Source: a virus
Lineage: Duplodnaviria > Heunggongvirae > Uroviricota > Caudoviricetes
Virus record (IMG/VR): IMGVR_UViG_2671180892_000010
Reading direction: 5' to 3' (one strand)
Length of the DNA stretch: 38,640 nt
Shown here: piece after piece, positions 1 to 38,640 of the stretch
How the letters are laid out: every line of letters starts with the position of its first letter
Position numbering within the stretch: the first letter of the stretch is position 1
Notes under the pieces: model-generated
What the model saw: only the letters and a program-made list of their open reading frames with translations
Database searches by the model: none
What the model was told of the DNA's origin: nothing
Made by a program: the position numbers and the translations under genes

Positions 1-2733
1 CGCACCGGCACTATTTGCAGTCCCGCTAATACTATGGGTATGCGCCCCGGTGTTATTCGTGGATTTGGTTCCGTAATCAAACGACGATGTGTTTTTCGTC
101 CCCAAATCCGTACTGGATGCGCTGGCGCTGTGGGTGTGCGATTTAATGCCGTCCTGTTCCTGAGACAATACGGCACGACCACTGGCGGGTTTGCCCTTAA
201 TCGTCCAGCCACGCATATCAGGGATCACGCCTGACGGATAAGCGGCTGCAAGTTTCGGGTATGCAGATTTGTCAAAAGTCTGCCCCTGCATCAGGGCATA
301 GCCAGACGGAACGGTATCTGATGGCCACGGGATTGGTGCACCGACTGGATAAAACTCTGCAGGAGGATGAGCCGAGGTGTAAAGCTGCGCCCACGGCGAC
401 CAGTTTGCGTCGGTCGTATCCCGTCGTGAACGAATAAATGCCGGAGCATGAGCACCGCTTGTACCACTCCAGCCGATGAGTAACTCACCTTCGCCAACGG
501 CTGTCATCCCTTTCAGGTGAATGATATTTCCATACGCTGTTGGATATCCGTTGTTATACACCTCGTATAACTCAAGACCTGTTGCCCCCTGCGTATTGTC
601 TGTCAGCGCGGTTACCCGACCTTTTGAAGACAGATTAACTGATGATACTGCTGTTCCACCTGACGGTAACGCCCCGATCTCTGATGCCGTTGGCTTATTT
701 CTGGAGTTATAGTCCCTTCGCCAGCCAGGTGAATAATCTGTTCCGTGATTAATATAGGTAAACTGGGCGTTAGTTGTTCCACCACCAGTGGAGGTGGTCG
801 GTGTGGTAATGCGGATCGTCATCGCTGACTTTATCCCCATTACTTCAATGACAGCTCCGGCGAGATGAATATTACCGCAGTCAGTATCAGTAATGATTTT
901 ATTATTGCCATAAGACCAGGAACCCTTGCACATCCAGTAGGGATGGTTAAATGCTCCCTGAGAATCCAGCCACTCGATAAACTGTGCAGTCGTCCAGTTT
1001 CCTGTTATTGTGCTTACTGACCCACCAAAGGCACGGCAGGCACCAATATTTTTCGTAAAGGTGTCTTTGCCAGGGATATCCGCACCGTTCTGATCTTTCT
1101 GCAGACGTTTCTCAGCATTGTCATAGGCTGTTTTTACTGCCTTTGGTGTCGCGGCAAGCGTTTCAGACGTGCTGTTGGTCGCGCTGCTTAGCTGGATTAT
1201 CCCTTTCTGTGCTGTCGTTGCATCCTGTGCGGTGTATTTCCCGTTAGCCAGGTCATACGCGGCCTTAACGGCTTTTGGTGTTGCCGCCAGTGACTCGGAA
1301 GTGCTGTTAGTCGCACTACTGAGCTGTACTATCCCCTTTTTCGTCGTGCTCGCATCCTCAAGCGCCACAGCGGATGCAATATCCTCTGCCCGTTTTGCTG
1401 CTGTCTCGGCGCGCGTTGCTGCGGATTCTGCCGTACTCTTGCTCTGTGCTGCCGCCGTCGCACTGCCAGCAGCCTCTGTTGCCTTCGTGGATGCCGTCGT
1501 GGCGCTGCCCTTCGCTGCTGACGCTTGTCTGGTCGCCTCATCTTTTGAAGCAGACGCAGATGATGCCGATGACGCCGCCGAACTGGCGGACGATGCGGCA
1601 GCCGTTTTTGAGGATTCTGCGCTGGTTTCCGACGCTTTCGCGTTCGTTTCGGATGTCTTCGCTGCGGAAGCTGACCTCGCTGCTGCGCTGGCCTGTTCAG
1701 TGGCTTCGCCAGCCTTCGTTGTGGCTGTTGAAGCGGATGATGCGGCGCTTTCTGCCGATTTTCCGGCGGCGATGGCACTGGCTGAGGCCTGCCCGGCACT
1801 TGTTGACGCGGCACTGGCAGACGACGCAGCCGCTGTTTTTGAGCCTGCCGCAGCTGAGGCGCTCTGTCCCGCTGCCGTCTCAGAAGACCTGGCGTTCGTC
1901 TCGGACGTTTTTGCCGCCTTCGCGGAATTTGCTGCCGCCGTTGCCGAGGAAGCTGCGCTACTGGCGCTCGAGGATGCGTTCGTTTCTGATGATTTTGCCG
2001 CCTCTTTTGAAGCCGACGCATCCCGGGCTGAGGTGGCAGCTTCTGACGCTTTCGTGGTCGCGGTGGATGCAGAAGTGGCTGCTGATTGTTGTGACGCTGC
2101 AGCATTCGTTTCTGACGTTTTCGCGGCACTGGCACTGGTAGCTGCCGCGCTTTTTGAGGACTCTGCAGCGGCAGCACTTTTTTCCGCTTCAGTGGCCTTT
2201 GTTGATGCCGTTCCTGCGCTGGAAGATGCTGACTGAGCCGACGACGCGGCCTGTCCGGCTGACGTGCTGGCTGCGCGTGCTGAGCCTGCAGCATCAGTCG
2301 CATGGGTTGCCGCCTCACGGGCTGATGTGCCGGCATCGCTGGCTGACTTCTTCGCGGCTGCCGTGTTCTGTGCCACCGCGGACGCGTTACGCGCCACCTC
2401 TTCCACCATCAGTTCAAAACGGCGCAGTGCCTCAGGACGGGCATCATCCTCCGTCATGGCACCGAGAAAATCATTCAGCGTACCGGGTCGGGAATCTTCA
2501 TACACGGTGATGGTCCCGGCATGTGACGGCGGGAATCCCTCCACCAACAGAATAACGCTGTACTGCCCGTACTCAACGTCCATGCTGTAACGCCCGGCTT
2601 CATCCGGATTTTCTGAGGCCAGCGTGTTCACCACCACCGTGGTGCTGTTACGTTTTGCTTTCAGCTGGATTGTGCAGTTCTGTACCGGTTTTCCTGTGCC
2701 GTCTTTCAGTACACCTGAAATCTTTACTGCCAT
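1..2733 (-). CDS. stf: side tail fiber protein Stf, N-terminal ~911 codons; 3' end lies beyond the window start
   Basis: ATG at 2733; translation starts [27 protein letters not shown] and stays open to position 1 (...[20 protein letters not shown]), matching lambda Stf including its Ala/Ser-rich repeats. Absent from the ORF track because no stop falls inside the window. Confidence 0.85.
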
Positions 2734-2797
2734 ATTCACCCCACAAAAAAGCCCGCCTGAACCGGCGGGCTGTCATAACACTGTGTTACCTGGCTAA

Positions 2798-3397
2798 TCA
2801 GAACTTATAACCGACACCCACGATGAAACCGTCAGTGCGCCAGTCGCCACTGCCGGAGCCTTCATAAGCAATATCAATGGCCACGGATTCGGTCGGGTTA
2901 AACTGCACGCCAGCTCCCCACGCCAGAGACGTGTTGCTGTGGCGACCGTCATCACTTCCGGTCAGCACGTCGTGCGTTTTCCCCTTGTTGTCAGTTACGC
3001 GGAGATAATCCCCGGAGAAAGTCGACACACGGCTGTAAGCCACACCCGCCATCGCATACGCGCTGAACCATTCATTCACGCGCACAGACGGCCCCACCAT
3101 CACGCTGAACCAGCGGTTACGCACGGAATCTTCATGCCAGCGGGTATCGCTGTAACGGGTAAGCTGGCGATTCTTGTCTCCTGCATAGCTGAATGACGTC
3201 ACCAGCCCCAGTGTGTCCGTAAACTCATAACGGTATTTCACGTTAATCCCGTTAAGATCATCGCTGCCGGGAACGTTCGTCGAGGCATGAAGATACCCCG
3301 CGCTCAGCGTGGACTGATGTTCAGACGCCCATGCAGGCGCACCGGATACGGCCAGACAAATGGCTGCGGACAAAATTGCTGCACAAACTTTACGCAT
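2798..3397 (-). CDS. lom: Lom-like outer membrane protein (Ail/Lom family)
   Basis: 199 aa with signal peptide [24 protein letters not shown] and C-terminal ...VGVGYKF beta-barrel end; sits between J and stf as in lambda. Confidence 0.9.
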
Positions 3398-3421
3398 AAT
3401 TACCTCTCGCTTTTCTGCAAT

Positions 3422-3445
3422 AAAAAAGGCGTCATTCCTGACGCC
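3422..3445 (-). terminator. intrinsic terminator between J and lom
   Basis: Hairpin GGCGTCA-TTCC-TGACGCC with an A-run on the plus strand, giving a U-run on the minus-strand transcript, 20 nt after the J stop. Confidence 0.6.
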
Positions 3446-3467
3446 CTTTATTGGGGTTATAAATATT

Positions 3468-6400
3468 TCAACGAATACTGATGCCGGAAGCGGCTTTTTT
3501 GGTCACAATCACCGTACAGTCGGTGATATTGCCTGCCCCCTGATTGCCTTTCTGGAAAATCTTAAACTCCAGAGTGACGCTACCACCACCACTAGGCATA
3601 TCAATAACTGCACTGTAACTACCGGGAATGGCCCCTTTAGTTTCTCTGGATGCGATTAATACGCCGTTTTTGCGAACTTCAAAACCATAACCCGTGTATC
3701 GCGTGCCTCCTGGGTTATTTCCGCTCCCCGGATCGTCATACGCTATACCGTTAAAAATAATGGGCGGAATAATAATCTGGCGGTCAAAGTTATGATCATC
3801 GCTGATGGTGACTGTAACCGTACCGTTTGGTGTTTCCGTGTTACCCCACGTACCGACTTTTTTCGGGAAGGCTTTTGATACAGCTTTAACGAAATCCCCT
3901 CTGACCTGGGTCGCCTCCAGCATGCCCTTAATCGTACAGTTCTGGTTAATCGTGACATTGTTGAGCGTTCCTGAGTTCGCATTCACACTACCACTGATAT
4001 CCGCATTTTTAGCGGTCAGCTTTCCGTCTGATGTCAGGGAAAATACCGGAGGACTGCCACCGCTGGTAATGGTGGGGGCTGTCAGGCGCTTCAGGAACAC
4101 GTCGTTCATGAATATCTGGTTGCCCTGCGCCACAAACATCGGCGTTTCATTCCCGTTTGCCTGGTCAATAAACGCGATACGGTTAGCGGCAACCAGAAAC
4201 TGGCTCAGCTTGCCTTCCTCCGTGTCCTCCATGCTGAGGCCAATACCCGCGACATAATGTTTGCCGTCTTTGGTCTGCTCAATTTTGACGCCCCACATGG
4301 CATTCCATTTATCGTTAGCGTCCTTCCACTCTTTCGAAAACTCATCCAGTCTGCTGGCGTTATCCTCCGTCAGATCAACTTTTTCCAGCAGCTCTTTACC
4401 GAGATGGGATTCGGTTATCTGGCCTTTGAAAAAATCCAGGTAACCTTCCGCATCATCGCTCGCCCGACCGACGGCTTCCACGAATGCCGATTTGCCAACG
4501 GTGTTCACACTGCGAACGTAAAAATAATAATCATGGCCCGGTTTGATATTGATACTGGCGGCTATCCAGTACAGCGCCGTGCCAAGATAGCGGGCTGTGG
4601 TTTCAACCTGCCTGATATCCGTAATCCGCGTTTCCGAGAACCAGAACTCAAACTGTACCGTCGGATCATAAACCGCAAGATGCGGCGTGGCAGTTATCTG
4701 AAAATAGCCCGGCGTCAGCTCAATCCGCGACGGCGCTGCCGGGGCGGCAATCCGGAACGATACCGACGCCGGATCGCCCTGCTGTCCCCACACATTTACC
4801 GCCCGGACCGTCAGCGTGTAACGCCCCAGCGCCAGTTGCCTGAAGCGGTATGTGGTTTCCGTCGTCCGGGCCGTGCTGACCAGCCGCTCACTGCCGTCGT
4901 CCGCTGTTACGGTCAGACGGAGCAGGAAGCTCACCCCCTTCACCACCTTCGGCGTGTCCCAGCGCGCCAGCACCTGATATTCCCCGCTGTCTGCGGTGAC
5001 TTCGGCAGTCAGGTGCTGCACCGCTGGCGGTGTGACACCATTCACCGTGCCGCTCTGGTCGCCGTCAAAGTGCGCCCCGTTATCCACGATGGCCTCTTTT
5101 TCCGGTACATGCTGCACGGCGGTGATGGCATACGTGCCGTCATCGTTCTCACGAATACTCACGCAGCGGAACAGGCGCTGGCGCAGCGTCGGCAGCTTCA
5201 GCCCCCATACGCTGTATCCGGCAACGCCGTCAGGAACACGGCTCACTTTCACCTTCACGCCGTCGGTGACGGACTGGACCTCCACGCTGACCGGACTCCC
5301 CTGCCCGTCAACCAGGCTTATCAGCGTGGTACCGGAAGATGGCAGCGTGATTTCACGGTCGAGCGTCAGCGTCCGGGTCTGGCTGTTCACCGCCAGCACG
5401 CGCCCGCCGGTGCTGATACCGGCATAGTCATCATCGCAGATTTCAATGACATCGCCCGGTACATGGCGAAGCCCTTCAGCACCCACGCTGAAGTCCACGG
5501 TCTGCGTTTCCAGCAGCTCCGTTTTAATCAGCCACAGCCCGGCTCGGTGTGCCTGCCCCCGGCTGGTACAGCCAAAGGCATCCATCTTCGTGACGTTACG
5601 ACCGTAACGGGCAATGGCCTGCGAGTCCTCCACAAGCTCTGTTGCCGTCTCCCAGCCGTTATCCGGGTCAATCCAGTTCACCTCAACGGCATTATGGCGG
5701 TCTTTCAGGGCGCTGAAGCTGTAGCGGAACGGCGCGCCATCATCCGGCATCACCACATTACTGCGGTTATAGGTCCACACCTTATCCGACGGTCGGTCCT
5801 GCACGAACGTCAGCGTCTGCCCGTTCCATACCGGCATACAGCGCATCGCCGAGCAGAAATCACTGAGCACATCNNNNNNNNNNNNNNNNNNNNNNNNNNN
5901 NCTGGCCGATGACATACAGCGCCCATTTGTCCACATCCGCCGCACCAAGACGTTTCCCCATGCCGTAGCGTGGATGGGTCAGCATATCCCACAGACACCA
6001 GGCCATGTTGTTGCTGTATGCCGGTTTAAACGTTCCGTCCCAGATACCGCTGTATTGCCGCGTCTGCGGGTTATAATTCGACGGCACCTGCAGAATACGC
6101 CCGCGAAGATGATAATTACGGCTCACCTGCTGGCTGCCGAACTGTTCCGAGTCCACCTGCACGCCGACCAGTGCCGTGTTCGGGTAGCACTGTTTCACAT
6201 CGATGATTTCGGTGTATGACGACCAGAGCGTTTTGTTCTGCAGCTGGTCTGTGGTGCTGTCCGGTGTCATCCTGCGCATCCGGATATTGAACGGTCGCGG
6301 CGGCAGGTTATCCACCACCACCGAGGCCAGATACTGCGACGTGGTTTTGCCCTTAATGGTGATGTCTTTTTCTGTCACCCAGCCACCGTTACGTTGTATC

Positions 6401-6819
6401 TGAACCAGCAGGCGGACTTCCGACGGATTCCGGTCACCCTTTGAGGTGGTTTCCACCAGTGCCTGCACACCGAAGGTAAAGCGCAGACGGTCGATGTTTG
6501 CAGACGTGATGGTCCGGGTGATCGGCGTGTCGTATTTCACTTCCGTACCCAGCACCGTCTCGGAACCGGAGGATTCAAATCCCTCCGGCGGTGTCTGCTC
6601 CTGCTCACCTGCCCGGAACACCACCGTGACACCGGAGATGTTGGTATTCCCCTCACTGTCCAGCACCGGTGTACTGTTCAGCAGCACGCTTTTTAATCCA
6701 TCCACCGGACCTTCAATCGGCCCTTCGCTGATGGCATCGATCACACTCAGTAACTGCGTGGATTTCAGGTTATCCTTCGCTTCGCGCGGGGTATGCCCCT
6801 TACTGCTGCCTTTACCCAT
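3468..6819 (-). CDS. J: host specificity protein J (central tail fiber), interrupted by an assembly gap
   Basis: N-terminal ORF ([33 protein letters not shown]...) and C-terminal ORF are both near-identical to lambda J; the two pieces are in different coordinate frames because of the N-run at 5874..5901. Confidence 0.9.
5874..5901. other. assembly gap (28 N) inside J
   Basis: Run of n characters; true length unknown. Confidence 0.99.
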
Positions 6820-6878
6820 TCGTCATGCTCCATAAACGACAAAACCGCCCGGAGGCGGTTTCACATAAACGTTTTTCA

Positions 6879-7526
6879 TCAGCGACCAATCACCACAACC
6901 TGACCACCATCCCCTTCGTCTGCCGTGCTGATCTCCTGAGAGACCACCCGCGACCCCACGCGCATTTCACCGTACAGAACGGGCAGAACATTGCCCTGGG
7001 CAACCATGTTATCCAGTGAGGAGAAATAGGTGTTCTGTTTGCCGTTATCTGTACTTGCTGCCGTGGGCGTCCTGGCTTTCGGTGCCAGCATCTGCGCCAC
7101 TCCGCCCAGGATCATACTGGCCCCTGCCGCATACATGCCCGATACAGCCGCGGCACCCAGCCAGCCCACAGGGTTCCACCATGCCACCGCAATCAGCGCC
7201 GCCCCCAGCACCACCTGAAACACACCGCCACTTTTAGCTCCCGCCAGACGCGGCACGATGTGGATCACGGCACCATTTGCCAGCGGCTCATTAAGACGGG
7301 CAGACAATTCGGTTTCACCTGCATCACGCCCGGCAATGCGTACCTGGTACCAGCCGTCGCTCAGTTTCTGACGAAACGCCGGGATCTGCATGGCCAGCGC
7401 CCGGATGGCTTCGGACCCCGTTTTCACTCGAAGGTCGATGCGGCGGCCAAATCGTTGTAAATCCCCGTAAAGGCAGATGCGTGCCATGCCCGGTGACGCC
7501 AGAGGGAGTGTGTGCGTCGCTGCCAT
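6879..7526 (-). CDS. I: tail assembly protein I
   Basis: 215 aa, MAATHTLPLASPGMARICLYGDLQRFGRR... ...GGQVVVIGR, lambda I-like. Confidence 0.9.
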   Translation of the reverse strand: MAATHTLPLASPGMARICLYGDLQRFGRRIDLRVKTGSEAIRALAMQIPAFRQKLSDGWYQVRIAGRDAGETELSARLNEPLANGAVIHIVPRLAGAKSGGVFQVVLGAALIAVAWWNPVGWLGAAAVSGMYAAGASMILGGVAQMLAPKARTPTAASTDNGKQNTYFSSLDNMVAQGNVLPVLYGEMRVGSRVVSQEISTADEGDGGQVVVIGR

Positions 7527-8176
7527 TTGTCGGTGTACCTCTCTCGTTTGCTCAGTTGTTCAGGAATATGGTGCAGCAGCTCGCCGTCACCACAGTAAAT
7601 GGCGGCATGATTCGGCACCGATGAACCAAAACAGCACAGCAGCACATCGCCCGGCTGCGCCGCTGACAACGGCACCTGATACAGCCCTGTGGCCTCCAGA
7701 TTATCCAGATAGAGATTCTGACCGTTACGCCACCAGTCATCCTCGCGATGAAAATCCGGCATCTCAATCCCCGCCAGATGGTAAGCATCCCGGAACAGCG
7801 TGTAACAGTCCGTCACCCCGTGCTCAAAGCGCCGCCCGGAAAGATGTGGCACACAGCGGAACTTGTGAATCGCCCCCCGGCAAACCAGCCACCACGGCAA
7901 ATCACTCTGCACCTGCAGCCGCCGGTCGGTCTCACTCAGCCAGGGCAGACCACCGGGGTGGCTGTGGACCAGCGCCACAATCTCACCCTGCATCTCTGCC
8001 CGCAGCCAGTCCTCCGGCGACATCCGGAAATACTCCTCCGGCTCACCGGAGATATTCACGCAGGGAAAATATCTTTCCCCCTCCGGTGTTCTCACCACGA
8101 AGCCGCACGACTCCGCTGGCGCACATCGCCGGGCGTGCGCCAGAATCGCTGATTCTGTCTCTGTCATGGGATTCAC
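7424..8176 (-). CDS. K: tail assembly protein K (NlpC/P60 and JAB/MPN-like)
   Basis: MNPMTETESAILAHARRCAPAESCGFVV...; start overlaps the L stop (ATGA); 3' end overlaps the start of I as in lambda. Confidence 0.85.
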   Translation of the reverse strand: MNPMTETESAILAHARRCAPAESCGFVVRTPEGERYFPCVNISGEPEEYFRMSPEDWLRAEMQGEIVALVHSHPGGLPWLSETDRRLQVQSDLPWWLVCRGAIHKFRCVPHLSGRRFEHGVTDCYTLFRDAYHLAGIEMPDFHREDDWWRNGQNLYLDNLEATGLYQVPLSAAQPGDVLLCCFGSSVPNHAAIYCGDGELLHHIPEQLSKRERYTDKWQRRTHSLWRHRAWHASAFTGIYNDLAAASTFE

Positions 8177-8871
8177 TGCGAAAGTTTGTTAATGGAAAGG
8201 AAGCCGCCAAAGTTGCCGACGTTATTGCGAAACTTACAGCCGCTCAGGCATTTGCTGCATTTATCCTTCGTGATATCGGAGGTCGGCTGGTCATATTCAT
8301 CCGCGACCGCCGGACCGTGATAACCGCACTCATCACCGCGATAGGTCCAGGTGCAGGTATTAGCCAGCATGATGCGCCCCGGAAAAACAGCGCCGTCCGT
8401 TTCCGTCGGCGTGGACAGTACAAAAGAGGCACTCACCGCGCTCAGTTCGCTGCACTGCTCGATGCGCCAGCGGCTGATCACCTCCTGCTCCGGATCGGCG
8501 TCACTGTTTCCGTTGACGAAGTTCACCGCATCCAGAAAACGGGCGTAAACCTTACGCCGGACCACCGTTCCTCCGACCAGACTCTGCAGGTCTTCCGCCA
8601 TCCCGGTGACCATGCCGTGCAGGTTAGAAACCGTCAGTGTCGGACGGGCAGCACTGCCTTTGCCGTTCAGTTCAAATCCCGTCCCCTGAATGGGATACGC
8701 CTGATACTGTCGCCTCTGCCAGGTGACCGGCTCACCTTTATCGTTCTGCTCATTACAGAAAAAATAACGTTCTCCACCGACCACTGTCAGATCGATTTCC
8801 CAGAGCACCACCTGGGCTGACTGATTGAGGCGTGTCGTCTCATGATGTGTTTCCTGTGGAATATCCTGCAT
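8173..8871 (-). CDS. L: minor tail protein L
   Basis: 232 aa, the same length as lambda L; MQDIPQETHHETTRLNQSAQVVLWEIDL... Confidence 0.9.
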   Translation of the reverse strand: MQDIPQETHHETTRLNQSAQVVLWEIDLTVVGGERYFFCNEQNDKGEPVTWQRRQYQAYPIQGTGFELNGKGSAARPTLTVSNLHGMVTGMAEDLQSLVGGTVVRRKVYARFLDAVNFVNGNSDADPEQEVISRWRIEQCSELSAVSASFVLSTPTETDGAVFPGRIMLANTCTWTYRGDECGYHGPAVADEYDQPTSDITKDKCSKCLSGCKFRNNVGNFGGFLSINKLSQ

Positions 8872-8880
8872 CAGAGACTC

Positions 8881-9210
8881 CTATGCCACGACCTGTTCAA
8901 AATCTGCCGTTATGGTTACCCACAACGCCCCCACGCTTGCCGACCATTTACGACAAACCACCCTGATCGGCTTCCAGTCATAAGGTGGCGTCCACTGAAA
9001 TGCGCGGACGCCACCGTGCCGTTCCAGAAAGGCTTTTAAAGATGGGTGTTCACATTTACGAACACGTATCGTCACGCTGTAAATCGACAACTGGTTATTC
9101 AGTCCCGCCGCACGACGCTGTTCATAACCATCGCCCAGCTTCACTGTCACCACTTTCGGCTCTGATACCACATTCATATCCGGGCGCACTTTCCAGTGAA
9201 ACGTCTCCAT
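8881..9210 (-). CDS. M: minor tail protein M
   Basis: 109 aa, METFHWKVRPDMNVVSEPKVVTVKLGDGYEQ..., lambda M-like. Confidence 0.9.
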   Translation of the reverse strand: METFHWKVRPDMNVVSEPKVVTVKLGDGYEQRRAAGLNNQLSIYSVTIRVRKCEHPSLKAFLERHGGVRAFQWTPPYDWKPIRVVCRKWSASVGALWVTITADFEQVVA

Positions 9211-12200
9211 TACCGATATGCTCCACTTAACCGACCACCATCACGGGCCTGCTGTTGCATAAAGTCCGCTGCCGCTTTTTTCCCAAGGTCATAAACCACC
9301 TTCAGGGCAGCCGGACCTATCTGCCCGTTCGTGCCATCGTTATTGATCTCGATGTTGTACTGCGGGGCAAACATCGCCATACCTGAACCACCAATATCCG
9401 CCACAACCCCCAGCTTACCGTCAGCACCACGACGCAGTGGCAGAATGGCTTCAGGTCCAGCTTCCCCCATCACACCCGCGCCTTTTGCAAAAGCAAAAAA
9501 CGTCGGACGGTTAACCACCGTGCCACTGTAACGACTCAAATCAGCAGACTGATAAATCCCCCCATTGGCATTCAGGGAAAGGCTGCTGAGATCAAATCCC
9601 AGTACACTGCCAATCCCTTTTATCGATTTCATCATGGTTGCCTGCGCCAGGATTTTCGCCATATCTGACAGCACCGAAGAGGTGAAGGATTTGAAGTTGA
9701 GTTTGCCGGTAGTGACAAAAGTTGCCAGGCCATTTCCCATGTTGCTGAAGGCTGATGAGAACACCTGTTCTGCTGTTCCTGCCGTATTGTCTGCATCCAC
9801 GGTAAAATCCTGAAATGCACGCAGGACTCCGTTTTTCCAGTTACCCTGCACAACTTCAAGCTGTTGCCAGTAACGGCGATTCTCATTCAGTTGTCGGTTC
9901 AGGCTCTCCGTCAGCGCCTGCTCGGCCTTTCTGTAGTCATCCGTGTTATATGTCCCTTTCTGCTCACTATCCCGCCTCAACTGCTCCAGCTGTTGCTGGT
10001 ATTTCTGGCGAAGACTCAGTTGTACCTGATATCGCTGCCGCTGCTGATCACCCATACCCACCGTGGCGATATCCAGGTCATGTTGCTGACGCTGAGCGCG
10101 CTCTTCTTCAGCCAGTTGACTGGTCAGCTGAATTGTTTTTTTCTTCAGATCGTTGAGTGCCGTTTGTTTCTGAAGCTCCTGCTGTTTTACATCCAGCAGC
10201 GTCAGTGCCTGAATCAGTTCATCTTTACGGGCCAGCACACTCTTTTCATCTGCCGTCAGTTTTTTCCCGTCCAGATCGCTGATGCGCTGCTGCAGAGCCA
10301 GAAGCTGTTTATGCGCTTCTGTCATCTTTTCAGTGGCAATGCCTGCTGACTGTCTTGCAGCAGCAATCTGTCCTTCCACCTGTGCCTGTTGCTGACTGTA
10401 CTGCAGCAATAACCGGGTGGCCTCATCATTACGGGTTTCGCGTGTTTTTTTCTTACCGGATGCCAGGGCTTTCTCGTAACGTTCATTTTCACGTTGTATC
10501 GCCGCATCCCTGACAGCCTGGTCGGCGTACTGCATGGCATTAATACGCGCAATTTCACGCTGATGTCGTGCTGCTTCCGTTTCATTCATCCGGTTCAGTG
10601 CAGCATTTTCAGCATTACGTCGTTTCTGTTGCTCCTGATAATTCCGCTCTGCCTGCTCTTTTGCATCCTGCAAATCCTTCTGGCGTTTTTTCTCCTGAAG
10701 ATCGTTAAGACGCTGCTGATCGTATTCAACCTGAGAAGATGATGCCGTCCAGGGGAGTCTTTTCGCCCGCGACACTTTCTCCTGTAAAGCGGTAATCTGT
10801 TCATCCAGCGAGTCTTCACGACCAATATTCATGGCCGCATCCCAGAAACGACTCCACAAATCAGACAGATACTTCAGCGTACTGCCAAGCGCATTGAGGT
10901 TATTATCAATATCCGCAGTACGCCGACCGGTTTCCTCTGCCAGTGCAGACATGGCTATCCGTGCAGCATCACTGGACCGTCCCTGATCCCCAAGGACACG
11001 TATCTGCTCAAGCTGAGTGGCAGTAAGAAAATGCAGCTCATTGTCCAGAGCCTTCGCGGCATTTACAGGATCATCCTTCAGCCGCTTAAACTGATTTATG
11101 GTATCGCTGACCGACTGGCCAACCGATCGCTCCATCTGTGCGGCAGCTCTCGCCACCATACCGATATCGTTTCCACGAAATGCACCACTCCCCACCACCT
11201 GCGCCAACGCACCGGCTGCAGCATGTTGCGTGATACCATTCCCGGAAATAGCACGACTGAGCGTCCACAGCTGCCCGGCAGTGACTCCGGCATAATGCCC
11301 CGTCAGCGACAACTGGCGGTTAAATTCTTCCCCCTCCTTCTGACCGTCATACCAGGCTTTACCCAGACCATAGACGGCCGCGGCAATACCGCCAATAACC
11401 CCGCCAAGCATCATGCCTTTCGGTGACATCAGTGTGTCTATCCATCCGGCACGGTTAGCCAGCGTTATCCCGGATCCCCTCAGCGCCCCTAAATTGCCGC
11501 GGGCCAGTTCACCTATCAGAACGCCTATCTCCTGGCGGGCTGCTGCACTTTTCAGACCCAGCGAATGCGTGGCTTTTCCTGCCTGCTCCATTTTGCGGAT
11601 ATACACTTCTGCAGCACTGCTTACCCCCAGCTGGGCTGCCTTGGCACGAAGCAACTCAGAAGATGAAAGATTCTGGCGGGTTGCCTGCTCTTTAAGCTGA
11701 CGGATAAACGCCACTTTCTGTCGGGTAGCCTCTTCCTCAGCCTGTGTAAGAACACGGGTTTTCGCAGTAACCTCAGAAATCAGCGCCAGATAATCCTGCT
11801 GACCAATCCCGCCACTGTTTCTGGCCTGTCGGATCTGCTGCTGAATACGCTGTAATTCCTGCAGCCCCGCACTGGCCTGTTTCACACTGTCAATCTGACG
11901 ATAAAACGCAGCAGCCGCTTTATCCTGAGCCTCCGCCAGAGCCATGGCCTGCGCCTGTTCCTCGCGCATTTTCTGGCTCAGCGCCTCCATGCGCTGGCGG
12001 GTTTTCTCCACCTCGCGGGCCATGCGTTCATGAGCCTGTGCGTTCTTCTCCACCGTCTGCGCATGGACGGATGCGGCTGTTGCAGCCGAAGAAGCCGCCT
12101 GCGTTGTCTGCCGGGCGGCCTGAGTCTGACGCTCCATAAAACGCTGCATACGGGCAGAAGACCGTTCTGCATCGCTGGCTGCACCATTCAGAAGGTTTTT

Positions 12201-12275
12201 GATACGGGGAATTTCATTTTTAAACTCTGCCGCATCAATCCCCAAATCAATGACCAGGTTGGCTATCTGGTCCAT
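9210..12275 (-). CDS. H: tail tape measure protein H
   Basis: About 1021 aa, coiled-coil rich, C-terminus ...NNDGTNGQIGPAALKVVYDLGKK... like lambda H. Probable ATG at 12275 with a GGAGGTG RBS; the ORF track begins at an upstream TTG (12305). Confidence 0.88.
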   Translation of the reverse strand: MDQIANLVIDLGIDAAEFKNEIPRIKNLLNGAASDAERSSARMQRFMERQTQAARQTTQAASSAATAASVHAQTVEKNAQAHERMAREVEKTRQRMEALSQKMREEQAQAMALAEAQDKAAAAFYRQIDSVKQASAGLQELQRIQQQIRQARNSGGIGQQDYLALISEVTAKTRVLTQAEEEATRQKVAFIRQLKEQATRQNLSSSELLRAKAAQLGVSSAAEVYIRKMEQAGKATHSLGLKSAAARQEIGVLIGELARGNLGALRGSGITLANRAGWIDTLMSPKGMMLGGVIGGIAAAVYGLGKAWYDGQKEGEEFNRQLSLTGHYAGVTAGQLWTLSRAISGNGITQHAAAGALAQVVGSGAFRGNDIGMVARAAAQMERSVGQSVSDTINQFKRLKDDPVNAAKALDNELHFLTATQLEQIRVLGDQGRSSDAARIAMSALAEETGRRTADIDNNLNALGSTLKYLSDLWSRFWDAAMNIGREDSLDEQITALQEKVSRAKRLPWTASSSQVEYDQQRLNDLQEKKRQKDLQDAKEQAERNYQEQQKRRNAENAALNRMNETEAARHQREIARINAMQYADQAVRDAAIQRENERYEKALASGKKKTRETRNDEATRLLLQYSQQQAQVEGQIAAARQSAGIATEKMTEAHKQLLALQQRISDLDGKKLTADEKSVLARKDELIQALTLLDVKQQELQKQTALNDLKKKTIQLTSQLAEEERAQRQQHDLDIATVGMGDQQRQRYQVQLSLRQKYQQQLEQLRRDSEQKGTYNTDDYRKAEQALTESLNRQLNENRRYWQQLEVVQGNWKNGVLRAFQDFTVDADNTAGTAEQVFSSAFSNMGNGLATFVTTGKLNFKSFTSSVLSDMAKILAQATMMKSIKGIGSVLGFDLSSLSLNANGGIYQSADLSRYSGTVVNRPTFFAFAKGAGVMGEAGPEAILPLRRGADGKLGVVADIGGSGMAMFAPQYNIEINNDGTNGQIGPAALKVVYDLGKKAAADFMQQQARDGGRLSGAYR

Positions 12276-12974
12276 AACGCACACCTCCGGAAATACCTTC
12301 CCCAAGATGCATCAGTTCTTCGTCCGTTCGCTCCGGTATCCCGTTCTCTTCCGGTAAAAGGCTGAAATCAGCCACCGCAGCATCACTGCTGCCGGACACC
12401 ATTCTCACGATCAATGCCTTCAGCGAGGCAAACTGCGCATCCATCCACACATCACTGAAGCTCTGCATCCGGAAATAATCGCCCCACTCACCAAGCTCAG
12501 TGGCCGACATTTCCGACAGCATCCGCCGCCAGTCTGCCCGCCTGAACTCCCGGGCAAGCCGCATGACAAACTGCATTTCCCGCGTCAGGACTTTTCCGGC
12601 GTCAGCACCTCATGCTCCAAATCCCCGGCATTCTCAATGGCTCCCATACCGCTCAGCGACAGAACCATCTCCGCCCCCGCTCCCAGGGCATCATACGACC
12701 ATGTTGTAATAACGGATGCGCAAAGCGTCTCAACATCCTGAGACTGTTCCGCATTCCACAGTGAGCGGGAAACCAGCCAGGCATTGATATCCATCCCCAT
12801 CCGTAGAAAAGCAATCTGTCGTTCAGCCTCCGGCAGTTCTCCCTCTTCGGCATCAAACTTTGCCGTTCGCTGCTGAACAAACGCCAGATATTCAATTCTC
12901 TGCAGCCCGGACAGCTCACTGAGCACCACGGACTGCTTTTCATAATTAAACGTGCCCTGTTTCAGAAACATCAT
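12247..12974 (-). CDS. T: tail assembly chaperone GT, made by -1 programmed frameshift from G into the T frame
   Basis: The T-frame ORF (12247..12576, ...MQFVMRLAREFRRADWRRMLSEMSATELGEWGDYF...) is in the -1 frame relative to G and stays open upstream through the G stop; conserved G/GT arrangement. Confidence 0.75.
12585..12974 (-). CDS. G: tail assembly chaperone G
   Basis: MMFLKQGTFNYEKQSVVLSELSGLQRIEYLAFV... ...LTPEKS; lambda G-like; ATG at 12974 after a GGTGGAG RBS. Confidence 0.85.
   Translation of the reverse strand: MMFLKQGTFNYEKQSVVLSELSGLQRIEYLAFVQQRTAKFDAEEGELPEAERQIAFLRMGMDINAWLVSRSLWNAEQSQDVETLCASVITTWSYDALGAGAEMVLSLSGMGAIENAGDLEHEVLTPEKS
12591..12597 (-). other. putative -1 slippery heptamer G GAA AAG
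   Basis: Minus-strand GGAAAAG sits 2 codons before the G stop, in the same position as lambda G GGA AAG; the shifted frame reads ...GKVLTREMQFV... Confidence 0.55.
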
Positions 12975-12986
12975 GTTCTCCACCTG

Positions 12987-13011
12987 CAAAAAAGCCCCGG
13001 ATAACCGGGGC
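12987..13011 (-). terminator. intrinsic terminator/attenuator between V and G
   Basis: Minus-strand GCCCCGG-TTAT-CCGGGGC followed by TTTTTT, directly upstream of the G RBS. Confidence 0.6.
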
Positions 13012-13031
13012 AAATGATGAGTATCGTCCTG

Positions 13032-13775
13032 TTAACCTGCGGCGCTGACAGCCACCGTAGCCACTGCCACAAAATCGCCGTCAGAAGTCATGCCCACAAT
13101 GCTGACACTGCCCTGCTTCACGCCTTTCACCGTGGCCACAAGCCCGTTCAGGGTCACCGTGGCAGTCTGTGGATCTGTCGAATGCACACTGATCGCTTTG
13201 TCACTGGCTCCGTCAGGTTTTACTGTAAAGGTCAGCGTGGTGGTTGCTCCCACTTTTACACTGGCAGATGCCGGTGCCACCGTCAGCCCGGTAACGCCCA
13301 CGATTTCAGTGCCTTCCTCTGCCAGATACGGACGCCCCACACCGCTGATTTTCACTGTGCGGGTCATCACGTCTTTTGAGGCAATGGTTTTACCCAGTGA
13401 ACTCAGCCAGCCACGGAAAACATCAACAGTACCGTTGGGATATTTGATACGAAAAGCGCAGACTTCACCGGAGTCGAACAACTGAACCAGTTTTTTCTGC
13501 CCGCTGTCCCCCGGACGCCAGGCCAGCGTCGCCGAAGTATCACCGACTGATTTCTGCCCCTGGGTTGTCGTTTTCCAGTCTGCATCTTCATCATCGAGAT
13601 AAGTGTCATCTTCTGCATCAGCGGTCATTTCGCCAGGTTGCAGATCCTTCACCATCGCAAGACGCAGCCAGTCAGTGTCCGATAAAGGGTTCGCAAACGC
13701 ATCGCCCTTGCCGGTATACATCCAGAACGTCGTTCCCGCACCTTTCGTTTTTGCCAGTGGATTTGGTGTGGTCAT
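13032..13775 (-). CDS. V: major tail protein V with C-terminal Ig-like domain
   Basis: MTTPNPLAKTKGAGTTFWMYTGKGDAF...; ATG at 13775 preceded by AAGGAGGTGGTA; lambda V-like. Confidence 0.9.
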   Translation of the reverse strand: MTTPNPLAKTKGAGTTFWMYTGKGDAFANPLSDTDWLRLAMVKDLQPGEMTADAEDDTYLDDEDADWKTTTQGQKSVGDTSATLAWRPGDSGQKKLVQLFDSGEVCAFRIKYPNGTVDVFRGWLSSLGKTIASKDVMTRTVKISGVGRPYLAEEGTEIVGVTGLTVAPASASVKVGATTTLTFTVKPDGASDKAISVHSTDPQTATVTLNGLVATVKGVKQGSVSIVGMTSDGDFVAVATVAVSAAG

Positions 13776-13785
13776 TACCACCTCC

Positions 13786-14199
13786 TTAATTCGTGTACGT
13801 GATCTGGTACGTGATTTCCGCCATCGCCCAGGTGGCCATCTCATTATCACGTTGATAGTTAAAACCGAGTGGGATCAGGGTGTCGATGAGTCCGGAAAGT
13901 GCTGGTACATCATTCAGGGCCGGGAAAATGGTGCTCTCCATCCACATATCCAGCTCTGAATCCGGTGCCTGTGCCCGGATGAAGACAGCAATATGCAGAA
14001 CAGCCTGCCAGTCATCTTCATCCGTCATTTTTCCGGTGTACTGAGCATCACTCAGCCACACCGCCACGGCAGGCAGTTCCTGCGCATCAACAAATGCCGG
14101 AAGCCCGTCAAAAAACGTGGCGCTGTCTCCACACTGTTCCCGAAGGCGTGCCAGTACGACCTGGCGGATTTGTGTATGTCGGTTCATCGGGTCAGCCAT
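13786..14199 (-). CDS. U: tail terminator protein U
   Basis: ...GDSATFFDGLPAFVDAQELPAVAVWLSDAQYTG... matches lambda U (GATFFDGRPAVFDEADFPAVAVYLTGAEYTG). Start may instead be the ATG at 14187, which overlaps the Z stop (ATGA). Confidence 0.85.
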   Translation of the reverse strand: MADPMNRHTQIRQVVLARLREQCGDSATFFDGLPAFVDAQELPAVAVWLSDAQYTGKMTDEDDWQAVLHIAVFIRAQAPDSELDMWMESTIFPALNDVPALSGLIDTLIPLGFNYQRDNEMATWAMAEITYQITYTN

Positions 14200-14762
14200 A
14201 ACCTCAGTTGTTGTTTCAGTGCATACCCCAGCTGTTTCGGCATTTCCGCAGCAATGATGCGGTCGCGGGCATCTTCAAATGTCTGTGTCAGCGGTCCGGA
14301 CAGCGGGATTTTCACCACATCAATGGGGTAACGATTTTTGCCATCAATACGCCGCATCACATGCCAGCGACCATTCGCCAGTTGCTGAATAAACGCATCC
14401 CGGAAAAGATATTTACCCACCTTCAGCACACTGCCACGGTACTGCAGTTTTCCACCACGCCGGGCCAGTCTGACCCGGGCTGTCCCCAGCTTAATGGCAG
14501 GCAGATTGCCCCGGTTAACGCGGATCCTGGCCGTCATTTTTCCTGACGGACTGGCTTTAAACACCCGGACACGCTGACGTACCAGTTTCAGGGGGATCCC
14601 TTTCACCTGGTTATCTCCCGCAACGGTATTCCCGGCAACCTGCCGGGTGGCAACCGAGACCGCTTTCTGTGCCACACGGTTTATCGCCCATGCGCTGGCC
14701 TGTGGCACCATACGGGTATCAAGGCTGTTCAGATTGCGGATGGCATTCTCAAGCCCCTTCAT
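14184..14762 (-). CDS. Z: tail completion protein Z
   Basis: 192 aa, MKGLENAIRNLNSLDTRMVPQAS... ...NGRWHVMRRIDGKNRYPIDVVKIP..., lambda Z-like. Confidence 0.88.
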   Translation of the reverse strand: MKGLENAIRNLNSLDTRMVPQASAWAINRVAQKAVSVATRQVAGNTVAGDNQVKGIPLKLVRQRVRVFKASPSGKMTARIRVNRGNLPAIKLGTARVRLARRGGKLQYRGSVLKVGKYLFRDAFIQQLANGRWHVMRRIDGKNRYPIDVVKIPLSGPLTQTFEDARDRIIAAEMPKQLGYALKQQLRLWLTR

Positions 14763-14773
14763 CCCACACCTCT

Positions 14774-15049
14774 TTACTCAATAAAGATCATTGGCTTACC
14801 GTTAAAGCGTTCATGCCGTGTGACCGTCCATTGTTGTCCGTCATAAACAACGCGATCACCGCGCCGTGGGCGGTATCCCGAAGAAAACACCACCAGAGAG
14901 ACCGCAGGTCCGGACAGAGCATTCAGCTCTGCCAGTGTTTCTCCCGGGATCACAGTCATATCGACATCATTAATCGAGGCTGTCTTTCCCATCTTTCTGA
15001 CCGTGATAGCATCCATACGCGCTGCCAGCCGGGAAAAGGGATCAGACAT
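14774..15049 (-). CDS. putative head-tail joining protein (FII position)
   Basis: 91 aa ORF between the capsid module and Z, overlapping its neighbour by 8 nt; called by synteny only. Confidence 0.45.
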   Translation of the reverse strand: MSDPFSRLAARMDAITVRKMGKTASINDVDMTVIPGETLAELNALSGPAVSLVVFSSGYRPRRGDRVVYDGQQWTVTRHERFNGKPMIFIE

Positions 15050-15365
15050 TGAGTTTTACCGGCACTTCTTCTGCACTGGTTCCGGCATCTGCCCAGACAA
15101 CCCCGACCAGCGGATCAGAGCCGCTGTTAGTCAGCTGAATTTTTCCGGACTTCAGATAAACCTTCTTACCCGTTTTCATGTCATCCGTTTTCAGCTTAGG
15201 CAGCATAAACACACCTTCGGTCATGCCGTCGCCTGTTTCACCCTGTGGAATATCGGTCAGCGCCACCGCAAAAACATCGCCCACCTGCACCAGATCTCCG
15301 CTGCTGATGGCTGCACTGGCAACAATCGCCACCGTTTTTCCTTCTTCTACAAAATTCTTTGCCAT
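15042..15365 (-). CDS. small head protein, possibly DUF2190-type decoration protein
   Basis: MAKNFVEEGKTVAIVASAAISSGDLVQVGDVFAVALTDIPQGETGDG...; ATG at 15365 after a GGAG RBS; immediately downstream of the capsid gene. Confidence 0.4.
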   Translation of the reverse strand: MAKNFVEEGKTVAIVASAAISSGDLVQVGDVFAVALTDIPQGETGDGMTEGVFMLPKLKTDDMKTGKKVYLKSGKIQLTNSGSDPLVGVVWADAGTSAEEVPVKLNV

Positions 15366-15408
15366 AACTGTCTCCGCACAGCCCCGTTCAGGGGCTGATT
15401 TCAGGTAC

Positions 15409-15428
15409 AAAAAAAGCCCTTACGGGCC
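15409..15428 (-). terminator. weak intrinsic terminator downstream of the capsid gene
   Basis: Minus-strand GGCCC-GTAA-GGGC hairpin followed by a T7 run, with a second hairpin AGCCCC-TGAAC-GGGGCT before the next RBS. Confidence 0.4.
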
Positions 15429-15451
15429 ATCAGAGTTGTTGTCTGCGACGT

Positions 15452-17410
15452 TTACGCCGTACATTTCACCAGACCGCGGTGATCAACTGGCGCGACACCG
15501 GCGTCAATACGCACTTTCGTTGTCACGCCATCCACACTGAAGCCCTCCATCTGATCAATATATGGCGTATCCACACCGTTGAGATAAGCCACTTCAATCG
15601 TATCGGAGCCTTTTGACGCAGCCAGGTAGAAGGTGGTCTGGCTGTTATCATCAAGACGAGGCTCTGCAATAACGGTCGCAAAATCTTTCACCGGGTTAAT
15701 AATACCGGCGTTAATGTCAGCCCCCTTGACACTTGAGGAGCGAATGACCTGGTTAGCAACAGACTCCATCGCCGTCGGTACCAGTACGAACGCAGGACGA
15801 ATATTCAGATGACGCTCCCCCTCTTTCTGAACGCGCATCAACTGGCGGGCTTTATCCAGCGATGCCACGTCCATTGCAGCGCTCTCCAGTACGTTTGCAT
15901 GTTTCGCTTTATCGAACAGGCTTACATTATCTGTGGAGATTTTCGGGTTAGACGTCAGAATGGCATAAACCAGATCGGCAATAGTGGATTTCGCCGCACG
16001 GCCCAGTTTCATCGGGACATCGGTCAGCATATTCAGATCATCATTGATAATGGCCTGACGGGTGATACTGAACAGCTCGCCATAGGTCGCCAGTGCAATA
16101 GTGGCCTGTTTATCTCCGGTGGTGACGTATTTATATTCCGCCCCTTCACGCACCTGACGCAGAGCACTGAAGCCCCCCATACCCACACGATGGGCAATTT
16201 TAAAATCAGACAACTGACCTTTCCGCGTCCACTGTTCATAGGTTTCAGGGGCATCTTCCCAGCCCTGCAGAATGGCTTTGTTCGCAACATCCAGCAGAAT
16301 ATTACCGAAGTCAGACGTACTGTGTGTGAACGCCGCACCGACCATCTGCATCGGGTTATAACCGGAAACCCCAATACCCCGTTCAGTTAGTGACATACGG
16401 GCATATTCACGCAGGGTCATCCCGTTGTAGACATTATCACGTTCGGTTTTTTCAAATCCGGCACGCGCCATCAGCGCCTGGCGAATCCCGTCCCCCACAA
16501 AATTACCGTTACCGGCATAAATATGAGCCGGGGTATTTTTATTGGATGGCGTGGACTCGCGCCCCATCTCGTTCAACAGCTTTTCACGGGCCTGCTCCAG
16601 CGAACATTCAGGATCGGCAAGACACTGAGCCTGCAGCGTCTGATAACGCCCGCCAAACATGGCAAACAGATCACTAATACCGTTTACACGCGCTTTTTGC
16701 TCTGCCAGTACCTGCGCACGGATGCTGTTTTCATCCACCACGGGTGCTGCTGCCTGCACTGGCGTCCGGGAGGCTTCAGATTCATTATCCTGTACGCGTG
16801 GAGCACTGTTGCGTGGCGGAGTAATCATGTTTCGAATGGATTCCGGCATCTTTTTAAATTCCTCTGTACGTTTTGACTGAATACATGCCATTGCCTTAAC
16901 GGCTGGCGTTACCTGATCAGCAAATCCATGTGCCAGACATTCGGCACCGGACATCCAGGTCTCATCCGCCAGCATGGCAGCAATTTCATCGGTGGTTTTC
17001 CCGGTTTTCTGTGCATAAGCGGGTAACAGAACCGCCTCAACTTTATCGAGCAGGTCGGCATAGGTGCGCATGTCCTCCGCATCACCGCCCGTAAAGCCAA
17101 ATGGTTTATGAATCATCATGAAGGTGTTTTCCGGCATAATGACCGGGTTTCCTACCATCGCAATGACCGACGCCATTGACGCCGCCACACCGTCGACATA
17201 AACGGTAATGGACGCACCATGTGTTTTCAGCGCATTAAAAATGGCGATGCCTTCAAAGACATCGCCACCCGGTGAATTAATATGGAGATTAATGTGGGTG
17301 ATATCGCCCAGTGCATTCAGATCACTGATAAACTGCTTCGCTGTAACACCCCAGAAACCAATCTCGTCATAAATATAAATATCCGCGTCACTCTGGTGAC
17401 CAGCCTGCAT
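15452..17410 (-). CDS. prohead protease (ClpP/S14-like) fused to HK97-fold major capsid protein
   Basis: N-terminal ...DADIYIYDEIGFWGVTAKQFISDLNALGDITHINLHINSPGGDVFEG... is ClpP-like; the C-terminal ~350 aa is capsid-like. Start taken as the ATG at 17410 just after the portal stop; the ORF track extends to 17671. Confidence 0.75.
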   Translation of the reverse strand: MQAGHQSDADIYIYDEIGFWGVTAKQFISDLNALGDITHINLHINSPGGDVFEGIAIFNALKTHGASITVYVDGVAASMASVIAMVGNPVIMPENTFMMIHKPFGFTGGDAEDMRTYADLLDKVEAVLLPAYAQKTGKTTDEIAAMLADETWMSGAECLAHGFADQVTPAVKAMACIQSKRTEEFKKMPESIRNMITPPRNSAPRVQDNESEASRTPVQAAAPVVDENSIRAQVLAEQKARVNGISDLFAMFGGRYQTLQAQCLADPECSLEQAREKLLNEMGRESTPSNKNTPAHIYAGNGNFVGDGIRQALMARAGFEKTERDNVYNGMTLREYARMSLTERGIGVSGYNPMQMVGAAFTHSTSDFGNILLDVANKAILQGWEDAPETYEQWTRKGQLSDFKIAHRVGMGGFSALRQVREGAEYKYVTTGDKQATIALATYGELFSITRQAIINDDLNMLTDVPMKLGRAAKSTIADLVYAILTSNPKISTDNVSLFDKAKHANVLESAAMDVASLDKARQLMRVQKEGERHLNIRPAFVLVPTAMESVANQVIRSSSVKGADINAGIINPVKDFATVIAEPRLDDNSQTTFYLAASKGSDTIEVAYLNGVDTPYIDQMEGFSVDGVTTKVRIDAGVAPVDHRGLVKCTA

Positions 17411-17423
17411 CCTGAACCAGGAA

Positions 17424-18932
17424 TTATTCTTCGGACTGGTCGTCGGTGTGCTGCGGCTCCTGTCGTTTCGTTGCGGCACTACTGCCTCCTTTATCACTGG
17501 CCGGATCGGTATCAAATACCAGATCCAGCTTGCGGTTTTCATCAATTTCGGCCTTGCGCCGACGTTTGACATCATCCGGATTACGACCACCAGCACGTAC
17601 CCAGTCTGATTCTGTCGCCGCTCCACCACGAATCTGGATTTTCCAGGCCTCAGCCTCCTTAACAGGGTCAATCCACGGCATCACTGGTCCGGAATACACC
17701 GCGGTATACAGTGAAGAACGGTCAAGATCGCGGGGTAGCCTGATAACACCGGATGCCACAGCCTGTTTCAGCCATGCACGATACATCGGGCGGGTGACGG
17801 CACCAATAAACCAGTCCTGCAGGATCAGGTAGCCATCAGTGGATTCAACCAGCTCCTGACGCTGGGCGCTGTAAGTGCCGTTATAGTTGCGCGCTGTACT
17901 GGAAAAACTCAGACGACTGCCCGCCGCCACGGCACGCAACTGACCATTACGAAAAGTTTCAAGGTTAGGATTGGGGCGATCCGACTTCACCATTCCGATT
18001 TCTTCGCCGGGTTTCAGATCGTCGTAAATAATGCCCGGCTGAATGGTAAGCTCACGTTCATTCTCCTTTCTGCCATTACCATCCGGTTCATAGCTCTGCC
18101 CGTCGCCTTTCCGGATGTACATCCCCAGAGCAGCGGCGATCCTTGCTGCAGTCAGCTCAGAATCTTCATATTCTTTCAGGGCACTGAGGCGGATCAGCAC
18201 ACCGGACAACAAAGACGTCCCGCGCATCTGGTGCAGACGGCGAACAAATTTAAGATGCAGCATTCGCTCTGCATCCACTTCTTTGGTTTCCATCTGCCGT
18301 CCGGATACGGGACGGCTTTTATACACCAGATATTTTTCGGGACGCCCCCAGTCATCAACAAACACGCCCTGATTCAGCCTGTTGCTCTCATCACTGGTCA
18401 TGGGAATAAAGTCCGGCTCGAGCGCCTCCAGCCAGAAATGAACACCGGCAGAAGGCGCCAGGCTGTTTATGCGCCCGGAAACCATCTGGGCAAACACCTC
18501 ACCATCGCGCAGCCAGGTACGAAGCATCAGACGTTCCAGCATCGGACGGGTAAACTGCCCGGTGACTTCCGGGCTGACAGACCATTCACTCCATCGGGTG
18601 CGAATCTCCGCAGCCAGGTCACGGGCAATGGCCCCATTGCGTAATACCGGATGTGGCTCGACAATAATCCCGTTTTTCCCCACCACCCGTTCTTCCAGCT
18701 TGTCAAATACACCAATAACCAGATCGTGGTTGTTATCAAGGTAACGGGCCTGCTCACGTAACGACACGGCCCCGTACTGGCTTAACTGGTCGGCAGTTCG
18801 GTTCTCCCGTCGGGCTTTGTGTGTCCGCGTCGTTTTTACGGCCTCATAAGCCTGGATCACCGCACGGGAACGCAGCCTTGCCGCTTTCCATCCTGGTGAA
18901 AAAACGCCAATCACATCATCAAGAATTGCCAT
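17424..18932 (-). CDS. B: portal protein (lambda B-like)
   Basis: MAILDDVIGVFSPGWKAARLRSRAVIQAYEAV...; ATG at 18932 overlaps the W stop (ATGA). Confidence 0.88.
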   Translation of the reverse strand: MAILDDVIGVFSPGWKAARLRSRAVIQAYEAVKTTRTHKARRENRTADQLSQYGAVSLREQARYLDNNHDLVIGVFDKLEERVVGKNGIIVEPHPVLRNGAIARDLAAEIRTRWSEWSVSPEVTGQFTRPMLERLMLRTWLRDGEVFAQMVSGRINSLAPSAGVHFWLEALEPDFIPMTSDESNRLNQGVFVDDWGRPEKYLVYKSRPVSGRQMETKEVDAERMLHLKFVRRLHQMRGTSLLSGVLIRLSALKEYEDSELTAARIAAALGMYIRKGDGQSYEPDGNGRKENERELTIQPGIIYDDLKPGEEIGMVKSDRPNPNLETFRNGQLRAVAAGSRLSFSSTARNYNGTYSAQRQELVESTDGYLILQDWFIGAVTRPMYRAWLKQAVASGVIRLPRDLDRSSLYTAVYSGPVMPWIDPVKEAEAWKIQIRGGAATESDWVRAGGRNPDDVKRRRKAEIDENRKLDLVFDTDPASDKGGSSAATKRQEPQHTDDQSEE

Positions 18933-19150
18933 CAGAACCTCGCCAGCCGGTACCCGGGATGCCCCCGTCGTCGTGTAATCAGAGCCGCAAGGCGGCGCTC
19001 CCACTCCTGCCGTCCCTGCCGGATCTCAGATAAGTTTTCCATGGTCATCTGCTGACCATTAAAGGTGACGGATTTTCCGTCCAGCACCGCCATTTCAGCT
19101 TCCGTATAACGCTGAATCATGGCTTCGATATCATTCTGGTTCATAACCAT
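18932..19150 (-). CDS. W: head-tail joining protein W-like
   Basis: 72 aa ending ...ITRRRGHPGYRLARF (lambda W ends ...QRRRGPAGFYV); sits between terminase and portal. Confidence 0.6.
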   Translation of the reverse strand: MVMNQNDIEAMIQRYTEAEMAVLDGKSVTFNGQQMTMENLSEIRQGRQEWERRLAALITRRRGHPGYRLARF

Positions 19151-21240
19151 CCTCCGGAAGTCAGCCAGGGGTTAACATCGTCAGTTACTGTTTTCTTCCG
19201 TTTTTGTTTTTTAACAGGCGTGGATACCGGTTCCGGTGAGGATGACGGTTCGGTACTGTCCTGGACACACTCCAGCCAGGTCTCCCGGCTCGCCCACTCC
19301 GGTGCATCCGGCCAGCGGATCTTTTCGTATCCATGCAGAATGACCAGAGCCTCGGCATACACCATCAGGTCAAAAGCTTCGTTGGCACCGCGACCCGGCT
19401 TACTCCATTTCCCGTCACTGCTCCGCTCTTCATACGTCAGTTCGTCGTAAAACCAGCTCCCCAGCCAGTCAGGGAAATGCACATAGCCTGGACCTGGCGA
19501 GTCACGCCATAACGCGTTATTCACCCGGTCTTTCAGGGCATCCGTCTGAAGAAGCCAGAGCGGCACATCACCTGCGGCCTGCGCCCGGCGGCCCGTTCGT
19601 CCGGTGTTATCAGGGAATGTACGGCTGATCAGTTTTGCGCGCCGGATGCTGTCACCCTTAAACAGGTAAATACGTTTACCAAGGCCATCACGACGGCAAC
19701 GACGCCAGAATTTATAGGCATTATCAGTGACCCCGTCTTCACCGCCGGAGTCCACCGCCATTGCCATCAGTCGCATTTGTTGAGAAGGATCGGAGGCCAG
19801 CGGCCAGCTTTTATGAAAAACATCCGTCAGCAGGACATCCCAGTCTTCCGGATAGCTGGCCGGATCAATTCGCTGGCTCTCCCCGTCGCAGTCACTGCGC
19901 AATGACTGCGTGATGTTGTAACGATCAATAATCCAGCGTTCGCCACGACTGCCATAGCCCGTTACCTGAACCACAAAACGGCGATGACGTCCCGCCTGCA
20001 CATCCACTGTCGCCACAAGGAAATTAACGCCATCCGGCACACTGCGGGAAGGAACTAGCTCTGCCCGCTGCTCAAGCAGTTCACTTTTTCGTTGCTCCAT
20101 GCTGGCACGAGGAAGATAAGGCAATCCCCAGTCGGTGTTGATAACCGCCCTGAGTGTTTCTTCGCTTCCTGTCGCTTCATACTCCTGTTCTGCAGTCAGT
20201 AATTTGTAAACCAGTTGCGCCCAGGTCTGATACGCAGCAGCTGGCCCTTCCATCCAGAAACTGGCGATACGGGAGCGGCGCGGTTCACCGGAAACGTTGC
20301 CGTTACGATCAATGACCTGACCTTCACGCAACCAGACTCCTGCACTATTGAGCTCACGCTTTTTCTCCGCAGTGATAATGCCGCTGCAGTGCGGGCAAAG
20401 TAGATACGCCGCCTCACTGGCTTTAAAGGGATCCGGTTCATTACGGTAGCCGGTCATGGCATCCATGGCTGGCTGAAAATATTCACCGCAGTGCGGACAT
20501 GACCAGTACCAGCGGCGGCGGTCACCACGATTGTAAAGGGAAAGAATACCAGTCGTCGGTGGCGCTTCATGAGGCGACTTACGTCGCCATTTGCTGTCGC
20601 AGATGTCACGTCCCGGCGAGCTCTCCACCAGAGTCATCCCGGCGGACATAAATGTGGTGGTACGTTTTGAGGCCAGGGAGAAACCATCACCCTCGCTGTC
20701 GATATTCTCCGGAAAACGGTCGTAATCGGTTAAGGCGACAAACCGGTAATCCGACGACGACATAATGTTGACCGAGGGCCAACCAATTTTAAGGAACGAG
20801 CCATCCCTGAACGTCTTATCATGGACATTATTGTCGTTACGACGTGGACTCATTCTTTTCTTTACCGCCGCACTGCTTCTGAACGTTCTGTCGAGGCGCT
20901 TTTTAGAATGCTCGCGGGCCTTATCTTCGGTCATCTGCACAACGAGCATGTCCGAAGGATCGCAAACGATGGTATAGACAATCCATCCATCGATCAGACC
21001 AATGGTCTTCCCTGTTCGCGCAGGACCAACAAAAATCACCGCATCGTATTCACGCGATGCCAGGCAGTTCATGGGCTCAATGATGTAGGGTGTCAGTTCA
21101 GGATCCCATGGCACCGAGTTACCAGCCCCCTTGGGAACACGCATGAATTTTTTAACAGCCTCCGAAATCGGCATGCGACGTGGTGGGGAAAATCCTGCCG
21201 ATATGTCCCTTCCCAAATTTCGGGCTGATGAAAAACCCAT
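19141..21240 (-). CDS. A: terminase large subunit (GpA family)
   Basis: 699 aa; ATG at 21240 after a TAGGAGGAATA RBS; internal ...VNFLVATVDVQAGRHRRFVVQVTGYGSRGERWIIDRYNI... resembles the lambda A nuclease region. Confidence 0.88.
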   Translation of the reverse strand: MGFSSARNLGRDISAGFSPPRRMPISEAVKKFMRVPKGAGNSVPWDPELTPYIIEPMNCLASREYDAVIFVGPARTGKTIGLIDGWIVYTIVCDPSDMLVVQMTEDKAREHSKKRLDRTFRSSAAVKKRMSPRRNDNNVHDKTFRDGSFLKIGWPSVNIMSSSDYRFVALTDYDRFPENIDSEGDGFSLASKRTTTFMSAGMTLVESSPGRDICDSKWRRKSPHEAPPTTGILSLYNRGDRRRWYWSCPHCGEYFQPAMDAMTGYRNEPDPFKASEAAYLLCPHCSGIITAEKKRELNSAGVWLREGQVIDRNGNVSGEPRRSRIASFWMEGPAAAYQTWAQLVYKLLTAEQEYEATGSEETLRAVINTDWGLPYLPRASMEQRKSELLEQRAELVPSRSVPDGVNFLVATVDVQAGRHRRFVVQVTGYGSRGERWIIDRYNITQSLRSDCDGESQRIDPASYPEDWDVLLTDVFHKSWPLASDPSQQMRLMAMAVDSGGEDGVTDNAYKFWRRCRRDGLGKRIYLFKGDSIRRAKLISRTFPDNTGRTGRRAQAAGDVPLWLLQTDALKDRVNNALWRDSPGPGYVHFPDWLGSWFYDELTYEERSSDGKWSKPGRGANEAFDLMVYAEALVILHGYEKIRWPDAPEWASRETWLECVQDSTEPSSSPEPVSTPVKKQKRKKTVTDDVNPWLTSGGWL

Positions 21241-21248
21241 TATTCCTC

Positions 21249-21776
21249 CTAGAGACTCTCTCCTTCCTCATCAGGAATTAATTCAGCAGCACAAGCCTCG
21301 TAGGATTTTTCCTGAAGAGTGTATCGCAGGTCATCAATGGCCTGCTGTACAACGCCGACGGCCTGAGGAGTCAGGGCGCAATCGCGTTCAAGAACATCCG
21401 GAATTGTCTCCAGAACCTGGACGACAGCCTTTCTCATGGACGAATAGACGATGACTACTTCATCAACGGGGATGAGTTTTCGCTGCTCCTTTTCCAGCTT
21501 GATCCTTTCATTTTCAGATTGGTACCAGTCCTTTCTCTCTTTCGGCTCCATACGGGATGGATCATGAACAGAGTCTGCTGCCTCATGCTTCACACTAAAC
21601 AGGGCTGGCCCGACATGCTGCAGGGCGTAAACGGGGTTTCCCCTGATAGTCGCAGCCACAGGAGTGTTGGCCGCGAGGAGCCGTTTTTTTACTGTGTCCC
21701 GGTGAAGCCCAAAGGCCTCAGCGATTTTAAAAACACTCCAGTAATAAGCATCACCGATCCCGCTCACATTTGACAT
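21249..21776 (-). CDS. terminase small subunit (Nu1-like)
   Basis: MSNVSGIGDAYYWSVFKIAEAFGLHRDTVKKRL... helix-turn-helix N-terminus, directly upstream of the large subunit. The ORF track starts at 21806; the ATG at 21776 has the better RBS. Confidence 0.7.
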   Translation of the reverse strand: MSNVSGIGDAYYWSVFKIAEAFGLHRDTVKKRLLAANTPVAATIRGNPVYALQHVGPALFSVKHEAADSVHDPSRMEPKERKDWYQSENERIKLEKEQRKLIPVDEVVIVYSSMRKAVVQVLETIPDVLERDCALTPQAVGVVQQAIDDLRYTLQEKSYEACAAELIPDEEGESL

Positions 21777-21949
21777 AAGCAACTCCATCTGGCAGGTGAA
21801 AATCATGTTTATTTATATATTTCAATTAATTGCAAACTGGTCTAATGACAGGGAGAAAAAAATATTGTACAGGTGAAAAGAGAAATAACTTTTAATTATC
21901 AATAAATTACCAAACATGCTGCCGCCGCCATGGAAATGCAAAAACTAGC

Positions 21950-21980
21950 CTTTTTCCGCGACGCTCCCGCCCCGTGGCAG
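21950..21980 (-). other. candidate cos site (cosN-like)
   Basis: Minus strand reads CCACGGGGCGGGAGCGTCGCGGAAAAAGG, resembling the lambda cohesive end region ACGGGGCGGCGACCTCGCGGGTTTTCG, about 180 bp upstream of the small terminase gene. Confidence 0.45.
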
Positions 21981-22143
21981 GCCACCCCACCGGGAGGACC
22001 CGTCAGCCTGACAGCTCTGACGAACGTCTGATACAACGCCTTGCATGAATGGCATCGGGATAATCCAGAAAGGCATAGCATCGTGCCCACAAGAATCTGT
22101 GTAAGTGTCCTGTTTCTTCCACCCACGCACAGGACTGGCGAGC

Positions 22144-22320
22144 ATGAGGGACAAACCCGCGAACCATAAACGCGGTAAAAACCCGGTGTGCATCGTTTTT
22201 GATTATTCCCGCACACTCGCGCAGAAGGAGTTCCCCGTCGGGCTACGGTCTCTGTTAATACGGGAATACGGCGACGATACAGCGCATGATGTGTCAGGCT
22301 TGAATACCTTTATCCGTTAA
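22144..22320 (+). CDS. hypothetical small protein, reverse-oriented moron between Rz and cos
   Basis: 58 aa from the ATG at 22144 (MRDKPANHKRGKNPVCIVFDYSRT...), AGGA RBS 9 nt upstream, own terminator downstream; same slot and orientation as lambda bor but not Bor-like. Confidence 0.3.
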   Translation: MRDKPANHKRGKNPVCIVFDYSRTLAQKEFPVGLRSLLIREYGDDTAHDVSGLNTFIR

Positions 22321-22369
22321 AAGGGATATCAGTTAAGCTATCCCGTGTAGGGTATAAGCCATTATCAAA

Positions 22370-22393
22370 GCCACTCTGTAGGGAGTGGCTTTT
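22370..22393 (+). terminator. intrinsic terminator after the small plus-strand ORF
   Basis: GCCACT-ctgtaggg-AGTGGC followed by TTTT. Confidence 0.5.
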
Positions 22394-22601
22394 GTAATGG
22401 CAATAAAAAGCCCCGCGAATGCGAGGCTAAATCCTGGTATTTGTAATGACTGGCTCTTATCTCAACGCAGCCCCTTACCGCGCGCAAGATGCTCAATATC
22501 AAGCATCAGCAATGAGATGTTTAATCTGGATTCACTCCAGAAGTGATCACCATCCTGTCTACAGAGCCAGATGTGAAGGATGATGAGTAAAATTATCGCT
22601 A

Positions 22602-23069
22602 TCATCGAAGGCATTGCGTCCTGATGTATTCCTGAAGCGTTCTCAGTGCTGTTTGGTCGCGGATAATTCCGTCCCGGATACCGAGAACGTTTCGTCCAGC
22701 AACTGGAGAGAGTTCGACGGTGGCATCATTGCCCATGCCGGAGGCGCTGGAGGTTTCGGCTGAGGATGGCACAGGGCATTTTCCTTTGACGAACACCCGA
22801 CCACCATTATCAAGCTTGCGCCGAAGAGCATCATTTTCAGCTTTCGCATCAGCTAACTCCTTCGTGTATTTAGCATCGAGTGCATCAGCAGAACGCTGGC
22901 GCTGCTGCATGTCAGTAATGGTGGCGGTCGCCTGCTTCAGCTCACTGACTTTTTTATCTCGCTGTTCTTTGTAGGCGATGGCGTTATCACGGTAATGATT
23001 GACCGCCCACGACAGGCAGACGATGATGCAGATAACCAGAGCGGAGATAATCGCGGTTACTCTGCTCAT
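22602..23069 (-). CDS. Rz: i-spanin Rz
   Basis: [40 protein letters not shown]..., near-identical to the lambda Rz N-terminus; ATG overlaps the endolysin stop. Confidence 0.9.
22643..22849 (-). CDS. Rz1: o-spanin Rz1, embedded in the +1 frame of Rz
   Basis: [44 protein letters not shown]: lipobox VVGC followed by a Pro-rich segment, wholly inside Rz. Confidence 0.8.
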
Positions 23070-23563
23070 TGTTGCCCCCACAAACAGACTTCACGCTCAA
23101 TCTCACGACGAGTCATCAGGCCTTTCCATTGCTTACCGCCAGCGTATATCCAGCGACGTAGCTGGTCACATGCGCCTTTGATATCGCCCTGGTTTATTTT
23201 GCGAAGAAGCGTCGATGTTCTGAAATTGCCAGCACCCACGTTGTAGACGAACGAGTAAAGAGCGCCGCGCGTTGTTTCCGGTATATCGACTTTGATGTAC
23301 GGGTTAATTTGTCTGGCAACCGTGGCAAGGTCTTTATTCAGGAGGGCTTTGCATTCTGCTTCGGTATACGTTTTACCGAGCATGATGTCTTTTCCGGTGT
23401 GTCCGTGACATACAGTCCATACGCCAACGATATCTTTGTATGGTATGTAGCTGACACCTTCCAGGCCATCGTCACCACTTGGGCCAGTGATTAACACTGA
23501 TGCTATAGCAATTGCTCCGCCACCAATAGCAGCAGCAACTGCTTTTCGTAATGATGGAGGCAT
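23066..23563 (-). CDS. SAR (signal-arrest-release) endolysin, lysozyme family
   Basis: N-terminal Gly/Ala-rich weakly hydrophobic segment [20 protein letters not shown], then a lysozyme E/D/T catalytic region; phage 21 R-like. Confidence 0.85.
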
Positions 23564-23778
23564 TATTCACCTCTCGCAGCCTTGCGCTTATCTTCTTTAA
23601 TCTTGAAATAAAGGTTTGTCAGGTACGTCAGCAGGCCAAATACCAGGCTACCCAGCACACCTATTGCTGCCCACTGTGAGGGCGTGACTTTATCGAGCAG
23701 CTGTAAAAACCAGTAACCGGCACTACCTGCTGAGGTGCCATAGGCGACACCCGTTGTTAACTTATCCATGGATTTCAT
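23563..23778 (-). CDS. pinholin (S21-like) with dual-start motif
   Basis: [71 protein letters not shown], close to phage 21 S; M-K-S-M dual start; GAGGTGGGG RBS. Confidence 0.85.
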
Positions 23779-23815
23779 AACCCCACCTCGCAGATGCGGG
23801 TGCTGTGTAATGGAA

Positions 23816-23839
23816 ATAAAAAGGCCACCTGACGTGGCC
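23816..23839 (-). terminator. intrinsic terminator between the methyltransferase and the holin
   Basis: Minus-strand GGCCAC-GTCAG-GTGGCC followed by TTTTTATTT. Confidence 0.55.
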
Positions 23840-23845
23840 ACCAAA

Positions 23846-24898
23846 TTATTTCCCCACCAGCTCGTTTATCTCTTTCACTGTCTGGTTAAACCGCTCTGAC
23901 TCAAGCTCAACACCTAAGGCCCGACGCCCCAGCGCCATTGCTGCTTTTATTGTGGAACCGGATCCCATAAAAAAATCAGCAACCAGATCACCAGGTCGAC
24001 TACTGGCATTGATTATTTGCCTGAGCATATCCGCCGGTTTCTCACACGGATGTTTACCCGGGTAGAACTGAACGGGTTTATGCATCCAGACATCGGTATA
24101 AGGCACGGAGACTGATACGGAGAAATAGCGCCGGAGAGATTTAAACTCATCCAGCAATTCAGAATATTTGCGATTCAGTGAATCATAAGATGCCACCAGC
24201 TGGTGGTGTGGTTGTTCCAGTTGTTGTTCCTGAAACTTCTCTGCCGCTATACGGGAAAACAGTGCCTGTAACTTCCGATAGTCAGCCTCATTCGGCAACT
24301 GCCACTGACTGGCACCAAACCAGTGGGAAACCATATTTTTCTTACCTGTGGCTTCGGCAATTTGTTTTGCCGTTATACCCAGTTCGGCACGAGCATCCCT
24401 GAAATACGAAATCAGCGGTGCCATTATGTGCTGTTTGAGTTCCCTTTCTTTTGCCGCATAGCCGTCACTTTTGCCGCGATATGGCCCCTGGTAATGTTCA
24501 GCAAACAGAACGCGCTCTGTGGCTGGAAAATATGCACGCAGACTTTCTTTATTACACCCATTCCAACGTCCGGACGGCTTCGCCCAGATGATATGGTTAA
24601 GCACGTTGAAACGTTCACGCATCATGATCTCAATATCAGATGCCAGGCGATGCCCACAGAACAGGTAAAGGCTTCCGGCAGGTTTTAACACCCGCCAGAA
24701 CTGGGCCAGACAGTGGTCCAGCCACTTAAGGTAATCTTCGTCCCCTTTCCACTGATTGTCCCAGCCGTTGGGTTTCACCTTGAAGTACGGCGGATCGGTA
24801 ACAATCAGGTCAATGGAATCATCAGGCAGGGACTGAATAAAATGCAGGCAATCAGCGTTGATTAAATCAACACTGTTTATTTTTACAGTATTTTTCAT
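23846..24898 (-). CDS. orphan DNA methyltransferase, beta class (N6-adenine or N4-cytosine)
   Basis: 350 aa; catalytic motif IV DPPY (IVTDPPYF) near the N-terminus and SAM-binding motif I (FMGSGST) near the C-terminus; no restriction enzyme partner nearby. Confidence 0.85.
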
Positions 24899-25048
24899 GG
24901 ATCAGTAAGCGTAACTCTGGTAGGCTCACTCTGCTTTTGCGCTAAAGCAGTGGGCCGTGGTTCGCTTGTGACCAGTAAGCATGAGCGAATGGCTGGCAGG
25001 TGCTACCAACACCCACCAGCCGCCCATTTTCACAGCAGGAAACCGCCA

Positions 25049-25276
25049 TTACTGGCAGCGTCTGAATTTATTCCCGTACCCGCCGTTATCCTTCGCCAGA
25101 CCCGCCAGAACTAACTGAGTCAGTATTAACTGGCACCGGGCTTCGCTTACTCCGGTAGTTCTCGTCATCATGCGTGGCGTTACCCACTTGTCAGCAGGTA
25201 AGAAATGAAGGACTGCGGCGGCGGTTTCTGTCATATCTTGCTGTTTTAGCATGTCTTTTTCCCTTCTGGTTAACAT
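25049..25276 (-). CDS. hypothetical small protein (possible winged helix)
   Basis: 75 aa ORF; the internal ATG at 25252 has the better RBS (AAGGGA); lies between the lipoprotein moron and the methyltransferase. Confidence 0.4.
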   Translation of the reverse strand: MLTRREKDMLKQQDMTETAAAVLHFLPADKWVTPRMMTRTTGVSEARCQLILTQLVLAGLAKDNGGYGNKFRRCQ

Positions 25277-25373
25277 GACATACCAATAACTCTTGTCTAA
25301 AAAGCCAGCAAGATAAAAAGTCAGTATTCACGACCACCAGCGTGTTTACTGTACTGCACCAAGTTTACGGGTA

Positions 25374-25399
25374 CAAAAAACCCGCTCAGTGGCGGGTTG
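25374..25399 (-). terminator. intrinsic terminator downstream of the lipoprotein gene
   Basis: AAAAAACCCGC-tcagtg-GCGGGTT; the minus-strand transcript gets hairpin plus U-run. Confidence 0.7.
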
Positions 25400-25475
25400 C
25401 TATCACAGCTATATATTTACTTATTATGCCGTTACTAACATTTATCTTCGACATATAATCGAAAACAAGGTTTGC

Positions 25476-25901
25476 TTAAAACTCTGCTTTCATTTTATCC
25501 GGGAATTTTTTATTTGCAGCATAATAACTACCAAGTACATAAGCGTTCATTTGCTGCTCTACATCAACCCGACATGCCGCACTAGAACAAGCTCCACTGA
25601 TAAGCCCAAAAGAACTCCCTTTAGCAGAGAGATCAGCTTTGATTTCCTCTACAGTGTTTTTCCCCATAGCAACTACACACCCTGTCACAATATATCTAGC
25701 TTTCACATCATCCATGCTAAGGATAGTAGTTTTCGCAATTTTGCTGTATCCATCATTTTTATAAACATCCATGGCAAACGCACGGCAATCTGTATAATAC
25801 GGACTTGCTTTAACTTGCGAATACTCAGGTAATTTCATACCTGCACAACCAACTAAACAAAAACCTATCGCTGCTATTAATACCTTTTTCATTACAGTCA
25901 T
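25476..25901 (-). CDS. lipoprotein of unknown function (late-operon moron)
   Basis: MTVMKKVLIAAIGFCLVGCAG...: signal peptide with lipobox LVGC; the gene and its flanks are visibly AT-rich compared with the neighbouring phage genes. Confidence 0.7.
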   Translation of the reverse strand: MTVMKKVLIAAIGFCLVGCAGMKLPEYSQVKASPYYTDCRAFAMDVYKNDGYSKIAKTTILSMDDVKARYIVTGCVVAMGKNTVEEIKADLSAKGSSFGLISGACSSAACRVDVEQQMNAYVLGSYYAANKKFPDKMKAEF

Positions 25902-26050
25902 AACCTAGAAGCATCATTGAAACTAATTTATTAAATAACCATCGAGTTTCTGGAATACAGACGTTAACCATCTCTCCAAAATCTAAAAGATAATAAGAAA
26001 AAATGTTTAACGCACCAATCCATTTCATAGTTTCATGAGACATCAGGCAC

Positions 26051-26078
26051 AAAAAAACCCGCTCAGCGGCGGGTTTTT
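26051..26078 (-). terminator. tR'-like terminator downstream of the Q-dependent late promoter (bidirectional hairpin)
   Basis: AAAAAAACCCGC-tcagcg-GCGGGTTTTT, nearly identical to the hairpin at 25374..25399. Confidence 0.7.
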
Positions 26079-26121
26079 GACATTTACCAACGGTAGACAT
26101 ACAAGGCCCATCGTTGAGAAA

Positions 26122-26150
26122 ATCTTATCCATATTTTTTGAAAAATGCAA
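26122..26150 (-). promoter_or_regulatory. candidate late promoter PR'
   Basis: Minus-strand TTGCAT, 17-nt spacer, TAAGAT, about 35 nt after the Q stop and about 45 nt before the tR'-like hairpin. Confidence 0.35.
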
Positions 26151-26181
26151 GTATCACGTCGACATCTTCGGCGAAAATTAT

Positions 26182-26934
26182 CTATCTTGTCACTTTTCTC
26201 AATTGCGATTCAGCATACGCTTCTTCCTGCCAGCACTTTGTAACCAGTTTATTAATAACGTCTGCATATCCTTTGTACCACTGATAATCCGTCAGGTCCG
26301 GTACCAGTTTCTGGACATGATGCCGCGCCAGTGTGGTTGGTAAACGGCTAAACCGGTTGCCATTGCAACGCCCACAAATCTTATAAACAGGCACACCATG
26401 AAGCTGGGTTCTTTTTTCATCCAGGACAATACCTTTACCCTTACACCCTCTGCACGCTGTGCTGACTTCTCCCTTACCATGGCAATGCTGACATAGTTCC
26501 TTCACCCACTCTTCCTTGATAACAGATTCCCCGCTTCTGGAGTGTTTCACCACTTCGCGCAATACATTATGAAATCCAGTACCAGCACAATGCTCACAGC
26601 GAGCCTTACTTGCCGCAGACCTGGAATAATCAGCAAAGGCAAAATTCACAAGGTAAGGGATGATCTGTAACCGGGTTTCTTCACTCAATTTGTTCAATGT
26701 CGGGTTATCCAGTGCCATCGCGTAATTGAGCAGACCTTCAATCGCAAATTGAGGATCCTGAACACCAACTTTTGCCAGGAATAAGGCAAACCCAAGCGGT
26801 GCTTTCGACTGCACCATCCCCTGCGCAGCCATCACATCCGTAATCGTTAAACCACCTGAGCCTGTCGCCGGTGCGTCATCGCTCAATTTTGGAGATTTTG
26901 GGGAGTAATATTTTGGTAAGGCTTCAAGGTTCAT
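26182..26934 (-). CDS. Q: late antitermination protein Q
   Basis: MNLEALPKYYSPKSPKL... with Cys-rich zinc-binding motifs (CEHCAGTG, CQHCHGKG, CRGCKGKG, CGRCNG); sits immediately upstream of the late promoter/terminator pair. Confidence 0.8.
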   Translation of the reverse strand: MNLEALPKYYSPKSPKLSDDAPATGSGGLTITDVMAAQGMVQSKAPLGFALFLAKVGVQDPQFAIEGLLNYAMALDNPTLNKLSEETRLQIIPYLVNFAFADYSRSAASKARCEHCAGTGFHNVLREVVKHSRSGESVIKEEWVKELCQHCHGKGEVSTACRGCKGKGIVLDEKRTQLHGVPVYKICGRCNGNRFSRLPTTLARHHVQKLVPDLTDYQWYKGYADVINKLVTKCWQEEAYAESQLRKVTR

Positions 26935-26947
26935 GCTCGTTCTCCAC

Positions 26948-27943
26948 TTACGCCAGTACGCCAATTGCCAGCGCACGATCGATAAAACGAAATATCAGCT
27001 CCAGCTGGGAGCCATACTTCTCTTCAAATGCCACGGTATCCGCATGCAGCTCGTCGTGATGCTTTCTGCACAAAGGCAACACAAAGAGGTCATGCGCTTT
27101 TGTACCCATTCCACCCTGACCGTGGCCTATCAGGTGGTGGGGATCATCAGCAGGCTTTCCACAACATGCACACGGCTGTGTCTTAACCCAGCGCGTGTAC
27201 TTTTCATTAACCCAGCGGCGGCGTTTTGGGCGTAACATAAAAGACTCCGGCGACTCCGGATCCACTTTCAGCGCCAGCACCTTTTTTGCCTTATCCTGGA
27301 TGATGCTGGTGGCAGGAACCGAAGGCACAAGGTCACTTTCCCGGGTGACAGACGGCACAACAGGCTTTGGTAATCTCAGTGCCTTACGGGCTGCACTTTC
27401 CGGTAAGGCATCCGCCAGGTCATTACGAATCAGCCACCAGCACAGTTCCGGCATTGTCACAACGTGACTATCATCAAAACCGAGATCCCGACGCACAACA
27501 GACAACACCCAGCGGGCACAGTTATCCGTTGCCATTGATTCCAGCCGTTCCGTGAACTGATCGCGCAGCTGGTTATCGCAGTGCCAGCACAGACGGATTG
27601 CGCCCGGAGCGTGTCGCATTGTGGTCATGTTCTCGCTGTGCCAGTCGGAATGAGGCCACTGGCAGCCTTTTTCACGACGTAACCAGCTTTCAAGACATTC
27701 CACGCCACCAGCACGACGGATCACTGCCTCATTGCGGAACACGGCCCGAACGGCAGGATCATCCGCCAGCGGTTGTGATGCCGCCGGAACGGCACCACTG
27801 GCGAAAGATGAATAACGTTCCGGCTCAGGCTCCAGCAGAACACGCCCCTGCATAAACAGGGGCATCAGCTCTGAACCTGGCCTGAACAATACGATCCCCA
27901 TACGCGGGGCAATTTCAGGGGTCAGTAGTGCTCTCACGGTCAC
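26948..27943 (-). CDS. DUF968-type protein with HNH-like zinc finger
   Basis: 331 aa; C-terminal ...QPCACCGKPADDPHHLIGHGQGGMGTKAHDLFVLPLCRKHHDELH... Confidence 0.65.
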   Translation of the reverse strand: MTVRALLTPEIAPRMGIVLFRPGSELMPLFMQGRVLLEPEPERYSSFASGAVPAASQPLADDPAVRAVFRNEAVIRRAGGVECLESWLRREKGCQWPHSDWHSENMTTMRHAPGAIRLCWHCDNQLRDQFTERLESMATDNCARWVLSVVRRDLGFDDSHVVTMPELCWWLIRNDLADALPESAARKALRLPKPVVPSVTRESDLVPSVPATSIIQDKAKKVLALKVDPESPESFMLRPKRRRWVNEKYTRWVKTQPCACCGKPADDPHHLIGHGQGGMGTKAHDLFVLPLCRKHHDELHADTVAFEEKYGSQLELIFRFIDRALAIGVLA

Positions 27944-27944
27944 C

Positions 27945-28754
27945 TCAATGAACGGTATCGAGCAGCTTTAACAGCTCAGGGAATCGGGATTCGAAGAAAT
28001 GCGGCTGCGTCTCGCGCGGATTTGCAGGACTGGTGATGTTCTTGCCGAACATGCAGCCTTTCGCCGTCAGCGACCAGAATTTTTTGATGTTGTTAATCGC
28101 GGTACGGCTGTATCGTTCGCGTTGTTCAACGATCCCCAGCTTCACCATCTGGTGATATGCCTGATTAGCCGTCAGGCGGATACCATACTGCTTCAGCAGT
28201 GCACTCAGCGACAGCGTGGGGCGACTTGAGCCATCAGGCGCGTCAGCAGGAGCATCAATGGCATAGCGCGGTGCCAGATTCGGTAAGCCAACAGCCTCCT
28301 GAAGCTTCTGACAGGCTCCAAGCACTGATGAGTTAGACAGATTTAATTCCCGGCGCATAAAGTCCAGCAGGATCACGCCAGCCTGCATCTTGTCAGCAGC
28401 CTGTCCGGATAATTTTTCCGGTGCGCTGGTTACCATGTCGAAAGTACGGATCACCTTCAGATGGAATGACGGGCTGATCCACATTGCATAGGCATACACC
28501 AGTTCTTTGCAGACATACGTCCCCTGGTTATTTCCGCCATTAATGACGCTAACTGGTTGATTTTGTTCCAGAGGCGGAATTCCACCCTCGGTGAAAAGTT
28601 GTTCAATCAATTCACAGGTTTGCTTATTGGAGAGCCAGTATTTCGGGCGGTTTTTTTGTTCTCCCCCGGCTGCCCTGTGCAGATCGTTCAGGCTGTAACG
28701 CCCATAAGCATCACGACGAACTTCAATACCATCAATGACCATCAGATTATTCAT
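27945..28754 (-). CDS. KilA-N domain protein
   Basis: MNNLMVIDGIEVRRDAYGRYSLNDLHRAAGGEQKNRPKYWLSNKQTCELIEQL..., typical KilA-N N-terminus. Confidence 0.7.
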   Translation of the reverse strand: MNNLMVIDGIEVRRDAYGRYSLNDLHRAAGGEQKNRPKYWLSNKQTCELIEQLFTEGGIPPLEQNQPVSVINGGNNQGTYVCKELVYAYAMWISPSFHLKVIRTFDMVTSAPEKLSGQAADKMQAGVILLDFMRRELNLSNSSVLGACQKLQEAVGLPNLAPRYAIDAPADAPDGSSRPTLSLSALLKQYGIRLTANQAYHQMVKLGIVEQRERYSRTAINNIKKFWSLTAKGCMFGKNITSPANPRETQPHFFESRFPELLKLLDTVH

Positions 28755-28773
28755 ACTTCGTTTCTCCTCTTGA

Positions 28774-29163
28774 TCAGGCGGCTGCACCCGCCGGTTTCTC
28801 ATACTTACTGATAGTGATCTCGACCTTCCCTTTCTGGATAACCGGTCCCCACTCCACCAGCATTCTTTTCACCTGGCTGTCGTCTTCCCACACCCCCGCG
28901 TGGGTCAGGGCGTCAAACAGCGCCTTGTTATAGTTGTCCAGATCGCGGATCCGGTTATCCGGAGGAAACAACACGATCTCCACTGAAGCAGGTGCCGACG
29001 TTGGTTTTGGCAGACGACGTAACTGCTCAACTATTGCTGCGCACGCCGCGCTCTGGAATTTGCGCCCCGCCGCGCTTATCAGGCTTTTACCAGCAAACGC
29101 CCCTTTATTAGGGTGTCGCCAGTACGTATTCACGCTGGGCGGGAAAGGTAGGATCAGTTTCAT
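28774..29163 (-). CDS. rusA: Holliday junction resolvase RusA
   Basis: 129 aa, MKLILPFPPSVNTYWRHPNKG... ...DLDNYNKALFDALTHAGVWEDDSQV..., RusA family. Confidence 0.88.
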   Translation of the reverse strand: MKLILPFPPSVNTYWRHPNKGAFAGKSLISAAGRKFQSAACAAIVEQLRRLPKPTSAPASVEIVLFPPDNRIRDLDNYNKALFDALTHAGVWEDDSQVKRMLVEWGPVIQKGKVEITISKYEKPAGAAA

Positions 29164-29486
29164 ACTTTCAGGCCTCTCTCATGTAACCAGTGGGTTGCAC
29201 GCAGCCTGGCGTTTTCCTCACCGGCAAGCAGTGAGCGGATAATCCCGACCGCCTCGCTGTCGTCGTCCTTCACCGCGGTATGAAGCGTTATCCCCCGGGC
29301 CACGCCACGCTTTATCGTGATGACGCCTTTTTTCTCCAGTGCGCGAAGATGCTCCACCGCTGCATTCACTGAACGGTATCCCAGCATGGTTGCCACCTCC
29401 TGATTGGTTGGCGGGAAGCCACGTTCTTTCTGGTAAGAAATCAGCATATCCAGCACCTGCTGCTGGCATTGAGTTAACGTCGTCAT
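29160..29486 (-). CDS. LexA N-terminal DNA-binding-domain protein lacking the S24 peptidase domain
   Basis: MTTLTQCQQQVLDMLISYQKERGFPPTNQEVATMLGYRSVNAAVEHLRALEKKGVITIKRGVARGITL aligns with E. coli LexA residues 1-70; the remaining ~40 aa carry no Ser/Lys peptidase motifs. Confidence 0.6.
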   Translation of the reverse strand: MTTLTQCQQQVLDMLISYQKERGFPPTNQEVATMLGYRSVNAAVEHLRALEKKGVITIKRGVARGITLHTAVKDDDSEAVGIIRSLLAGEENARLRATHWLHERGLKV

Positions 29487-30136
29487 GCCGCCATCTCCCT
29501 GACCAGTTTTTCCGCCTGCTGGCGAACCTGCACCAGAAAGGCTTCACCACATGCCTCAAGTTCATCGCGCCCGATGTAGCTGATTGCCGGTCCCTTCCAG
29601 GTCTTGTCGAAAACAGCAATAGCACCAGCGAAGAAAGCGCCTGTCGGCACCTGCTTCTCATCCTTCGGGATAAACCAGGCAGGCAGTTCAAAACCAATAC
29701 GCCCGCGAATAAAAGCAATATGGTCCGCATCTTCCGGCCACCACACTTCGCTGGTGGCAGCTTTGATCAGGAAAACATAGCGCCCGCCCTTATCACGCAT
29801 GGCACTGGCATGTTTCATGATGTAACGCATGCCGGTGATGTATTGCCCCTCATGCTGACTGGCGCGGCTGTATGGGGGATTACCAAAGGCAGCACCTTTA
29901 AGCTCCGCAAGACGTTCTGACCAGTCATGCGCCAGCGCGTTATCTTCCGCCGTGTAATACGCGGCACATTTGGCGTTATCACCGTCAGTAAACAGATCCA
30001 GAACAAACGGGCCAAACAGGGTGTTAATTCCCCAGAAAATGTTGTCCGGCGTGCGCCACTGATCGCCCACTTCCTTCAGTTCATGGGCTGGTTTGTTCCG
30101 CAGTTCCACCAGCGCCTGGCAATATTTATTACTCAT
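29483..30136 (-). CDS. phage Dam-type N6-adenine DNA methyltransferase
   Basis: NPPY catalytic motif (AFGNPPYS); start MSNKYCQALVELRNKPAHELKEVGDQWRTPD... Confidence 0.8.
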   Translation of the reverse strand: MSNKYCQALVELRNKPAHELKEVGDQWRTPDNIFWGINTLFGPFVLDLFTDGDNAKCAAYYTAEDNALAHDWSERLAELKGAAFGNPPYSRASQHEGQYITGMRYIMKHASAMRDKGGRYVFLIKAATSEVWWPEDADHIAFIRGRIGFELPAWFIPKDEKQVPTGAFFAGAIAVFDKTWKGPAISYIGRDELEACGEAFLVQVRQQAEKLVREMAA

Positions 30137-30630
30137 TAAGCCCCCACGTAATTCCCTGACAGATACCACTCTTCACCCGATGCAGCGCGCTTGCTGCTTT
30201 TCCGTAAGCACCGCTCACGACGCGCCAGAAAATTGTTTCGTTCTGGCTGGGAGTGGCTTTCACGGAATGCCGCCATCCACACGGTTGCAGCACGACGGTA
30301 TAAGCCCCTGAACTCCAGTTCTTCAGCCTGGCGGGTCAGGCACAAAATCACCCGTGGATCGTTAGTGCCGACATAGAAATTGCGCACAGGTCTGGTTTCT
30401 CGAACTGGTTGTGGTTCCGGTTCCTGCGCTCTCTCAGTCAGGCGCGGGAAATGTCTGCGTGTATCTCCTTCACAACGGTGAGCCACACGCCCACTCTGAC
30501 GTAACTTGCTTGCTGACTGCAGAACGCGCTGCCGTGAGTAACCTGCAAAAGCATCCGCAATGTCTCCGGAAGTACACCCCGGATGGGCTTCAATGAATTT
30601 CTGAACTTCATTCAAAAGACTCATGATCAC
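30136..30630 (-). CDS. PerC-family putative transcriptional regulator
   Basis: C-terminal ...AEELEFRGLYRRAATVWMAAF... resembles the PerC signature; 164 aa, the same size as K-12 YfdN as far as recalled. Confidence 0.45.
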   Translation of the reverse strand: MIMSLLNEVQKFIEAHPGCTSGDIADAFAGYSRQRVLQSASKLRQSGRVAHRCEGDTRRHFPRLTERAQEPEPQPVRETRPVRNFYVGTNDPRVILCLTRQAEELEFRGLYRRAATVWMAAFRESHSQPERNNFLARRERCLRKSSKRAASGEEWYLSGNYVGA

Positions 30631-31457
30631 CCCCTGAATCCTGCCGGGATCTGGCTGTAGTCCACGTTGTCGTAACTGGCTTTGAAGTACGGGTCCTCGC
30701 GTCTGGCTGCAGATACCGCAGGAACTTCCCAGGATTCTTCGAAATGACGATCCGGACCAAAGAACGTGACAGCCTGTTTCACAAATTGTGTGCCGCTGTT
30801 ACCCATCGCAGATACCCAGCCCGCGTAGCGTTTCACACCTTCCAGCATGGTTTCGGGTTTTACCCCCTCATTCAAACGAGCTTTCCAGGCTTTGAAGGCT
30901 GCAGATTTTGAATTGCCACCAGCACGTTTGGGGTATGCCAGCCATGCCTGCTCAAACTCCGGAGAGTATTCCGGTCGGTTTGAACGAACTCGCACGGACT
31001 CATCAGCAGATGCACCAACAGCTATTGGTTCATTGACTGGTTCTTTGACTGGTTCTTTGACTGGTTCAAAAGAGTGACTGGTTCTGGGTGAATCTCCTGC
31101 ACCACCCCCTGGTGCAACTCCTGCACTACCTGGTGAATTTGCTGCACCAGATAGTGAATTATTTGCACTACCCCCTAGTGAATCTCCTGCACCATCAAGA
31201 TGAAGGAGATAGATATTACTTGAGTTACCTTTTTCACCTTTCCGGGTGACTTTTTTTACCAGCCCGGAATCACAAAGGGCCGCAATATGATTCATCACAG
31301 AACGTTTGCTAATCTCGCACTGGTCAGCAATATGCTGGTAGCTGGGCCAGCACTCGCCCTGATCGCTGGCATTATCAGCCAGCTTGATCAGAACCAGTTT
31401 TCGCAATGGATTACCCACTCGAATTTTCATCGCTTTAACCATCAGCTCCATACTCAT
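30627..31457 (-). CDS. putative replication initiation protein (N-terminal winged helix, low-complexity linker, C-terminal domain)
   Basis: N-terminal ...LRKLVLIKLADNASDQGECWPSYQHIADQCEISKRSVMNHIAALCDSGLVKKV... helix-turn-helix; iteron-like DNA repeats lie inside the gene. Confidence 0.6.
   Translation of the reverse strand: MSMELMVKAMKIRVGNPLRKLVLIKLADNASDQGECWPSYQHIADQCEISKRSVMNHIAALCDSGLVKKVTRKGEKGNSSNIYLLHLDGAGDSLGGSANNSLSGAANSPGSAGVAPGGGAGDSPRTSHSFEPVKEPVKEPVNEPIAVGASADESVRVRSNRPEYSPEFEQAWLAYPKRAGGNSKSAAFKAWKARLNEGVKPETMLEGVKRYAGWVSAMGNSGTQFVKQAVTFFGPDRHFEESWEVPAVSAARREDPYFKASYDNVDYSQIPAGFRG
31030..31200. repeat. iteron-like tandem repeats inside the replication gene (candidate ori)
   Basis: Four 12-bp units (TTGACTGGTTC) from 31033 to 31084, then five ~21-bp units (GTGAAT...TGCAC...) to 31196, followed by an AT-rich stretch to about 31260. 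Confidence 0.5.
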
Positions 31458-31690
31458 GCTGCACCTCCGAGATGCTTCATGTTTTTTCCGGAGCGAAAGG
31501 CTATAAGCGGCATACTGACGCGGTAATTACGGCCCAGCGGTTCACAAATCACCTTCTGACATTCACGGTCAACCAGGCTGACACGTAGAACATGCCCTGC
31601 TGGCGTGGTGTACCACTGCCCAACTGTGGGTGTTGATATTTTTTTACGCTGAAATAAACGGTAAATGTTGAGGAGCAACGGATTAAGCAT
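31454..31690 (-). CDS. hypothetical protein, 78 aa
   Basis: ORF with start and stop overlapping both neighbours; no recognisable motifs. Confidence 0.4.
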   Translation of the reverse strand: MLNPLLLNIYRLFQRKKISTPTVGQWYTTPAGHVLRVSLVDRECQKVICEPLGRNYRVSMPLIAFRSGKNMKHLGGAA

Positions 31691-32519
31691 GACGATGCCC
31701 TCCGCTGATATTCAGGAGACGGTGAATATGAAAATTAGCCTTATCCGCCAGACGAATACGTTCAGCTTGCAAGTTAAGAAGGGTTTCTACCAGAACCTGA
31801 TGTGCCTGCGGATCCGAAAGAGTTACCTTGCGCAGAGCACGTAGTGCAGTTGTTACATAACTGAGTTTATGTAAGTCTTCATCATTCAGACGAGTGAGGG
31901 CTGGGACAGTAGCCATGATGGCAGCCTCCTTGATCGGTGAAATACTTCCACCACCGGAAACGCCAATTTCGCTGGTGGTGAACTGAACGGGGTTGGCGTA
32001 ACCGGTGATCAAGGAAACCGGCGCATCTTTCGATGCCCCCGCCCAGCCCACCATAACTTTGATGTGAGCAAATGCGGACGATAAAAAAGACGCTGGCGCG
32101 TCATATATCGCCTTGATCAATTCCAGGACGCCAATCCCGGCACCCGCTTTATAAGGTGCCTGAACAGTGTAACGTCCCGGAATGGCAGAATCAATGTGCT
32201 GGTGGTCCTTCACACTCAACAAAATCACGCCTGAATTTCCACAAAGGACTAAAGCACTCATGCGGGTAGTCTTTGCGAAGATAGATAACGCGCTGTGTTT
32301 CTGGCTCCCAACGAATAACATGAACATAAAGTCCTCTTCCGTCACGAAACCAGCGGTTAAGTTCCTGCACAACTCGCCCCCCACAGTCAGGTAAAGTTCT
32401 CTGTGGTTACTTACAGCCAGGTGATTTGGTAATCTGCATTCATGCCGTAACAACAGGTGTTCAGCGACGCTGACCACCAGCTGTTGCGACAAACGGTTAT
32501 TTGCCGTTAAACTGTTCAT
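31683..32519 (-). CDS. hypothetical protein, 278 aa, unknown function
   Basis: ATGA overlap with the upstream gene; Gly-rich segments (VLCGNSGVILLS, GAGIGVLELI, GVSGGGSIS) but no Walker A motif or other recognised catalytic motif. Confidence 0.5.
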   Translation of the reverse strand: MNSLTANNRLSQQLVVSVAEHLLLRHECRLPNHLAVSNHRELYLTVGGELCRNLTAGFVTEEDFMFMLFVGSQKHSALSIFAKTTRMSALVLCGNSGVILLSVKDHQHIDSAIPGRYTVQAPYKAGAGIGVLELIKAIYDAPASFLSSAFAHIKVMVGWAGASKDAPVSLITGYANPVQFTTSEIGVSGGGSISPIKEAAIMATVPALTRLNDEDLHKLSYVTTALRALRKVTLSDPQAHQVLVETLLNLQAERIRLADKANFHIHRLLNISGGHRHA

Positions 32520-33079
32520 GCGTTAGTTTCTCCACAGACACAAAACGCCACGACGCCCGGAGCTGCACACTCGCGGGCGTCACTCTTTTCTGGAGCGCAA
32601 AAGATTTTGTAGACCAGTGCTGCATGCTCCTGGAGCTTCGAAATTGACAGATACAACTCATCATTAATTGCTGTCTGCTCGTGTGGCTCCACTACCCCAT
32701 CTTCGATTGCCGAACGAATCTGCTTTGAGTAACTCCCGATCTGTTCGATGACTTCCAGCAGGCGCTGGTTTATATCGGCGTTCTCTACTTCCTCAATTTC
32801 AGGAAGCGATACAAACACCCCACCAGCAGACTGTGCGACAGCATCCGCAATGTAGTGAGTGCCAGCCGCGCGCTGTAAAATCATTGCCCATCCCAGCGGG
32901 AAAATCTGATCGCCATCTGCACGAAGGCGGTTGAATAAAGCGTTCTCTGTTACATCCAGCCACTCAGCAGCTTCAGCGTAACCCCCCGGCAACGCCGCGA
33001 TAGTTTTTCTGACAGCTTTCACGTACCACTCAGGCTGTTTTTCTACTTTCCAGTGATGCTTACCCACGGTTAGCCTCAT
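32516..33079 (-). CDS. hypothetical protein, 187 aa, in the cII slot (possible YdaT-like regulator)
   Basis: First gene after cro; assigned by position only, sequence not confidently matched to any family. Confidence 0.45.
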   Translation of the reverse strand: MRLTVGKHHWKVEKQPEWYVKAVRKTIAALPGGYAEAAEWLDVTENALFNRLRADGDQIFPLGWAMILQRAAGTHYIADAVAQSAGGVFVSLPEIEEVENADINQRLLEVIEQIGSYSKQIRSAIEDGVVEPHEQTAINDELYLSISKLQEHAALVYKIFCAPEKSDARECAAPGVVAFCVCGETNA

Positions 33080-33110
33080 CGTTCTGTGGTTAAAAATTGA
33101 AGGTGTTCTG

Positions 33111-33311
33111 TTAATCTTTCGGATAGATATCCGGTCTTAAGTCAGATTTCGTAATTGCACCTGACGTGCATTGCTCAAGTTTTTTAGCCAGCACAAAACT
33201 GGCTTTTTTATAACCATTGAAAACCAGCCGTAAGTAGCCTGGTGTTGAGCCAACTTTTCCGGCCAACTCGCCCTGCTGTTCTTTGGTTAAAGAGTCCCAA
33301 TACGCTTTCAT
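33111..33311 (-). CDS. cro: Cro-like repressor (YdaS/Cro family helix-turn-helix)
   Basis: MKAYWDSLTKEQQGELAGKVGSTPGYLRLVFNGYKKASFVLAKKLEQCTSGAITKSDL...; ATG at 33311 with a GGAGGT RBS; divergent from cI. The longer track ORF to 33614 overlaps the operators and the cI start. Confidence 0.7.
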   Translation of the reverse strand: MKAYWDSLTKEQQGELAGKVGSTPGYLRLVFNGYKKASFVLAKKLEQCTSGAITKSDLRPDIYPKD

Positions 33312-33401
33312 ACAATATGTACCTCCGGTATACATATTACATGATTGAGATGAACCTTCAAGATACTTGTACCTTATCGGTACAAAGGTTTTAATTTCTT
33401 T
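33312..33401. promoter_or_regulatory. cI-cro intergenic control region (candidate OR operators, PR and PRM)
   Basis: Inverted repeats AATATGTA-N9-TACATATT (33314..33338) and TTGTACC-N5-GGTACAA (33367..33385); minus-strand TTGAAG-N16-TAATAT candidate PR; cI ATG at 33402 has no Shine-Dalgarno sequence. Confidence 0.55.
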
Positions 33402-34076
33402 ATGAAAACAGTCCATGACATCCGGCGGTCTAACGCCAGAAAACTGAGAGATGGTGTTGGCGGGAATTCTTCCTTTGCCACCATGATTGATCGCGAGCCA
33501 ACCCAGACCAGCAGGTTTATGGGAGATGGTGCTACTAAAAATATCGGTGACAGCATGGCACGGCACATCGAAAAATGTTTCGACCTGCCTGTCGGATGGC
33601 TTGATCAAGAACACCAGACAACAAACATCACAAAAAAACCTGATGTTTCAATTACTAACAAACAAATAACGTTAGTCCCTGTCATATCATGGGTACAGGC
33701 CGGAGCATGGAAAGAAGTTGGCTATTCTGAGGTTGATTTGAGCACAGCAGAAACTTATCCCTGCCCTGTACCCTGTGGCGAAATGACTTATATCTTGCGG
33801 GTGATTGGTGATTCAATGATTGATGAGTACCGCCCGGGAGACATGATTTTTGTAGATCCTGAAGTCCCTGCCTGCCACGGTGACGACGTTATTGCATTGA
33901 TGCACGATACAGGCGAAACCACCTTTAAGCGGTTGATAGAAGATGGAACACAGCGTTACCTCAAAGCATTAAACCCAAACTGGCCTGAACCTTACATTAA
34001 GATCAACGGTAATTGCTCTATAATTGGCACAGTAATTTTCTCAGGAAAACCAAGAAGATACAAAATAAAGGCCTAA
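33402..34076 (+). CDS. cI: CI-like prophage repressor (helix-turn-helix plus S24 LexA-like peptidase domain)
   Basis: 224 aa; C-terminal ...LRVIGDSMIDEYRPGDMIFVDPEVP... autocleavage domain; divergent from cro. Confidence 0.88.
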   Translation: MKTVHDIRRSNARKLRDGVGGNSSFATMIDREPTQTSRFMGDGATKNIGDSMARHIEKCFDLPVGWLDQEHQTTNITKKPDVSITNKQITLVPVISWVQAGAWKEVGYSEVDLSTAETYPCPVPCGEMTYILRVIGDSMIDEYRPGDMIFVDPEVPACHGDDVIALMHDTGETTFKRLIEDGTQRYLKALNPNWPEPYIKINGNCSIIGTVIFSGKPRRYKIKA

Positions 34077-34087
34077 TCAATATTTAT

Positions 34088-34110
34088 AACCTGCTTCGGC
34101 AGGTTTTTTT
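34088..34110 (+). terminator. intrinsic terminator after cI
   Basis: AACCTGC-TTCG-GCAGGTT followed by TTTTTTT (UUCG tetraloop). Confidence 0.85.
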
Positions 34111-34114
34111 ATAC

Positions 34115-34147
34115 TTGACAATGTACCCTTGAGATACATAATGTATC
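34115..34147 (+). promoter_or_regulatory. PL-like promoter with overlapping palindromic operator
   Basis: TTGACA (34115..34120), 16-nt spacer, CATAAT (34137..34142); perfect 15-bp palindrome GATACATAATGTATC (34133..34147) overlaps the -10. Confidence 0.6.
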
Positions 34148-34577
34148 TAAAAGAAACATGTCACAGGCAAGATTAAACAAAATTTGGTTGTAACACGGCG
34201 TATGGCACATGCGTCGTTAGCGGTCTGGGGACGTTAAAGGGGACAATCCACTCCTTGCTCGGGCAAACAAACCAGGTAGCCGGAATGTGCAAGTCAATGA
34301 TGATGCTGATAAGACGCCTAACCAGCGTGGCGATCCGGTTTGACGCCTGGGAAGAGACCAGGGTGCAACGATGAGGGCATTTATGGAGCCGCGACAAAGT
34401 GTGGTGCCGTAACTGGCTAAGTGCTCTCAGCGTTGTGGTGAATGCGCAGGCTGATGCGCGAAAGACATTGCAGCTAATGCGGAAAAGAGCTGTTCGGCGG
34501 GGCAATTAAACGCCCGAGAGAGTCTGAAATAACCGCAAGCCGGAGATCAGCACCGGTCACCACAACAGCCACTGCTT

Positions 34578-34626
34578 TGGCGGTACCAGTTTGTACACTT
34601 GCTTCCGGCTGGTACCGCTCTTTTTA
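34578..34626 (+). terminator. candidate intrinsic terminator (tL-like) upstream of the early-left genes
   Basis: 10-bp stem GCGGTACCAG / CTGGTACCGC with a 19-nt loop, followed by TCTTTTT. Confidence 0.5.
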
Positions 34627-34762
34627 CAAAACAGAGAAGAGCATCACCGGACGACGGGCTCATAACCCAATCCATCCGGGCTGCTGCCACCGCAGGTGTT
34701 CTTCTCTGTTTTGTGGAGAAACCAACCGACCTTGCAGGGTCGATATGATGAGGAGCAGCAAA

Positions 34763-35125
34763 ATGGCTAGCGAACGCAGTACTGATGTGCAGGCATTTAT
34801 CGGGGAGCTGGACGGCGGCGTATTTGAAACCAAAATCGGCGCAGTTCTCAGTGAAGTCGCTTCAGGTGTGATGAACACGAAAACCAAAGGTAAGGTCTCA
34901 CTCAACCTGGAAATCGAACCATTTGATGAGAACCGTGTGAAAATCAAACACAAACTCTCATATGTTCGCCCGACTAACCGCGGGAAAATTTCCGAAGAAG
35001 ACACCACCGAAACGCCGATGTATGTCAATCGCGGTGGTCGCCTGACTATTCTGCAGGAAGACCAGGGACAATTACTGACTCTTGCCGGTGAACCTGACGG
35101 AAAACTCCGCGCAGCAGGTCATTAA
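34763..35125 (+). CDS. hypothetical early protein (size and synteny consistent with YfdP)
   Basis: 120 aa from the ATG at 34763 (MASERSTDVQAFIGELDGGVF...), AGGAG RBS; the track ORF from 34577 is an in-frame extension through the terminator. Confidence 0.55.
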   Translation: MASERSTDVQAFIGELDGGVFETKIGAVLSEVASGVMNTKTKGKVSLNLEIEPFDENRVKIKHKLSYVRPTNRGKISEEDTTETPMYVNRGGRLTILQEDQGQLLTLAGEPDGKLRAAGH

Positions 35126-35190
35126 TACCGTTCTTAATTAACCGATTATTTATCTCATCACTGAATATCTTTATATAGTGAGGACTTATT

Positions 35191-36015
35191 ATGTCTCAGA
35201 ACTTAGACGCAACCGCAATTAATCAAATCCATGCCCTTATTTCTGCTCAGGGTGTTAATGAAATTATCAGTAAGATTGGTGCCGATGCTGTGGCATTGCC
35301 TGAGAATTTCCGCATTCATGATCTGGAAAAATTTAATTTAAATCGCTTCCGTTTCCGTGGTGCGCTTTCCACTGCCAGCATCGATGACTTTACCCGTTAT
35401 TCTAAAGATCTTGCAGATGAAGGCACCCGCTGCTTTATCGATGCCGATAATATGCGAGCAGTCAGTGTGCTTAACCTGGGTACTATTGATGAACCAGGTC
35501 ACGCAGATAACACCGCCACTCTCAAACTGAAAAAGACAGCACCGTTCTCTGCCCTGTTGTCTGTTAACGGCGAGCGTAACTCCCAGAAGTCACTGGCAGA
35601 ATGGATTGAAGACTGGGCCGACTACCTTGTGGGCTTTGATGCTAATGGTGACGCCATTCAGGCAACCAAAGCGGCTGCGGCGATCCGTAAAATCACAATT
35701 GAAGCGAACCAGACCGCTGATTTTGAAGACAATGACTTCAGCGGCAAACGCTCCCTGATGGAGTCTGTCGAAGCGAAGACCAAAGACATTATGCCAGTGG
35801 CATTTGAATTTAAATGCGTTCCGTTTGAAGGCCTGAAAGAACGTCCGTTTAAATTACGCCTCAGCATTATCACTGGCGATCGTCCTGTACTGGTTCTGCG
35901 CATTATTCAGCTGGAAGCGGTGCAGGAAGAAATGGCTAACGAATTTCGTGATCTGCTTGTTGAGAAATTTAAAGACAGCAAAGTAGAAACCTTTATTGGT
36001 ACTTTCACCGCCTGA
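35191..36015 (+). CDS. yfdQ: YfdQ-like protein (DUF2303)
   Basis: 274 aa, [21 protein letters not shown]...; length and neighbourhood match the CPS-53 yfdQ-yfdR-yfdS cluster. Confidence 0.7.
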
Positions 36016-36142
36016 TTTCATTACTGCAAATGCCCCTGCGGGGGCATTTATGGAAACATAATTTACTCAATAATCGCCGGATGGTGAGGGCTTCCTTTTA
36101 CCAGAATTCAGCGCGGTGCAGCGCATATACGTGGAGAACAAA

Positions 36143-36679
36143 ATGTCATTTATTAAAACTTTTTCCGGGAAGCATTTTTATTATGACAAGATAAATAAAG
36201 ACAACATCGTTATTAACGATATCGCGGTTTCCCTTTCAAATATCTGTCGCTTTGCAGGACATCTTTCACACTTCTACAGCGTCGCCCAACATGCGGTGCT
36301 TTGCAGCCAACTGGTACCGCAGGAATTTGCTTTTGAAGCGTTAATGCATGATGCAACAGAAGCGTATTGCCAGGATATTCCCGCTCCACTGAAACGCCTT
36401 CTTCCTGACTATAAACGGATGGAAGAAAAAATAGACGCCGTAATCCGTGAGAAATACGGGTTACCCCCGGTTATGAGCACGCCCGTGAAATATGCCGATC
36501 TCATCATGCTGGCAACTGAACGCCGCGATCTCGGGCTTGATGATGGCTCTTTCTGGCCTGTACTGGAAGGTATCCCGGCAACAGATATGTTCAAAGTTAT
36601 TCCACTGGCACCGGGCCATGCCTATGGGATGTTTATGGAACGTTTTAACGAGTTATCGGAGTTACGCAAATGCGCATGA
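36143..36679 (+). CDS. yfdR: HD-domain 5'-deoxynucleotidase YfdR-like
   Basis: 178 aa from MSFIKTF...; HD motif region ...AGHLSHFYSVAQHAVLCSQ... ...LMHDATEAYCQDIPAPLK... Confidence 0.75.
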   Translation: MSFIKTFSGKHFYYDKINKDNIVINDIAVSLSNICRFAGHLSHFYSVAQHAVLCSQLVPQEFAFEALMHDATEAYCQDIPAPLKRLLPDYKRMEEKIDAVIREKYGLPPVMSTPVKYADLIMLATERRDLGLDDGSFWPVLEGIPATDMFKVIPLAPGHAYGMFMERFNELSELRKCA

Positions 36680-37032
36680 ATGTTTTCGAAATGGAAGGGT
36701 TTCTTCGCGGGAAATGTGTACCGCGAGATCTGAAAGTGAACGAAACAAATGCTGAGTACCTGGTACGTAAATTCGACGCGCTTGAAGCTAAATGTGCGGC
36801 ACTGGAAAACAAAATAATACCAGTGTCAGCTGAACTGCCACCTGCAAATGAAAGTGTTCTGTTATTTGATGCTAACGGAGAAGGCTGGCTAATTGGCTGG
36901 CGTTCTCTCTGGTACACCTGGGGACAAAAAGAAACCGGAGAATGGCAGTGGACATTTCAGGTCGGGGACCTTGAAAACGTCAATATCACTCACTGGGCAG
37001 TAATGCCGAAAGCACCGGAGAATAAGAAATGA
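36670..37032 (+). CDS. DUF551-like protein (YfdS-like)
   Basis: 120 aa; Trp-rich C-terminus ...GEGWLIGWRSLWYTWGQKETGEWQWTFQVGDLENVNITHWAVMP. Confidence 0.55.
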   Translation: MRMNVFEMEGFLRGKCVPRDLKVNETNAEYLVRKFDALEAKCAALENKIIPVSAELPPANESVLLFDANGEGWLIGWRSLWYTWGQKETGEWQWTFQVGDLENVNITHWAVMPKAPENKK

Positions 37033-37244
37033 GCGTGATAAAAACTCATACAGGAATTGTTATTACCCGAAACGGTCCGCAGGTAAAAAAACTGCACCAG
37101 ACAAAGCGGATGTGGGTCGTCGGAAAAAACGAGTTTTACCACAAAGAAACCGGACGCCGCCACTTTGCAGAAAATACGCGCCGCCGACTGCTCCTGGACA
37201 GCATCAGGCCAATTAAACAGGTAGCAACCAGAGAACAAAATTAA
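37029..37244 (+). CDS. hypothetical protein, 71 aa
   Basis: ORF coupled to the preceding gene (4-nt overlap), basic; possibly YfdT-like. Confidence 0.4.
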   Translation: MSVIKTHTGIVITRNGPQVKKLHQTKRMWVVGKNEFYHKETGRRHFAENTRRRLLLDSIRPIKQVATREQN

Positions 37245-37303
37245 TTATCAGGACTGAAATTTGATATTACTGCCCGTGTGCAGCGGGCTAAGTGGAGAAA
37301 CAT

Positions 37304-37510
37304 ATGCTGAACCTCGATTGTGTTCCTATCTCAACTTATTGCAAAGAAACTGGCGAAACTCCTGAAGCAATAAACAAACGTGTACAGCGCGGTGTTTGGC
37401 GTGAAGGTGTTCAGGTTTTAAAGGTTGAAGGCGTTAAGGAGAGGTGGATTGATCTTAGTGAGGTTGCAAAATGGGCCAGACAAAACTGCTCAAACTACCG
37501 CGCGGCGTAA
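37304..37510 (+). CDS. xis: excisionase (Xis/AlpA-like winged helix)
   Basis: MLNLDCVPISTYCKETGETPEAINKRVQRGVWREGVQVLKVEGVKERWIDLSEVAKWA...; immediately upstream of and overlapping int. Confidence 0.65.
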   Translation: MLNLDCVPISTYCKETGETPEAINKRVQRGVWREGVQVLKVEGVKERWIDLSEVAKWARQNCSNYRAA

Positions 37511-38640
37511 CAATCAGAAAACACCGTCAGGGAGAAACGATCAATATAACTTTCACCTACAAAGGAGTTAAATGTCGTGAGCCACTTTCCAATCTGGAAG
37601 TAACACCAAAGAACATTAAATACGCCGAGCGTACACTCGGCGAAATTCATAATAAGATCGAAAGGGGAACATTCATTTATGCGGAATATTTTCCCCGTTC
37701 TGCTCGTTTGAAAATTTTTGGTAATGCTGCTGCAGGCAAAACGGTAAAAATGTACCTGGACGAATACCTTGAAATCTGCGAAACGAGAAAACTTTCACCA
37801 TCTACGATTGGTGGTTATAAAAAATGCCGTAGTGCGTTAGCCTCACTCCACATTTGCCCTGCAAGTGAATTAACACCAGCAATCCTGAAAGCGTGGATTC
37901 AAAGCCAGAAAACGACCTTAAAAACAATTCGCAACCAGTTATCTTTCCTGCGGTCAGCACTTGATGAAGCCGTAACCGATGGGGTACTTCAAATTAACCC
38001 CGTATCGTTGGTAACTGCTTCGCGCTACCAAAGTGATAAGTCAGAAGCAGAAAGCAGCTACGTGGTTGATCCGCTATCACCAGCAGAAGTTGATGCATTA
38101 CTAGCAGCAGCCGGAAACAAACAATGGGAGAATCTGTTCCGGTTCGCTATACATACAGGCCTGCGTAGTTCTGAATTATGTGCCCTTCGATGGCGTGATA
38201 TCGACTTTGTTGGAAAAACTGCCCATGTCCAGAGCGCAAGTGTTGTCGGTGTTATCAAAGGAACAAAGACAAAAGCCGGTACTCGTAAAGTCGAACTGAC
38301 AGAAGATGCAATGTTGGCGCTGATAAATCAGAAGCCATTTACATTCATGAAGGATGCTACAGTCTTTGAAGATCCAAAGACCAATAAGCCTTGGGCAAGT
38401 GCTGATGCAATTAGAAAAAAAGCATGGGTGCCAACATTGCGAAAAGCAGGTATTCGTTACAGAAACCCATATCAAACCAGACATACATTCGCCACCAGCC
38501 ATATCAGCCGGGGAGCAAACCTGTTTTGGCTTGCGGTTCAAATGGGTCATAAAGGACCAGAGATGTTATTTAGACATTATGGCTCATACCTCAAAGAATA
38601 TGATGGAAATACATCTTTAAATAGAAAAAATAGATATTAG
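37471..38640 (+). CDS. int: tyrosine site-specific integrase
   Basis: 389 aa; catalytic region ...HTGLRSSELCALRWRDID... ...TRHTFATSHISRGANLFWLAVQMGHKGPEMLFRHYGSY; stop codon is the last triplet of the window. Confidence 0.9.
   Translation: MGQTKLLKLPRGVTIRKHRQGETINITFTYKGVKCREPLSNLEVTPKNIKYAERTLGEIHNKIERGTFIYAEYFPRSARLKIFGNAAAGKTVKMYLDEYLEICETRKLSPSTIGGYKKCRSALASLHICPASELTPAILKAWIQSQKTTLKTIRNQLSFLRSALDEAVTDGVLQINPVSLVTASRYQSDKSEAESSYVVDPLSPAEVDALLAAAGNKQWENLFRFAIHTGLRSSELCALRWRDIDFVGKTAHVQSASVVGVIKGTKTKAGTRKVELTEDAMLALINQKPFTFMKDATVFEDPKTNKPWASADAIRKKAWVPTLRKAGIRYRNPYQTRHTFATSHISRGANLFWLAVQMGHKGPEMLFRHYGSYLKEYDGNTSLNRKNRY

Follow-up and report, generated by a model that had tools for sequence, protein, structure and literature searches.

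The module junctions of lambdoid phages carry conserved boundary or linker sequences, and Red/RecT-type recombination acts on short or diverged homology. Cor (of phi80, N15, and HK022) and Llp (of T5) are receptor-blocking lipoproteins, lambda bor is a prophage lipoprotein gene adjoining the lysis cassette, and the stx genes of Stx phages occupy the slot between Q and S, where their expression depends on read-through by Q-modified polymerase. The concept of the moron (Juhala/Hendrix) has been set out with HK97 gene 15 as an example (PMC3594210). The locus analyzed here fits that published description as extra DNA of deviant composition that ends in a predicted terminator, and a promoter of its own is predicted.

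Like the morons typified by HK97 gene 15, the cassette is extra DNA relative to close relatives, deviates in GC content, and places a promoter-like site and a terminator within a conserved operon; the product, as predicted here, is likewise a small envelope protein. It differs in its location, at tR' and outside the tail operon, and in having as its terminator a near-copy of the operon's own tR', which gives the cassette direct-repeat flanks. The resemblance to lambda bor is one of position, as both are prophage lipoprotein genes next to lysis genes, but bor comes after Rz and is on the opposite strand; the cassette gene precedes the holin gene and is on the late strand. Pfam includes a lambda Bor model, and the cassette protein matched no Pfam family at E values up to 0.01; it therefore shows no sequence relationship to Bor and does not belong to the Bor/Iss family. 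With Cor and Llp the cassette protein has in common that it is a small phage lipoprotein with a (predicted) outer-membrane location, and these two proteins provide the favored functional model. No homology to either was detected, and the cassette protein is larger (about 122 mature residues), Cys-rich, and not restricted to a single type of tail or receptor. The cassette occupies the Q-to-S slot as stx does and should likewise need Q read-through to be expressed late, but it does not encode a toxin, it lies upstream of the tRNA and stx genes, and its own terminator closes the unit. As with lambdoid linkers, there is a short common sequence at the module joint and homology breaks at its edges. 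What is specific to this locus is the nature of that joint: it is the late terminator itself, an intrinsic terminator present twice, in direct orientation, around one gene. Morons, module boundaries, and the Q-to-S cargo slot were already known, mEp460, Ayreon, and the Stx2c phages had been sequenced, and the Ayreon record marks both copies as terminators. Since the concepts involved are well established, nothing here overturns current understanding, and the novelty is limited to an uncharacterized protein family and a quantified polymorphism.

The window (the whole 38.6-kb stretch of DNA that was analyzed) is from a lambda-like E. coli prophage whose late genes are on the minus strand. The relevant features are as follows.

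27945–28802, minus strand: gene for a KilA-N protein, the first in transcription order
26948–27943, minus strand: gene for a DUF968/HNH protein, after the KilA-N gene
26182–26976, minus strand: gene for antiterminator Q (Q21/P22 gp23 type; Pfam PF03589 Antiterm, E = 1e-53), the upstream neighbor that defines the slot
26122–26150, minus strand: pR'-like late promoter, TTGCAT-17 nt-TAAGAT (PWM score 9.7)
26049–26078, minus strand: upstream terminator copy, taken to be tR', AAAAACCCGC-CGCUGA-GCGGGUUUUU followed by UU (predicted fold −13.9 kcal/mol)
25399–26075, no strand: 677-bp presence/absence unit, comprising the cassette body and one terminator copy
25990–26018, minus strand: candidate cassette promoter, TTGGTG-17 nt-TATTAT (PWM score 11.1; a prediction only)
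25476–25901, minus strand: lipoprotein gene, 141 amino acids, with signal peptide, lipobox LVGC, Cys19, and Ala at +2
25373–25398, minus strand: downstream terminator copy, AACCCGC-CACUGA-GCGGGUU followed by UUUUGU (predicted fold −11.2 kcal/mol)
25049–25276, minus strand: 75-amino-acid open reading frame, orf75 (phrog_331)
23846–24898, minus strand: gene for an N6/N4 DNA methylase, like orf75 a non-lysis gene between the cassette and the holin gene
23563–23844, minus strand: gene for a P21-type holin, followed by the endolysin and Rz genes

We interpret the cassette as a moron, that is, a self-contained transcription unit placed directly behind tR', with two terminator copies that act as homology arms for gain and loss and with an envelope lipoprotein as its product (a probability of roughly 0.7). 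Comparison with related phages shows the unit to be additional DNA, foreign in composition, that has a copy of tR' on either side and is gained or lost as a 677-bp block. The gene order on the minus strand is Q, lipoprotein gene, orf75, methylase, holin, endolysin, Rz. A first-pass annotation of the window had already described a lipoprotein gene of 141 codons in the Q-to-holin interval, and both its position, between Q and the P21-type holin gene, and its lipobox (...GFCLVGC) were confirmed. The Q protein is labeled antitermination protein Q in the records of Ayreon, SfV, and 720R4. In a PWM scan of the window for sigma-70-like promoters, the two best sites of the region were the pR'-like site and a second one inside the cassette. 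The former is among the 36 best-scoring site-spacer combinations of the window, is kept in relatives with and without the cassette, and is separated from the upstream terminator copy by a leader of about 65 nt. Its position just after the Q stop codon suggests that it functions as the late promoter pR'.

Three side observations concern the surroundings of the cassette. The orf75 homologue of an Stx2k phage is named "TrmB family transcriptional regulator" in its record. A 91-amino-acid open reading frame (25825–26100, minus strand) that matches phrog_37626, and that several phage records list as a short hypothetical protein, runs across the tR' hairpin and into the beginning of the lipoprotein gene. 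In view of the overlap with tR' and the lack of conservation in the Salmonella leader, it was not accepted as a real gene; most probably, a spurious call has been propagated from database to database. Finally, mEp460-like prophages encode sRNA-17, an ArcA-modulated small RNA of E. coli K1 RS218 (PMC7719688). The published primers and probe map to about 34493–34618 (minus strand). This part of the window belongs to the immunity region and lies some 420 bp beyond the stop codon of a CI/LexA-like repressor gene (33402–34076), on its downstream side; the Northern probe has one mismatch to the window, and the 5' end is exact. A link between sRNA-17 and the lipoprotein cassette was rejected because the mapped site is 8.5 kb away.

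On the minus (coding) strand, each terminator copy is predicted to fold into a GC-rich hairpin followed by a U-run. The stems are 7 bp and 10 bp, and the U-run of 6 or 7 lies partly within the stem. Judged by RNA folding, both copies qualify as intrinsic (rho-independent) terminators; a generic terminator scan picked up the downstream copy only. The direct repeat is 24 nt long (25375–25398 and 26052–26075), 23 of 24 positions are identical (96%), and the two starts are 677 bp apart. Its 20-nt core occurs only twice in the 38.6-kb window and was recovered in none of 100 shuffled sequences with three mismatches allowed. The near-identical pair of about 26 bp reported earlier is therefore real and well outside chance expectation, although its coordinates were off by 1–3 nt (the true ones are 25373–25398 and 26049–26075). 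An Rfam scan gave sub-threshold leader-like matches only, and these were caused by the terminator. In phages with an empty site, no terminator other than the single remaining copy separates pR' from the next gene, and the SfV record annotates this copy as rho-independent. On these two grounds, we assign the upstream copy to tR' of the late operon. The downstream copy, 78 nt past the lipoprotein stop codon, is predicted to close the cassette unit and to shield the genes beyond.

The 653 bp between the two copies have a GC content of 36.0%, compared with 51.9% for the window, and constitute its lowest-GC stretch of that size, which bears out the visible AT-richness of the gene and its flanks. 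GC3 of the lipoprotein gene is 0.28, against 0.47–0.56 in neighboring genes. The surrounding 1.4-kb region is 98% identical in mEp460, Ayreon, and fifteen Stx2c-converting phages. SfV and vB_EcoM-720R4 have the same neighboring genes, exactly 677 bp less DNA, and one terminator. Among 5,426 complete E. coli genomes, 215 (about 4%) contain the cassette, always on the chromosome and always at full length. A contiguous empty junction was counted in 186 of the 5,426 with a 120-nt junction probe; a 301-nt probe pooled filled and empty sites as one class. The cassette is thus neither core nor rare, and it represents a balanced presence/absence polymorphism. The first-pass annotation had proposed a search for prophages with a single terminator, and had named a ubiquitous core gene with no empty-site variants as a finding that would contradict it; SfV, vB_EcoM-720R4, and the 186 E. 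coli genomes with an empty junction are relatives of the first kind and are at odds with the second. As a 677-bp indel whose two states have similar frequencies (215 versus 186 of 5,426), the locus offers a clean, countable case of lambdoid cargo gain and loss at a defined joint.

The sequences of the alleles are informative about how the two states interconvert. When 13 filled and 26 empty alleles were clustered by 800 nt of flank, filled and empty alleles interleaved. The nearest empty allele was only 2–3 nt away from a filled one, compared with a median pairwise difference of 31, a pattern that speaks for recurrent exchange. The spacing of the terminators was 676–677 bp in every two-copy locus fetched. 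One empty allele, L034, consists of the window's upstream flank with the loop G of the upstream copy and GTGCC, joined to the CGTAAACTTGG of the downstream copy. This is the chimera expected of recombination between the two copies in the window, and it reads as a recombination footprint. The junction in 720R4 is identical to what such an event would leave in an Ayreon-type allele. Empty sites of the SfV type keep about 12 nt of cassette leader and, for this reason, are not simple products of recombination between the repeats. On the evidence of these comparisons, the two copies (with about 24–35 nt shared) serve as homology arms. When they recombine, exactly 677 bp are lost and a single, sometimes chimeric, terminator is left, and recombination with a cassette-bearing phage can restore the cassette.

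A Salmonella prophage (L009) encodes a homologue with 76% protein identity. The layout is the same (a terminator with the same loop, leader, gene, terminator, and methylase remnant), with a lambda-type Q instead. The methylase of this prophage is reduced to its 3' end. The value of dS between the window gene and the Salmonella homologue is about 1.8 and, given the shared layout, the cassette arrangement must be old; the near-identity of the terminators must then be due to selection, to repeated recombination, or to the two together. More distant homologues were located in the early region of Rac-like Salmonella prophages, beside a VapBC pair, and others in Klebsiella and Buttiauxella phage-plasmids. 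These locations indicate that the gene moves between phage types and positions, as a moron does. In the phage-plasmids, a second lipoprotein gene of 99 codons (L008 3431–3730 and L013 4446–4745), whose product has no Pfam match, directly follows the homologue, and the two lipoproteins may act as a pair.

The most serious alternative to acquisition as a moron is that the cassette is ancestral in the Q–tR' module and that every empty site is a secondary deletion. The repeats would then record a deletion hazard rather than an insertion. We consider this somewhat less probable than an even chance. The Salmonella prophage, with the same layout behind a different Q and a dS of about 1.8, speaks for such an ancestry; L034 is exactly the chimera that deletion between the window's copies should leave, and the 720R4 junction can be read as a deletion from an Ayreon-type allele. 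However, the GC content (36% versus 52%, with a GC3 of 0.28) argues that the cassette was foreign to its surroundings at some point, and the homologues at unrelated positions in other phage types are those of a mobile gene. Nor does deletion between the repeats account for the SfV-type empty sites in a simple way, and the same slot holds other cargo in relatives. The first-pass annotation had put forward acquisition by recombination at the tR' terminator. Recombination is upheld by the breakpoints at the terminator edges and by the chimeric empty allele; the direction is not, since the cassette is old (the Salmonella layout and saturated dS) and many empty sites may be losses rather than evidence of recent gain here.

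The moron reading includes expression of the cassette from its own promoter. The candidate promoter is the best site in the region and ranks within the top 13 site-spacer combinations of the window. It is positioned downstream of the upstream terminator copy and about 90 nt ahead of the lipoprotein start codon. In the Salmonella copy L009, the best site (TTGGTA-18-TATCAT at 3880) aligns with the position of the cassette promoter, and a promoter-like site has thus recurred despite saturated synonymous sites. No promoter common to all genomic contexts of the gene family was found. In a lysogen, transcripts from pR' would be expected to end at tR', and the cassette promoter would give rise to an mRNA of about 610 nt with its 3' end at the downstream copy. 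This copy would keep transcription from the cassette promoter out of the methylase and lysis genes. Once the prophage is induced, Q-modified polymerase would pass both terminators, and the lipoprotein would also be made in bulk late.

A different possibility is that the gene is purely late and lytic, transcribed by Q-modified polymerase from pR' only, and that the protein has no role in the lysogen and serves the burst, for example by masking receptors on debris or by helping to disrupt the envelope. The gene does sit within the late operon, after Q and ahead of the lysis genes, stx uses the same slot and depends on Q read-through, and the receptor masking by T5 Llp that protects progeny provides a precedent. 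We nevertheless regard the proposal as unlikely. A high-scoring promoter-like site is present downstream of tR' and recurs in the Salmonella copy, a dedicated terminator follows the lipoprotein gene, homologues reside in Rac-like early regions and phage-plasmids away from lysis genes, and about half of otherwise near-identical phages manage without the cassette. The late expression assumed in the first-pass annotation is, in view of the promoter-like site in the window and at the aligned Salmonella position, probably not the only expression.

The N terminus of the protein comprises MTVMKK, a hydrophobic core, and the lipobox LVGC19. It conforms to the G+LPP lipoprotein pattern; the strict PROSITE-style pattern is failed by this allele alone, which has Cys at −4, and is matched by the homologues. 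A signal peptide and a lipobox with an invariant Cys mark the product as a predicted bacterial lipoprotein. Residues G18, C19, C39, C75, C105, and C110 are invariant in eight homologues, and full-length protein identity across genera is 54–76%. Against five homologues, dN/dS is 0.08–0.2 with saturated synonymous sites, which indicates a real gene under purifying selection. An AlphaFold (AF2) model (mean pLDDT of 79) is mostly helical and takes the form of a helical bundle. By the established sorting rule, the Ala at +2 points to Lol-dependent transport to the outer membrane. We expect that the protein would be exported, lipidated at Cys19, and sorted to the outer membrane, and that a helical domain of about 120 residues with four conserved Cys would be located in the oxidizing periplasm or at the surface.

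Database searches placed the protein in a family without revealing what it does. In PHROGs, it belongs to phrog_4748, "unknown function" (E = 7.5e-91). When 1.84 billion representative proteins were scanned in full with a HMMER profile, eight matched, all close family members, and a widened profile extended this to 36 clusters, every one "hypothetical" and all from Enterobacterales. A search of NCBIfam with the lipoprotein gave no match, PADLOC-DB contained no defense family matching it, a PDB sequence search returned chance-level matches only, a structure search of BFVD produced nothing significant, and a literature search on the RefSeq protein accession had no match. The homology and structure search suggested at the outset thus delivered the family (phrog_4748, Enterobacterales) and no informative match outside it. 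The lipoprotein constitutes an orphan family, confined to Enterobacterales, with no informative relative in sequence or fold. The analysis thus flags a conserved, uncharacterized lipoprotein that about 4% of the complete E. coli genomes encode and that is also present in Stx2c and Stx2k phages.

For the function of the lipoprotein, we tentatively favor superinfection exclusion or receptor masking. The preference stems from Cor, Llp, and HK97 gp15 as precedents, and from the benefit that such an activity would bring both in lysogens and at the burst. The two roles suggested in the first-pass annotation, superinfection exclusion and outer-membrane virulence, are neither supported nor contradicted by any homology or fold match. 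The protein might change the envelope in a way that benefits the lysogen, perhaps chiefly by blocking other phages, and late expression might also keep released progeny from sticking to debris. If the lipoprotein does block phage infection or alter the envelope, it would represent a new family among the few phage lipoprotein conversion factors. It is doubtful that the product is instead a host-interaction or virulence factor resembling Bor or Iss, expressed by the lysogen and conferring resistance to serum or stress rather than to phages. Such a role would suit a prophage lipoprotein moron near the lysis region, as lambda bor is, and one that occurs in Stx2c and Stx2k phages as well as in many isolates from humans and animals. 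It receives no help from Pfam, where the protein has no match, or from its PHROG family of unknown function, and the predicted fold is a helical bundle. That the gene is a chance open reading frame in an AT-rich spacer, with the duplicated terminator as the sole real feature, might be suggested by its domain-free, "hypothetical" status in all databases, but this is refuted by the pattern of conservation (54–76% full-length identity across genera, invariant lipobox and four Cys, and dN/dS of 0.08–0.2), and we give it practically no weight.

The terminator also acts as a joint beyond this cassette. Many of the junction-probe matches in the E. coli genomes extend over one half only and break at the terminator edges. 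The exact 24-mer AACCCGCCRCTGAGCGGGTTTTTT is present in at least 120 IMG/VR contigs (loci L016–L135). Among the matches listed, 141 24-mer sites have at least 37 upstream and at least 35 downstream flank types, and two copies on a contig are always 676–677 bp apart, a spacing that denotes the lipoprotein cassette. A terminator of the 24-mer type with the same loop is also found behind the lambda-type Q in Salmonella (L009 3822–3843), where the adjacent gene has saturated dS. It is conceivable, if rather improbable, that the terminator pair represents a working cassette system in which the shared terminator supplies portable homology arms and recombinases swap late-operon cargo with Q regulation unharmed, the cargo here being a new class of envelope lipoprotein that acts, for example, in exclusion or receptor masking. 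Such a system, if true, would be relevant to Stx2c and Stx2k phages, which have this cargo between Q and the toxin genes.

The slot had been likened from the beginning to that in which lambdoid phages carry Shiga toxin, and the two kinds of cargo do occur together, as the cassette is physically associated with both stx2c and stx2k. In the Stx2c phage LC727877 (L014 4335–9077) and in phiSTEC1575-Stx2k (L006 1376–5715), the cassette with both terminators is located between Q and the tRNA and stx2 genes; this arrangement puts two terminators between pR' and the toxin genes. Other phages carry different genes at the same place. In E. coli strain VE-T2 (L007 3199–3729), the slot between Q and orf75 holds a gene for a 176-amino-acid protein, with no match in Pfam or PADLOC, and a different downstream terminator. 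In PhiR40_1 (L004 3624–4070), the slot is occupied by a gene on the opposite strand for a lipoprotein of 148 amino acids (MNKMTVLLLSATIISGC...), behind a different type of Q.

Follow-up and report, generated by a model that had tools for sequence, protein, structure and literature searches.

A Phage-Encoded LexA-Like Protein without the Autopeptidase Domain in the Early Operon of a Lambdoid Prophage

The Prophage and Its Early Operon

The window, which is the whole stretch of 38,640 nucleotides that was analyzed (Caudoviricetes; IMG/VR virus record IMGVR_UViG_2671180892_000010), is a lambdoid prophage. It carries, on the minus strand and between genes for a Dam-type methyltransferase and a RusA resolvase, a short gene for a LexA-like protein. 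The genes that define its surroundings are the following.

37471-38640, integrase
33402-34076, plus strand, S24-type repressor (Peptidase_S24 domain, ymfK-like)
Minus strand, start of the rightward early operon, cro/cII-like genes, then an Ash-family gene
30627-31457, minus strand, replication initiator (HTH_36)
30136-30630, minus strand, PerC-family protein
29483-30169, minus strand, Dam-type N6-adenine methyltransferase, the upstream neighbour of the LexA-like gene
29160-29486, minus strand, LexA-like gene, 108 amino acids plus stop codon, full-length PHROG 362 or, in RefSeq, "LexA family transcriptional regulator"
28774-29163, minus strand, RusA Holliday-junction resolvase, the downstream neighbour
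26182-28802, minus strand, downstream conserved block, which holds the next three genes
27945-28802, minus strand, KilA-N protein
26948-27943, minus strand, DUF968/HNH protein
26182-26976, minus strand, Q antiterminator

The lysis and structural genes come after Q. No strong minus-strand terminator was found in the interval from the replication gene to the LexA-like gene. From the gene order and the lack of such a terminator in this interval, the LexA-like gene would be a delayed-early gene whose expression would follow induction or infection and would be absent from the quiescent lysogen. The prophage encodes an S24 repressor of its own (33402-34076) and thus already possesses a RecA-cleavable switch. 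Two small RNAs are recognized in the early region by Rfam-level matches, namely, a C4 antisense RNA at 31971-32058 and isrK at 32083-32159.

In all related loci examined, from Escherichia, Salmonella, Citrobacter, and metagenomes, rusA is the next gene on the same strand. The core order in the fetched relatives is LexA DNA-binding domain, RusA, either KilA-N or Rha/ANT, DUF968, and Q; an exception is locus L006, where the KilA-N/ANT gene is missing and an ORF on the opposite strand lies between the LexA-like gene and rusA. The upstream neighbour varies among the related loci and encodes a Dam methylase, a PerC protein, a C5 methylase, or a replication protein. The type of immunity repressor, the Q family, and the lysis cassette are variable as well.

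Domain Identity and Protein Anatomy

The ORF of the LexA-like gene opens with ATG, and the peptide quoted in the initial annotation of this DNA corresponds to residues 8-58 of its product. That annotation, made from the sequence alone, had likened the first approximately 70 residues to the N-terminal domain of E. coli LexA, which is borne out by independent searches. The Pfam family LexA_DNA_bind (PF01726) matches residues 1-65 over profile positions 1-65 of 65 with an E-value of 2.9e-19 and a score of 69 bits, the cutoff being 23.7. In a phmmer search against the PDB, residues 2-69 align without gaps with residues 2-69 of E. coli LexA (E 7e-16), and 34 of the 68 positions (50%) are identical. 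Structure prediction, which had been proposed as a check, gives the fold of LexA's N-terminal domain; the AlphaFold2 model, which was built on 18 family members and has a mean pLDDT of 80, superimposes on the LexA structures 1lea and 3jso with an rmsd of 1.0-1.2 Å over 66-68 residues (Foldseek).

The peptidase is missing. A Pfam search of the protein yields no match to Peptidase_S24; the chain is complete after 108 residues, and its stop codon is where rusA begins, so that the length and domain content first reported are correct. The NCBIfam lexA equivalog TIGR00498 is matched over model positions 1-91 of 203 only, and the score of 70.8 bits is under the equivalog cutoff of 110.95. With the S24 domain absent and the equivalog score below its cutoff, the protein is not LexA proper. 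PHROG 362 ("transcriptional repressor," length 106), on the other hand, is matched from end to end, with residues 1-108 on positions 1-106 of 106 (E 1.1e-59). Since there is no S24 domain, RecA-stimulated self-cleavage cannot remove the LexA-like protein. The initial annotation had gone on to suggest a non-cleavable LexA-like binder that could occupy SOS boxes or phage operators and uncouple its targets from RecA-mediated derepression. Of this suggestion, the part concerning a genuine LexA DNA-binding domain without autopeptidase stands, while the uncoupling has to be amended in its timing; judged from the gene order, it would take effect with the delayed-early lytic operon, once the prophage is induced or a cell infected, and would play no part in the quiescent lysogen.

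The protein is composed of the following parts, all encoded on the minus strand.

29280-29486, residues 1-69, LexA-type winged helix-turn-helix (wHTH; Pfam, AlphaFold2, Foldseek)
29331-29369, residues 40-52, recognition helix, VNAAVEHLRALEK (ungapped LexA alignment)
29265-29279, residues 70-74, flexible acidic linker, the sole segment with pLDDT below 50
29163-29264, residues 75-108, conserved helical hairpin in place of the S24 domain (AlphaFold2, conservation)

According to the AlphaFold2 model, the wHTH consists of helices 6-22, 28-35, and 40-52 and of strands 56-58 and 66-68. The tail is modelled, with pLDDT values of 87-88 for the block, as two helices (75-87 and 93-103) joined by the turn LAGEEN. 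Residues L86, L87, A93, R96, A97, L101, E103, and R104 of the tail are invariant in 18 homologues, of which at least 90% also keep I82 and W100. The tail persists in relatives of 44-52% identity, and the same motif is recognisable in the distant relatives P0124, P0126, P0129, P0130, P0138, P0162, and P0168. Because a hairpin of two helices whose hydrophobic face is conserved would be too small for a stable domain on its own, it is interpreted as a putative dimerisation module that replaces the C-terminal domain of LexA. The succession of LexA wHTH, flexible linker, and conserved hairpin is in keeping with an operator binder that acts constitutively.

The tail includes a segment reminiscent of the LexA cleavage site. 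In the phmmer alignment, LLAGEE (residues 86-91) is aligned with VAAGEP of LexA, placing A88-G89 opposite A84-G85, and TIGR00498 is matched as far as model position 91. On these grounds the protein might be conceived as a decoy, that is, a trans-substrate or competitive inhibitor directed at the S24 sites of LexA, UmuD, or the phage repressor. We consider this very improbable. Some close homologues have N or K in place of G89, distant members of the family lack the AG pair, and AlphaFold2 models the segment as a helix end plus turn, which is not the extended form expected of an S24 substrate. With a glycine that close homologues do not always keep and a pair that distant ones lack, LLAGEE is regarded as a vestige and not as a working cleavage site.

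Integrity, Selection, and Distribution of the Gene

The LexA-like gene is tightly embedded between its neighbours. Its start overlaps the stop of the Dam-type methylase gene in an ATGA at 29483-29486, and its own stop overlaps the start of rusA in an ATGA at 29160-29163, which leaves no room on the 3′ side for a frameshifted S24 domain. A length of 106-108 amino acids is common to homologues from Escherichia, Salmonella, Citrobacter, and Hafnia and to the relatives of 44-52% identity. Comparison with Salmonella, Citrobacter, and E. coli homologues by the Nei-Gojobori method gives dN/dS values of about 0.11-0.14 for the whole gene. The wHTH taken separately has 0.02-0.10 and the tail 0.08-0.27; both parts are under purifying selection.

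The initial annotation had raised the possibility of a fragment of a longer gene disrupted by a sequencing frameshift, and a decayed or frameshifted full-length lexA or a remnant of cI type would indeed account for the missing C-terminal domain, albeit for nothing else. This reading is excluded by the ATGA-coupled ends, the end-to-end match to PHROG 362, and a dN/dS of about 0.1; a length kept down to 44% identity and the presence in 2,233 complete E. coli genomes speak against it, too, and we give it practically no credence.

Of 5,426 complete E. coli genomes, 2,233 (~41%) carry the gene at 95-100% identity, with up to four copies per genome. Identical or near-identical proteins are annotated in the phages SKA5, Kati, mEp460, SfV, SfII, SfIV, cdtI, and 1720a-02 and in the Stx2c and Stx2a_WGPS2 phages, under names such as "LexA-like protein," "LexA DNA binding domain protein," and "transcriptional repressor"; the RefSeq entry WP_053918604 is named "LexA family transcriptional regulator." The databases thus already list, under such names, a LexA DNA-binding domain that lacks the peptidase, and the sequence family is a known one. 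PHROG 362/WP_053918604 as present in SfV, SfII, SfIV, mEp460, cdtI, Stx2c, and Stx2a_WGPS2 is the same protein (95-100% identity) in the same neighbourhood, with a Dam or PerC gene upstream and rusA downstream, and does not differ from the gene of the window; these annotations are homology-based. A full-text literature search retrieved no functional study of the enterobacterial PHROG 362-type family. Among the relatives there are tandem versions with two DNA-binding domains (P0132, P0133, and P0156). In a fold search of BFVD, the matches were other stand-alone LexA DNA-binding domain proteins of phages, none of them characterised; such proteins are common and widespread in unrelated phages.

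DNA-Contact Residues and the Recognition Helix

The base-contact residues of LexA are S39, N41, A42, E44, and E45 (PMC3091678); the role ascribed to Glu44 is taken from this list. Four of these five, S39, N41, A42, and E45, are kept in the LexA-like protein, and E44 is replaced by Val; Arg64 in the wing strand is common to LexA and the LexA-like family. In the recognisable short relatives with hairpin tail, position 44 is occupied by V, A, F, T, or L and never by Glu, which is present in 11 of the 13 S24-bearing LexAs retrieved by the same search. Within the close family, 85 homologues from several enterobacterial genera have the recognition helix RSVNAAVEHLR without variation. Invariance amid mosaic phage modules suggests that the target lies outside the variable modules and is constant across hosts. 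Between subfamilies, the helix varies (AAVE, AATD, GAFE, AAFE, AAAE, and AVLL). Since the host SOS box is itself invariant, such variation would not be expected of proteins reading it, and the differences look more like diversifying operator specificity than like shared reading of SOS boxes.

The retained contact residues also bear on a role other than transcription. As RusA is encoded by the constant next gene on the same strand in all related loci examined, the LexA-like protein might be an accessory of the replication and recombination module that handles DNA, by marking or bending it, for instance, in concert with RusA or the replication initiator. Weak matches to PHROG 678 ("replication initiation O-like," E 0.0085) and to Pfam DnaD_N (E 0.15) point in the same direction, as do fusions of the HTH_36 domain of replication proteins to the LexA-like protein (P0001). 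These similarities are far weaker than the match to LexA, however, and the fusions look like deletion products; adjacency of genes within regions of the nin type often reflects inheritance of a module and not function, and the conservation of LexA base-contact residues goes beyond that of the fold alone. An accessory role of this kind is therefore considered improbable.

SOS Boxes and Operator Searches

A search for LexA boxes within the prophage, another of the checks proposed at the outset, was made with a position-specific scoring matrix built from 20 E. coli LexA sites. It found a sole strong canonical box in the window.

24871-24890, minus strand, SOS box, TACTGTAAAAATAAACAGTG, 22.8 bits

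With this matrix, the best of 100 shuffles scored 18.8 bits, and 22.8 bits is inside the range of the training sites. The box lies in codons 3-9 of the gene for a 350-amino acid N6_N4 DNA methylase (23846-24898). As a candidate site, it may serve host LexA and perhaps the LexA-like protein as well. The same box is equally conserved in the methylase genes of the Citrobacter phage phiNP and of Morganella and Providencia phages, and in these phages tblastn detects no LexA-like gene.

Two further observations were made at the methylase gene. Among the unique IMG/VR sequences listed, 59 of 60 keep the CTGT...CAG of the box by way of synonymous and conservative changes. The gene is preceded by a non-coding leader of ~130 nucleotides (about 24899-25040, minus strand) which is more conserved than the coding sequence and for which RNAalifold predicts, from 16 representatives, two hairpin domains with compensatory changes in four pairs; a comparison with Rfam matched no family.

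Strong SOS boxes recur in the prophage group that carries the LexA-like gene. At L015:7748, a box with a promoter-like layout (TTGAAT-16-TACTGT) lies between the RusA and KilA-N genes, 430 nucleotides downstream of the LexA-like gene. Perfect boxes are found at L005:836 and L013:1739, at the same position inside genes for cI-like repressors of HTH_3 plus S24 architecture. Co-occurrence was surveyed in 80 DUF968-anchored IMG/VR loci, 70 of them with the LexA-like gene. A box of at least 17 bits is present in the fetched flanks of 43 of these 70 loci and in none of the flanks of the other 27; the loci that apparently lack the gene number only 10 of 80, several of them on truncated contigs, so that a valid co-occurrence statistic does not result. 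Near the LexA-like gene of distant relatives, no box of at least 12 bits was found in L002-L004 and L006, and the best match in L011 and L012 reaches 14 bits.

An operator private to the phage was sought between 23500 and 34300 as inverted repeats up to 30 nucleotides apart and as perfect 5-mer palindromes with spacers of 2-12 nucleotides. In this region, the searches returned only immunity operators (of the type TGTACC...GGTACA), terminators, and the SOS box, and no private palindrome. Box variants of the forms CTAT-N8, CTCT-N8, and CTTT-N8 gave no match in the early region.

Comparison with Known Systems

The LexA-like protein and the N-terminal domain of E. coli LexA (1lea, 3jso) have the same wHTH fold in the same register and share S39, N41, A42, E45, and R64; in both proteins, a flexible hinge follows residue 69. 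They differ in what comes next. LexA has a domain for peptidase activity (S24, Ser119/Lys156) and dimerisation, which the LexA-like protein does not possess; in place of that C-terminal domain it has the 34-residue helical hairpin, and Glu44 is exchanged for Val. Moreover, the gene for LexA is chromosomal and autoregulated, whereas the LexA-like gene is encoded by a phage in a lytic operon.

In two-hybrid systems built on LexA, LexA(1-87)-zipper fusions act as repressors of SOS-box reporters, and these engineered combinations of LexA's DNA-binding domain with a heterologous dimerisation module resemble the LexA-like protein in being DNA-binding domains without protease. The N-terminal cleavage fragment of LexA is likewise a protease-less DNA-binding domain, with the difference that the LexA-like protein is the product of a dedicated gene under selection and has a tail of its own. 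The ClpX signal of the fragment is its new C-terminal VAA; the LexA-like protein ends in ...RGLKV. Other proteins of mobile elements that damp or reshape the host SOS response, namely, gp7 of GIL01, AriS of a Listeria phage, and the plasmid protein PsiB, exert their effect on LexA or RecA, either as co-repressor or by inhibiting RecA, and do not mimic the LexA DNA-binding domain.

The only characterised truncated LexA of a phage, and hence the nearest characterised functional analogue, is gp6 of the Bacillus thuringiensis tectivirus GIL01, which is 44% identical to the LexA of its host, binds its own palindrome GaCACAn nTGTGaC, and activates the late promoter P3 (PMC6182141). Like the LexA-like protein, gp6 is an early phage product that consists essentially of a LexA DNA-binding domain without cleavable domain, and it acts beside host LexA; the identity to the respective host LexA is about 44-50% in both cases. 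Unlike the LexA-like protein, gp6 has no helical-hairpin tail. GIL01 relies on host LexA and gp7 and has no CI-type repressor, while the prophage of the window has an S24 repressor and a Q antiterminator; the palindrome of gp6 overlaps a -35 element, and for the LexA-like protein an own palindrome was not found between 23500 and 34300. A tblastn search of 50,697 phage records (E ≤ 1e-5) with the LexA-like protein returned enterobacterial phages only and no Bacillus phage or tectivirus, and the nearest relatives outside the family are LexAs of Gram-negative type. Because there is no direct sequence link to gp6, capture from a Gram-negative LexA would have been a separate event, and the two proteins look like independent captures of host LexA DNA-binding domains.

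By analogy to gp6, the LexA-like protein could be a phage-specific regulator in which the captured host fold has been re-tuned, by Glu44 to Val and other exchanges, to a palindrome of the phage. It would then repress or activate a phage promoter and have no direct effect on host SOS boxes. The precedent of GIL01, where both specificity and regulatory sign have changed (PMC6182141), argues for such a regulator, and so do the replacement of Glu44 throughout the recognisable short family, the diversification of the helices among subfamilies, the frequency of stand-alone LexA DNA-binding domain proteins in unrelated phages, and the many gene-positive loci without a nearby SOS box (27 of 70). Against it, the region 23500-34300 offers no candidate operator, the LexA-like gene lacks a promoter region of its own, the helix of the close family is invariant though the surrounding phage modules are mosaic, and late expression is already supplied by Q in the phages of the group. 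On balance, a regulator with a private operator is the leading alternative to the scheme below, though rather unlikely.

Proposed Mechanism

As a tentative scheme, to which we assign somewhat less than an even chance, the LexA-like protein would be a RecA-insensitive binder of LexA-type operators that is dimerised by its tail, is made during lytic development, and re-occupies SOS-type operators after cleavage of LexA. Its source would be the delayed-early (pR) operon, which also yields the replication, Dam, RusA, KilA-N, and Q proteins. With the S24 domain absent, RecA* would be unable to inactivate it. The hairpin tail would take over dimerisation from the C-terminal domain of LexA, and the dimer would bind an SOS-box-like palindrome as its operator, with CTGT-N8-ACAG or something close to it. 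Most probably, the protein would serve to restore repression at LexA-controlled promoters once lytic development is running. Its targets would be host SOS genes and SOS-boxed accessory genes of the prophage, which in the window is the methylase gene and in relatives would be the KilA-N promoter and the site inside cI. DNA damage would consequently elicit a pulse of expression from SOS-controlled host and phage promoters instead of sustained derepression, and the SOS response would be damped in the induced or infected cell.

The N-terminal fragment of LexA alone is reported to bind SOS boxes and to repress, and clearance by ClpXP is required before SOS induction is full (PMC10584840). The SOS-box targeting already contained in the initial annotation is a plausible hypothesis; the loss of Glu44, the diversity of the helices, the occurrence of the methylase box in phages lacking the gene, and the 27 of 70 loci without a box count against it. 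In its most far-reaching form, the scheme would make the protein a RecA-proof surrogate of LexA which, dimerised by its tail, returns to the SOS boxes after LexA cleavage and shuts the SOS regulon again during lytic growth. SOS-boxed phage genes (the methylase gene, the KilA-N gene, and the cI-internal site) would be limited to a brief pulse, and, within the same cell, rival prophages' LexA-controlled antirepressors would be blocked along with colicins and SOS toxins. This full version is regarded as doubtful.

Biological Significance

To the specialist, the gene itself comes as no surprise; an uncleavable SOS-box binder in ~41% of complete E. coli genomes would matter to those working on the SOS response and on Stx phages. 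If the protein acted on an operator of its own instead, it would be one more small regulator of the nin region, mainly of interest for specialists in lambdoid phages. If, however, it binds SOS boxes, a large part of the natural E. coli strains would harbour, in one to four copies, a LexA mimic that resists cleavage and is switched on during prophage induction, and on the Gram-negative side the system would mirror, with its sign reversed, the interplay of LexA and gp6 in tectiviruses. SOS outputs of lysogens and polylysogens, such as mutagenesis in the presence of antibiotics, the release of colicins and toxins, and the cross-induction of Stx and other prophages, would then have to be reread. 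Should the protein in addition prove to be a RecA-proof surrogate of LexA, it would modify SOS output, mutagenesis, and the cross-induction of Stx phages from ~41% of complete E. coli genomes, where its gene often occurs in several copies, and would so far have been overlooked in this capacity.

SOS Box and Leader of the DNA Methylase Gene

The clearest candidate for a LexA target in the window is located within the N6_N4 DNA methylase gene directly upstream of the lysis genes, and it is preceded by a non-coding leader.

23846-24898: methylase ORF (350 aa)
24871-24890, minus strand: near-consensus SOS box TACTGTAAAAATAAACAGTG, in codons 3-9 of the methylase gene
about 24899-25040, minus strand: non-coding leader of ~130 nt, between a 67-aa ORF (25050-25253) and the methylase ATG

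On the SOS matrix, which was built from 20 E. coli LexA sites, this box scores 22.8 bits, versus a maximum of 18.8 among 100 shuffles. Both its position and its consensus are kept in methylase homologues of 64-82% amino acid identity from Citrobacter, Klebsiella, Morganella, and Providencia phages; of the 60 unique sequences listed from IMG/VR, 59 keep them too. On these grounds, the methylase appears to be under LexA control that does not depend on the LexA-like gene.

The leader is more conserved than the adjoining coding sequence (150 IMG/VR instances, 69 unique). RNAalifold predicts two hairpin domains (-38.6 kcal/mol), with compensatory changes at four pairs and several G-U/G-C switches; a search of Rfam with the leader returned no match. 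It is possibly an uncatalogued cis-regulatory RNA or a prophage sRNA.

SOS Boxes in Related Prophages

Among the related prophages, SOS boxes are found at two further places.

L015:7748-7767, and offset 9067 in L027, L061, L063, and L067: strong SOS box TACTGTATTTATGAACAGT(A/G) in the RusA/KilA-N gap
L005:836-855 and L013:1739-1758, with recurrences among IMG/VR loci L016-L095: perfect SOS boxes TACTGTTTTTATATACAGTA, TACTGTTTTTACATACAGTA, and TACTGTTTATAAATACAGTA (25-27 bits) inside cI-like genes

In the relatives with the first type of box, RusA is separated from the KilA-N gene by a gap of 150 nt, and the box, which lies downstream of the LexA-like gene at a distance of ~430 nt, has the promoter-like layout TTGAAT-16 nt-TACTGT. 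The antirepressor-like KilA-N gene of these relatives appears to have its own LexA-controlled promoter. In the window, the RusA and KilA-N genes overlap, and no SOS box lies between the two.

The second type sits at a single position, 228 nt inside the coding region of cI-like repressor genes with HTH_3 and Peptidase_S24 domains, and recurs in 21 of the 80 DUF968-anchored IMG/VR loci. The window's own repressor gene is of a different type and contains no internal SOS box.

Other Palindromes and RNA Elements in the Window

32401-32416, minus strand: second exact CTGT-N8-ACAG core, CTGTAAGTAACCACAG, inside the Ash-family ORF
33316-33385 and 34121-34159: immunity-region operators, TGTACC-N5-GGTACA palindromes flanking the S24 repressor gene
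31971-32058, minus strand: C4 antisense RNA (Rfam, 82 bits)
32083-32159, minus strand: isrK Hfq-binding RNA (Rfam, 64 bits)

The second core, with a score of less than 8 bits on the SOS matrix, probably arose by chance. The immunity-region palindromes, exemplified by TTGTACCTTATCGGTACAA at 33367-33385, are unrelated to the SOS box. The two RNA matches, both above the gathering score, adjoin each other within the Ash-family gene of the early-right region; the pair has the appearance of a P1/P7-type c4-ant-like immunity element within a lambdoid prophage.

The LexA-Like Protein and Its Relatives

The representative search also returned proteins of 141-350 aa (P0132, P0133, P0149, P0152, P0153, P0156, and others) that carry a tandem pair of LexA DNA-binding domains and no S24 domain. 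Each would in effect hold its LexA winged-helix domains as a built-in "dimer".

29220-29237, minus strand: SLLAGE, residues 84-89 of the LexA-like protein, in the C-terminal hairpin turn

This turn, LLAGEE, aligns with the self-cleavage site VAAGEP (Ala84-Gly85) of LexA. Since its Gly is not conserved across the LexA-like family, the turn is probably vestigial, left over from a full-length lexA ancestor.

Follow-up and report, generated by a model that had tools for sequence, protein, structure and literature searches.

The immunity region of P4 consists of the PLE promoter, seqA, the cI RNA (seqB), and seqC, followed by the alpha replication operon. In the immI region of P1 and P7 (c4, icd, ant), the a' and b' segments of the C4 RNA pair with a2 and b2 over the ribosome-binding site of a small ORF with translational coupling to downstream genes; C4, Icd, and Ant of P1 have been described (PMC8201110). 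Another locus of this kind is isrK-orf45-anrP of Gifsy-1, in which isrK, which has a promoter of its own and a terminator that is leaky, is followed by the C4-like processed RNA STnc1160, which overlaps the short ORF orf45, and then by a cargo gene. The nucleotides of orf45 are conserved, whereas its amino acids are variable (Hershko-Shalev 2016, PMC4825925), and the authors of that study likened the locus to the control of replication genes in P4. In Shigella dysenteriae, orf45 is fused to the cargo, giving a protein of 287 aa (PMC4825925).

Here we describe a locus in a 38,640-nt stretch of viral DNA (IMG/VR record IMGVR_UViG_2671180892_000010, Caudoviricetes), hereafter the window. The locus was 100% identical to Escherichia coli C7 and 98% identical to orf36-38 of phage SfV, and the element that carries it is an SfV-like lambdoid prophage of E. 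coli. The gene order on the minus strand is cro, ymfL, DUF4222, RNA switch, ORF77, ORF78, and replication gene (Table 1). We consider it likely, with a probability of about 0.75, that this interval makes up the proximal portion of the rightward early operon, composed of a CII-type gene, a DUF4222 gene, an RNA switch of the P4/P1 type, ORF77, and ORF78. All of these parts are known kinds of element, although they are mis-annotated.

Gene order and the CII-type gene

The original prediction had placed three translationally coupled genes of unknown function, with 187, 278, and 78 codons, between cro and the replication gene, where lambda has no comparable module. The three ORFs were present, as were the flanking Cro/YdaS-like gene upstream and the HTH_36/DnaD_N replication gene downstream. 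The overlaps were also as described: an ATGA joins ORF187 and ORF278 (32516-32519), and ORF278, with its 3' part ORF77, shares the 8-nt ATGCTTAA with ORF78 (31683-31690). ORF78 in turn overlaps the replication gene by 4 nt, again as an ATGA (31454-31457). However, the count of three genes fell short, since ORF278 contains a 59-aa DUF4222 gene and two RNA genes of Rfam families on the same strand. Its codons 1-49 appear to be coding, codons 50-109 lie over the DUF4222 gene, and codons ~110-201 form a Gly-rich Ash stretch over the RNA genes. In place of the 278-aa gene, the NCBI PGAP annotation gives DUF4222 and a 181-aa "ash family protein."

Table 1. Features of the early operon, with coordinates in the window.
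Feature	Coordinates	Strand	Remarks
cro-like gene (ymfT, YdaS family)	33111..33311	-	Opens the rightward early operon; upstream flank
ymfL, CII-like regulator (phage 186 CP76 family), 187 aa	32516..33079	-	Pfam, NCBIfam, and PHROG profiles
ORF278, composite frame (SfV orf37, "ash family protein")	31683..32519	-	Not a single protein gene
ORF278 codons 1-49	32373..32519	-	ATG overlaps ymfL stop (ATGA); position of the e14 ymfM N-terminus
DUF4222 gene, 59 aa, GTG start	32191..32370	-	Out of frame inside ORF278; Pfam, PHROG, and selection
Candidate cassette promoter	32166..32194	-	-35 TTGATT 32189-32194; 17-nt spacer; -10 TACACT 32166-32171
isrK-like RNA (P4 seqA counterpart)	32083..32159	-	RF01394; boxes a1 32128-32134, b1 32111-32118
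C4/CI-type antisense RNA	31971..32058	-	RF01695; loop b' 32007-32014, single-stranded a' 31993-31999
ORF77 leader	31925..31966	-	a2 31960-31966; b2 31925-31935, includes Shine-Dalgarno GGAGG
ORF77, 77 aa, helical hairpin, cargo of the RNA switch	31683..31916	-	Real gene at the ORF278 3' end
ORF78 (SfV orf38), 78 aa	31454..31690	-	N-terminal helix and five-stranded SH3/Tudor/KOW-like barrel
Replication initiator	30627..31457	-	Winged-helix N-terminus and DnaD-like C-terminus; next in the translationally coupled chain

ORF187, which had been regarded as not assignable to CII, matched Pfam PF06892 Phage_CP76 (8.5e-15, 55.3 bits, cut-off 26), NCBIfam NF041471 YmfL (169 bits, cut-off 90), and phrog_101 "CII-like transcriptional activator" (5e-73), and was 88% identical to YmfL of e14. 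The gene is named ymfL in E. coli C7, where the PGAP start corresponds to 33067. The likeness to phage 186 CII and e14 YmfL lies in the passing of both curated profiles and in the cII position directly after cro. Confident CII-type profile matches were found, in other words, where none had been seen before, and by sequence ORF187 falls within the CII family of phage 186. The lambda Phage_CII and YdaT profiles gave no match in ORF187, ORF278, or ORF78 at E ≤ 0.1, and sequence searches of ORF187 and ORF278 against solved structures gave nothing significant. To our knowledge, activity has been demonstrated for no YmfL protein. The protein would most likely be a CII-type activator of the lysogeny promoter; overexpressed YmfL did not cause filamentation (bioRxiv 10.1101/2020.11.19.390815).

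The product of the replication gene matched Pfam HTH_36 and DnaD_N and phrog_270 "replication initiation protein" (1.7e-88). Its C-terminal half matched phrog_1701 "DnaD-like helicase loader" (4.7e-33) and also a "primosomal protein" PHROG family. The earlier statement that the operon has no recognizable helicase loader is accurate for ORF187, ORF278, and ORF78, in which no match to a helicase loader (lambda P or DnaC-like) was found in Pfam, PHROGs, or NCBIfam, but not for the replication protein. As noted before, the translation of ORF278 is Gly-rich in places and lacks a Walker A motif; with this motif absent and no profile matches of this kind, the possibility that ORF278 is a helicase loader or ATPase was rejected.

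The RNA cassette and its proposed action

The isrK-like RNA gave a full-length match to Rfam RF01394 (64.2 bits, gathering score 50), with an intrinsic terminator at its end (32083-32102). It lies directly upstream of the C4 RNA, separated by a gap of 24 nt, and the C4 RNA matched RF01695 with 82.3 bits (gathering score 45) over model positions 1-87 of 87. The minimum free energy fold of the C4 RNA agreed with the Rfam model, in which a long closing stem encloses two hairpins. Across 28 distinct homologues, compensatory changes were found in 17 of the 27 stem pairs, and pairing was broken in 1 of 756 cells. Both RNA families scored above the gathering scores in the window, ST64B, Stx1_14040, P4-like islands, and P4. 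A scan of genome contigs with the 181-aa Ash protein gave five loci, in P4-like islands of other genera, which served as outgroups but were of no use in testing the frame. The module had been called unrecognized; because isrK and C4 are known Rfam families scoring above their gathering scores, it is instead of a recognized kind, that of P4 cI, P1 c4, and Gifsy-1 IsrK.

A candidate promoter, which agrees with the consensus at 8 of 12 bases, precedes the start of the isrK match by 6 nt. A generic sigma-70 promoter scan of 31300-33450 reported no site at its threshold. The -10 pattern TAnnnT was invariant at the same distance in the window, P4, ST64B, Stx1_14040, and a P4-like island, and it is this conservation that marks the element as a candidate.

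In the C4 RNA, box b' (CCUUGAUC) and box a' (ACGCCAA) are complementary to b1 and a1 in isrK and also to b2 and a2 in the ORF77 leader. The sequence AAGGAGG is located 8 nt upstream of the ORF77 ATG, and the GGAGGCTGCC-N3-ATG motif was kept in 110 viral loci. Among 88 unique cassettes, 37 different b2 boxes were present, and pairing at 12 or more of 14 positions was observed in 40 of 88 self comparisons vs 28 of 834 non-self comparisons. Covariation between loop and target was seen in four lineages.

The cassette shares with P4 the same two Rfam families in the same order, on the same strand, and with similar spacing; an antisense RNA complementary to one upstream and one downstream site; a position upstream of replication genes; and an ORF over the RNA that is matched by the Ash profile. 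Unlike in P4, the cassette is part of the early pR operon in a lambdoid phage with a CI protein repressor, after a CII-like gene; the first downstream gene encodes a 77-aa helical protein, and the replication protein is O/DnaD-like rather than the alpha primase. The likeness to P1 and P7 lies in the C4-family RNA, in the pairing of a' and b' with a2 and b2 over the ribosome-binding site of a small, translationally coupled ORF, and in lineage-specific boxes, which are expected to confer different immunity specificities. The downstream genes differ, being ORF77, ORF78, and the replication gene rather than icd and ant, as judged for ORF77 by profile searches. The arrangement of isrK, C4-like RNA, overlying ORF, and cargo gene corresponds to that of Gifsy-1. 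There, orf45 stops at the start codon of anrP (AUGA), whereas the equivalent here (from M156) shares its frame with the cargo, a fusion resembling that of S. dysenteriae. The cargo is an antirepressor-like protein in Gifsy-1, a 77-aa hairpin here, and a Rha protein in ST64B and Stx1_14040.

By analogy with P4, P1, and Gifsy-1, ORF77, ORF78, and the replication genes are likely to be gated by RNA; the promoter, the RNA processing, and the repression in this phage are all inferred from those systems. The C4 RNA would be processed out of transcripts from the cassette promoter and from pR. It would then pair with the ORF77 leader, so that ribosome binding would be blocked and/or transcription terminated prematurely. 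This pairing would gate ORF77, and its effect would reach ORF78 and the replication genes through polarity and translational coupling. Transcripts of isrK would act as decoy copies of the target that counteract C4, and divergent loop sequences would set the immunity specificities. The measured effect of Gifsy-1 IsrK in trans was activation, not repression (PMC4825925), so that control here could run in a direction other than that in P1 and P4.

Some translation through the RNA region may occur and matter, because the frame is mostly open, starts at a stop codon, and includes 49 codons that look selected. In these codons, dN/dS was 0.27 against ST64B in the ORF278 frame, the other two frames contained four to six stops, and the e14-type counterpart gave 0.26 against a Klebsiella phage. 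These values suggest that codons 1-49, coupled to ymfL, are probably translated. It is conceivable, though rather unlikely, that the whole frame is kept open and translated as a means of escaping RNA immunity in cis. Ribosomes would restart at the ATGA after ymfL and continue into ORF77 by way of the overprinted DUF4222 gene, the terminator of isrK, and the C4 RNA, and the pR transcripts formed after induction would thereby have their terminator and antisense RNA unfolded. The low dN/dS of the unique 5' part fits this scheme, as does the position of the start, invariably next to the stop codon of the preceding gene, and no stop occurs across DUF4222 in five lineages (P ~0.03-0.05 each by synonymous shuffling). 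However, the frame is closed in one lineage (L131), and many cassettes have no such frame.

The reading frame over the RNA genes

Residues 117-210 of ORF278 matched Pfam PF10554 Phage_ASH with 67.8 bits, above the gathering score (cut-off 26), and hundreds of 278-aa database entries are named "ash family protein." Taken at face value, ORF278 or its 181-aa form would be a genuine antirepressor or transcriptional regulator of the Ash/Bro network, with the RNA embedded in a dual-coding stretch. We regard this as distinctly unlikely. Variability at the three codon positions of the Ash stretch was 0.908/0.908/0.917, with no 3-nt periodicity and no excess at the third position, whereas the real cargo ORFs used as controls gave 0.65/0.68/0.99 and 0.12/0.13/0.39. 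AlphaFold2, run with a 64-sequence alignment, predicted no fold for residues 102-200 (pLDDT < 50, no secondary structure). The conserved columns are those of the promoter, stem, terminator, and Shine-Dalgarno sequence, and the variable columns are the RNA specificity boxes; in 115 near-identical 278-aa homologues, divergence reached 0.19-0.70 in these boxes vs 0.01 in the flanks.

The frame upstream of the cargo ATG was open for at least 114 codons in ~66 of the 88 unique cassettes, a figure that is biased by RNA conservation and by the preference of gene callers for the longest ORF. In ~11 of 88 lineages it was closed shortly before the cargo ATG, as it was over isrK in P4. In-frame fusion to a Rha domain was found in 21 of 64 Ash-containing representative proteins, which could speak for a protein; in two of these, from ST64B and Stx1_14040, the fusion partner is simply the Rha cargo downstream of the cassette. 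Gifsy-1 ORF45, over the C4-like RNA, is translated and required for coupling (PMC4825925). By contrast, immunity of P4 is exerted by an RNA (PMC4825925), and what the Ash profile matches in that phage is the obsolete "cI protein" ORF overlying the CI RNA. These results indicate that the Pfam Ash "domain" is largely the translation of a promoter-like element and the isrK and C4 RNA genes.

The ORF77 part of ORF278 behaved as a protein gene. Residues 211-270 were predicted by AlphaFold2 with pLDDT ~90, this part was retained in protein-level homologues at 33-71% identity, and in lineages in which the upstream frame is closed the cargo ORF begins at the ORF77 ATG. ORF77 had no Pfam or NCBIfam match, and PHROGs gave only phrog_4908, of unknown function. 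In Foldseek searches of PDB, the ORF77 fold had no significant structural match, and the ORF278 model matched just generic helical hairpins (E > 0.6).

ORF78 is usually linked with the RNA cassette and the replication gene, and a distant relationship to DUF4222 is possible. BLASTP aligned the two with 24% identity (E 0.017), and the e14 DUF4222 protein matched phrog_1153, the family of ORF78, at 7e-7. ORF78 itself did not match Pfam DUF4222 (PF13973) even at E ≤ 10, and hhalign of the two families, both with low-diversity alignments, gave E 0.075 and a probability below 1%.

The embedded DUF4222 gene and the YmfM frame

The 59-aa ORF matched Pfam PF13973 DUF4222 (9.5e-14, 51.1 bits, cut-off 27) and phrog_1343 (1.1e-36), with amino acid identities of 63-90% in e14, SfII, ST64B, Stx1_14040, and a Klebsiella phage. 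Its frame gave dN/dS values of 0.03-0.16, vs 1.3-7 in the overlapping ORF278 frame. By these values, the DUF4222 gene is under strong purifying selection. A scan of viral contigs with the DUF4222 protein gave 80 loci, which were uninformative for selection tests because all were 97-98% identical.

This overlap bears on the relation of ORF278 to YmfM of e14, the SOS-inducible cell-division inhibitor SfiC, which makes cells filamentous when expressed (bioRxiv 10.1101/2020.11.19.390815). The 5' part of ORF278 has the same position and the same ATGA coupling to ymfL as e14 ymfM, and BLASTP (32% identity, E 7e-8) and phrog_1170, the YmfM family (1.5e-8), connect the two. If this part encoded a counterpart of YmfM, the main function of the module would be division arrest, a reading that we hold with low confidence and consider quite improbable. 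The similarity is confined to the DUF4222 overlap, where the YmfM frame has the high dN/dS given above; the unique N-terminal parts share 24% identity, which is no higher than in the non-coding frames, and the frame here runs on into the RNA genes without stopping. Because DUF4222 is conserved in the overlapping frame, the similarity between YmfM and ORF278 can be explained as a by-product. What e14 and the window have in common is a frame from the ymfL stop codon over a well-conserved 59-aa DUF4222 gene. In e14-type phages, this frame ends inside DUF4222, which abuts the replication gene, whereas in the window the two are separated by an insertion of the RNA cassette, ORF77, and ORF78.

It is highly improbable that, as originally proposed, the locus encodes three coupled proteins of possibly new function forming an unrecognized lysogeny, replication-accessory, or host-interference module: the ORFs and overlaps are real, and ORF77, ORF78, and the DUF4222 protein are without known function, but ORF187 belongs to the CII family, a fourth gene was overlooked, and known RNA families make up most of ORF278, which refutes the proposal for ORF187 and ORF278. 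"Unknown function" applies only to the ORF77, ORF78, and DUF4222 proteins, not to ORF187 or the bulk of ORF278. The expectation that the module is regulatory and connected with the lysogeny decision, immunity, and replication genes was borne out, but the nature of its parts was misjudged.

The main value of these results is the correction of annotation (Ash; YmfM/DUF4222). The label "ash family protein," carried by thousands of RefSeq entries, and PF10554 largely represent a translated promoter and two small RNA genes. PF10554 is used as a marker of P4 epsilon, yet epsilon is not matched by PF10554 and matches a family other than Ash. A conserved DUF4222 gene is hidden here and under e14 ymfM, which bears on the identity of the SfiC division inhibitor. 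If the long frame is translated through the RNA genes, filamentation in e14 could be caused either by YmfM or by the embedded DUF4222 protein.

For the phages themselves, the CI/Cro switch appears to be supplemented by an antisense-RNA lock in SfV-like, ST64B-like, and several Stx-converting lambdoid phages. This lock is of the P4/P1 type, lies directly upstream of the replication genes, and has many interchangeable specificities. Induction and superinfection immunity could be influenced by it, as could toxin production in the Stx phages.

Locus identity and operon layout

The region matched a prophage of E. coli C7 at 100% identity and Shigella phage SfV at 98%; SfV orf36, orf37 (GenBank note "immunity region"), and orf38 correspond to the three ORFs. 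The ORFs of 187, 278, and 78 aa were present as originally predicted, and their ATGA, 8-nt, and ATGA overlaps were confirmed (see the table). A CI gene faces a Cro/YdaS-like gene, which heads a minus-strand operon continuing with the three ORFs, a replication gene (HTH_36/DnaD_N), and then PerC-like, Dam, LexA-like, and RusA genes. Across cI from this operon, homologues of the CPS-53/KpLE1 genes yfdP, yfdQ, and yfdR are present (named from the C7 annotation; yfdR encodes a 5'-deoxynucleotidase). The set of ORFs is real, yet known families account for most of it.

Coordinates of features in the window and in the comparison loci e14 and P4
Feature	Position	Strand	Remarks
ORF187 (ymfL)	32516-33079	-	
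ORF278 (long frame)	31683-32519	-	
DUF4222 ORF, 59 aa	32191-32370	-	GTG start; Pfam DUF4222, 9.5e-14
isrK	32159-32083	-	ORF278 strand; Rfam, 64.2 bits, above gathering score
C4 antisense RNA	32058-31971	-	ORF278 strand; Rfam, 82.3 bits, above gathering score
ORF77	31683-31916	-	helical hairpin; family, unnamed PHROG only
ORF78	31454-31690	-	
Replication protein	30627-31457	-	
CI gene	33402-34076	+	LexA/S24-type; faces Cro/YdaS-like gene
yfdP, yfdQ, yfdR homologues	34577-36679	+	
Terminator-like hairpin in ymfL	32755-32768	+	antisense; consensus match only
e14 ymfM	3323-3661		annotated "cell division inhibitor"
e14 DUF4222 ORF, 59 aa	3502-3681		TTG start; overlaps ymfM; strong Shine-Dalgarno AAGGAG
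P4 "cI gene product" ORF	8168-8692		NC_001609; obsolete; overlies CI RNA
P4 epsilon	7888-8175		PF25738

ORF187, which occupies the cII position, had been considered unassignable to CII. This view did not hold, since the protein scored above the curated thresholds of Pfam Phage_CP76 (phage 186 CII) and NCBIfam YmfL and matched the PHROG "CII-like transcriptional activator." Its identity to YmfL of the E. coli K-12 prophage e14 was 88%. YmfL overexpression causes no filamentation (bioRxiv 10.1101/2020.11.19.390815). A hairpin of terminator type (CCAGCAGGCGCTGG, then TTTATAT) lies antisense within ymfL and is reminiscent of the OOP RNA antisense to lambda cII. The replication protein has a winged-helix N-terminus (HTH_36/DnaD_N), and its C-terminal region matched the PHROG families "DnaD-like helicase loader" and "primosomal protein." The loader function overlooked in the first reading may reside in this protein.

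The DUF4222 gene within ORF278 and e14 ymfM

Describing the 278-aa ORF as a simple gene proved incomplete, as it contains a DUF4222 gene and RNA genes. Inside it, PGAP calls a 181-aa "ash family protein" and, in a different frame, a "DUF4222 domain-containing protein" of 59 aa. When the window was compared with ST64B, Stx1_14040, e14, SfII, and a Klebsiella phage, dN/dS was 0.03-0.16 in the DUF4222 frame, with synonymous sites close to saturation, versus 1.3-7 in the ORF278 frame over the same bases. These results indicate that DUF4222 is the constrained gene in the overlap. In e14, strong purifying selection was likewise observed on the DUF4222 ORF, but not on the ymfM frame across the overlap. 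Since a plasmid-cloned ymfM ORF would include 53 of the 59 DUF4222 codons, the question of whether YmfM or DUF4222 is the product behind SfiC filamentation may merit a control. In e14-type phages, which lack the RNA cassette, DUF4222 directly adjoins the replication gene.

The long ORF278 frame may still be translated; on a more novel but less probable reading, ribosomes would restart at the ymfL stop codon and read through into ORF77. In all lineages examined, the frame's start coincided with the upstream stop codon; the first 49 codons had a dN/dS of ~0.27 (0.26 in the e14-type counterpart), and the frame was stop-free across DUF4222 in five lineages, for which synonymous shuffling gave a chance of 0.025-0.05 per lineage. 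These observations support read-through without establishing it. One IMG/VR contig (L131) argues against selection for an open frame, because upstream of its cassette a stop closes the long frame within the 3' end of DUF4222.

RNA genes in the Ash stretch

Both Rfam matches, isrK and C4, overlie the Pfam Phage_ASH match at ORF278 residues 117-210, and the pair was also found in ST64B, Stx1_14040, three P4-like islands, and P4 itself. A -10 hexamer 6-7 nt upstream of the isrK start was conserved in five divergent loci including P4, and isrK ends in an intrinsic terminator. Among 28 distinct C4 sequences, 17 of the 27 stem pairs showed compensatory changes, with one broken cell. Codon periodicity was absent from the Ash stretch in 87 unique cassettes (variability of 0.908, 0.908, and 0.917 at the three positions), whereas the downstream cargo ORFs showed the expected third-position excess. 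With a 64-sequence alignment, AlphaFold2 gave no structure for ORF278 residues 1-50 and 102-200 and a confident helical hairpin only at residues 211-270. The Ash stretch is thus RNA and not protein-like, in agreement with a Gifsy-1 ORF over a C4-like RNA, in which nucleotides are conserved and amino acids vary (PMC4825925). The Ash domain has no assigned function (PMC8951638). PF10554 has served as an epsilon/"Ash" marker in a survey of P4-like satellites (PMC8628076). In P4, this profile matched the cI ORF, and epsilon matched a different family; therefore, the marker in fact picks up the CI-RNA locus, not epsilon.

The C4 loop (b') and adjacent single strand (a') were complementary to boxes a1 and b1 in isrK and to a2 and b2 in the downstream leader, where b2 contains GGAGG 8 nt before an ATG; b' occupies 32007-32014 and b2 31925-31935. 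The boxes differed among the window, ST64B, Stx1_14040, and a P4-like island, with complementarity kept within each. Searching more widely for the conserved DNA pattern GGAGGCTGCC-N3-ATGGCTAC yielded 110 viral loci; these comprised 88 unique cassettes, in which b2 took 37 different forms, and self pairing was clearly above non-self pairing across the unique cassettes. In 115 full-length homologues (89-99% identical), nearly all differences fell in the RNA specificity boxes, with a divergence of 0.19-0.70 versus 0.01 in the flanks. This is the pattern expected from swapped RNA immunity specificities, and the clustering looks like such an exchange. Over window positions 31925-32134, prophages otherwise 99% identical differ in b1, the gap, the C4 loops, and the leader. 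Single IMG/VR contigs can carry several cassettes (two in L111, three in L207) with different specificity boxes and cargo sizes.

In ~11 of 88 cassettes, the frame is closed by a stop a few codons before the cargo ATG, which is therefore a real start. The cargo ranges from 62 to 229 aa and is a Rha-family protein in ST64B and Stx1_14040. ORF77, the cargo here, gave no significant fold match and no family beyond the unnamed PHROG; it is retained in homologues at 33-71% identity. In 76 unique contexts, the cassette had DUF4222 upstream in 32, YmfL upstream in 25, an ORF78 homologue downstream in 44, and the replication gene downstream in 43.

Predicted control of the replication genes

With this cassette, the C4/CI/IsrK kind gains a new, uncharacterised member, located in a lambdoid early operon. 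A chain of start and stop codons that overlap links ORF77 to the replication gene and further. From P4, P1/P7, and Gifsy-1, we infer how the observed anatomy, complementarity, covariation, and codon-overlap chain might operate. C4 would be processed out of cassette and pR transcripts and would pair with a2/b2, blocking the ORF77 ribosome-binding site and/or favoring termination, and this pairing would gate ORF77, ORF78, and the replication genes. Transcripts of isrK bearing a1/b1 could act as a decoy or an activator. The net effect may be either to repress in the lysogen, like the P1 and P4 systems, or to activate conditionally, the effect measured for IsrK. The main value of these results lies in correcting the annotation of Ash and of DUF4222 under ORF278 and under ymfM; the cassette also suggests that replication genes of SfV-like and Stx phages may be controlled at the RNA level.

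Follow-up and report, generated by a model that had tools for sequence, protein, structure and literature searches.

A candidate lambda-type replication origin inside the initiator gene of a tailed phage

Phage lambda carries its origin, ori-lambda, in the middle of the gene for its own initiator, O – between the parts encoding the DNA-binding N-terminal domain and the partner-recruiting C-terminal domain – and the Stx phages 933W and P27 share this arrangement. Origins of this kind have four to six dyad-symmetric iterons about two helical turns apart, and the initiator gene is transcribed from the early-right operon. Among lambdoid phages, the iterons are type-specific and the part downstream of them is conserved. 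The four iterons of lambda itself lie within O at 39034–39118, with starts at 39034, 39054, 39078 and 39101 (spacings of 20, 24 and 23), and do not share one reading frame; a more A+T-rich segment follows them in the direction of the gene (PMC7466680).

In phages P22 and L, too, gene 18, which codes for the origin-binding protein, has the iterons within it, and the repeats differ between the phages: four of ~20 bp in P22 and six of 11 bp in L (PMC8022706), the assignment for L being a prediction only. Iteron plasmids – among them RK2 (oriV/TrfA), F (RepE) and R6K (pi) – use winged-helix initiators on direct repeats of ~17–22 bp, in origins that are intergenic and usually contain DnaA boxes. 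Their unwinding element consists of 13-mer direct repeats whose exact sequence is required and one strand of which is bound by Rep as ssDNA (PMC4081077).

The locus described here belongs to a 38,640-bp stretch of phage DNA (the window, meaning the whole stretch that was analysed). A preliminary description had noticed tandem repeats inside a replication gene and likened them to the lambda iterons within O, a parallel that we find to be sound. On the strength of sequence comparison, we consider it likely that 31022–31192, where the initiator gene codes for a disordered linker, is the replication origin of this phage, and one of lambda type; binding, unwinding and origin activity at this site are what we infer from the comparison.

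The differences from the described systems are equally plain. The iteron sequence is unrelated to that of lambda; where lambda has a ~40-bp tract of ~80% AT, the window has a sequence-invariant element of direct GAACCAGTCA repeats with a GC content of ~0.42; and no P-like gene follows the initiator. P22 and L differ from the window in having proteins of the lambda-O/gp18 group, paired with the DnaB-type helicase gp12, and repeats of other sequence and length. Plasmid Reps (RepA/TrfA/pi) have two winged-helix domains, as against the one predicted here, and, unlike the plasmid origins, the candidate origin is translated and has no DnaA box (no match to TTATCCACA with up to one mismatch in 30627–31457). 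A link to plasmids exists nonetheless: a member of the initiator family, with iterons and element, is encoded on a 38-kb circular plasmid of Arsenophonus, adjoining ParM/ParR and a lambda-P-like gene.

The initiator and its domains

The gene and the parts of it that encode the folded domains are as follows.

30627–31457, minus strand: replication initiator gene, 276 aa (open reading frame listing with Pfam and PHROG matches)
31194–31457, minus strand: region encoding the N-terminal winged helix, aa 1–88 (pLDDT 80–94)
31197–31260, minus strand: AT-rich stretch of the preliminary description, encoding the wing of the winged helix (KKVTRKGEKGNSSNIYLLHLD); GC 0.35
30630–30971, minus strand: region encoding the C-terminal domain, aa 163–276 (AlphaFold helices at aa 166–224)

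The product matches PHROG 270 (phrog_270, 'replication initiation protein') over aa 3–275 (E = 1.7e-88) and Pfam HTH_36 (PF13730) at aa 17–67 (E = 2.9e-11; 43.4 bits against a cut-off of 25), which places it in the HTH_36/PHROG 270 family of phage replication initiators; further PHROG labels read 'DnaD-like helicase loader' and 'primosomal protein'. The gene sits in the early-right operon, after CII-like and Ash-like genes, and in relatives it is followed by genes for DnaC/IstB-like or lambda-P-like loaders. Judged by family and genomic context, the protein is a replication initiator, as had been supposed from the sequence at the outset.

Two other affiliations were considered and rejected. 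DnaD_N (PF21984) scored 23.1 bits, below its curated threshold of 27, and a Foldseek match to DnaD-N (2v79; E = 0.05) reflects generic winged-helix similarity only. For lambda O, the Hhalign probability was 1.4%, and Phage_rep_O (PF04492) gave no match in the initiator at E ≤ 0.01, as against 5.7e-36 for lambda O itself. A sequence search of the PDB returned no match to the initiator, and Foldseek found generic winged-helix folds only (E > 0.02).

In the AlphaFold model, a winged helix at the N-terminus is joined by a disordered linker to a helical domain at the C-terminus. The winged helix (aa 1–88) is the only such domain predicted; it comprises helices at aa 3–11, 17–29, 40–47 and 51–64 and strands at 67–73 and 79–85, with the recognition-helix region at aa ~50–64 (SKRSVMNHIAALCDS), and is presumed to be the reader of the iterons. 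The linker (aa 91–162) is predicted to be disordered (pLDDT ~30), so coding constraint there should be weak. The C-terminal domain, all-helical and distinct from the winged helix, has no match in NCBIfam or Pfam at relaxed thresholds and carries PHROG labels only, alongside the plasmid annotations YdaU/DUF1376 and 'replisome organizer'; presumably, it is a module for recruiting the helicase or its loader that can be exchanged between initiator families.

Two repeat families in the linker-coding region

Tandem Repeats Finder and exact-pattern scans leave both repeat families of the preliminary description standing, and both inside ORF 30627–31457. Together they occupy gene nt 265–435 (aa ~89–145), between the winged helix (aa 1–88) and the C-terminal domain (aa 163–224), and they do encode the low-complexity linker, including the peptides that had been quoted from it. 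In the direction of the gene, they read as follows.

31178–31192, minus strand: iteron 1 core, GTGCAGGAGATTCAC (exact pattern match)
31154–31168, minus strand: iteron 2 core, GTGCAAATAATTCAC (exact pattern match, 24 nt past iteron 1)
31133–31147, minus strand: iteron 3 core, GTGCAGCAAATTCAC (exact pattern match, 21 nt past iteron 2)
31112–31126, minus strand: iteron 4 core, GTGCAGGAGTTGCAC (exact pattern match, 21 nt past iteron 3)
31088–31102, minus strand: iteron 5 core, GTGCAGGAGATTCAC (exact pattern match, 24 nt past iteron 4)
31053–31087, minus strand: family-invariant element, CC-AGAACCAGTCAC-TCTTT-TGAACCAGTCAA-A-GAA (homologue comparison)
31022–31067, minus strand: tandem 12-mer array, three copies of GAACCAGTCAAA and a degenerate GAACCAATAG (repeat finder and exact scans)

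The longer units were detected at 31088–31192 with a period of 24 (4.6 copies, score 70) and a period-21 sub-array at 31121–31172. What had been described as five units of ~21 bp proves to be five exact 15-bp dyad cores, GTGCA-N5-T(T/G)CAC, spaced 24-21-21-24 bp. The exact pattern GTGCA-N5-TKCAC occurs five times in the whole window, each time in this array; allowing one mismatch raises the count to 19 where 7.8 are expected, and no shuffle gets to 19. Iteron 4 is a perfect dyad of the half-sites GTGCA and TGCAC, and the exact pattern matches it on both strands. The consensus of 136 units is T(A/G)GTGCAgcagnT(G/T)CACCa. The array thus has the marks of a lambda-type origin – at least three direct repeats of ~15–20 bp, with dyad symmetry and about two helical turns apart, in the initiator's own reading frame between its DNA-binding and partner-binding domains.

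The shorter units were detected at 31026–31068 with a period of 12 (3.6 copies, 93% matches, score 72). Exact copies of GAACCAGTCA number four in the window, all on the minus strand (31075–31084, 31058–31067, 31046–31055 and 31034–31043, spaced 17, 12 and 12 in gene direction), and a fifth, degenerate copy, GAACCAATAG at 31022–31031, extends the set to 31022–31084. Of the 'four 12-bp units' originally reported, three are tandem copies; the remaining one is a copy of the core that stands 17 nt off and is read in another frame. This first copy is read R-T-S-H and the second E-P-V-K.

The invariant element comprises ~34 nt, CCCAGAACCAGTCAC-N5-GAACCAGTCAAnGAA (spanning AGAACCAGTCAC...GAACCAGTCAA), just past the last repeat; it takes in the first two GAACCAGTCA copies, and is found in 78 of 79 homologues. 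Iteron 5 adjoins it directly; in 71 homologues, the last iteron spacing is, with few exceptions, 24 nt, and the last unit stands at a fixed distance from the element. The preliminary description had proposed a comparison of repeat numbers across relatives, and this bears out the picture: five iterons spaced 24-21-21-24 are kept in 78 of 81 close relatives, and the 12-mer cores vary from three (76 genes) through four (four genes) to five (one gene), so that the window's array is one unit above the common allele. Some population variants, with proteins of 250 and 242 aa, are without most iterons; a small number of iterons may be enough, or else these prophages are defective. An additional GAACCAGTC-like word at gene nt 230 of some homologues was dismissed as a coding coincidence, as its synonymous sites vary.

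The AT-rich stretch that had been named as following the repeats does exist – 31200–31259, at GC 0.35, is the lowest-GC part of the initiator gene – but it sits N-terminal to the iterons and codes for the wing, which is rich in Lys and Asn. Its AT excess across the family amounts to only +0.07 to +0.09, over Lys, Asn and Tyr codons, whereas the strongest family-wide excess in the gene, +0.12 to +0.16, falls on the 12-mer element. The stretch at 31197–31260 is probably wing-coding sequence and no origin element. In the window, the 12-mer region has a GC content of ~0.40–0.45, which makes it, in E. coli, moderately A+T-rich only, far below the AT tract of lambda. Inside the stretch, at 31234–31249, we also note an antisense terminator-like hairpin.

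Selection on the repeat DNA and its exchange between phages

A linker of this kind might be no more than a coding repeat: low-complexity sequence grown by replication slippage, in DNA without a function in cis. Its predicted disorder would fit, as would the polymorphism in copy number, which goes by steps of 12, 21 and 24 nt (match lengths of 277, 289, 301 and 313; proteins of 242–302 aa; three to five 12-mers). What contradicts it is the behaviour of the reading frame and of synonymous sites in 71 non-redundant homologues from many gammaproteobacterial genera. Iterons are spaced by 21 nt 83 times, by 24 nt 70 times, by 22 nt 28 times and by 23 nt 20 times, and 29 of the 71 genes have at least one spacing that is not a multiple of three (22, 23 or 25 bp), which means that an identical DNA word is translated in different frames and yields different peptides. 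Among 28 non-redundant genes of the window's iteron class, 113 units read G/S-A-x-x-S-P and 23 read V-Q-x-I-H-Q, more than one frame being used in 23 of the genes; the two readings of GAACCAGTCA in the window, RTSH and EPVK, tell the same story. The phasing of the units is conserved, as is their distance from the element.

The element, for its part, is free of synonymous variation in the 71 genes, across genera of widely differing GC content. It reads CCC AGA ACC AGT CAC TCT TTx GAA CCA GTC, with AGA as the Arg codon in 67 of 67 cases, AGT in 70 of 70, TCT in 66 of 66 and GAA in 70 of 70; by contrast, invariant residues of the N-terminal domain use four to six codons (entropy 1.5–2.5 bits), their synonymous changes being saturated. 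We regard a plain coding tandem repeat as very improbable on these grounds. At the level of sequence, the repeats are shown to be DNA elements under selection, not peptide repeats, which agrees with the earlier suggestion of cis-acting sites.

Conservation of this kind could also stem from a second gene overlapping the first, or from a structure, recoding signal or other element of the mRNA, instead of a DNA site. Alternative-frame ORFs do exist at 31022–31168 (minus strand, 48 aa) and 31088–31249 (plus strand, 53 aa), and two homologues (L118 and L119) are frame-broken within the array. However, the frame changes between units would break an overlapping ORF, and are compensated within the main one (23 + 22 = 45); the predicted RNA fold of 31015–31200 is unremarkable (z = -1.0), with the 12-mers unpaired; no Rfam family matches the region at threshold; and, although TTGACT words in the array resemble -35 boxes, no promoter-like site was found. 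We regard this explanation as very improbable, and selection on a DNA site is the reading that we retain.

Every recognition-helix type in the homologue set has a distinct iteron core – the type-specific co-variation with the DNA-binding domain that also marks lambda-type origins. Distances between last iterons correlate with those between aa 49–66 (Mantel r = 0.58, p ~5e-4, a value that is optimistic for phylogenetically related sequences), and the correlation persists with aa 1–48 controlled (partial Mantel r = 0.52). Natural mosaics point the same way. Compared with the homologues L002 and L003, the window is 95–96% identical in DNA from the element on, with a different N-terminal domain and different iterons; compared with L089 from Pseudomonas, helix and iterons are the same, identity stops 50 nt past the anchor and the C-terminal domain is unrelated. 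The Vibrio phages D160 and D96a and Stx1_14040 have the same C-terminal domain behind an N-terminal domain of another family – in Stx1_14040, the domain occurs behind unrelated N-terminal domains – with different iterons followed by different 12-mers. Sequence comparison thus shows that the recognition-helix region and the iteron core co-vary and are swapped together, and that N-terminal domain, iterons and core element are inherited or exchanged as a single block.

With mosaic breakpoints at or just past the element (in the window against L002/L003 and L089/L087, in D160/D96a and in Stx1_14040), one may ask whether the 34 nt are kept as a recombination junction for exchange of the C-terminal module, with no role in replication, even if the 21–24-bp units were iterons. 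We think this quite unlikely. For synonymous sites to have stayed entirely unchanged all the way from Escherichia to Pseudomonas, Shewanella and Vibrio, purifying selection must have acted in each lineage, and the benefit of future recombination would not supply it. Other N-terminal-domain families have 12-mer arrays of their own at this place, which speaks for a role linked to the N-terminal domain or the origin and against a universal junction. In viral contigs, the N-terminal domain lies directly upstream of the element in all 115 testable matches; among 120 such matches, five of them truncated at the end of the available sequence, there was no orphan element without an initiator that might mark a satellite.

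A model of the proposed origin and its reach

The two repeat families appear, from these patterns, to differ in role: the iterons are type-specific, and the 12-mer element is an invariant core. In the model that we favour, the five dyad cores, phased at 21–24 bp or about two helical turns, would be bound by dimers of the initiator's own winged-helix domain, giving rise to a nucleoprotein complex like the 'O-some'. The ~34-nt element of direct GAACCAGTCA repeats, at a fixed distance past the last iteron, would serve the whole family as an origin core of relatively high A+T content, expanded in the window's phage into a 12-mer array. Its most likely function would be duplex opening or contact of the initiator with ssDNA, by analogy with the AT-rich region of lambda and the plasmid 13-mers. 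The latter offer the best analogue: as in plasmids, short direct repeats lie by the iterons and their exact sequence seems to matter, judging by the synonymous-site invariance of GAACCAGTCA in the 71 genes and by the analogous but different 12-mers of two other N-terminal-domain families. By this analogy, the invariant element is possibly the unwinding or ssDNA-contact site. The C-terminal domain would recruit the helicase, in relatives through a phage DnaC-like or P-like loader; the window's phage has no loader gene, and presumably host DnaC–DnaB is used.

The same winged-helix binding sites might instead have a regulatory purpose (autoregulation, handcuffing for copy control or a roadblock to transcription), with replication starting elsewhere in the phage. 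Plasmid iterons have such control roles, and the repeats here have neither a strongly AT-rich tract nor a DnaA box beside them. Against this stands the array's constant association with an invariant direct-repeat element, at fixed distance and in the gene's AT-richest part family-wide; the iterons-then-12-mers layout recurs in two other N-terminal-domain families and agrees with the proven origin of lambda (PMC7466680), and the exact iteron pattern occurs nowhere else in the window. A purely regulatory role seems unlikely to us, and an origin remains the preferred reading.

A bolder version may be offered tentatively, as a possibility that we would not yet call probable. The GAACCAGTCA element may be a sequence-specific code, read as ssDNA at opening by the conserved part of the winged-helix family or by a factor common to Gammaproteobacteria; the linker peptide, PRTSHSFEPV included, would then be a mere passenger dictated by origin DNA, and iterons with family-specific 12-mers would form a general grammar of initiator-embedded phage origins. 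If so, the element would be the phage counterpart of the plasmid DUE 13-mers or of DnaA-trios.

By its sequence, the family in question has no relationship to lambda O, and its distribution is very wide. Members are carried by SfV, ST64B, mEp460, the cdtI phage and Stx2c-converting phages, and prophages of Pseudomonas, Shewanella, Vibrio, Aeromonas and others have them too. Of 5,426 complete E. coli genomes, 925 contain a match to the repeat segment, and at the DNA level the initiator gene of the window shares 97% identity with its counterpart in Stx2c-converting phages, SfV and mEp460. HTH_36 proteins have been noted near cI in the Eru5, 6, 8, 11 and 13 Shiga-toxin phages (PMC8951638); the Eru papers, this one included, classify gene content only, and the words iteron and origin of replication are absent from them. 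No annotated or published origin for the family was found in the full-text literature, an absence that is not proof.

The candidate location gives work on Stx-phage replication and toxin amplification a target, and the pairing of recognition helix and iteron core a rule by which origins and incompatibility types may be predicted from sequence. The repeats are a clean example of cis-acting DNA dictating the sequence of a protein linker, and the invariant 34-nt core would be a short, conserved handle on how an initiator that is neither DnaA nor lambda O opens DNA.

The initiator gene and its repeats

By its sequence, the window is a lambdoid prophage of the SfV/mEp460/Stx2c-phage type, with 96–99% identity to these phages across 1.3 kb around the repeats. 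Its early-right operon lies on the minus strand:

32516-33079 (-): CII-like gene
31683-32519 (-): Ash-like gene
between the Ash-like gene and the initiator gene (-): 78-aa ORF
30627-31457 (-): initiator gene, 276 aa
after the initiator gene (-): PerC-like, Dam, LexA-like, RusA and KilA-N genes

Profile searches with the 276-aa protein hit HTH_36 in Pfam and, at E = 1.7e-88, 'replication initiation protein' (PHROG 270); by these family matches and the gene context in relatives its gene is assigned as the replication initiator. In relatives, a gene for a DnaC/IstB-like AAA+ loader directly follows – at 2276-3208 in the Kosakonia locus L084, whose C-domain is the same as the window's, and in many others besides. 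In the window, the initiator gene has neither a helicase nor a loader gene behind it (30136-30630, -); the PerC-like gene is next, and its start overlaps the initiator gene by GTGA (30627-30630). Another four-base overlap, ATGA (31454-31457), connects the upstream 78-aa ORF with the initiator gene, and start/stop overlaps on both sides suggest translational coupling along the operon. Elsewhere in the prophage, the cI-like repressor (33402-34076, +) has a Peptidase_S24 match at aa 93-212 and no other, Pfam assigning no HTH to its N-terminal ~90 residues; PMC8951638 describes a CI clade from Stx phages that lacks the HTH domain.

AlphaFold predicts a confident winged-helix domain at aa 1-88 – the only one in the protein – and a helical C-domain, separated by a disordered linker (aa ~89-145, pLDDT ~30). 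Both repeat arrays encode this linker, as the preliminary description had proposed, and the two tandem-repeat families that it had placed inside the gene are recovered by Tandem Repeats Finder (period 12, 31026-31068; period 21/24, 31088-31192) and by exact scans. The latter find four copies of GAACCAGTCA, all within 31034-31084, and five iteron cores, GTGCA-N5-T(T/G)CAC, at 31088, 31112, 31133, 31154 and 31178, with no further exact match to either in the rest of the 38.6 kb. In the window as in homologues, translation of the first GAACCAGTCA gives R-T-S-H and that of the second, 17 nt later, gives E-P-V; the window's 12-mer array is an expansion of the second copy. The suggested comparison of repeat number across relatives gives the following: 78/81 close-relative genes keep five iterons spaced 24-21-21-24, while the GAACCAGTCA cores vary from 3 (76 genes) through 4 (the window and three loci) to 5 (one gene). 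Variants with few iterons also exist. Close to the start of the window, at 1480-1823, another three short arrays cluster (period 12, 9 and 15; ~2–3 copies each), in what is probably a tail-fibre-like gene.

Constraint on the repeats and on the adjoining element

Peptide patterns outside the linker retrieved 80 diverse genomic homologues; 80 near-identical viral contigs were also retrieved. Nearly all homologues carry 2–7 tandem units of 21–24 nt at the same gene position, and these are selected as DNA, not as peptide. Among 71 non-redundant genes, units are spaced by 21 nt (83 times), 24 (70), 22 (28) or 23 (20), and at least one spacing is not divisible by three in 29 of the 71, so that one and the same word of DNA yields two peptides. 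Within the iteron class of the window, the peptide is G/S-A-x-x-S-P for 113 units and V-Q-x-I-H-Q for 23, with more than one frame used in 23/28 genes; the consensus from 136 units is partly circular at eight positions used for unit finding. A 23 + 22 spacing pair restores the frame, and therefore keeps the helix phasing and not the peptide. A repeat that is only coding is one of several rivals to an origin – the others being a purely regulatory role, a junction for recombination, and an overlapping ORF or RNA element – that we consider, even jointly, rather unlikely.

In two loci, from Pseudomonas bharatica (L118) and Erwinia rhapontici (L119), the frame is broken inside the iteron array (alternative frame …VVQELHPEPVTLLNQ*). 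Both loci retain the DNA repeats together with the GAACCAGTCA element; prophage decay or faulty assembly may account for the breaks.

After the last repeat, at a fixed distance, 78/79 homologues carry an element reading CCC AGA ACC AGT CAC TCT TTx GAA CCA GTC Axx GAA.

Table. Codon use in the element (71 genes)
Arg AGA: 67/67
Ser AGT: 70/70
Ser TCT: 66/66
Pro CCC: 51/51
Thr ACC: 52/52
Glu GAA: 70/70
Pro CCA: 57/60
Val GTC: 65/68

Invariant N-domain residues in the same 71 genes use four to six codons each (codon entropy 2.5 bits at R72 and 2.4 bits at S39; E35 is GAG in 70%). Hosts include Escherichia, Pseudomonas, Shewanella, Marinomonas, Aeromonas and Xenorhabdus, and Vibrio phage D160 has the same element; selection at the nucleic-acid level is the sole explanation for such codon constancy. 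Among 120 viral-contig matches, the element never occurs without the N-domain upstream (115/115 testable).

Specificity and modular exchange

The iteron core follows the recognition-helix region (aa 50-64).

Table. Recognition helix and iteron core
S[KR]RSVMNHI: GTGCAGGAGATTCAC-like
xRSTVKxHIRELEK: GGGGCxGCAGATAACC / GGGGCAGGAGCTGCCCC
DRSTVRKHIKQLEAQ: TGTAGGCCCAGAAAGCAC
SKSAVRxHI: CCCCTGTGCCGTCAGA
SKRS[VA]MRHI: GTGACACAGAGTCAC

The Mantel correlation between helix and iteron is r = 0.58 (partial r = 0.52 controlling for aa 1-48), both with p ~5e-4, permutation p-values that overstate independence because the homologues are related.

Mosaic genes can be read as natural swap experiments. Between the element and the stop codon, a pair of metagenomic genes of E. 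coli type match the window at 95–96% identity; their N-domains differ from the window's, and their iterons are entirely different. A Pseudomonas gene (L089) has the window's helix and iterons; it has an unrelated C-domain, and its similarity to the window stops 50 nt past the anchor. Stx1_14040 'O' of an Stx1a phage (L165, 1048-1956) joins the window's C-domain to an unrelated N-domain, with GGGAAACC-type repeats and then four ACAGAGAATACA 12-mers. Vibrio phages D160 and D96a have a common C-domain: D160, a family member, carries GTGAC..GTCAC iterons and the GAACCAGTCA element, and D96a (L170, 1201-2118), of another N-domain family, five GGTGACAGAGAGTCAC followed by TCCTAACACTAC 12-mers. Because the mosaics swap them together, N-domain, iterons and 12-mer element form one unit, and it is the N-domain family, rather than the C-domain, that the 12-mers accompany.

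The two other N-domain families (Stx1_14040, D96a) follow the same in-gene grammar of about five family-specific 21–30-bp repeats, 2–4 direct 12-mers (ACAGAGAATACA or TCCTAACACTAC) and the common C-domain. A family member also lies on the Arsenophonus nasoniae plasmid paNv_UK9 (L168, 80-3972), a 38-kb circle, beside ParM/ParR and before a lambda-P-like gene, with GGTGACAAAA-type iterons and the element as GAATCAGTCA/AGAACCAGTCA. The N-domain occurs on ten Arsenophonus plasmids (28–104 kb), which look like phage-plasmids using this initiator's replicon.

A putative opening site and its known counterparts

Iteron origins embedded in an initiator gene are of a textbook kind; lambda, P22 and L have iterons within theirs (PMC8022706). 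The parallel with lambda drawn in the preliminary description holds. The AT-rich stretch noted earlier at 31197-31260 exists (GC 0.35), but it codes for the wing of the winged helix, which is rich in Lys and Asn, and its AT excess (mean over 71 genes, normalised to the composition of each gene) is only +0.07 to +0.09, weaker than that of the invariant element and 12-mers, which is the highest in the entire gene (+0.12 to +0.16) in high-GC and lower-GC hosts alike. With this peak, the more AT-rich segment lies beyond the iterons in gene direction, an arrangement also seen in lambda. Since the 12-mer element is only moderately AT-rich in the window (GC ~0.40–0.45), it is a putative site of unwinding.

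Within the wing-coding stretch, antisense to the initiator gene, lies a terminator-like hairpin (TCACCTTTCCGGGTGA then CTTTTTTTAC, 31234-31249, +, T-run to 31259); it may be due to chance, the window having 2 such hairpins vs 1.3 expected from shuffles. The initiator gene contains no DnaA box (TTATCCACA, up to 1 mismatch); words matched in this way are enriched window-wide (16 vs 7.5 expected; 0/100 shuffles reach 16), the nearest at 28833, 32528 and 33085.

On evidence that is comparative throughout, dimers of the N-terminal winged helix would bind at each of the five dyad cores along one face of the DNA, and the complex would stress the adjoining GAACCAGTCA repeat element, which would be opened or contacted as ssDNA; the C-domain would then recruit DnaB via a DnaC-type loader, here the host's. 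Lambda and iteron plasmids serve as models for this opening: the minimal unwinding unit of lambda is the AT tract with the two iterons nearest to it, and lambda O binds AT-rich ssDNA (PMC7466680), while the Rep proteins of iteron plasmids bind, on one strand, the DUE 13-mers, whose exact sequence is required (PMC4081077). Lambda O is not homologous to the window's initiator, and plasmid Reps have two winged-helix domains rather than one.

The GenBank record of SfV marks operators, terminators and promoter hexamers, yet within orf39 it marks no origin; iterons go unmentioned in the papers that classify the HTH_36 replication proteins found in Stx phages, and full-text literature searches, their coverage excluding the original SfV paper, found no description of this origin. 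What is new here is a candidate origin, of an already known kind, for an initiator other than lambda O – with, as a noteworthy extra, a putative 34-nt origin core whose synonymous sites are frozen across Gammaproteobacteria.

Follow-up and report, generated by a model that had tools for sequence, protein, structure and literature searches.

The ∼480-nt leader that separates the PL-like promoter from the early-left genes of this phage genome is best read as an immediate-early RNA gene and not as an untranslated leader. It is made up of a conserved structured RNA of ∼245 nt (34191..34438, plus strand; here the core), which is an RNA not described before, and a 3' module, which is the already published small RNA sRNA-17. 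We give about even odds (a probability near 0.5) to the reading that both derive from one immediate-early precursor, which is cut at a tRNA-like junction into two stable, trans-acting RNAs. Coordinates are those of the window, the whole 38.6-kb stretch of viral DNA analyzed (IMG/VR record IMGVR_UViG_2671180892_000010).

Structure and covariation of the core RNA

The core is defined by nhmmer, a consensus fold, and pair counts, and its profile match spans 34192-34438 (E = 7e-57). The consensus fold, read on the plus strand throughout, has five helices and a pseudoknot: P1 at 34196-34216; P2, with a variable extension, at 34221-34282; P3 at 34293-34331; P4 at 34346-34362; and P5, which encloses a variable domain, at 34364-34437; the pseudoknot pairs 34320-34323 with 34337-34340. 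The alignment of homologs also contains an invariant 19-mer, GGUAGCCGGAAUGUGCAAG, at 34274-34292 (plus strand). A boxA-like GCUCUU in the 3' strand of P5 was considered as a NusB/E site and rejected, as this strand covaries as a helix and its sequence changes in homologous loci L024, L131, and L153.

The case for this structure is built on covariation, because thermodynamic stability is no guide by itself (the z-score of the leader as a whole is -1.7 on both strands, and that of the core -2.0). In the pair counts, 98.8% of cells are paired and compensatory changes occur at 17 of the 49 pairs, so that the compensatory base changes in related phages, for which the first-pass annotation had proposed to look, are indeed present. 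None of 500 shuffles is equally good, and slid controls are only 31 to 45% paired. A repeat with 76 nonredundant homologs gives 97.3% paired, with compensatory changes at 17 of 32 core pairs, the pseudoknot included; in one homolog the pseudoknot strands CACC/GGUG are replaced by GGUC/GACC. The leader is 77 to 83% identical across unrelated phage contexts, and there is strong purifying selection on its RNA structure.

A covariance-model search of Rfam, also suggested at first pass, places the element in no family: in Rfam 15 the leader has no match at gathering score and nothing relevant at E values up to 10, and 12 divergent homologous loci yield only the flanking tRNAs and one unrelated int-alpA match. 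A literature search on prophage tRNA-like noncoding RNAs, yfdP noncoding RNAs, and the P1 ban leader found nothing on the core, and the Pas small RNAs and the anti-sRNAs of enterohemorrhagic Escherichia coli are located elsewhere in prophages.

Distribution and repressor control

Of 5426 complete E. coli genomes, 1834 (about one-third) carry the core, as do ∼600 P1-like plasmids, and it is unannotated in RefSeq. Its carriers are three unrelated temperate phage lineages whose neighboring genes are wholly different, and in all three it lies on the early sense strand and is under prophage-repressor control. In the lambdoid phages it occupies the PL leader directly after cI, an arrangement also seen in mEp390, Ayreon, and Kosakonia prophages. 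In phage P1 it lies between trnI and ban in the ban operon, under the C1-controlled Pban, and consists of helices P1 to P4 only, without P5 or the P6 domain described below. Under laboratory conditions P1 can do without this operon (PMC10695390), so that no phenotype is available as support. In the Uetakeviruses the core is a stand-alone unit, and its promoter bears the phage operator TTACC-N5-GGTAA, of which there are 18 copies where 0.66 would be expected, clustered around the repressor gene. The lambdoid and Uetakevirus versions of the unit bring their own terminator, which P1-type copies lack, and sRNA-17 does not follow the core in phage P1 or the Uetakeviruses. The window has a single significant nhmmer match and thus no second copy.

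In this phage, a promoter scan (score 11/12) bears out the strong sigma-70 promoter TTGACA-N16-CATAAT called at first pass, at 34115..34142 on the plus strand. The perfect palindrome reported over it also exists, but it is not a single operator; an inverted-repeat search resolves it as the point where two neighboring 19-bp repressor operators meet, ATGTACCCTTGAGATACAT at 34121-34139 and ATGTATCTAAAAGAAACAT at 34141-34159, features without strand. The exact pattern TGTA-N9-TACA occurs three times in the 38.6-kb window, at 33318 and 33368 in the cI/cro intergenic region and at 34122 in the PL-like promoter, and this confinement places the PL-like promoter under the phage repressor, a Peptidase_S24 protein encoded at 33402-34076. 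The repressor transcript has its own intrinsic terminator at 34088..34112 (plus strand), which a terminator scan reads as a 7-bp stem at 34088-34105 and then a T-run. Of the readings first offered for the leader, a repressor-controlled noncoding RNA is the one that holds, with a conserved RNA family and sRNA-17 in the leader and repressor control in three phage lineages.

Coding capacity and the N slot

The leader was initially described as without a real-looking open reading frame (ORF) of 60 amino acids or more on either strand. On the plus strand, ORFs inside it are 20 to 39 amino acids only; the minus strand has a 110-amino-acid ORF with a TTG start (34173-34505) and stop-free stretches of up to 82 codons. 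The spacing between conserved blocks varies across homologs, with all three mod-3 classes represented, and so no ORF, that on the minus strand included, is conserved as a frame; a PHROG search of the leader ORFs gives no family match. A conserved coding frame across homologs, which had been named at the outset as the finding that would speak against an RNA, was thus not found. The reported absence of an N homolog is also borne out downstream of the leader, where the genes code for YfdP (34763-35125), YfdQ/DUF2303, an HD hydrolase, and DUF551, and no N-like gene is annotated among them. The yfdP-like gene (34763..35125, plus strand; phrog_204, E = 1e-49; ribosome-binding site GAGGAG at 34750-34755) is the first of the early-left operon and carries the yfdP annotation in relatives.

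That the leader is a decayed N/nutL region or an unrecognized small protein gene is extremely improbable. It does occupy the N slot, and hypothetical proteins are annotated over it in some phage records, but the block spacing and the PHROG result argue against this reading, conservation tracks helices and not codons, and the element is found outside lambdoid phages too. The decayed N that the first-pass annotation had entertained does not agree with strong purifying selection on RNA structure without a coding signal. The lambda nutL-N module lies in the same slot, between PL and the early-left genes, but here there is no N-like gene, and the conserved part is an RNA fold and probably not a boxA/boxB site.

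sRNA-17, the P6 domain, and tRNA coupling

The 3' module of the leader has been described in E. coli K1 strain RS218 as sRNA-17, a blood-survival small RNA of meningitis E. coli that is located in an mEp460-like prophage and also has no Rfam match (Song et al. 2020, Front Microbiol; PMC7719688). Rapid amplification of cDNA ends (RACE) and Northern blotting defined a 193-nt RNA that runs, in window coordinates, from 34431 to the terminator (PMC7719688). The published full-length primers match 34431-34463 (plus strand) and 34593-34624 (minus strand) with 0 mismatches, and the RACE primers and the probe used for Northern blotting match with 0 to 1 mismatch, in antisense orientation relative to the plus strand. 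Positions 34431..34624 (plus strand), comprising a tRNA-derived domain (P6) and the terminator, are thus identical to the RACE-defined sRNA-17, an identity that excludes the core; the Northern probe likewise covers P6 and not the core. The quantitative reverse transcription-PCR (qRT-PCR) amplicon of the same study maps to 34182-34577, and since it spans both modules, the core and P6 are cotranscribed (PMC7719688). The 250 bp upstream that were taken there as a promoter correspond to the conserved structured core, and the PL/repressor context, the tRNA relationship, and the homologs in P1 and the Uetakeviruses were not recognized in that work.

P6 is composed of a closing helix, a D-like hairpin, and a T-like hairpin. 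The closing helix, found by an inverted-repeat search, pairs GUUGUGGUGA (34432-34441) with UCACCACAAC (34557-34566) over 10 bp. ARAGORN calls neither a tRNA nor a tmRNA anywhere in the window, and P6 has no match to the tRNA model of Rfam at E values up to 10. In a reading of homologous loci by eye, the closing helix covaries to GUUGUGA/UCACAAC in L136, the D-like hairpin changes from GCGC/GCGC to GCCC/GGGC in L145, and the T-like hairpin changes from CCGG...CCGG to CUGG...CCAG in L134 and takes the form of a canonical GGUUCGAnUCC T-arm in L139 as well as L131. A tmRNA-like tag frame in P6 was also sought by eye and dismissed, as it is not conserved among variants.

True tRNAs flank the core in a proportion of the 275 homologous loci. 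In 45 of them a tRNA-Arg(UCU) stands where P6 lies here and begins exactly at the conserved GUGG of the core, and a tRNA(CAU) ends 9 to 12 nt upstream of the core in 28; at such loci, standard tRNA maturation must cut the core off its neighbor. In most loci the end of the core coincides with either the +1 position of a true tRNA or the P6 helix. The acceptor-like helix of the tRNA or P6 shares its first bases with the outermost pairs of P5 (GUUGUG), and two pairings thus compete at the junction. One transcription unit with ends at tRNA boundaries is a feature shared with the stable phage RNAs that are released along with tRNAs.

Terminator and entry to the early-left operon

The stem-loop and T-run described at first pass as a terminator are supported by an inverted repeat, the fold, and a published 3' RACE end (PMC7719688). 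This intrinsic terminator (34579..34626, plus strand) has a 13-bp stem at 34579-34619, with perfect arms at 34580-34589 and 34609-34618, and a U-run at 34620-34626. It functions in vivo: in RS218, which carries the core, RNAs end at this position (PMC7719688). Beyond the terminator, and before the ribosome-binding site of yfdP, the inverted repeat and the fold reveal a very stable long hairpin (34621..34719, plus strand) with a z-score of -7.0 and none of 200 shuffles equally good; it is a candidate RNase III-type processing site that may act on read-through transcripts.

Proposed pathway for the precursor

When the repressor leaves its operators, the PL-like promoter would make a ∼480-nt precursor that ends at the 34579-34626 terminator and joins the core (34191-34438) to the P6 domain and terminator of sRNA-17 (34431-34624). 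The tRNA or tRNA-like module would serve as a processing handle, with a cut at the junction ...CAG/CGUU/GUGG, most likely by RNase P-type tRNA 5' maturation. The cut would free sRNA-17 with its terminator hairpin, and a probably stable core whose 3' end is folded away in helix P5. Cotranscription of the core with P6 is established, and so are a discrete 5' end at the core/P6 junction (34431) and a 3' end at the terminator. Cleavage of P6 by RNase P is nevertheless not assured, because the closing helix has 10 bp and not 7, and the 5' end at 34431 could instead be the start site of an unrecognized internal promoter, as the sRNA-17 authors assumed, but a promoter scan shows none at that position.

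The freed core is predicted to act in trans on a conserved host component and not on neighboring phage genes, since these differ completely among the three lineages; RNA polymerase, a tRNA-directed enzyme, and a defense nuclease are the candidate targets. Somewhat more tentatively than the precursor pathway itself, the core may be a large, pseudoknotted phage RNA that founds a class of its own: the first lytic product in three lineages, phage P1 included, freed by host tRNA-processing enzymes and working as a trans-acting machine or decoy on a conserved host target (RNA polymerase, a tRNA-directed enzyme, or a tRNA-cleaving defense nuclease), and neither an antiterminator, a riboswitch, nor a base-pairing small RNA.

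Alternative readings of the leader

It is possible, but unlikely, that the core is instead a cis-acting processive antiterminator, as an analogue or very distant relative of the put RNAs of HK022 and HK639. The nascent core would then bind the transcribing RNA polymerase, give read-through of 34579-34626 into yfdP and the early-left operon, and replace N in N-less lambdoid phages. The core (from 34191, with the promoter at 34115-34142) does share the putL slot, at the very start of a PL transcript without N; a terminator follows it, and the promoter scan detects no promoter before yfdP; genes also lie downstream of the element in the Uetakeviruses and phage P1; and a put-like RNA has been speculated on for relatives of the present phage type (PMC12315714). 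The sequence likeness is limited to short resemblances, in which CGGCG and the 9-mer CAUGCGUCG of core hairpin P1 (CGGCGUAUG-GCA-CAUGCGUCG) recur in put stem I, and the core strands AGCGGU...GCCGGAAUG resemble put GGCGGG...CGGCAAUG, the polymerase-contact strand (PMC9378689), in the form GCGG...CGG(C)AAUG. However, a covariance model built from eight put RNAs, which gives 53 to 96 bits on HK022 putL and putR and HK639 putL, has no match at the element in 22 loci, and with filters off it reaches only 0.1 bit (E = 2.2) at 34196-34216, so that the HK022 put-type membership raised in the first-pass annotation is not supported. By nhmmer, the element profile yields only a 16-nt chance match inside nun in HK022 and no match in HK639. 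The put RNAs, whose read-through of terminators in cis depends on the beta-prime zinc-binding domain, are ∼70 nt long (126 nt in HK639) with two stems, whereas the core has ∼245 nt, five helices, and a pseudoknot, departs from the put consensus GAACGGC...GUCGG...GGCGGG...CAAU, and lacks the essential put residue G35. HK022 has both putL and putR, but there is one core copy here, with no second in the PR operon or the rest of the window; the missing putR-like copy is not strictly defining, because HK639 also has only a putL-like site. Unlike put, the core is also found in phage P1 and the Uetakeviruses, lies next to tRNAs, and comes with a terminator of its own, and antitermination leaves the terminator and the tRNA adjacency unexplained. 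The activity of the terminator in vivo, and its retention in core-less phages, further weaken a put-like function: neither the complete genome of phage Lys8385Vzw nor prophage L163 has the core, yet both retain the P6 domain, the terminator, and the yfdP operon.

A role confined to RNA maturation appears less probable still. The core would be a cis-acting, structured 5' leader that docks on, folds, stabilizes, or gates the processing of the adjacent tRNA-Arg or tRNA-like sRNA-17, and would have no function once cut off. Its end exactly at the tRNA +1 position or the P6 helix in most loci, the competition between the outer P5 pairs and the acceptor-like helix, and the T-loop-like motifs present in several variable domains of core homologs are consistent with such a module, but phage P1 keeps the core without a downstream tRNA or P6, core-less phages still produce the P6 module straight from PL, and an invariant pseudoknotted fold of 245 nt far exceeds the needs of known tRNA leaders. 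We consider it very unlikely that the core is a riboswitch-type attenuator that binds a small ligand and sets the stopping frequency at the downstream terminator. The aptamer-like pseudoknot, invariant unpaired bases, 5' position, and terminator downstream would all suit one; against it, no Rfam riboswitch matches at E values up to 10, the terminator (34579) lies 140 nt past the core end (34438) with a whole tRNA or P6 domain between, the core and terminator have no alternative pairing, and P1-type copies have no terminator at all. Also highly improbable is the published reading, in which sRNA-17 has a gene of its own and 34182-34431 is merely its DNA promoter and the region bound by ArcA, conserved for regulation at the DNA level. 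Phosphorylated ArcA shifts the fragment in electrophoretic mobility shift assays, and the sRNA-17 signal is up 3-fold in an arcA mutant (PMC7719688). Yet the compensatory base-pair changes point to selection at the RNA level, a promoter scan finds no sigma-70 site inside 34182-34431, and the sequence is kept in phage P1 and the Uetakeviruses, where no sRNA-17 follows; moreover, the supposed promoter is itself transcribed with P6, since the qRT-PCR amplicon begins at 34182 (PMC7719688).

Significance and relationship to known phage RNAs

A pseudoknotted, covariation-supported RNA of 245 nt has gone unannotated although no systems in molecular biology have been studied more intensively than E. 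coli, the lambdoid phages, and P1. The published model of sRNA-17 is corrected, in that its supposed promoter is a conserved structured RNA cotranscribed with it, and the question of how N-less lambdoid phages (yfdP/ST64B/LLS type) deal with the terminator that follows PL becomes testable. The leader also provides a bacterial system in which the tRNA-guided release of a structured noncoding RNA could readily be studied, and should the core target a host machine or defense system, it would be an early phage weapon of a new kind, made of RNA alone.

The immediate-early precursor reading has parallels among known phage RNAs. The C4 RNA of P1 and P7, which is matured by RNase P, is 77 nt long and regulates a known target as an antisense RNA; Rfam identifies a C4 homolog elsewhere in the window. 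The species 1 and 2 RNAs of T4 are 120 to 140 nt long, are cut from a tRNA precursor, and have no known function. Like the core, these are phage noncoding RNAs cotranscribed with or shaped like tRNAs, and they owe their ends to host tRNA-processing enzymes, but they have no sequence or structural relationship to it. The GOLLD and ROOL RNAs, of 500 to 800 nt and mainly from Firmicutes, have no known function. They resemble the core in being large, elaborately folded, prophage borne, and frequently tRNA adjacent, but both are represented by Rfam models, none of which matches the core.

Organization of the PL leader

The window is an mEp460/cdtI/Ayreon-type lambdoid prophage of E. coli, in which a LexA-like (Peptidase_S24) cI repressor gene (33402-34076) is followed by a terminator (34088-34112), a near-consensus promoter, TTGACA-N16-CATAAT (34115-34142), and two abutting 19-bp operators (34121-34139 and 34141-34159). 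The first-pass annotation described an ORF-free leader of about 480 nt here, lying between a strong promoter and a terminator in a phage lacking the lambda antitermination protein N, and analysis of the promoter, operators, terminator, and ORFs bears this out; the repressor operator is also real, although what was taken as a single palindrome is the junction of the two operators. Of the three exact copies of TGTA-N9-TACA in 38.6 kb, two lie in the cI-cro interval and the third in the leader promoter; this confinement identifies the leader promoter as a repressor-controlled PL. The only sizeable ORF in the leader is a 110-aa minus-strand frame with a TTG start. The leader terminator has a 13-bp stem and U-run (34579-34626), and the first genes beyond it code for YfdP (34763-35125), YfdQ (DUF2303), an HD hydrolase, and a DUF551 protein, with no N among them.

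Two other features of the locus are of note. An exceptionally stable long hairpin (34621-34719, z = -7.0; arms 34626-34650 and 34690-34714) occupies the interval between the terminator and the yfdP RBS, with a 5' arm that starts inside the U-run of the terminator. The hairpin may be an RNase III site, and the terminator-hairpin-yfdP module is present in a larger number of genomes than is the core RNA described below. Matches to C4 antisense RNA (31971-32058, minus strand, 82 bits; Rfam gathering score) and isrK (32083-32159, minus strand, 64 bits; Rfam gathering score) fall in the 5' part of a minus-strand ORF (31683-32519) whose product matches the Ash family, and the region looks like a P1-immI-type antisense-RNA module within a lambdoid prophage PR operon.

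A widespread structured RNA

When the leader is split into modules by similarity searches, one segment, the core (34191-34438), recurs at 77 to 83% identity in settings that otherwise share nothing. In many lambdoid phages and prophages of differing immunities it comes immediately downstream of cI and PL; in P1, P7, D6, SJ46, and P1-like plasmids it is part of the C1-repressed ban operon, separating tRNA-Ile(CAU) from ban; and in the Uetakevirus group (phiV10, TL-2011b, SPN1S, Tyrion, and BUCT711) it is found on the opposite strand, flanked by portal-side genes and terL. The core is present in 1,834 of 5,426 complete E. coli genomes, at up to four copies per genome, and in 593 plasmids. In species-representative genomes, an exact core 19-mer, GGTAGCCGGAATGTGCAAG, identifies 22 genuine loci across Escherichia, Citrobacter, Klebsiella, Enterobacter, Kosakonia, Phytobacter, Kluyvera, Buttiauxella, Superficieibacter, Pseudescherichia, Pseudocitrobacter, and Erwinia. 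None of the E. coli genome matches listed has RefSeq annotation over the core, and neither the window nor any of 12 divergent homologous loci has an Rfam 15 match to the element.

The core is a highly structured RNA. A consensus fold from a 20-sequence alignment has five helices, P1 (34196-34216), P2 (34221-34282), P3 (34293-34331), P4 (34346-34362), and P5 (34364-34437), together with a pseudoknot (34320-34323 with 34337-34340) added after a perfect A-U/C-G switch was seen between a hairpin loop and a downstream strand; in one homolog (L261) the pseudoknot strands CACC/GGUG are rewritten as GGUC/GACC. Across the 49 pairs, 98.8% of cells form standard pairs and 17 pairs have changed on both sides, the compensatory changes that the first-pass annotation proposed looking for. 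None of 500 shuffles reaches any of five measures, and sliding partners by 1 to 3 columns leaves 31 to 45% of cells paired. With 76 nonredundant homologs, 97.3% of cells are paired over 32 core pairs, 17 of them compensatory. The stretches GGUAGCCGGAAUGUGCAAG and GAUACGGUGUGAC between helices are unpaired and invariant, and the variable hairpins differ freely in length. Distances between conserved blocks fall into every mod-3 class, which excludes a reading frame common to the homologs on either strand; no conserved coding frame was found.

Two core copies about 800 nt apart, one degenerate, are present in L171 (4156 and 4961), the flanks of L141 and L131 have extra partial P4-P5-like modules, and in L134 the core is immediately preceded by the 3' end of a P6-like domain (see below); these arrangements hint at modular or tandem construction. 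In many homologs (L128, L133, and L145 among them) the motif UYCCUUGA recurs in loops of the variable P2 extension, and it is also found in terminator-hairpin loops of Uetakevirus-type units (L042 and L140). Hypothetical-protein genes overlying the RNA in Ayreon, mEp390, and Tyrion (L002 3156-3275 and 3377-3571, L129 2511-2753, and L126 2601-2762), and p04 overlying an unannotated tRNA-Arg in phiV10 (L004 2748-2999), look spurious. Enterobacter phage Tyrion also has an Rfam int-alpA RNA match (L126 3598-3662, 44 bits) about 900 nt downstream of the element.

Repressor control is common to all three lineages, so the RNA is an immediate-early lytic product wherever it is found. The P1 ban operon is annotated as driven by C1-controlled Pban, and in SPN1S (L155) the promoter of the RNA-tRNA unit is overlapped by the palindrome TTACCTAAAAGGTAA. 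It belongs to a TTACC-N5-GGTAA family with 18 members in the SPN1S genome (including sites within 3203-3217, 33554-33706, and 34416-34477) versus 0.66 expected, clustered to either side of the repressor gene and resembling the ACCT-N-AGGT sites of MqsA-type regulators. Further members precede int and a moron.

Coupling to tRNAs and sRNA-17

The conserved 3' end of the core, GUUGUGG, is the 5' strand of the next helix. A true tRNA-Arg(UCU) starts exactly at GUGG in 45 of 275 fetched copies, and elsewhere, including the window, a tRNA-derived domain (P6) takes its place. P6 is closed by GUUGUGGUGA/UCACCACAAC (34432-34441 with 34557-34566) and holds D-like and T-like hairpins that covary or turn into canonical T-arms in some species; in the window it is not called by tRNA detectors. 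At the other end, tRNA(CAU) finishes 9 to 12 nt ahead of the core in P1-type copies (28/275). A terminator starting UUGGCGG is common to the lambdoid and Uetakevirus versions, and P1-like plasmids have none at the corresponding position.

Phage P1 has lost P5 and P6, keeping only helices P1-P4 (L003 3011-3187, NC_005856 about 71020-71196) in a 286-nt unannotated gap between trnI and ban; the P1-like plasmids L024 and L037 keep P5 and P6 and have three additional ORFs ahead of ban. Relatives without the core are seen at L163 (2460-2660), L164 (1378-1852), and L162 (1430-2560). In L163 and in phage Lys8385Vzw, the P6/sRNA-17 module is joined directly to PL, and L162 has a decayed 5' stub of the core, then inserted ORFs (one ClpX zinc-finger-like) and a different P6-like domain. 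Nearly all variants conserve CACCACAACA (34558-34566) immediately 3' of the tRNA-like domain. This sequence includes CACAACA, reported as the GcvB seed-target consensus in work on the prophage anti-sRNA AgvB (PMC4104026); its relevance is doubtful because it is paired in P6 here.

P6 and the terminator correspond to sRNA-17 of E. coli K1 RS218, encoded in an mEp460-like prophage (PMC7719688). Mapping the published primers onto the window places full-length 193-nt sRNA-17 at 34431-34624 (plus strand), the qRT-PCR amplicon at 34182-34577, and the "promoter of sRNA-17" EMSA fragment (34182-34431) on the core RNA (PMC7719688). So mapped, the published experiments show that one transcript carries core and P6, that there is a discrete 5' end at the core/P6 junction, and that RNAs end at the terminator in vivo.

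Function of the leader

Of the three readings in the first-pass annotation, a repressor-controlled noncoding RNA proved right. A put-type antiterminator, as in HK022, is unlikely: the slot after PL, the missing N, and the downstream terminator all invite it, CGGCG...CAUGCGUCG is common to the first core hairpin and put stem I, and GCGG...CGG-AAUG echoes the put polymerase-contact strands, but the put covariance model fails to detect the element, the PR operon has no second copy, and the published sRNA-17 ends show that the terminator works in a core-bearing strain. Moreover, Lys8385Vzw and other prophages without the core retain P6, the terminator, and the yfdP operon, and the Uetakevirus unit is self-contained. 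A decayed N region is a weaker reading, given the mod-3 spacing and covarying helices, and interpretations of the core as a riboswitch, a tRNA leader, or a DNA promoter are likewise weaker.

The best-supported interpretation is that the leader is a PL-made precursor carrying core and sRNA-17, which would be cut at the tRNA-like junction, in the window probably by RNase P, to free both RNAs. tRNA biogenesis severs tRNAs from flanking transcript, and where real tRNAs flank the core, their maturation must sever it. Because neighboring genes differ wholly between lineages, the freed core most likely acts in trans on a host component. The P1 ban operon is dispensable in CRISPRi screens (PMC10695390), which makes the function an accessory one.

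The 3' third of the leader is the already known sRNA-17, described with the core, PL, tRNA relationship, and homologs in other phages all unrecognized (PMC7719688). Judged by Rfam, RefSeq annotation, and the literature open to searching, the 245-nt core at the 5' side represents a very widespread family of structured RNAs that has not been described before.

Follow-up and report, generated by a model that had tools for sequence, protein, structure and literature searches.

Organisation of the early-left region

The window, meaning the whole stretch of DNA that was analysed, is the 38,640-nt caudoviricete record IMGVR_UViG_2671180892_000010. Its early-left operon bears, in order, yfdP, yfdQ (DUF2303), yfdR, a gene for a DUF551 protein, xis and int, and is separated by an intergenic region from cI (33402-34076), which encodes a Peptidase_S24 protein. 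This intergenic region houses a PL-like promoter (Table 1), overlapped by two operator-like palindromes (34121-34139 and 34141-34159) that resemble the OR site ATGTACCTCCGGTATACAT at 33317-33335. Transcription from this promoter would start near 34149, to give an untranslated leader of ~613 nt that contains the element described here. The portion of the leader between 34195 and 34430 (Module A) was considered as a structured antiterminator; its fold has a z-score of only -1.4, and its variants are too few for covariation analysis. The leader also contains a homologue of sRNA-17, a 193-nt RNA published from E. coli K1 RS218 (PMC7719688). sRNA-17 and the element share the same intergenic region of mEp460-like prophages, and the terminator of the former abuts the latter; the element (34621-34719) is nevertheless not part of sRNA-17, and is not described in PMC7719688. 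RNAduplex comparison of full-length sRNA-17 with the leader gave an all-over duplex, which is uninformative. The prophage sRNAs AgvB/AsxR and Pas are different RNAs at different positions.

The initial annotation of this DNA had drawn attention to a perfect 14-bp inverted repeat enclosing a GC-rich spacer, lying between a terminator and a yfdP-like start. The repeat is indeed present, one base to the right of where it had been placed, with arms ACAAAACAGAGAAG (34626-34639) and CTTCTCTGTTTTGT (34701-34714) and 61 nt between them; its full perfect extent is 15 bp (34626-34640 / 34700-34714), with a spacer of 59 nt. The spacer is, as claimed, GC-rich (62% G+C by count), and the surroundings are also as claimed, with an intrinsic terminator before the repeat and the yfdP-like ATG at 34763. 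No other inverted repeat in the 38.6-kb window has arms of 14 bp or more lying no further than 120 nt apart; dinucleotide-preserving shuffles (n=100) contain on average 0.03 such repeats, and only 2 of the 100 contain any. An open reading frame (34577-35125) extends yfdP upstream through the element, but protein coding is excluded by the lengths of the element among relatives (93, 94, 95, 96, 114 and 118 nt), whose variation is not in multiples of three.

Table 1. Coordinates of the features of the early-left leader within the window
Feature	Position	Strand	Remarks
PL-like promoter	34115..34159	+	TTGACA, 16 nt, CATAAT (34115-34142); promoter scan 11/12
sRNA-17 homologue	34431..34624	+	RACE, full-length and northern primers of PMC7719688 Table S2 map here
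Intrinsic terminator	34580-34625	+	Stem GCGGTACCAG/CTGGTACCGC (34580-34589 / 34609-34618); T-run 34620-34625
Closing helix, 5' arm	34625..34645	+	Perfect part 34626-34640; single-sequence fold reaches 34621, in the terminator U-tract
Junction arm 1	34647..34679	+	5-bp stem, 1x2 loop, GA/UC, 1x2 loop, GGG/CCC, 7-nt loop CUCAUAA
Copy of initiator-tRNA anticodon stem-loop	34656..34668	+	GGGCUCAUAACCC; with C34655, 14/14 identical to metY positions 28-41
Junction arm 2	34680..34695	+	Short variable hairpin, CUGC CACC GCAG
Closing helix, 3' arm	34695..34715	+	Perfect part 34700-34714; single-sequence fold extends to 34719
Conserved motif GUGGAGAAAC	34713..34722	+	At and just past the 3' foot of the stem; GUGGAG(A/U)AA across genera
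Small G+C-rich hairpin	34727..34742	+	CGACC UUGCAG GGUCG; follows the stem and precedes the yfdP ribosome-binding site
SD GAGGAG	34750-34755	+	Ribosome-binding site of the yfdP-like ORF
yfdP-like ORF	34763-35125	+	First gene of the early-left operon

The inverted repeat closes a three-way-junction RNA

The inverted repeat is the base of a three-way-junction RNA (34621-34719) with a closing helix of 21-24 bp. A 101-nt stretch folds with a minimum free energy (MFE) of -46.7 kcal/mol (z = -6.96), a value matched by none of 200 shuffles, and the identical fold is recovered within 251 nt of context. Counting G·U pairs, the closing helix runs to 21 bp (34625-34645 / 34695-34715) in the consensus of the family, and to 24 bp (34621-34644 / 34696-34719) in the MFE fold of the single sequence. 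What the initial annotation had treated as a spacer is a conserved three-way-junction RNA with an initiator-tRNA-like hairpin, which had been overlooked there. The layout of arm 1 is common to the E. coli, Klebsiella and L007 types, and while its bulges and loop are nearly invariant its stems covary; arm 2 is variable, and its position is occupied in relatives by 12 to about 45 nt. The small hairpin that follows the stem also has a counterpart at the equivalent position in relatives. The SD and ATG of yfdP are unpaired in the predicted fold, so that the stem does not sequester the SD.

Across many temperate phages of Enterobacterales, compensatory substitutions preserve the pairing. RNAalifold returns 33 pairs, 10 of them with compensatory changes. 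Among 22 distinct sequences, pairing is retained in 96.0% of cells, against 38-51% when the partners are slid, and at 9 pairs both sides have changed; the covariation score is 0.206, compared with 0.116 in shuffles, and was reached by none of 500. Furthermore, G·U cells outnumber A·C cells by 55 to 6, which means that selection acts on the RNA of the + strand and not on the DNA. The proposal of the initial annotation that the repeat forms a long stem in RNA is thereby borne out. Its other suggestion, that in DNA the repeat is a pair of sites for a dimeric regulator, fares badly, as does the related idea of a recombination or cruciform site. The arms are perfect over 15 bp in the window, and in Serratia symbiotica the interior runs in the opposite orientation to the frame, an outcome expected of arm-arm recombination. 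But among relatives the arm sequences vary while their complementarity is kept, the pairing is strand-asymmetric, most relatives have a mismatch (usually 1x1) inside the arms, the arms lie anywhere from 8 to 74 nt apart, and the phage's own (CI) operators are of different sequence. A DNA-level palindrome is consequently the least credible of the explanations entertained here.

Distribution and conserved frame

The element was matched in 71 phage records and in at least 120 viral contigs, with 72 distinct variants; of 69 species-level yfdP loci chosen independently of the RNA, about 30 have it. Some match to the cI-yfdP intergenic region is found in 2839 of 5426 complete E. coli genomes, and at least 80% of the region in 794, so that more than half of complete E. 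coli genomes have part of it; the hairpin module recurs in many other Enterobacterales prophages. There was no match to Rfam at the element, either at the gathering threshold over the whole window or at E <= 10 between 34000 and 34900, and none for the Klebsiella-type copy described below. The element is without annotation in RefSeq records, and its core sequence was not found in print in the literature searched. The element is a previously undescribed conserved folded RNA in the early-left leader.

Upstream of yfdP homologues a constant frame is seen, comprising terminator, long stem, GUGGAGAAAC, small hairpin, SD and start codon. In Yersinia, Serratia, Providencia, Morganella and Rahnella this frame is kept, with GUGGAG(A/U)AA, around unrelated interiors; in other lineages the equivalent stem encloses an unrelated interior or almost nothing, and in Yersinia similis a tetraloop stands in place of the apical module. 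The outer helix has 11-27 bp (median 20), falls within 19-21 bp in 33 of 46 loci, and has a median of 21 bp in 17 loci with other interiors; its length is only roughly constant. Many of the 19-21 bp cases share ancestry and are therefore not independent. The distance from the end of the stem to the start codon is constant at ~46 nt. In nearly all relatives a terminator T-run or the 3' end of a tRNA lies just 5' of the element, and the genes downstream include yfdP, rdgC, yfdR, xis-int and a holin gene. In phage L101 the element recurs between Q and the holin gene, which makes this the only one of about 125 loci with two copies; apparent extra copies in L006, L048, L075 and L097 proved to be coding starts rather than elements, and a covariance model found no second copy in the window.

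The apical module resembles initiator tRNA

The apical module appears, from its sequence, to derive from an initiator-tRNA gene. The stretch CGGGCUCAUAACCC is identical at 14 of 14 bases to positions 28-41 of metY, itself verified; the match takes in the three G-C pairs of the anticodon stem and the CUCAUAA loop, and is followed by AAUCC, as on the 3' side of the T-loop/T-stem of initiator tRNA (metY/metZ). Local alignments to tRNA score 24-35, above all of 500 shuffles, and the loop, as read from sequence, has the YUNR/U-turn form. In the late leaders of Klebsiella phages the module is free-standing, as the last unit of tRNA arrays, where it lies in register with spacers of 5-6 nt and ends in RCCA; in these copies closing stem and arm 2 together amount to about 12 bp, like the acceptor/T limb of a tRNA. 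This free-standing occurrence suggests that the stem delivers a tRNA-like RNA. Only the copies of Klebsiella type and the one in the L101 late leader combine an acceptor-type stem, NCCA and a position in a tRNA array; in the window the copy has a stem of 21-24 bp, against 7 in tRNA, followed by GGAGAAAC.

The resemblance is partial. Unlike initiator tRNA, the element has neither a D arm nor a T loop. Rfam model RF00005 matched neither the window copy nor the Klebsiella copy, and ARAGORN found no tRNA gene in the window, lowered thresholds giving only inconsistent calls. Among the relatives drawn from the unbiased sample the mimicry is imperfect, with loops CUCAUUC, CUCAUUA and UUCAUAA (positions 37-38 varying), two G-C pairs in place of three, and one loop replaced altogether.

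These features invite the proposal that function resides in the apical three-way junction, with the stem as its delivery device, so that a tRNA-like small RNA acts in trans by way of its initiator-tRNA-like anticodon arm. Excision would be by RNase III here, and by RNase P with 3' trimming in the tRNA-array copies; the RNA might, for example, distract anticodon nucleases such as VapC-type toxins by acting as a decoy, bind the initiation machinery, or work as a kissing-loop antisense RNA. The metY identity with its AAUCC extension, the U-turn loop, the register and RCCA ends of the Klebsiella copies with their acceptor/T-like limb, and the constancy of the bulges and loop of arm 1 against covarying stems all speak for it, as does the portability of the module between PL and late leaders upstream of unrelated genes. 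We nonetheless think it unlikely, given that neither tRNA model recognises the module, that loop positions 37-38 vary and one relative has a replaced loop, that no conserved complementary target was found, and that the frame evidently does not need the module, other lineages having unrelated interiors or almost nothing in its place. The search for complements to the loop, in the window and 123 loci, yielded as its only notable match the 10-nt GGTTATGAGC in yfdR (36468-36477), which is a doubtful antisense target: it is a coding site (PVMS), lacks conservation in the other species that bear the element, and turns up in K-12-like prophages without the element. The CUCAU/AUGAG match to start regions extends over 5 nt, too short to judge.

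The more specific form of this idea is more doubtful still, namely that the module is a portable, initiator-tRNA-derived RNA, made only in lytic growth, that mimics the anticodon arm of tRNAfMet in trans. RNase III, cutting the long stem, would free it from PL leaders, and tRNA-processing enzymes from the tRNA arrays of late operons; it would then either neutralise anticodon nucleases that target tRNAfMet or reprogramme translation initiation. VapC-type toxins cut tRNAfMet, and this is the basis of the decoy idea. If this were true, 'non-coding' leaders would conceal a counter-defence or takeover factor made of RNA alone. The tRNA-like tip, found in two unrelated transcription units and in tRNA arrays, is a candidate for a phage-made tRNA mimic.

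The closing helix as a probable RNase III substrate

The element is probably an RNase III cutting site, and this is the best reading of the stem. RNase III accommodates about 22 bp of double-stranded RNA, and makes double cuts in intramolecular stems (PMC6212723). The helix of 21 or 24 bp in the window, with a family median of 20, is of this length, equivalent to about two turns (~20-22 bp). Its location between PL (34115-34142) and yfdP (34763), closing a branched interior, is laid out as in the lambda N leader. A helix near 20 bp, together with this match in architecture and position, is what makes RNase III processing the preferred reading of the stem. The initial annotation had named lambda N-leader-type RNase III processing as an example: the RNA stem that this entails stands, and cleavage by RNase III is consistent with the ~20-bp helix across lineages and with the lambda N architecture. 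To the combined proposal, of a leader RNA element whose helix is a host RNase III substrate in the manner of the lambda N leader and which carries a tRNA-derived apical module, we tentatively assign a probability of roughly 0.45.

On this proposal, the helix in lytic transcripts that pass the terminator would be cut by host RNase III as in the lambda N leader. With both arms cut, a structured leader of ~470 nt would be detached from the early-left mRNA (yfdP to int), whose new 5' end would lie beside GGAGAAAC and the small, putatively protective hairpin; at the same time the apical module would come free as a small RNA, about 60-75 nt long. In Klebsiella and other late leaders the closing stems have only 5-6 bp, and are too short for RNase III, so stem and apical module may serve different purposes. 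Nor does RNase III processing alone explain the constant distance to the start codon and the conservation of GUGGAGAAAC.

These last features speak for a leader structure that acts in cis without RNase III, by insulating the yfdP ribosome-binding site from the long structured leader, blocking RNase E or Rho, or tuning first-gene translation via the GGAG motif at the stem foot. The translational control hairpin that the initial annotation had offered as its second reading belongs here, and is still tenable: a constant ~46 nt separates the end of the stem from the start codon, although the SD is not sequestered. In keeping with such a role, GUGGAG(A/U)AA and the next hairpin are conserved across genera, the terminator U-tract offers a pairing partner for GGAGA at the stem foot, and the 613-nt untranslated leader would presumably otherwise be exposed to Rho. 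Against it, the unpaired SD (34750-34755) and ATG mean that there is no obvious sequestration, the apical module occurs in contexts without the frame, and a need for insulation would not by itself lead one to expect a helix held at about two turns; we regard a purely cis-acting structure as unlikely.

The position of the element, always after a terminator, also raises the question of whether it affects transcription. One proposal is a second barrier, in the form of a back-up terminator or attenuator behind the sRNA-17 terminator, that silences xis and int in the lysogen. The 3' arm is U/G-rich (UCUUCUCUGUUUUGU), and the wild-type lysogen has almost no yfdP or yfdR transcript, the levels of both rising on replacement of the sRNA-17 region (PMC7719688, Table 1). 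Yet the helix is followed by GGAGAAAC and not by a U-run, a terminator scan of the + strand made no call overlapping 34621-34719, branched interiors of 49-74 nt are atypical for intrinsic terminators, and the late-leader copies have short stems, all of which renders a barrier very unlikely. Deletion of sRNA-17 changes the levels of yfdP and yfdR (PMC7719688); the alteration lies in cis, beside the element, and the up-regulation in that strain may reflect altered leader processing or read-through rather than regulation in trans.

A point against the RNase III reading is that transcripts must pass a terminator to reach the element, and a search for an antitermination device (N gene, boxA or put) found none. 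Matches to the boxA consensus YGCTCTTWA are at chance level, and the one at 34616 (CGCTCTTTT) is the 3' side of the terminator and is unconserved in relatives. The element might itself be a processive antiterminator RNA of the HK022 put kind, which would modify the transcribing RNA polymerase so that downstream early-left or late terminators are ignored. Like the put RNAs it is cis-encoded, has two hairpins, and lies near the operon start in the early leader of a lambdoid phage without an N gene; moreover phage L101 has one copy in each of two antiterminated operons. It differs in having no sequence in common with putL or putR (both of which were read), its core motif being absent from the HK022 immunity region, and in its place downstream rather than upstream of the first terminator, which holds for the window as for relatives. 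The late copy of L101 adjoins a gene for a Q-type antiterminator, which would make an RNA antiterminator redundant, and lineages freely exchange the interior. Antitermination by the element is accordingly rated as more remote even than a transcription barrier.

The element stands at the entry to an operon that ends in xis and int, and is thus placed to influence prophage excision as well as early lytic expression. If the stem is an RNase III site, the lambda N-leader paradigm extends to a large group of lambdoid phages that lack an N gene.

Comparison with known leader and processing RNAs

The C4 RNAs of P1 and P7 and the CI RNA of P4 (RF01695) are antisense RNAs cut from an operon leader by RNase P. 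They share with the element both its build, two hairpins on a long closing stem, and its setting in a regulatory operon leader of a phage, and the tRNA-like ends of the Klebsiella-type relatives recall the C4/CI context. The window copy differs from them in having no CCA-like 3' flank and no conserved complementary target found in the operon. A genuine C4 RNA lies elsewhere in the window (31971-32058, minus strand), and RF01695 gave no match between 34000 and 34900 at E <= 10.

The closest parallel in architecture is with the lambda N leader, in which RNase III processing modulates expression of the first gene. Both are untranslated leaders between PL and the first early-left gene, and both consist of a long helix of CA-rich and GU-rich arms, a branched interior and then a GGAGAA motif; the lambda leader folds with a closing stem of 16-17 bp and a branched interior of about 80 nt, after which come GGAGAA and the first PL gene. 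The two leaders show no similarity in sequence, and the polarity of the arms is reversed, the GU-rich arm being 5' in lambda and 3' in the element. In lambda, GGAGAA is the SD of N, whereas in the element no start codon follows the motif. The element also differs from the lambda leader in following an intrinsic terminator, in having neither nut site nor N gene, in its tRNA-like interior, and in that its cleavage is inferred. The processing stems of rRNA operons and of phage T7 early mRNA, RNase III sites by which functional RNAs are enclosed or separated, provide a further parallel, likewise consisting of a helix of about two turns whose strands flank structured RNA. Unlike rRNA stems, that of the element encloses about 50-75 nt and sits in a phage mRNA leader rather than a stable-RNA operon; as in the rRNA and T7 stems, its helix is conserved in length and not in sequence, and its contents are exchangeable.

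Sequence and fold of the repeat

The initial annotation placed a perfect 14-bp inverted repeat at 34625-34638 and 34700-34713; the repeat itself is real, but these coordinates lie one base too far left. The 14-bp arms are ACAAAACAGAGAAG (34626-34639) and its reverse complement (34701-34714), and the perfect pairing actually extends over 15 bp (34626-34640 with 34700-34714). Nowhere else in the window do arms no more than 120 nt apart form an inverted repeat of 14 bp or longer; 100 shuffles that preserved dinucleotides yielded 0.03 such repeats on average, and only two of the shuffles had any. The repeat count also returned a short low-complexity inverted repeat at 5874-5901, made up of overlapping 10-12 bp arm pairs at 3-8 nt spacing. 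Folded as RNA, 34620-34720 gave -46.7 kcal/mol (z = -6.96), and none of 200 shuffles was as good. The predicted structure is a 24-bp closing helix (34621-34644 with 34696-34719) around a three-way junction, and it is unchanged within 251 nt of context, where the terminator hairpin lies upstream, a small hairpin (34727-34742) lies downstream, and the SD of yfdP is unpaired. An intrinsic terminator was considered for the helix itself and rejected, as no U-run follows it.

Table. Features of the immunity region and early-left leader
Feature	Position	Strand	Remarks
Ash-family ORF	31683-32519	-	278 aa; residues 117-210 match Pfam Phage_ASH
C4 antisense RNA	31971-32058	-	Rfam, 82 bits
isrK RNA	32083-32159	-	Rfam, 64 bits
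cI	33402-34076		Peptidase_S24
PL-like promoter	34115-34142		TTGACA, 16 nt, CATAAT; strong
Leader module of ~240 nt	34195-34430	+	
sRNA-17 counterpart	34431-34624	+	
Intrinsic terminator	34580-34625		belongs to sRNA-17 homologue; its end is exactly the start of the element
Arm 1	34647-34679	+	interrupted stem, 7-nt loop CUCAUAA; RNA fold
Arm 2		+	short hairpin of the three-way junction; RNA fold

Conservation and covariation

A BLAST search brought up the hairpin region in 71 phage records, distributed over Escherichia, Shigella, Salmonella, Citrobacter, Klebsiella and Pantoea. Scanning viral contigs with a pattern gave at least 120 loci, all picked by their apical loop, with 72 distinct variants among the matches listed. 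The sequence of the closing helix varies (ACAAAACAGAGAAGAGC, ACGCAACACACGAGAGC, ACACAAGACACAAGAGC, GCACAACAGAAAAGGGC, GGCCUG) while complementarity is kept; RNAalifold returned the same structure, with compensatory changes in 10 of 33 pairs. Among 22 distinct sequences after trimming, pairing holds in 96.0% of cells and drops to 38-51% once the 3' partners are slid by 1-3 columns; both sides change in nine pairs, and the covariation score (0.206, against 0.116 in shuffles) was matched by none of 500 shuffles. The earlier proposal of a long RNA stem, to be checked by folding and covariation in relatives, is strongly supported. With 55 G·U pairs to 6 A·C mismatches, the structure under selection is RNA of the + strand, that is, the yfdP strand, which speaks against a palindrome at DNA level and against an RNA of the minus strand. 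The suggestion that the arms form a binding-site pair for a dimeric regulator is contradicted by the covariation, by this strand asymmetry and by the variable spacing. Protein coding through the element was likewise rejected: an ORF spans it in the window, but length variants of 93, 94, 95, 96, 114 and 118 nt exclude coding.

Because the first scan had selected loci by the apical loop, a sample blind to the RNA was taken from yfdP homologues, one genome per species (n = 69 loci). A covariance model built from the alignment scored the element above 60 bits in about 30 of the 69, and in every covariance-model match its 3' end lies about 46 nt before the start codon.

The early-left leader and its sRNA-17 homologue

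The prophage is lambdoid, of the SfV / mEp460 / cdtI type. Its cI-yfdP intergenic region (686 nt) matches that of E. coli strain C7 at 100% identity, and 2839 of the 5426 complete E. coli genomes contain part of it; the RefSeq records among the matches listed carry no annotated features there. Beyond the leader the + strand encodes yfdP, yfdQ (DUF2303), yfdR, a DUF551 gene, xis and int, while a CII-like gene and the Ash-family ORF lie on the opposite side of cI. Two operator-like palindromes, ATGTACCCTTGAGATACAT and ATGTATCTAAAAGAAACAT, overlap the PL-like promoter (together 34115-34159) and resemble the OR operator; the OR-side sites ATGTACCTCCGGTATACAT and TGTACCTTATCGGTACA (33317-33389) are similar, with a rough consensus of ATGTAYC-N5-7-GRTACAT. 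The position of this promoter implies an early-left leader of about 613 nt, in which neither an N-like ORF nor a boxA was found. The repeat had been placed between the terminator and the yfdP start, and the terminator does directly abut the element.

The RNA preceding the element is the counterpart of the published 193-nt sRNA-17 of E. coli K1, as mapped via the RACE, full-length and northern primers of PMC7719688, which describes this neighbouring RNA only and not the element. Replacement of sRNA-17 by a cassette raised yfdP about 95-fold, and yfdR also (PMC7719688). Since both genes lie in cis to sRNA-17, just beyond the terminator and the hairpin, what changed may be read-through or processing of the leader and not regulation in trans.

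The leader module of about 240 nt recurs in other loci (L004 2497-2741; L244; L001), always with the 3' end ...GCTAAGTGCTCTCAGCGTTGTGG, followed by payloads that differ: the window has sRNA-17 there, phage Ayreon a different RNA, and further E. coli prophages a tRNA-Arg. One of its hairpins shows a compensatory change (CCUGG/CCAGG vs CCUCG/CGAGG), and the z-score of its overall fold is only -1.4; it may be a processing leader, or a carrier of the payload's promoter. In the PR-side immunity region, the C4 and isrK RNAs both fall within the Ash-family ORF: either the protein and the RNAs share the stretch 31971-32159, or the ORF was called over RNA genes.

A common frame with exchangeable interiors

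A comparison of the sequences upstream of all yfdP homologues revealed a common frame: a terminator T-run, an ACA-rich arm, an interior, a UGU-rich arm, GUGGAG(A/U)AA(C), a small G+C-rich hairpin, the SD and ATG. It is found also in Yersinia, Serratia, Rahnella, Providencia, Xenorhabdus and Morganella, with unrelated interiors; the frame predates its contents. Some of these interiors are near-empty, for example an 8-nt loop in Yersinia similis (locus L180). A second type, with the shared motif AGU(C/A)UAAAG(C)CC, occurs in Yersinia and Serratia prophages (L159, L160, L163, L173, L179, L181, L197) and may be a second apical RNA module. Across 46 loci the outer helix is 11-27 bp long (median 20; 19-21 bp in 33), and its median is 21 bp in the 17 loci with interiors other than the initiator-tRNA-like type I, values that are not independent, many loci sharing ancestry. 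In most relatives a 1x1 mismatch interrupts the helix 11 bp above its base, so that the perfect arms of the window are the exception.

In a Serratia symbiotica locus (L196 2322-2435) the type I interior is reversed relative to the leader frame and yfdP, the outcome expected if recombination between the inverted arms flipped the interior. The element has been lost from CPS-53 of E. coli K-12, where imperfect direct repeats (CAGATTTTGACGGGT / CAGATTTTGATGCGT and similar) stand in its place upstream of yfdP (L126 7400-7530).

The apical module

The apical sequence CGGGCUCAUAACCC (34655-34668) equals positions 28-41 of initiator tRNA, comprising three G-C pairs and the CUCAUAA loop (identity checked against metY), and is followed by AAUCC, as on the 3' side of the T loop / T stem. 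Aligned locally with metY, four element types scored 24-35, above all 500 shuffles. Unbiased relatives deviate (loops CUCAUUC, CUCAUUA and UUCAUAA; GG for GGG; one loop replaced), and the apparent mimicry of initiator tRNA is imperfect. The module escapes both ARAGORN and the Rfam tRNA model and is therefore not a tRNA.

In Klebsiella phages the module is the last unit of a tRNA array in the late-gene leader, at the 5-6 nt spacing found between tRNAs; these copies have a closing stem of 5-6 bp, then ACCA or GCCA, and keep arm 1 down to its bulges. The arrays (L021 3916-4308; L049 6112-6344; L012, L019, L059, L068) contain tRNAs Asn, Phe, Thr, Arg-UCU and Met/Ile2-CAU, and after the tRNA-like module come another conserved stretch and a terminator, then lysis genes. 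One phage, viral contig L101, carries two copies, at 12006-12060 (+) and 3316-3433 (-): that in the PL leader lies inside a long stem, while that in the late leader, just past a terminator between a Q-type antiterminator gene and a holin gene, has a short stem and ends in GCCA. No second two-copy case was found among about 125 loci. Given these array and late-leader copies, and the variety of genes downstream (yfdP, rdgC, yfdR, xis-int, holin), the module is portable and probably tRNA-derived. Its anatomy makes a trans-acting decoy or antisense role possible. The one candidate target, GGTTATGAGC in yfdR (36468-36477, +), which is perfectly complementary over 10 nt to GCUCAUAACC of the apical hairpin, was judged coincidental: it codes for PVMS, it is not kept in other species that bear the element, and K-12-type prophages have it even though they lack the element.

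Proposed function and known systems

A helix kept at about two turns, with pairing but not sequence kept and with exchangeable contents, has the look of an RNase III substrate; the valley of RNase III accommodates about 22 bp, and double cuts in intramolecular stems occur in vivo (PMC6212723). From these traits, together with a likeness to the lambda N leader, the most likely function of the repeat is RNase III processing of read-through PL transcripts. RNase III would cut the closing helix in transcripts that read past the terminator, detaching the yfdP-int mRNA from its structured leader and freeing the apical RNA. It is possible instead that the element acts purely in cis on translation or stability, which would account for the fixed spacing to the start codon and for conservation of the GUGGAGAAAC motif, both left unaccounted for by RNase III processing alone.

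No Rfam family was found for the element in searches of the window and of the element region, and its core sequence is printed in no paper found in the literature library searched. The HK022 put RNA shows no similarity, and the element is on the wrong side of the terminator for it. C4-type RNAs have a similar architecture, but their model has no match at the element, though it finds the true C4. The closest known case to the proposed RNase III substrate is the lambda N leader, which lacks sequence similarity to the element but has the same position and architecture: as folded here, a closing stem of 16-17 bp (GGCUUUGGGGUGUGUG / CACACACC.ACCAAAGCU) surrounds a branched interior of about 80 nt, with GGAGAA and then the first gene of PL downstream. 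Leader hairpins of the RNase III type in lambdoid PL operons are an already known kind of element; what is new is the RNA family, its swappable interiors, and an initiator-tRNA-like module that doubles as a member of tRNA arrays.

Follow-up and report, generated by a model that had tools for sequence, protein, structure and literature searches.

The yfdP-yfdQ-yfdR-yfdS cassette of cryptic prophage CPS-53 in its probable native setting, the early-left operon of a lambda-like prophage

The window analyzed here is the whole 38,640-nt stretch of a Caudoviricetes virus deposited as IMG/VR record IMGVR_UViG_2671180892_000010. Five closely packed open reading frames (ORFs) lie on its + strand at 34763-37244, each preceded by a Shine-Dalgarno-like sequence, and the first four encode proteins of 120, 274, 178, and 120 aa. 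They are located between the gene of a cI-like repressor and an xis-int pair, and all genes from the repressor through the cassette to xis-int are on the + strand. The features of this region are as follows.

33402-34076, + strand: gene for a cI-like repressor (YmfK/LexA family, S24 peptidase; Pfam Peptidase_S24, E=1.5e-26)
34088-34105, + strand: intrinsic terminator-like hairpin that would end the repressor transcript (7-bp stem, then TTTTTTT; terminator scan)
34115-34148, + strand: candidate early-left promoter (TTGACA, 16 nt, CATAAT; 11/12 consensus positions; promoter scan)
34150-34762, + strand: non-coding leader of ~610 nt (no PGAP gene in the near-identical locus of E. coli C7; absent from K-12 CPS-53)
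34763-35125, + strand: yfdP, 120 aa (119/120 identical to K-12 b2359; YfdP family PF27127; phrog_204)
35191-36015, + strand: yfdQ, 274 aa (273/274 identical to K-12 b2360; DUF2303/PF10065)
36028-36049, + strand: GC-rich hairpin followed by UUUAUGG, between yfdQ and yfdR (RNAfold, -16 kcal/mol; conserved in K-12)
36143-36679, + strand: yfdR, 178 aa (174/178 identical to K-12 b2361; HD-domain phosphohydrolase; phrog_318)
36670-37032, + strand: yfdS, 120 aa (117/117 aligned residues identical to K-12 b2362; C-terminal DUF551)
37029-37244, + strand: ORF of 71 aa, basic product with a pI of 11.5 (phrog_1226, unknown function, E=2e-40)
37304-37510, + strand: excisionase gene (phrog_2917 excisionase, E=1.6e-45; PGAP 'excisionase' in C7)
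37471-38640, + strand: tyrosine integrase gene (Pfam Arm-DNA-bind_2 and Phage_integrase), which stops at the window end

The cassette is yfdP-yfdQ-yfdR-yfdS, as carried by the cryptic prophage CPS-53 of E. coli K-12. With the CPS-53 region of strain MG1655 as the reference, BLASTP comparison gave protein identities to b2359-b2362 of 99% (YfdP), 99.6% (YfdQ), 98% (YfdR), and 100% (YfdS, 117/117 aligned), and positions 34744-37020 of the window formed one ungapped, collinear 2277-bp block with K-12 DNA at 97.4% identity, in which both spacers were conserved. Judged on the sequences, this match is far beyond chance. A preliminary description of this DNA had assigned the four genes to the K-12 cluster from ORF sizes and motifs, and the BLASTP comparison settles the assignment in its favor, most decisively for YfdQ (273/274) and YfdR (174/178). 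The extent that it gave for the module, 35191-37244, needs adjustment: yfdQ, yfdR, and yfdS lie inside, while yfdP begins upstream of it, and the last ORF is not yfdT. That 71-aa ORF fills the position held by yfdT in K-12 and shows no similarity to YfdT. Across the four genes, 43 synonymous and 6 non-synonymous differences from K-12 were counted (dN/dS about 0.04), and all four genes therefore appear to be under strong purifying selection. The start codon of yfdR is the ATG at 36143; a mechanical ORF list places it too far upstream, at a GTG (36116).

Family assignments of the products were of unequal strength. YfdQ matched PF10065 over its full length (residues 7-272; 311.4 bits against a gathering score of 26.6); the count for its family, DUF2303, was 3969 representatives at 50% identity (E <= 0.001). 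The assignment of YfdP to PF27127 was taken from precomputed Pfam results on a 99%-identical cluster representative, and agrees with the position of the gene directly upstream of a DUF2303 gene. The DUF551 match (PF04448) at the C-terminus of YfdS, residues 50-117, was marginal at 22.2 bits against a cut-off of 22.0. None of the five proteins matched any family in the PADLOC defence models, NCBIfam gave nothing useful for YfdP, YfdQ, and YfdS, and a PDB sequence search with YfdS gave no significant match.

The cassette itself is ordinary, very widespread, and already known, and there is nothing new in finding it: its genes are named, annotated, and studied in K-12, and occur in several phage isolates. 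Of 5426 complete E. coli genomes, 2446 (about 45%) carried the 2277-bp block at >=80% coverage, with up to seven sites per genome, and the same cassette occupies the same position in phages mEp460, Ayreon, cdtI, and SfV, and in Stx2c phages, among others. A prophage of E. coli C7 was 100% identical to the window across the cassette region and 99.7% identical over 21933-38640. A separate proposal, that yfdQ is a gene of plasmid leading regions, was rejected, as the 72,556 plasmid records included just 23 with YfdQ, most of them of phage size or wrongly labelled.

What K-12 no longer displays is the upstream wiring. The repressor, annotated in the C7 locus as a ymfK LexA family protein, marks an immunity region upstream of the operon. 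The candidate promoter (34115-34142) carries an operator-like sequence, ATGTACCCTTGAGATACAT, within its spacer (34121-34139), and a 17-bp palindrome, AGATACATAATGTATCT, at 34132-34148, which is the only copy in the window, with 0.05 expected by chance. The operator-like sequence is shared, as a 20-nt repeat, with ATGTACCTCCGGTATACATA of the cI-cro spacer at 33317-33336. The leader that follows is structured (MFE z = -3.5) and contains two terminator-like hairpins, at 34579-34626 and 34630-34712, so that transcripts from the proposed promoter need not reach the genes. We found no convincing ORF and no N-like ORF in the leader, no Rfam match in 33000-38640, and no tRNA with ARAGORN. A further hairpin lies at 36028-36049, and the equivalent site in phage Ayreon is annotated 'terminator'; it is a possible attenuator dividing a yfdPQ from a yfdRS sub-module.

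Taken together, the co-oriented repressor, terminator, operator-bearing promoter, leader, and xis-int support the view that the cassette belongs to a repressor-controlled early-left operon, and that the early-left operon of a lambda-like prophage is its native context; the earlier placement of the genes between the PL leader and xis-int thus holds at the level of sequence. Transcription would start at the near-consensus promoter overlapping the operator-like repeat, just 3' of the cI-like repressor gene, and would cross the leader and then yfdP, yfdQ, the hairpin, yfdR, yfdS, the 71-aa ORF, xis, and int. In the lysogen the cassette would therefore be repressed, and induction or infection would turn it on.

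The best-described activity of these genes concerns initiation of replication. Noguchi and Katayama (2016) reported that multicopy yfdQRS or yfdQRT suppressed the overinitiation of hda-185 and inhibited initiation at oriC (PMC4776307), and it is this work that the preliminary description correctly summarized as interference with DnaA-dependent initiation on overexpression. [quoted passage not shown] All observations of the effect came from multicopy or overexpressed genes, deletion of yfdQRST from K-12 gave no replication phenotype, and a former role in phage growth was a suggestion of the authors (PMC4776307). These findings have been restated in later papers, PMC12122000 among them, with no new data added.

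In the window, the gene set that sufficed in the 2016 study (Q, R, and S) is intact, and T is absent. Extrapolating from the K-12 experiments, YfdR, with its HD fold, would bind DnaA domain I around Phe46 and compete with DiaA and DnaB, dampening initiation at oriC; in vivo, the effect would need YfdQ together with YfdS (or YfdT), and the intact Q-R-S set here would supply them. Within the lytic programme, the cassette would then act as a transient brake on initiation of the host chromosome. We infer that such a contribution to host takeover is the most likely role of the cassette.

Conservation outside the K-12-like group divides the four genes differently. Distant YfdQ loci were collected by scanning IMG/VR with a degenerate nucleotide pattern encoding FFNLG-x5-GH[AG]D, which returned 114 loci, 107 of them with a YfdQ match. 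Of these distant viral loci, 101 could be evaluated for YfdP, and 97 of them encoded it immediately upstream of YfdQ on the same strand; only 16 of the 107 had a YfdR-like HD gene downstream, always on the same strand and with extra sequence between. A YfdP-family gene stood directly upstream of yfdQ in a Xanthomonas phage and in Rhodanobacter, Pseudomonas, and metagenomic prophages, and wherever a repressor gene was visible in these contexts, the pair was downstream of it on the same strand. The conserved unit in evolution is thus YfdP-YfdQ, not Q-R-S, and the cassette is a composite, in which P and Q, paired almost obligately, form an ancient core found in temperate Proteobacterial phages and R-S is a clade-specific addition 3' of the hairpin. 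We assign a probability of roughly 0.8 to the joint reading of a K-12-type cassette with native early-left wiring, a likely role as a transient oriC brake, and a composite make-up.

In the PDB libraries searched, no known fold matched YfdP or YfdQ. The only solved relative of YfdQ is PDB 9o7m ('YfdQ Protein', E=8e-45), which belongs to a MET23-P3-like Xanthomonas phage and contains 36 chains, pointing to a large oligomer. PDB sequence searches with E. coli YfdP, Xanthomonas-phage YfdP, and the 401-aa neighbor of the Xanthomonas YfdQ gave no significant match, and 9o7m is thus without a visible YfdP partner. Our literature search found no paper on 9o7m, and DUF2303 was named only in annotation lists; a structure solved yet apparently unpublished suggests that work on YfdQ is under way. 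Tentatively, and with less than even odds, YfdP-YfdQ may be a distinct, ancient two-protein early module with a PDB-unmatched fold, probably a large oligomer, and a new function, the DnaA effect being only one clade-specific use made of it through YfdR. If so, the pair could serve, for instance, as a scaffold for capturing a factor of host replication or repair, or as an accessory at DNA ends or in recombination.

The second of these examples can be put as an explanation in its own right, in which YfdP-YfdQ is a separate unit acting on phage DNA ends or recombination, for instance as a recombination accessory or nuclease-protection factor in a position analogous to that of lambda Gam or P22 Abc, and the link to YfdR is secondary. 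The pair adjoins genes for Erf, a YqaJ exonuclease, and SSB in Xanthomonas-type phages, and for RecT and an exonuclease in Stx2a phage PA2; deletion of yfdQ was reported to cause weak sensitivity to MMS and H2O2 (PMC4776307); and the family is confined to phages and seldom met on plasmids. The large oligomer indicated by the 36 chains of the homologue would also suit such a role. A more direct form of this explanation, with YfdQ as a replacement recombinase, was rejected, since YfdQ co-occurs with Erf or RecT; YfdQ also showed no similarity to known SSAP folds or sequences (Rad52/Erf, RecT/Red-beta). The frequent proximity of the pair to recombination genes thus argues against a recombinase and leaves an accessory or end-protecting role possible, but an argument from neighboring genes is weak, and we rank a role at DNA ends or in recombination as a rival rather than a conclusion and consider it unlikely.

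The oriC brake must also be weighed against the enzymatic activity suggested by the HD fold of YfdR. The HD residues are intact (SVAQH, H49; MHD, H69-D70; E73; KYAD, D119), the four differences from K-12 YfdR among 178 residues leave the motif unaffected, and the metal-binding residues align with those of the HD protein Atu1052 (PDB 2gz4, E=1.8e-13). YfdR also aligns with YfbR over the HDAxE...DxPxPxK stretch. It belongs to the phage family phrog_318, labelled dNMP phosphatase in PHROGs (E=2e-109), and the RefSeq name of the K-12 protein is 5'-deoxynucleotidase, the designation used in the preliminary description. [quoted passage not shown]

One may nevertheless suppose that the cassette mainly affects nucleotide pools, with YfdR as a dNMP phosphohydrolase that reshapes the deoxynucleotide supply of the phage or counters host defences based on the pool, and with DnaA binding as a side effect of overexpression. 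Besides the intact catalytic residues and the two annotations, this would fit the occurrence of a dNMP kinase upstream in the same operon at 31 loci of distant YfdPQ phages, and of YfdR-like HD proteins in 324 phage records, some of them from large lytic phages that lack YfdPQ; from the latter, DnaA binding may not be the chief task of the family. Set against it are the low reported affinities, the sub-threshold scores, and the direct and specific binding of purified YfdR to DnaA, and we regard a primarily metabolic role as improbable beside a brake on oriC.

Regulation of the genes in K-12 differs from that proposed here. Homology to K-12 starts only at 34744; K-12 lacks the repressor, promoter, and leader, and 19 nt ahead of its start codon the K-12 yfdP joins a truncated O-like gene with iteron-like repeats. 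The published SrsR boxes correspond to these repeats: SrsR, a host regulator, binds the spacer between yfdO and yfdP and, in stationary phase, activates yfdPQ, which the K-12 literature treats as an operon of its own (PMC9181523). The window contains no SrsR-box cluster, and a single 1-mismatch match elsewhere was at chance level. SrsR regulation was hence rejected for this locus, and because a deletion brought the boxes beside yfdP in K-12, the regulation seen there is a secondary state. That the cassette instead serves the lysogen, by helping the host to tolerate peroxide, acid, and alkylation damage, was suggested to us by the phenotypes of K-12 yfdQ and yfdS deletions (Wang 2010 and Rooney 2009, as cited in PMC4776307) and by the stationary-phase activation of yfdPQ (PMC9181523), but is very unlikely given that the cassette lies here behind an operator-bearing promoter, where it should be repressed in the lysogen, and that the SrsR boxes are a deletion product with no counterpart cluster in the window.

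As context, the locus is of modest value: the wiring lost in K-12 (repressor, promoter with operator, leader, and cassette) is visible here, and the 2016 idea that YfdQRS once aided a phage by braking host initiation can thereby be put to a direct test, with inducible prophages or with phages like mEp460. Large (~4000 clusters at 50% identity) and phage-restricted, the YfdP-YfdQ pair is a sensible subject for functional study.

Among the closest known systems are the isolated lambdoid phages mEp460 (gp35-gp32), Ayreon, cdtI, SfV (orf29-30 region), the Stx2c phages, and ST64B (sb37-sb35), in all of which the cassette lies between the repressor and xis/int. They share with the window both the leader and the cassette, the latter at 97-98% DNA identity in the E. 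coli phages; their yfdS-xis gap is filled by differing genes (Ea22-like, DUF551, exonuclease, and others), and their immunity regions vary from phage to phage. CPS-53 (KplE1) has the same four genes, order, spacers, and yfdQ-yfdR hairpin, but continues with yfdT, ypdJ, and torI, with intS at the other end, where the window has the unrelated 71-aa ORF and a different xis and int: Xis gave no alignment with TorI, and Int shared with IntS only a 39-residue motif match (E=4e-4) and is essentially unrelated to it. Beyond the cassette, the only segment common to the window and CPS-53 is the yfdM/yfdN-like one at 29870-30702. The early-left (PL) operon of lambda (N, cIII, kil, gam, bet, exo, xis, and int) resembles the proposed operon in position and orientation relative to the repressor and xis-int, and in having an operator-like repeat that overlaps the promoter; it differs in cargo, which is wholly different here, with no N or nut found and no Red or Gam genes.

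At the protein level, YfdR has in common with the E. coli HD-domain 5'-deoxynucleotidase YfbR the HD fold and the H...HD...D residues, but the two are only 22% identical, and DnaA binding is known for YfdR alone (PMC4776307). Lambda P and the DnaA domain-I binders DiaA, HobA, and SirA have no sequence relationship to YfdR, and lambda P binds domain III of DnaA and has a second function in loading DnaB at the phage origin, whereas YfdR has no known role in phage replication. What these proteins share with YfdR is that they contact DnaA and interfere with oriC assembly or helicase loading (PMC4776307, PMC12122000).

The approximately 610 nt directly upstream of yfdP (window 34150-34762) form a structured, non-coding leader with a folding z-score of -3.5, and pieces of this leader were found again beside phage tRNA genes in other DNA. 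One piece (window approximately 34195-34438) has an 83.5% match directly 5' of a prophage tRNA-Arg gene in E. coli O22:H8 strain 154, and another (approximately 34420-34565) has a 96% match within the tRNA array of plasmid pAPEC201603; on plasmids, leader pieces occur at 487 places in total. No tRNA genes were found within the window itself. A mobile non-coding module and an undescribed RNA are both possible readings of the leader. Shortly before yfdP, it contains two terminator-like hairpins with U-runs:

34579-34626, terminator-like hairpin, -24 kcal/mol
34630-34712, terminator-like hairpin, -35 kcal/mol

Neither an N-like gene nor a known antitermination RNA was found, and expression of the early-left operon may require a read-through mechanism.

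In K-12, four binding boxes for SrsR (YgfI) have been published upstream of yfdP (PMC9181523). These boxes, located in the yfdO/yfdP spacer of the CPS-53 region (L001 9400-9520), are iteron-like direct repeats (GACGGGTCAGATTTTGA), and a truncated O-like replication gene adjoins them. Host control of K-12 yfdPQ looks like a side effect of losing the phage's own promoter by deletion.

The Pfam domains of YfdP and of the YfdQ family (DUF2303) occur together in a single chain in a few database proteins (P0011, P0073, P0153, and P0249). These are mainly single sequences, shorter than YfdP and YfdQ summed. Deletion or a frameshift artefact is a more probable origin for them than a true fusion. The operons of distant YfdPQ prophages hold other cargo that is out of the ordinary: a TROVE/vWA (Ro60-like) protein is encoded in the operon of Xanthomonas phage MET23-P3 (L005 2069-3388), and a reverse transcriptase (RVT_1) adjoins a C5 methylase in that of a Rhodanobacter prophage (L006 10974-12332).

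The closest matching genome is that of E. coli C7, whose prophage has an intact gene for the tail-tip protein J. The window has instead:

3468-6819, minus strand, tail-tip J gene split between an 826-aa and a 319-aa ORF, which overlap

Compared with the intact J of C7, there is a gap of approximately 62 nt. Either this prophage can no longer assemble tails properly or the sequence assembly contains an error; both are possibilities only. Directly outside the integrase gene, just past the integrase end of the window, E. coli C7 carries a pair consisting of a DarT ssDNA ADP-ribosyltransferase and a NADAR antitoxin (L002 24174-25490).

A second stretch is common to the window and K-12 CPS-53, with 97% identity:

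29870-30702, start of a full-length N6-adenine methyltransferase gene and a PerC-like gene

While the N6-adenine methyltransferase is full-length in the window, yfdM in K-12 CPS-53 is apparently truncated, and it appears to be a remnant of this enzyme.
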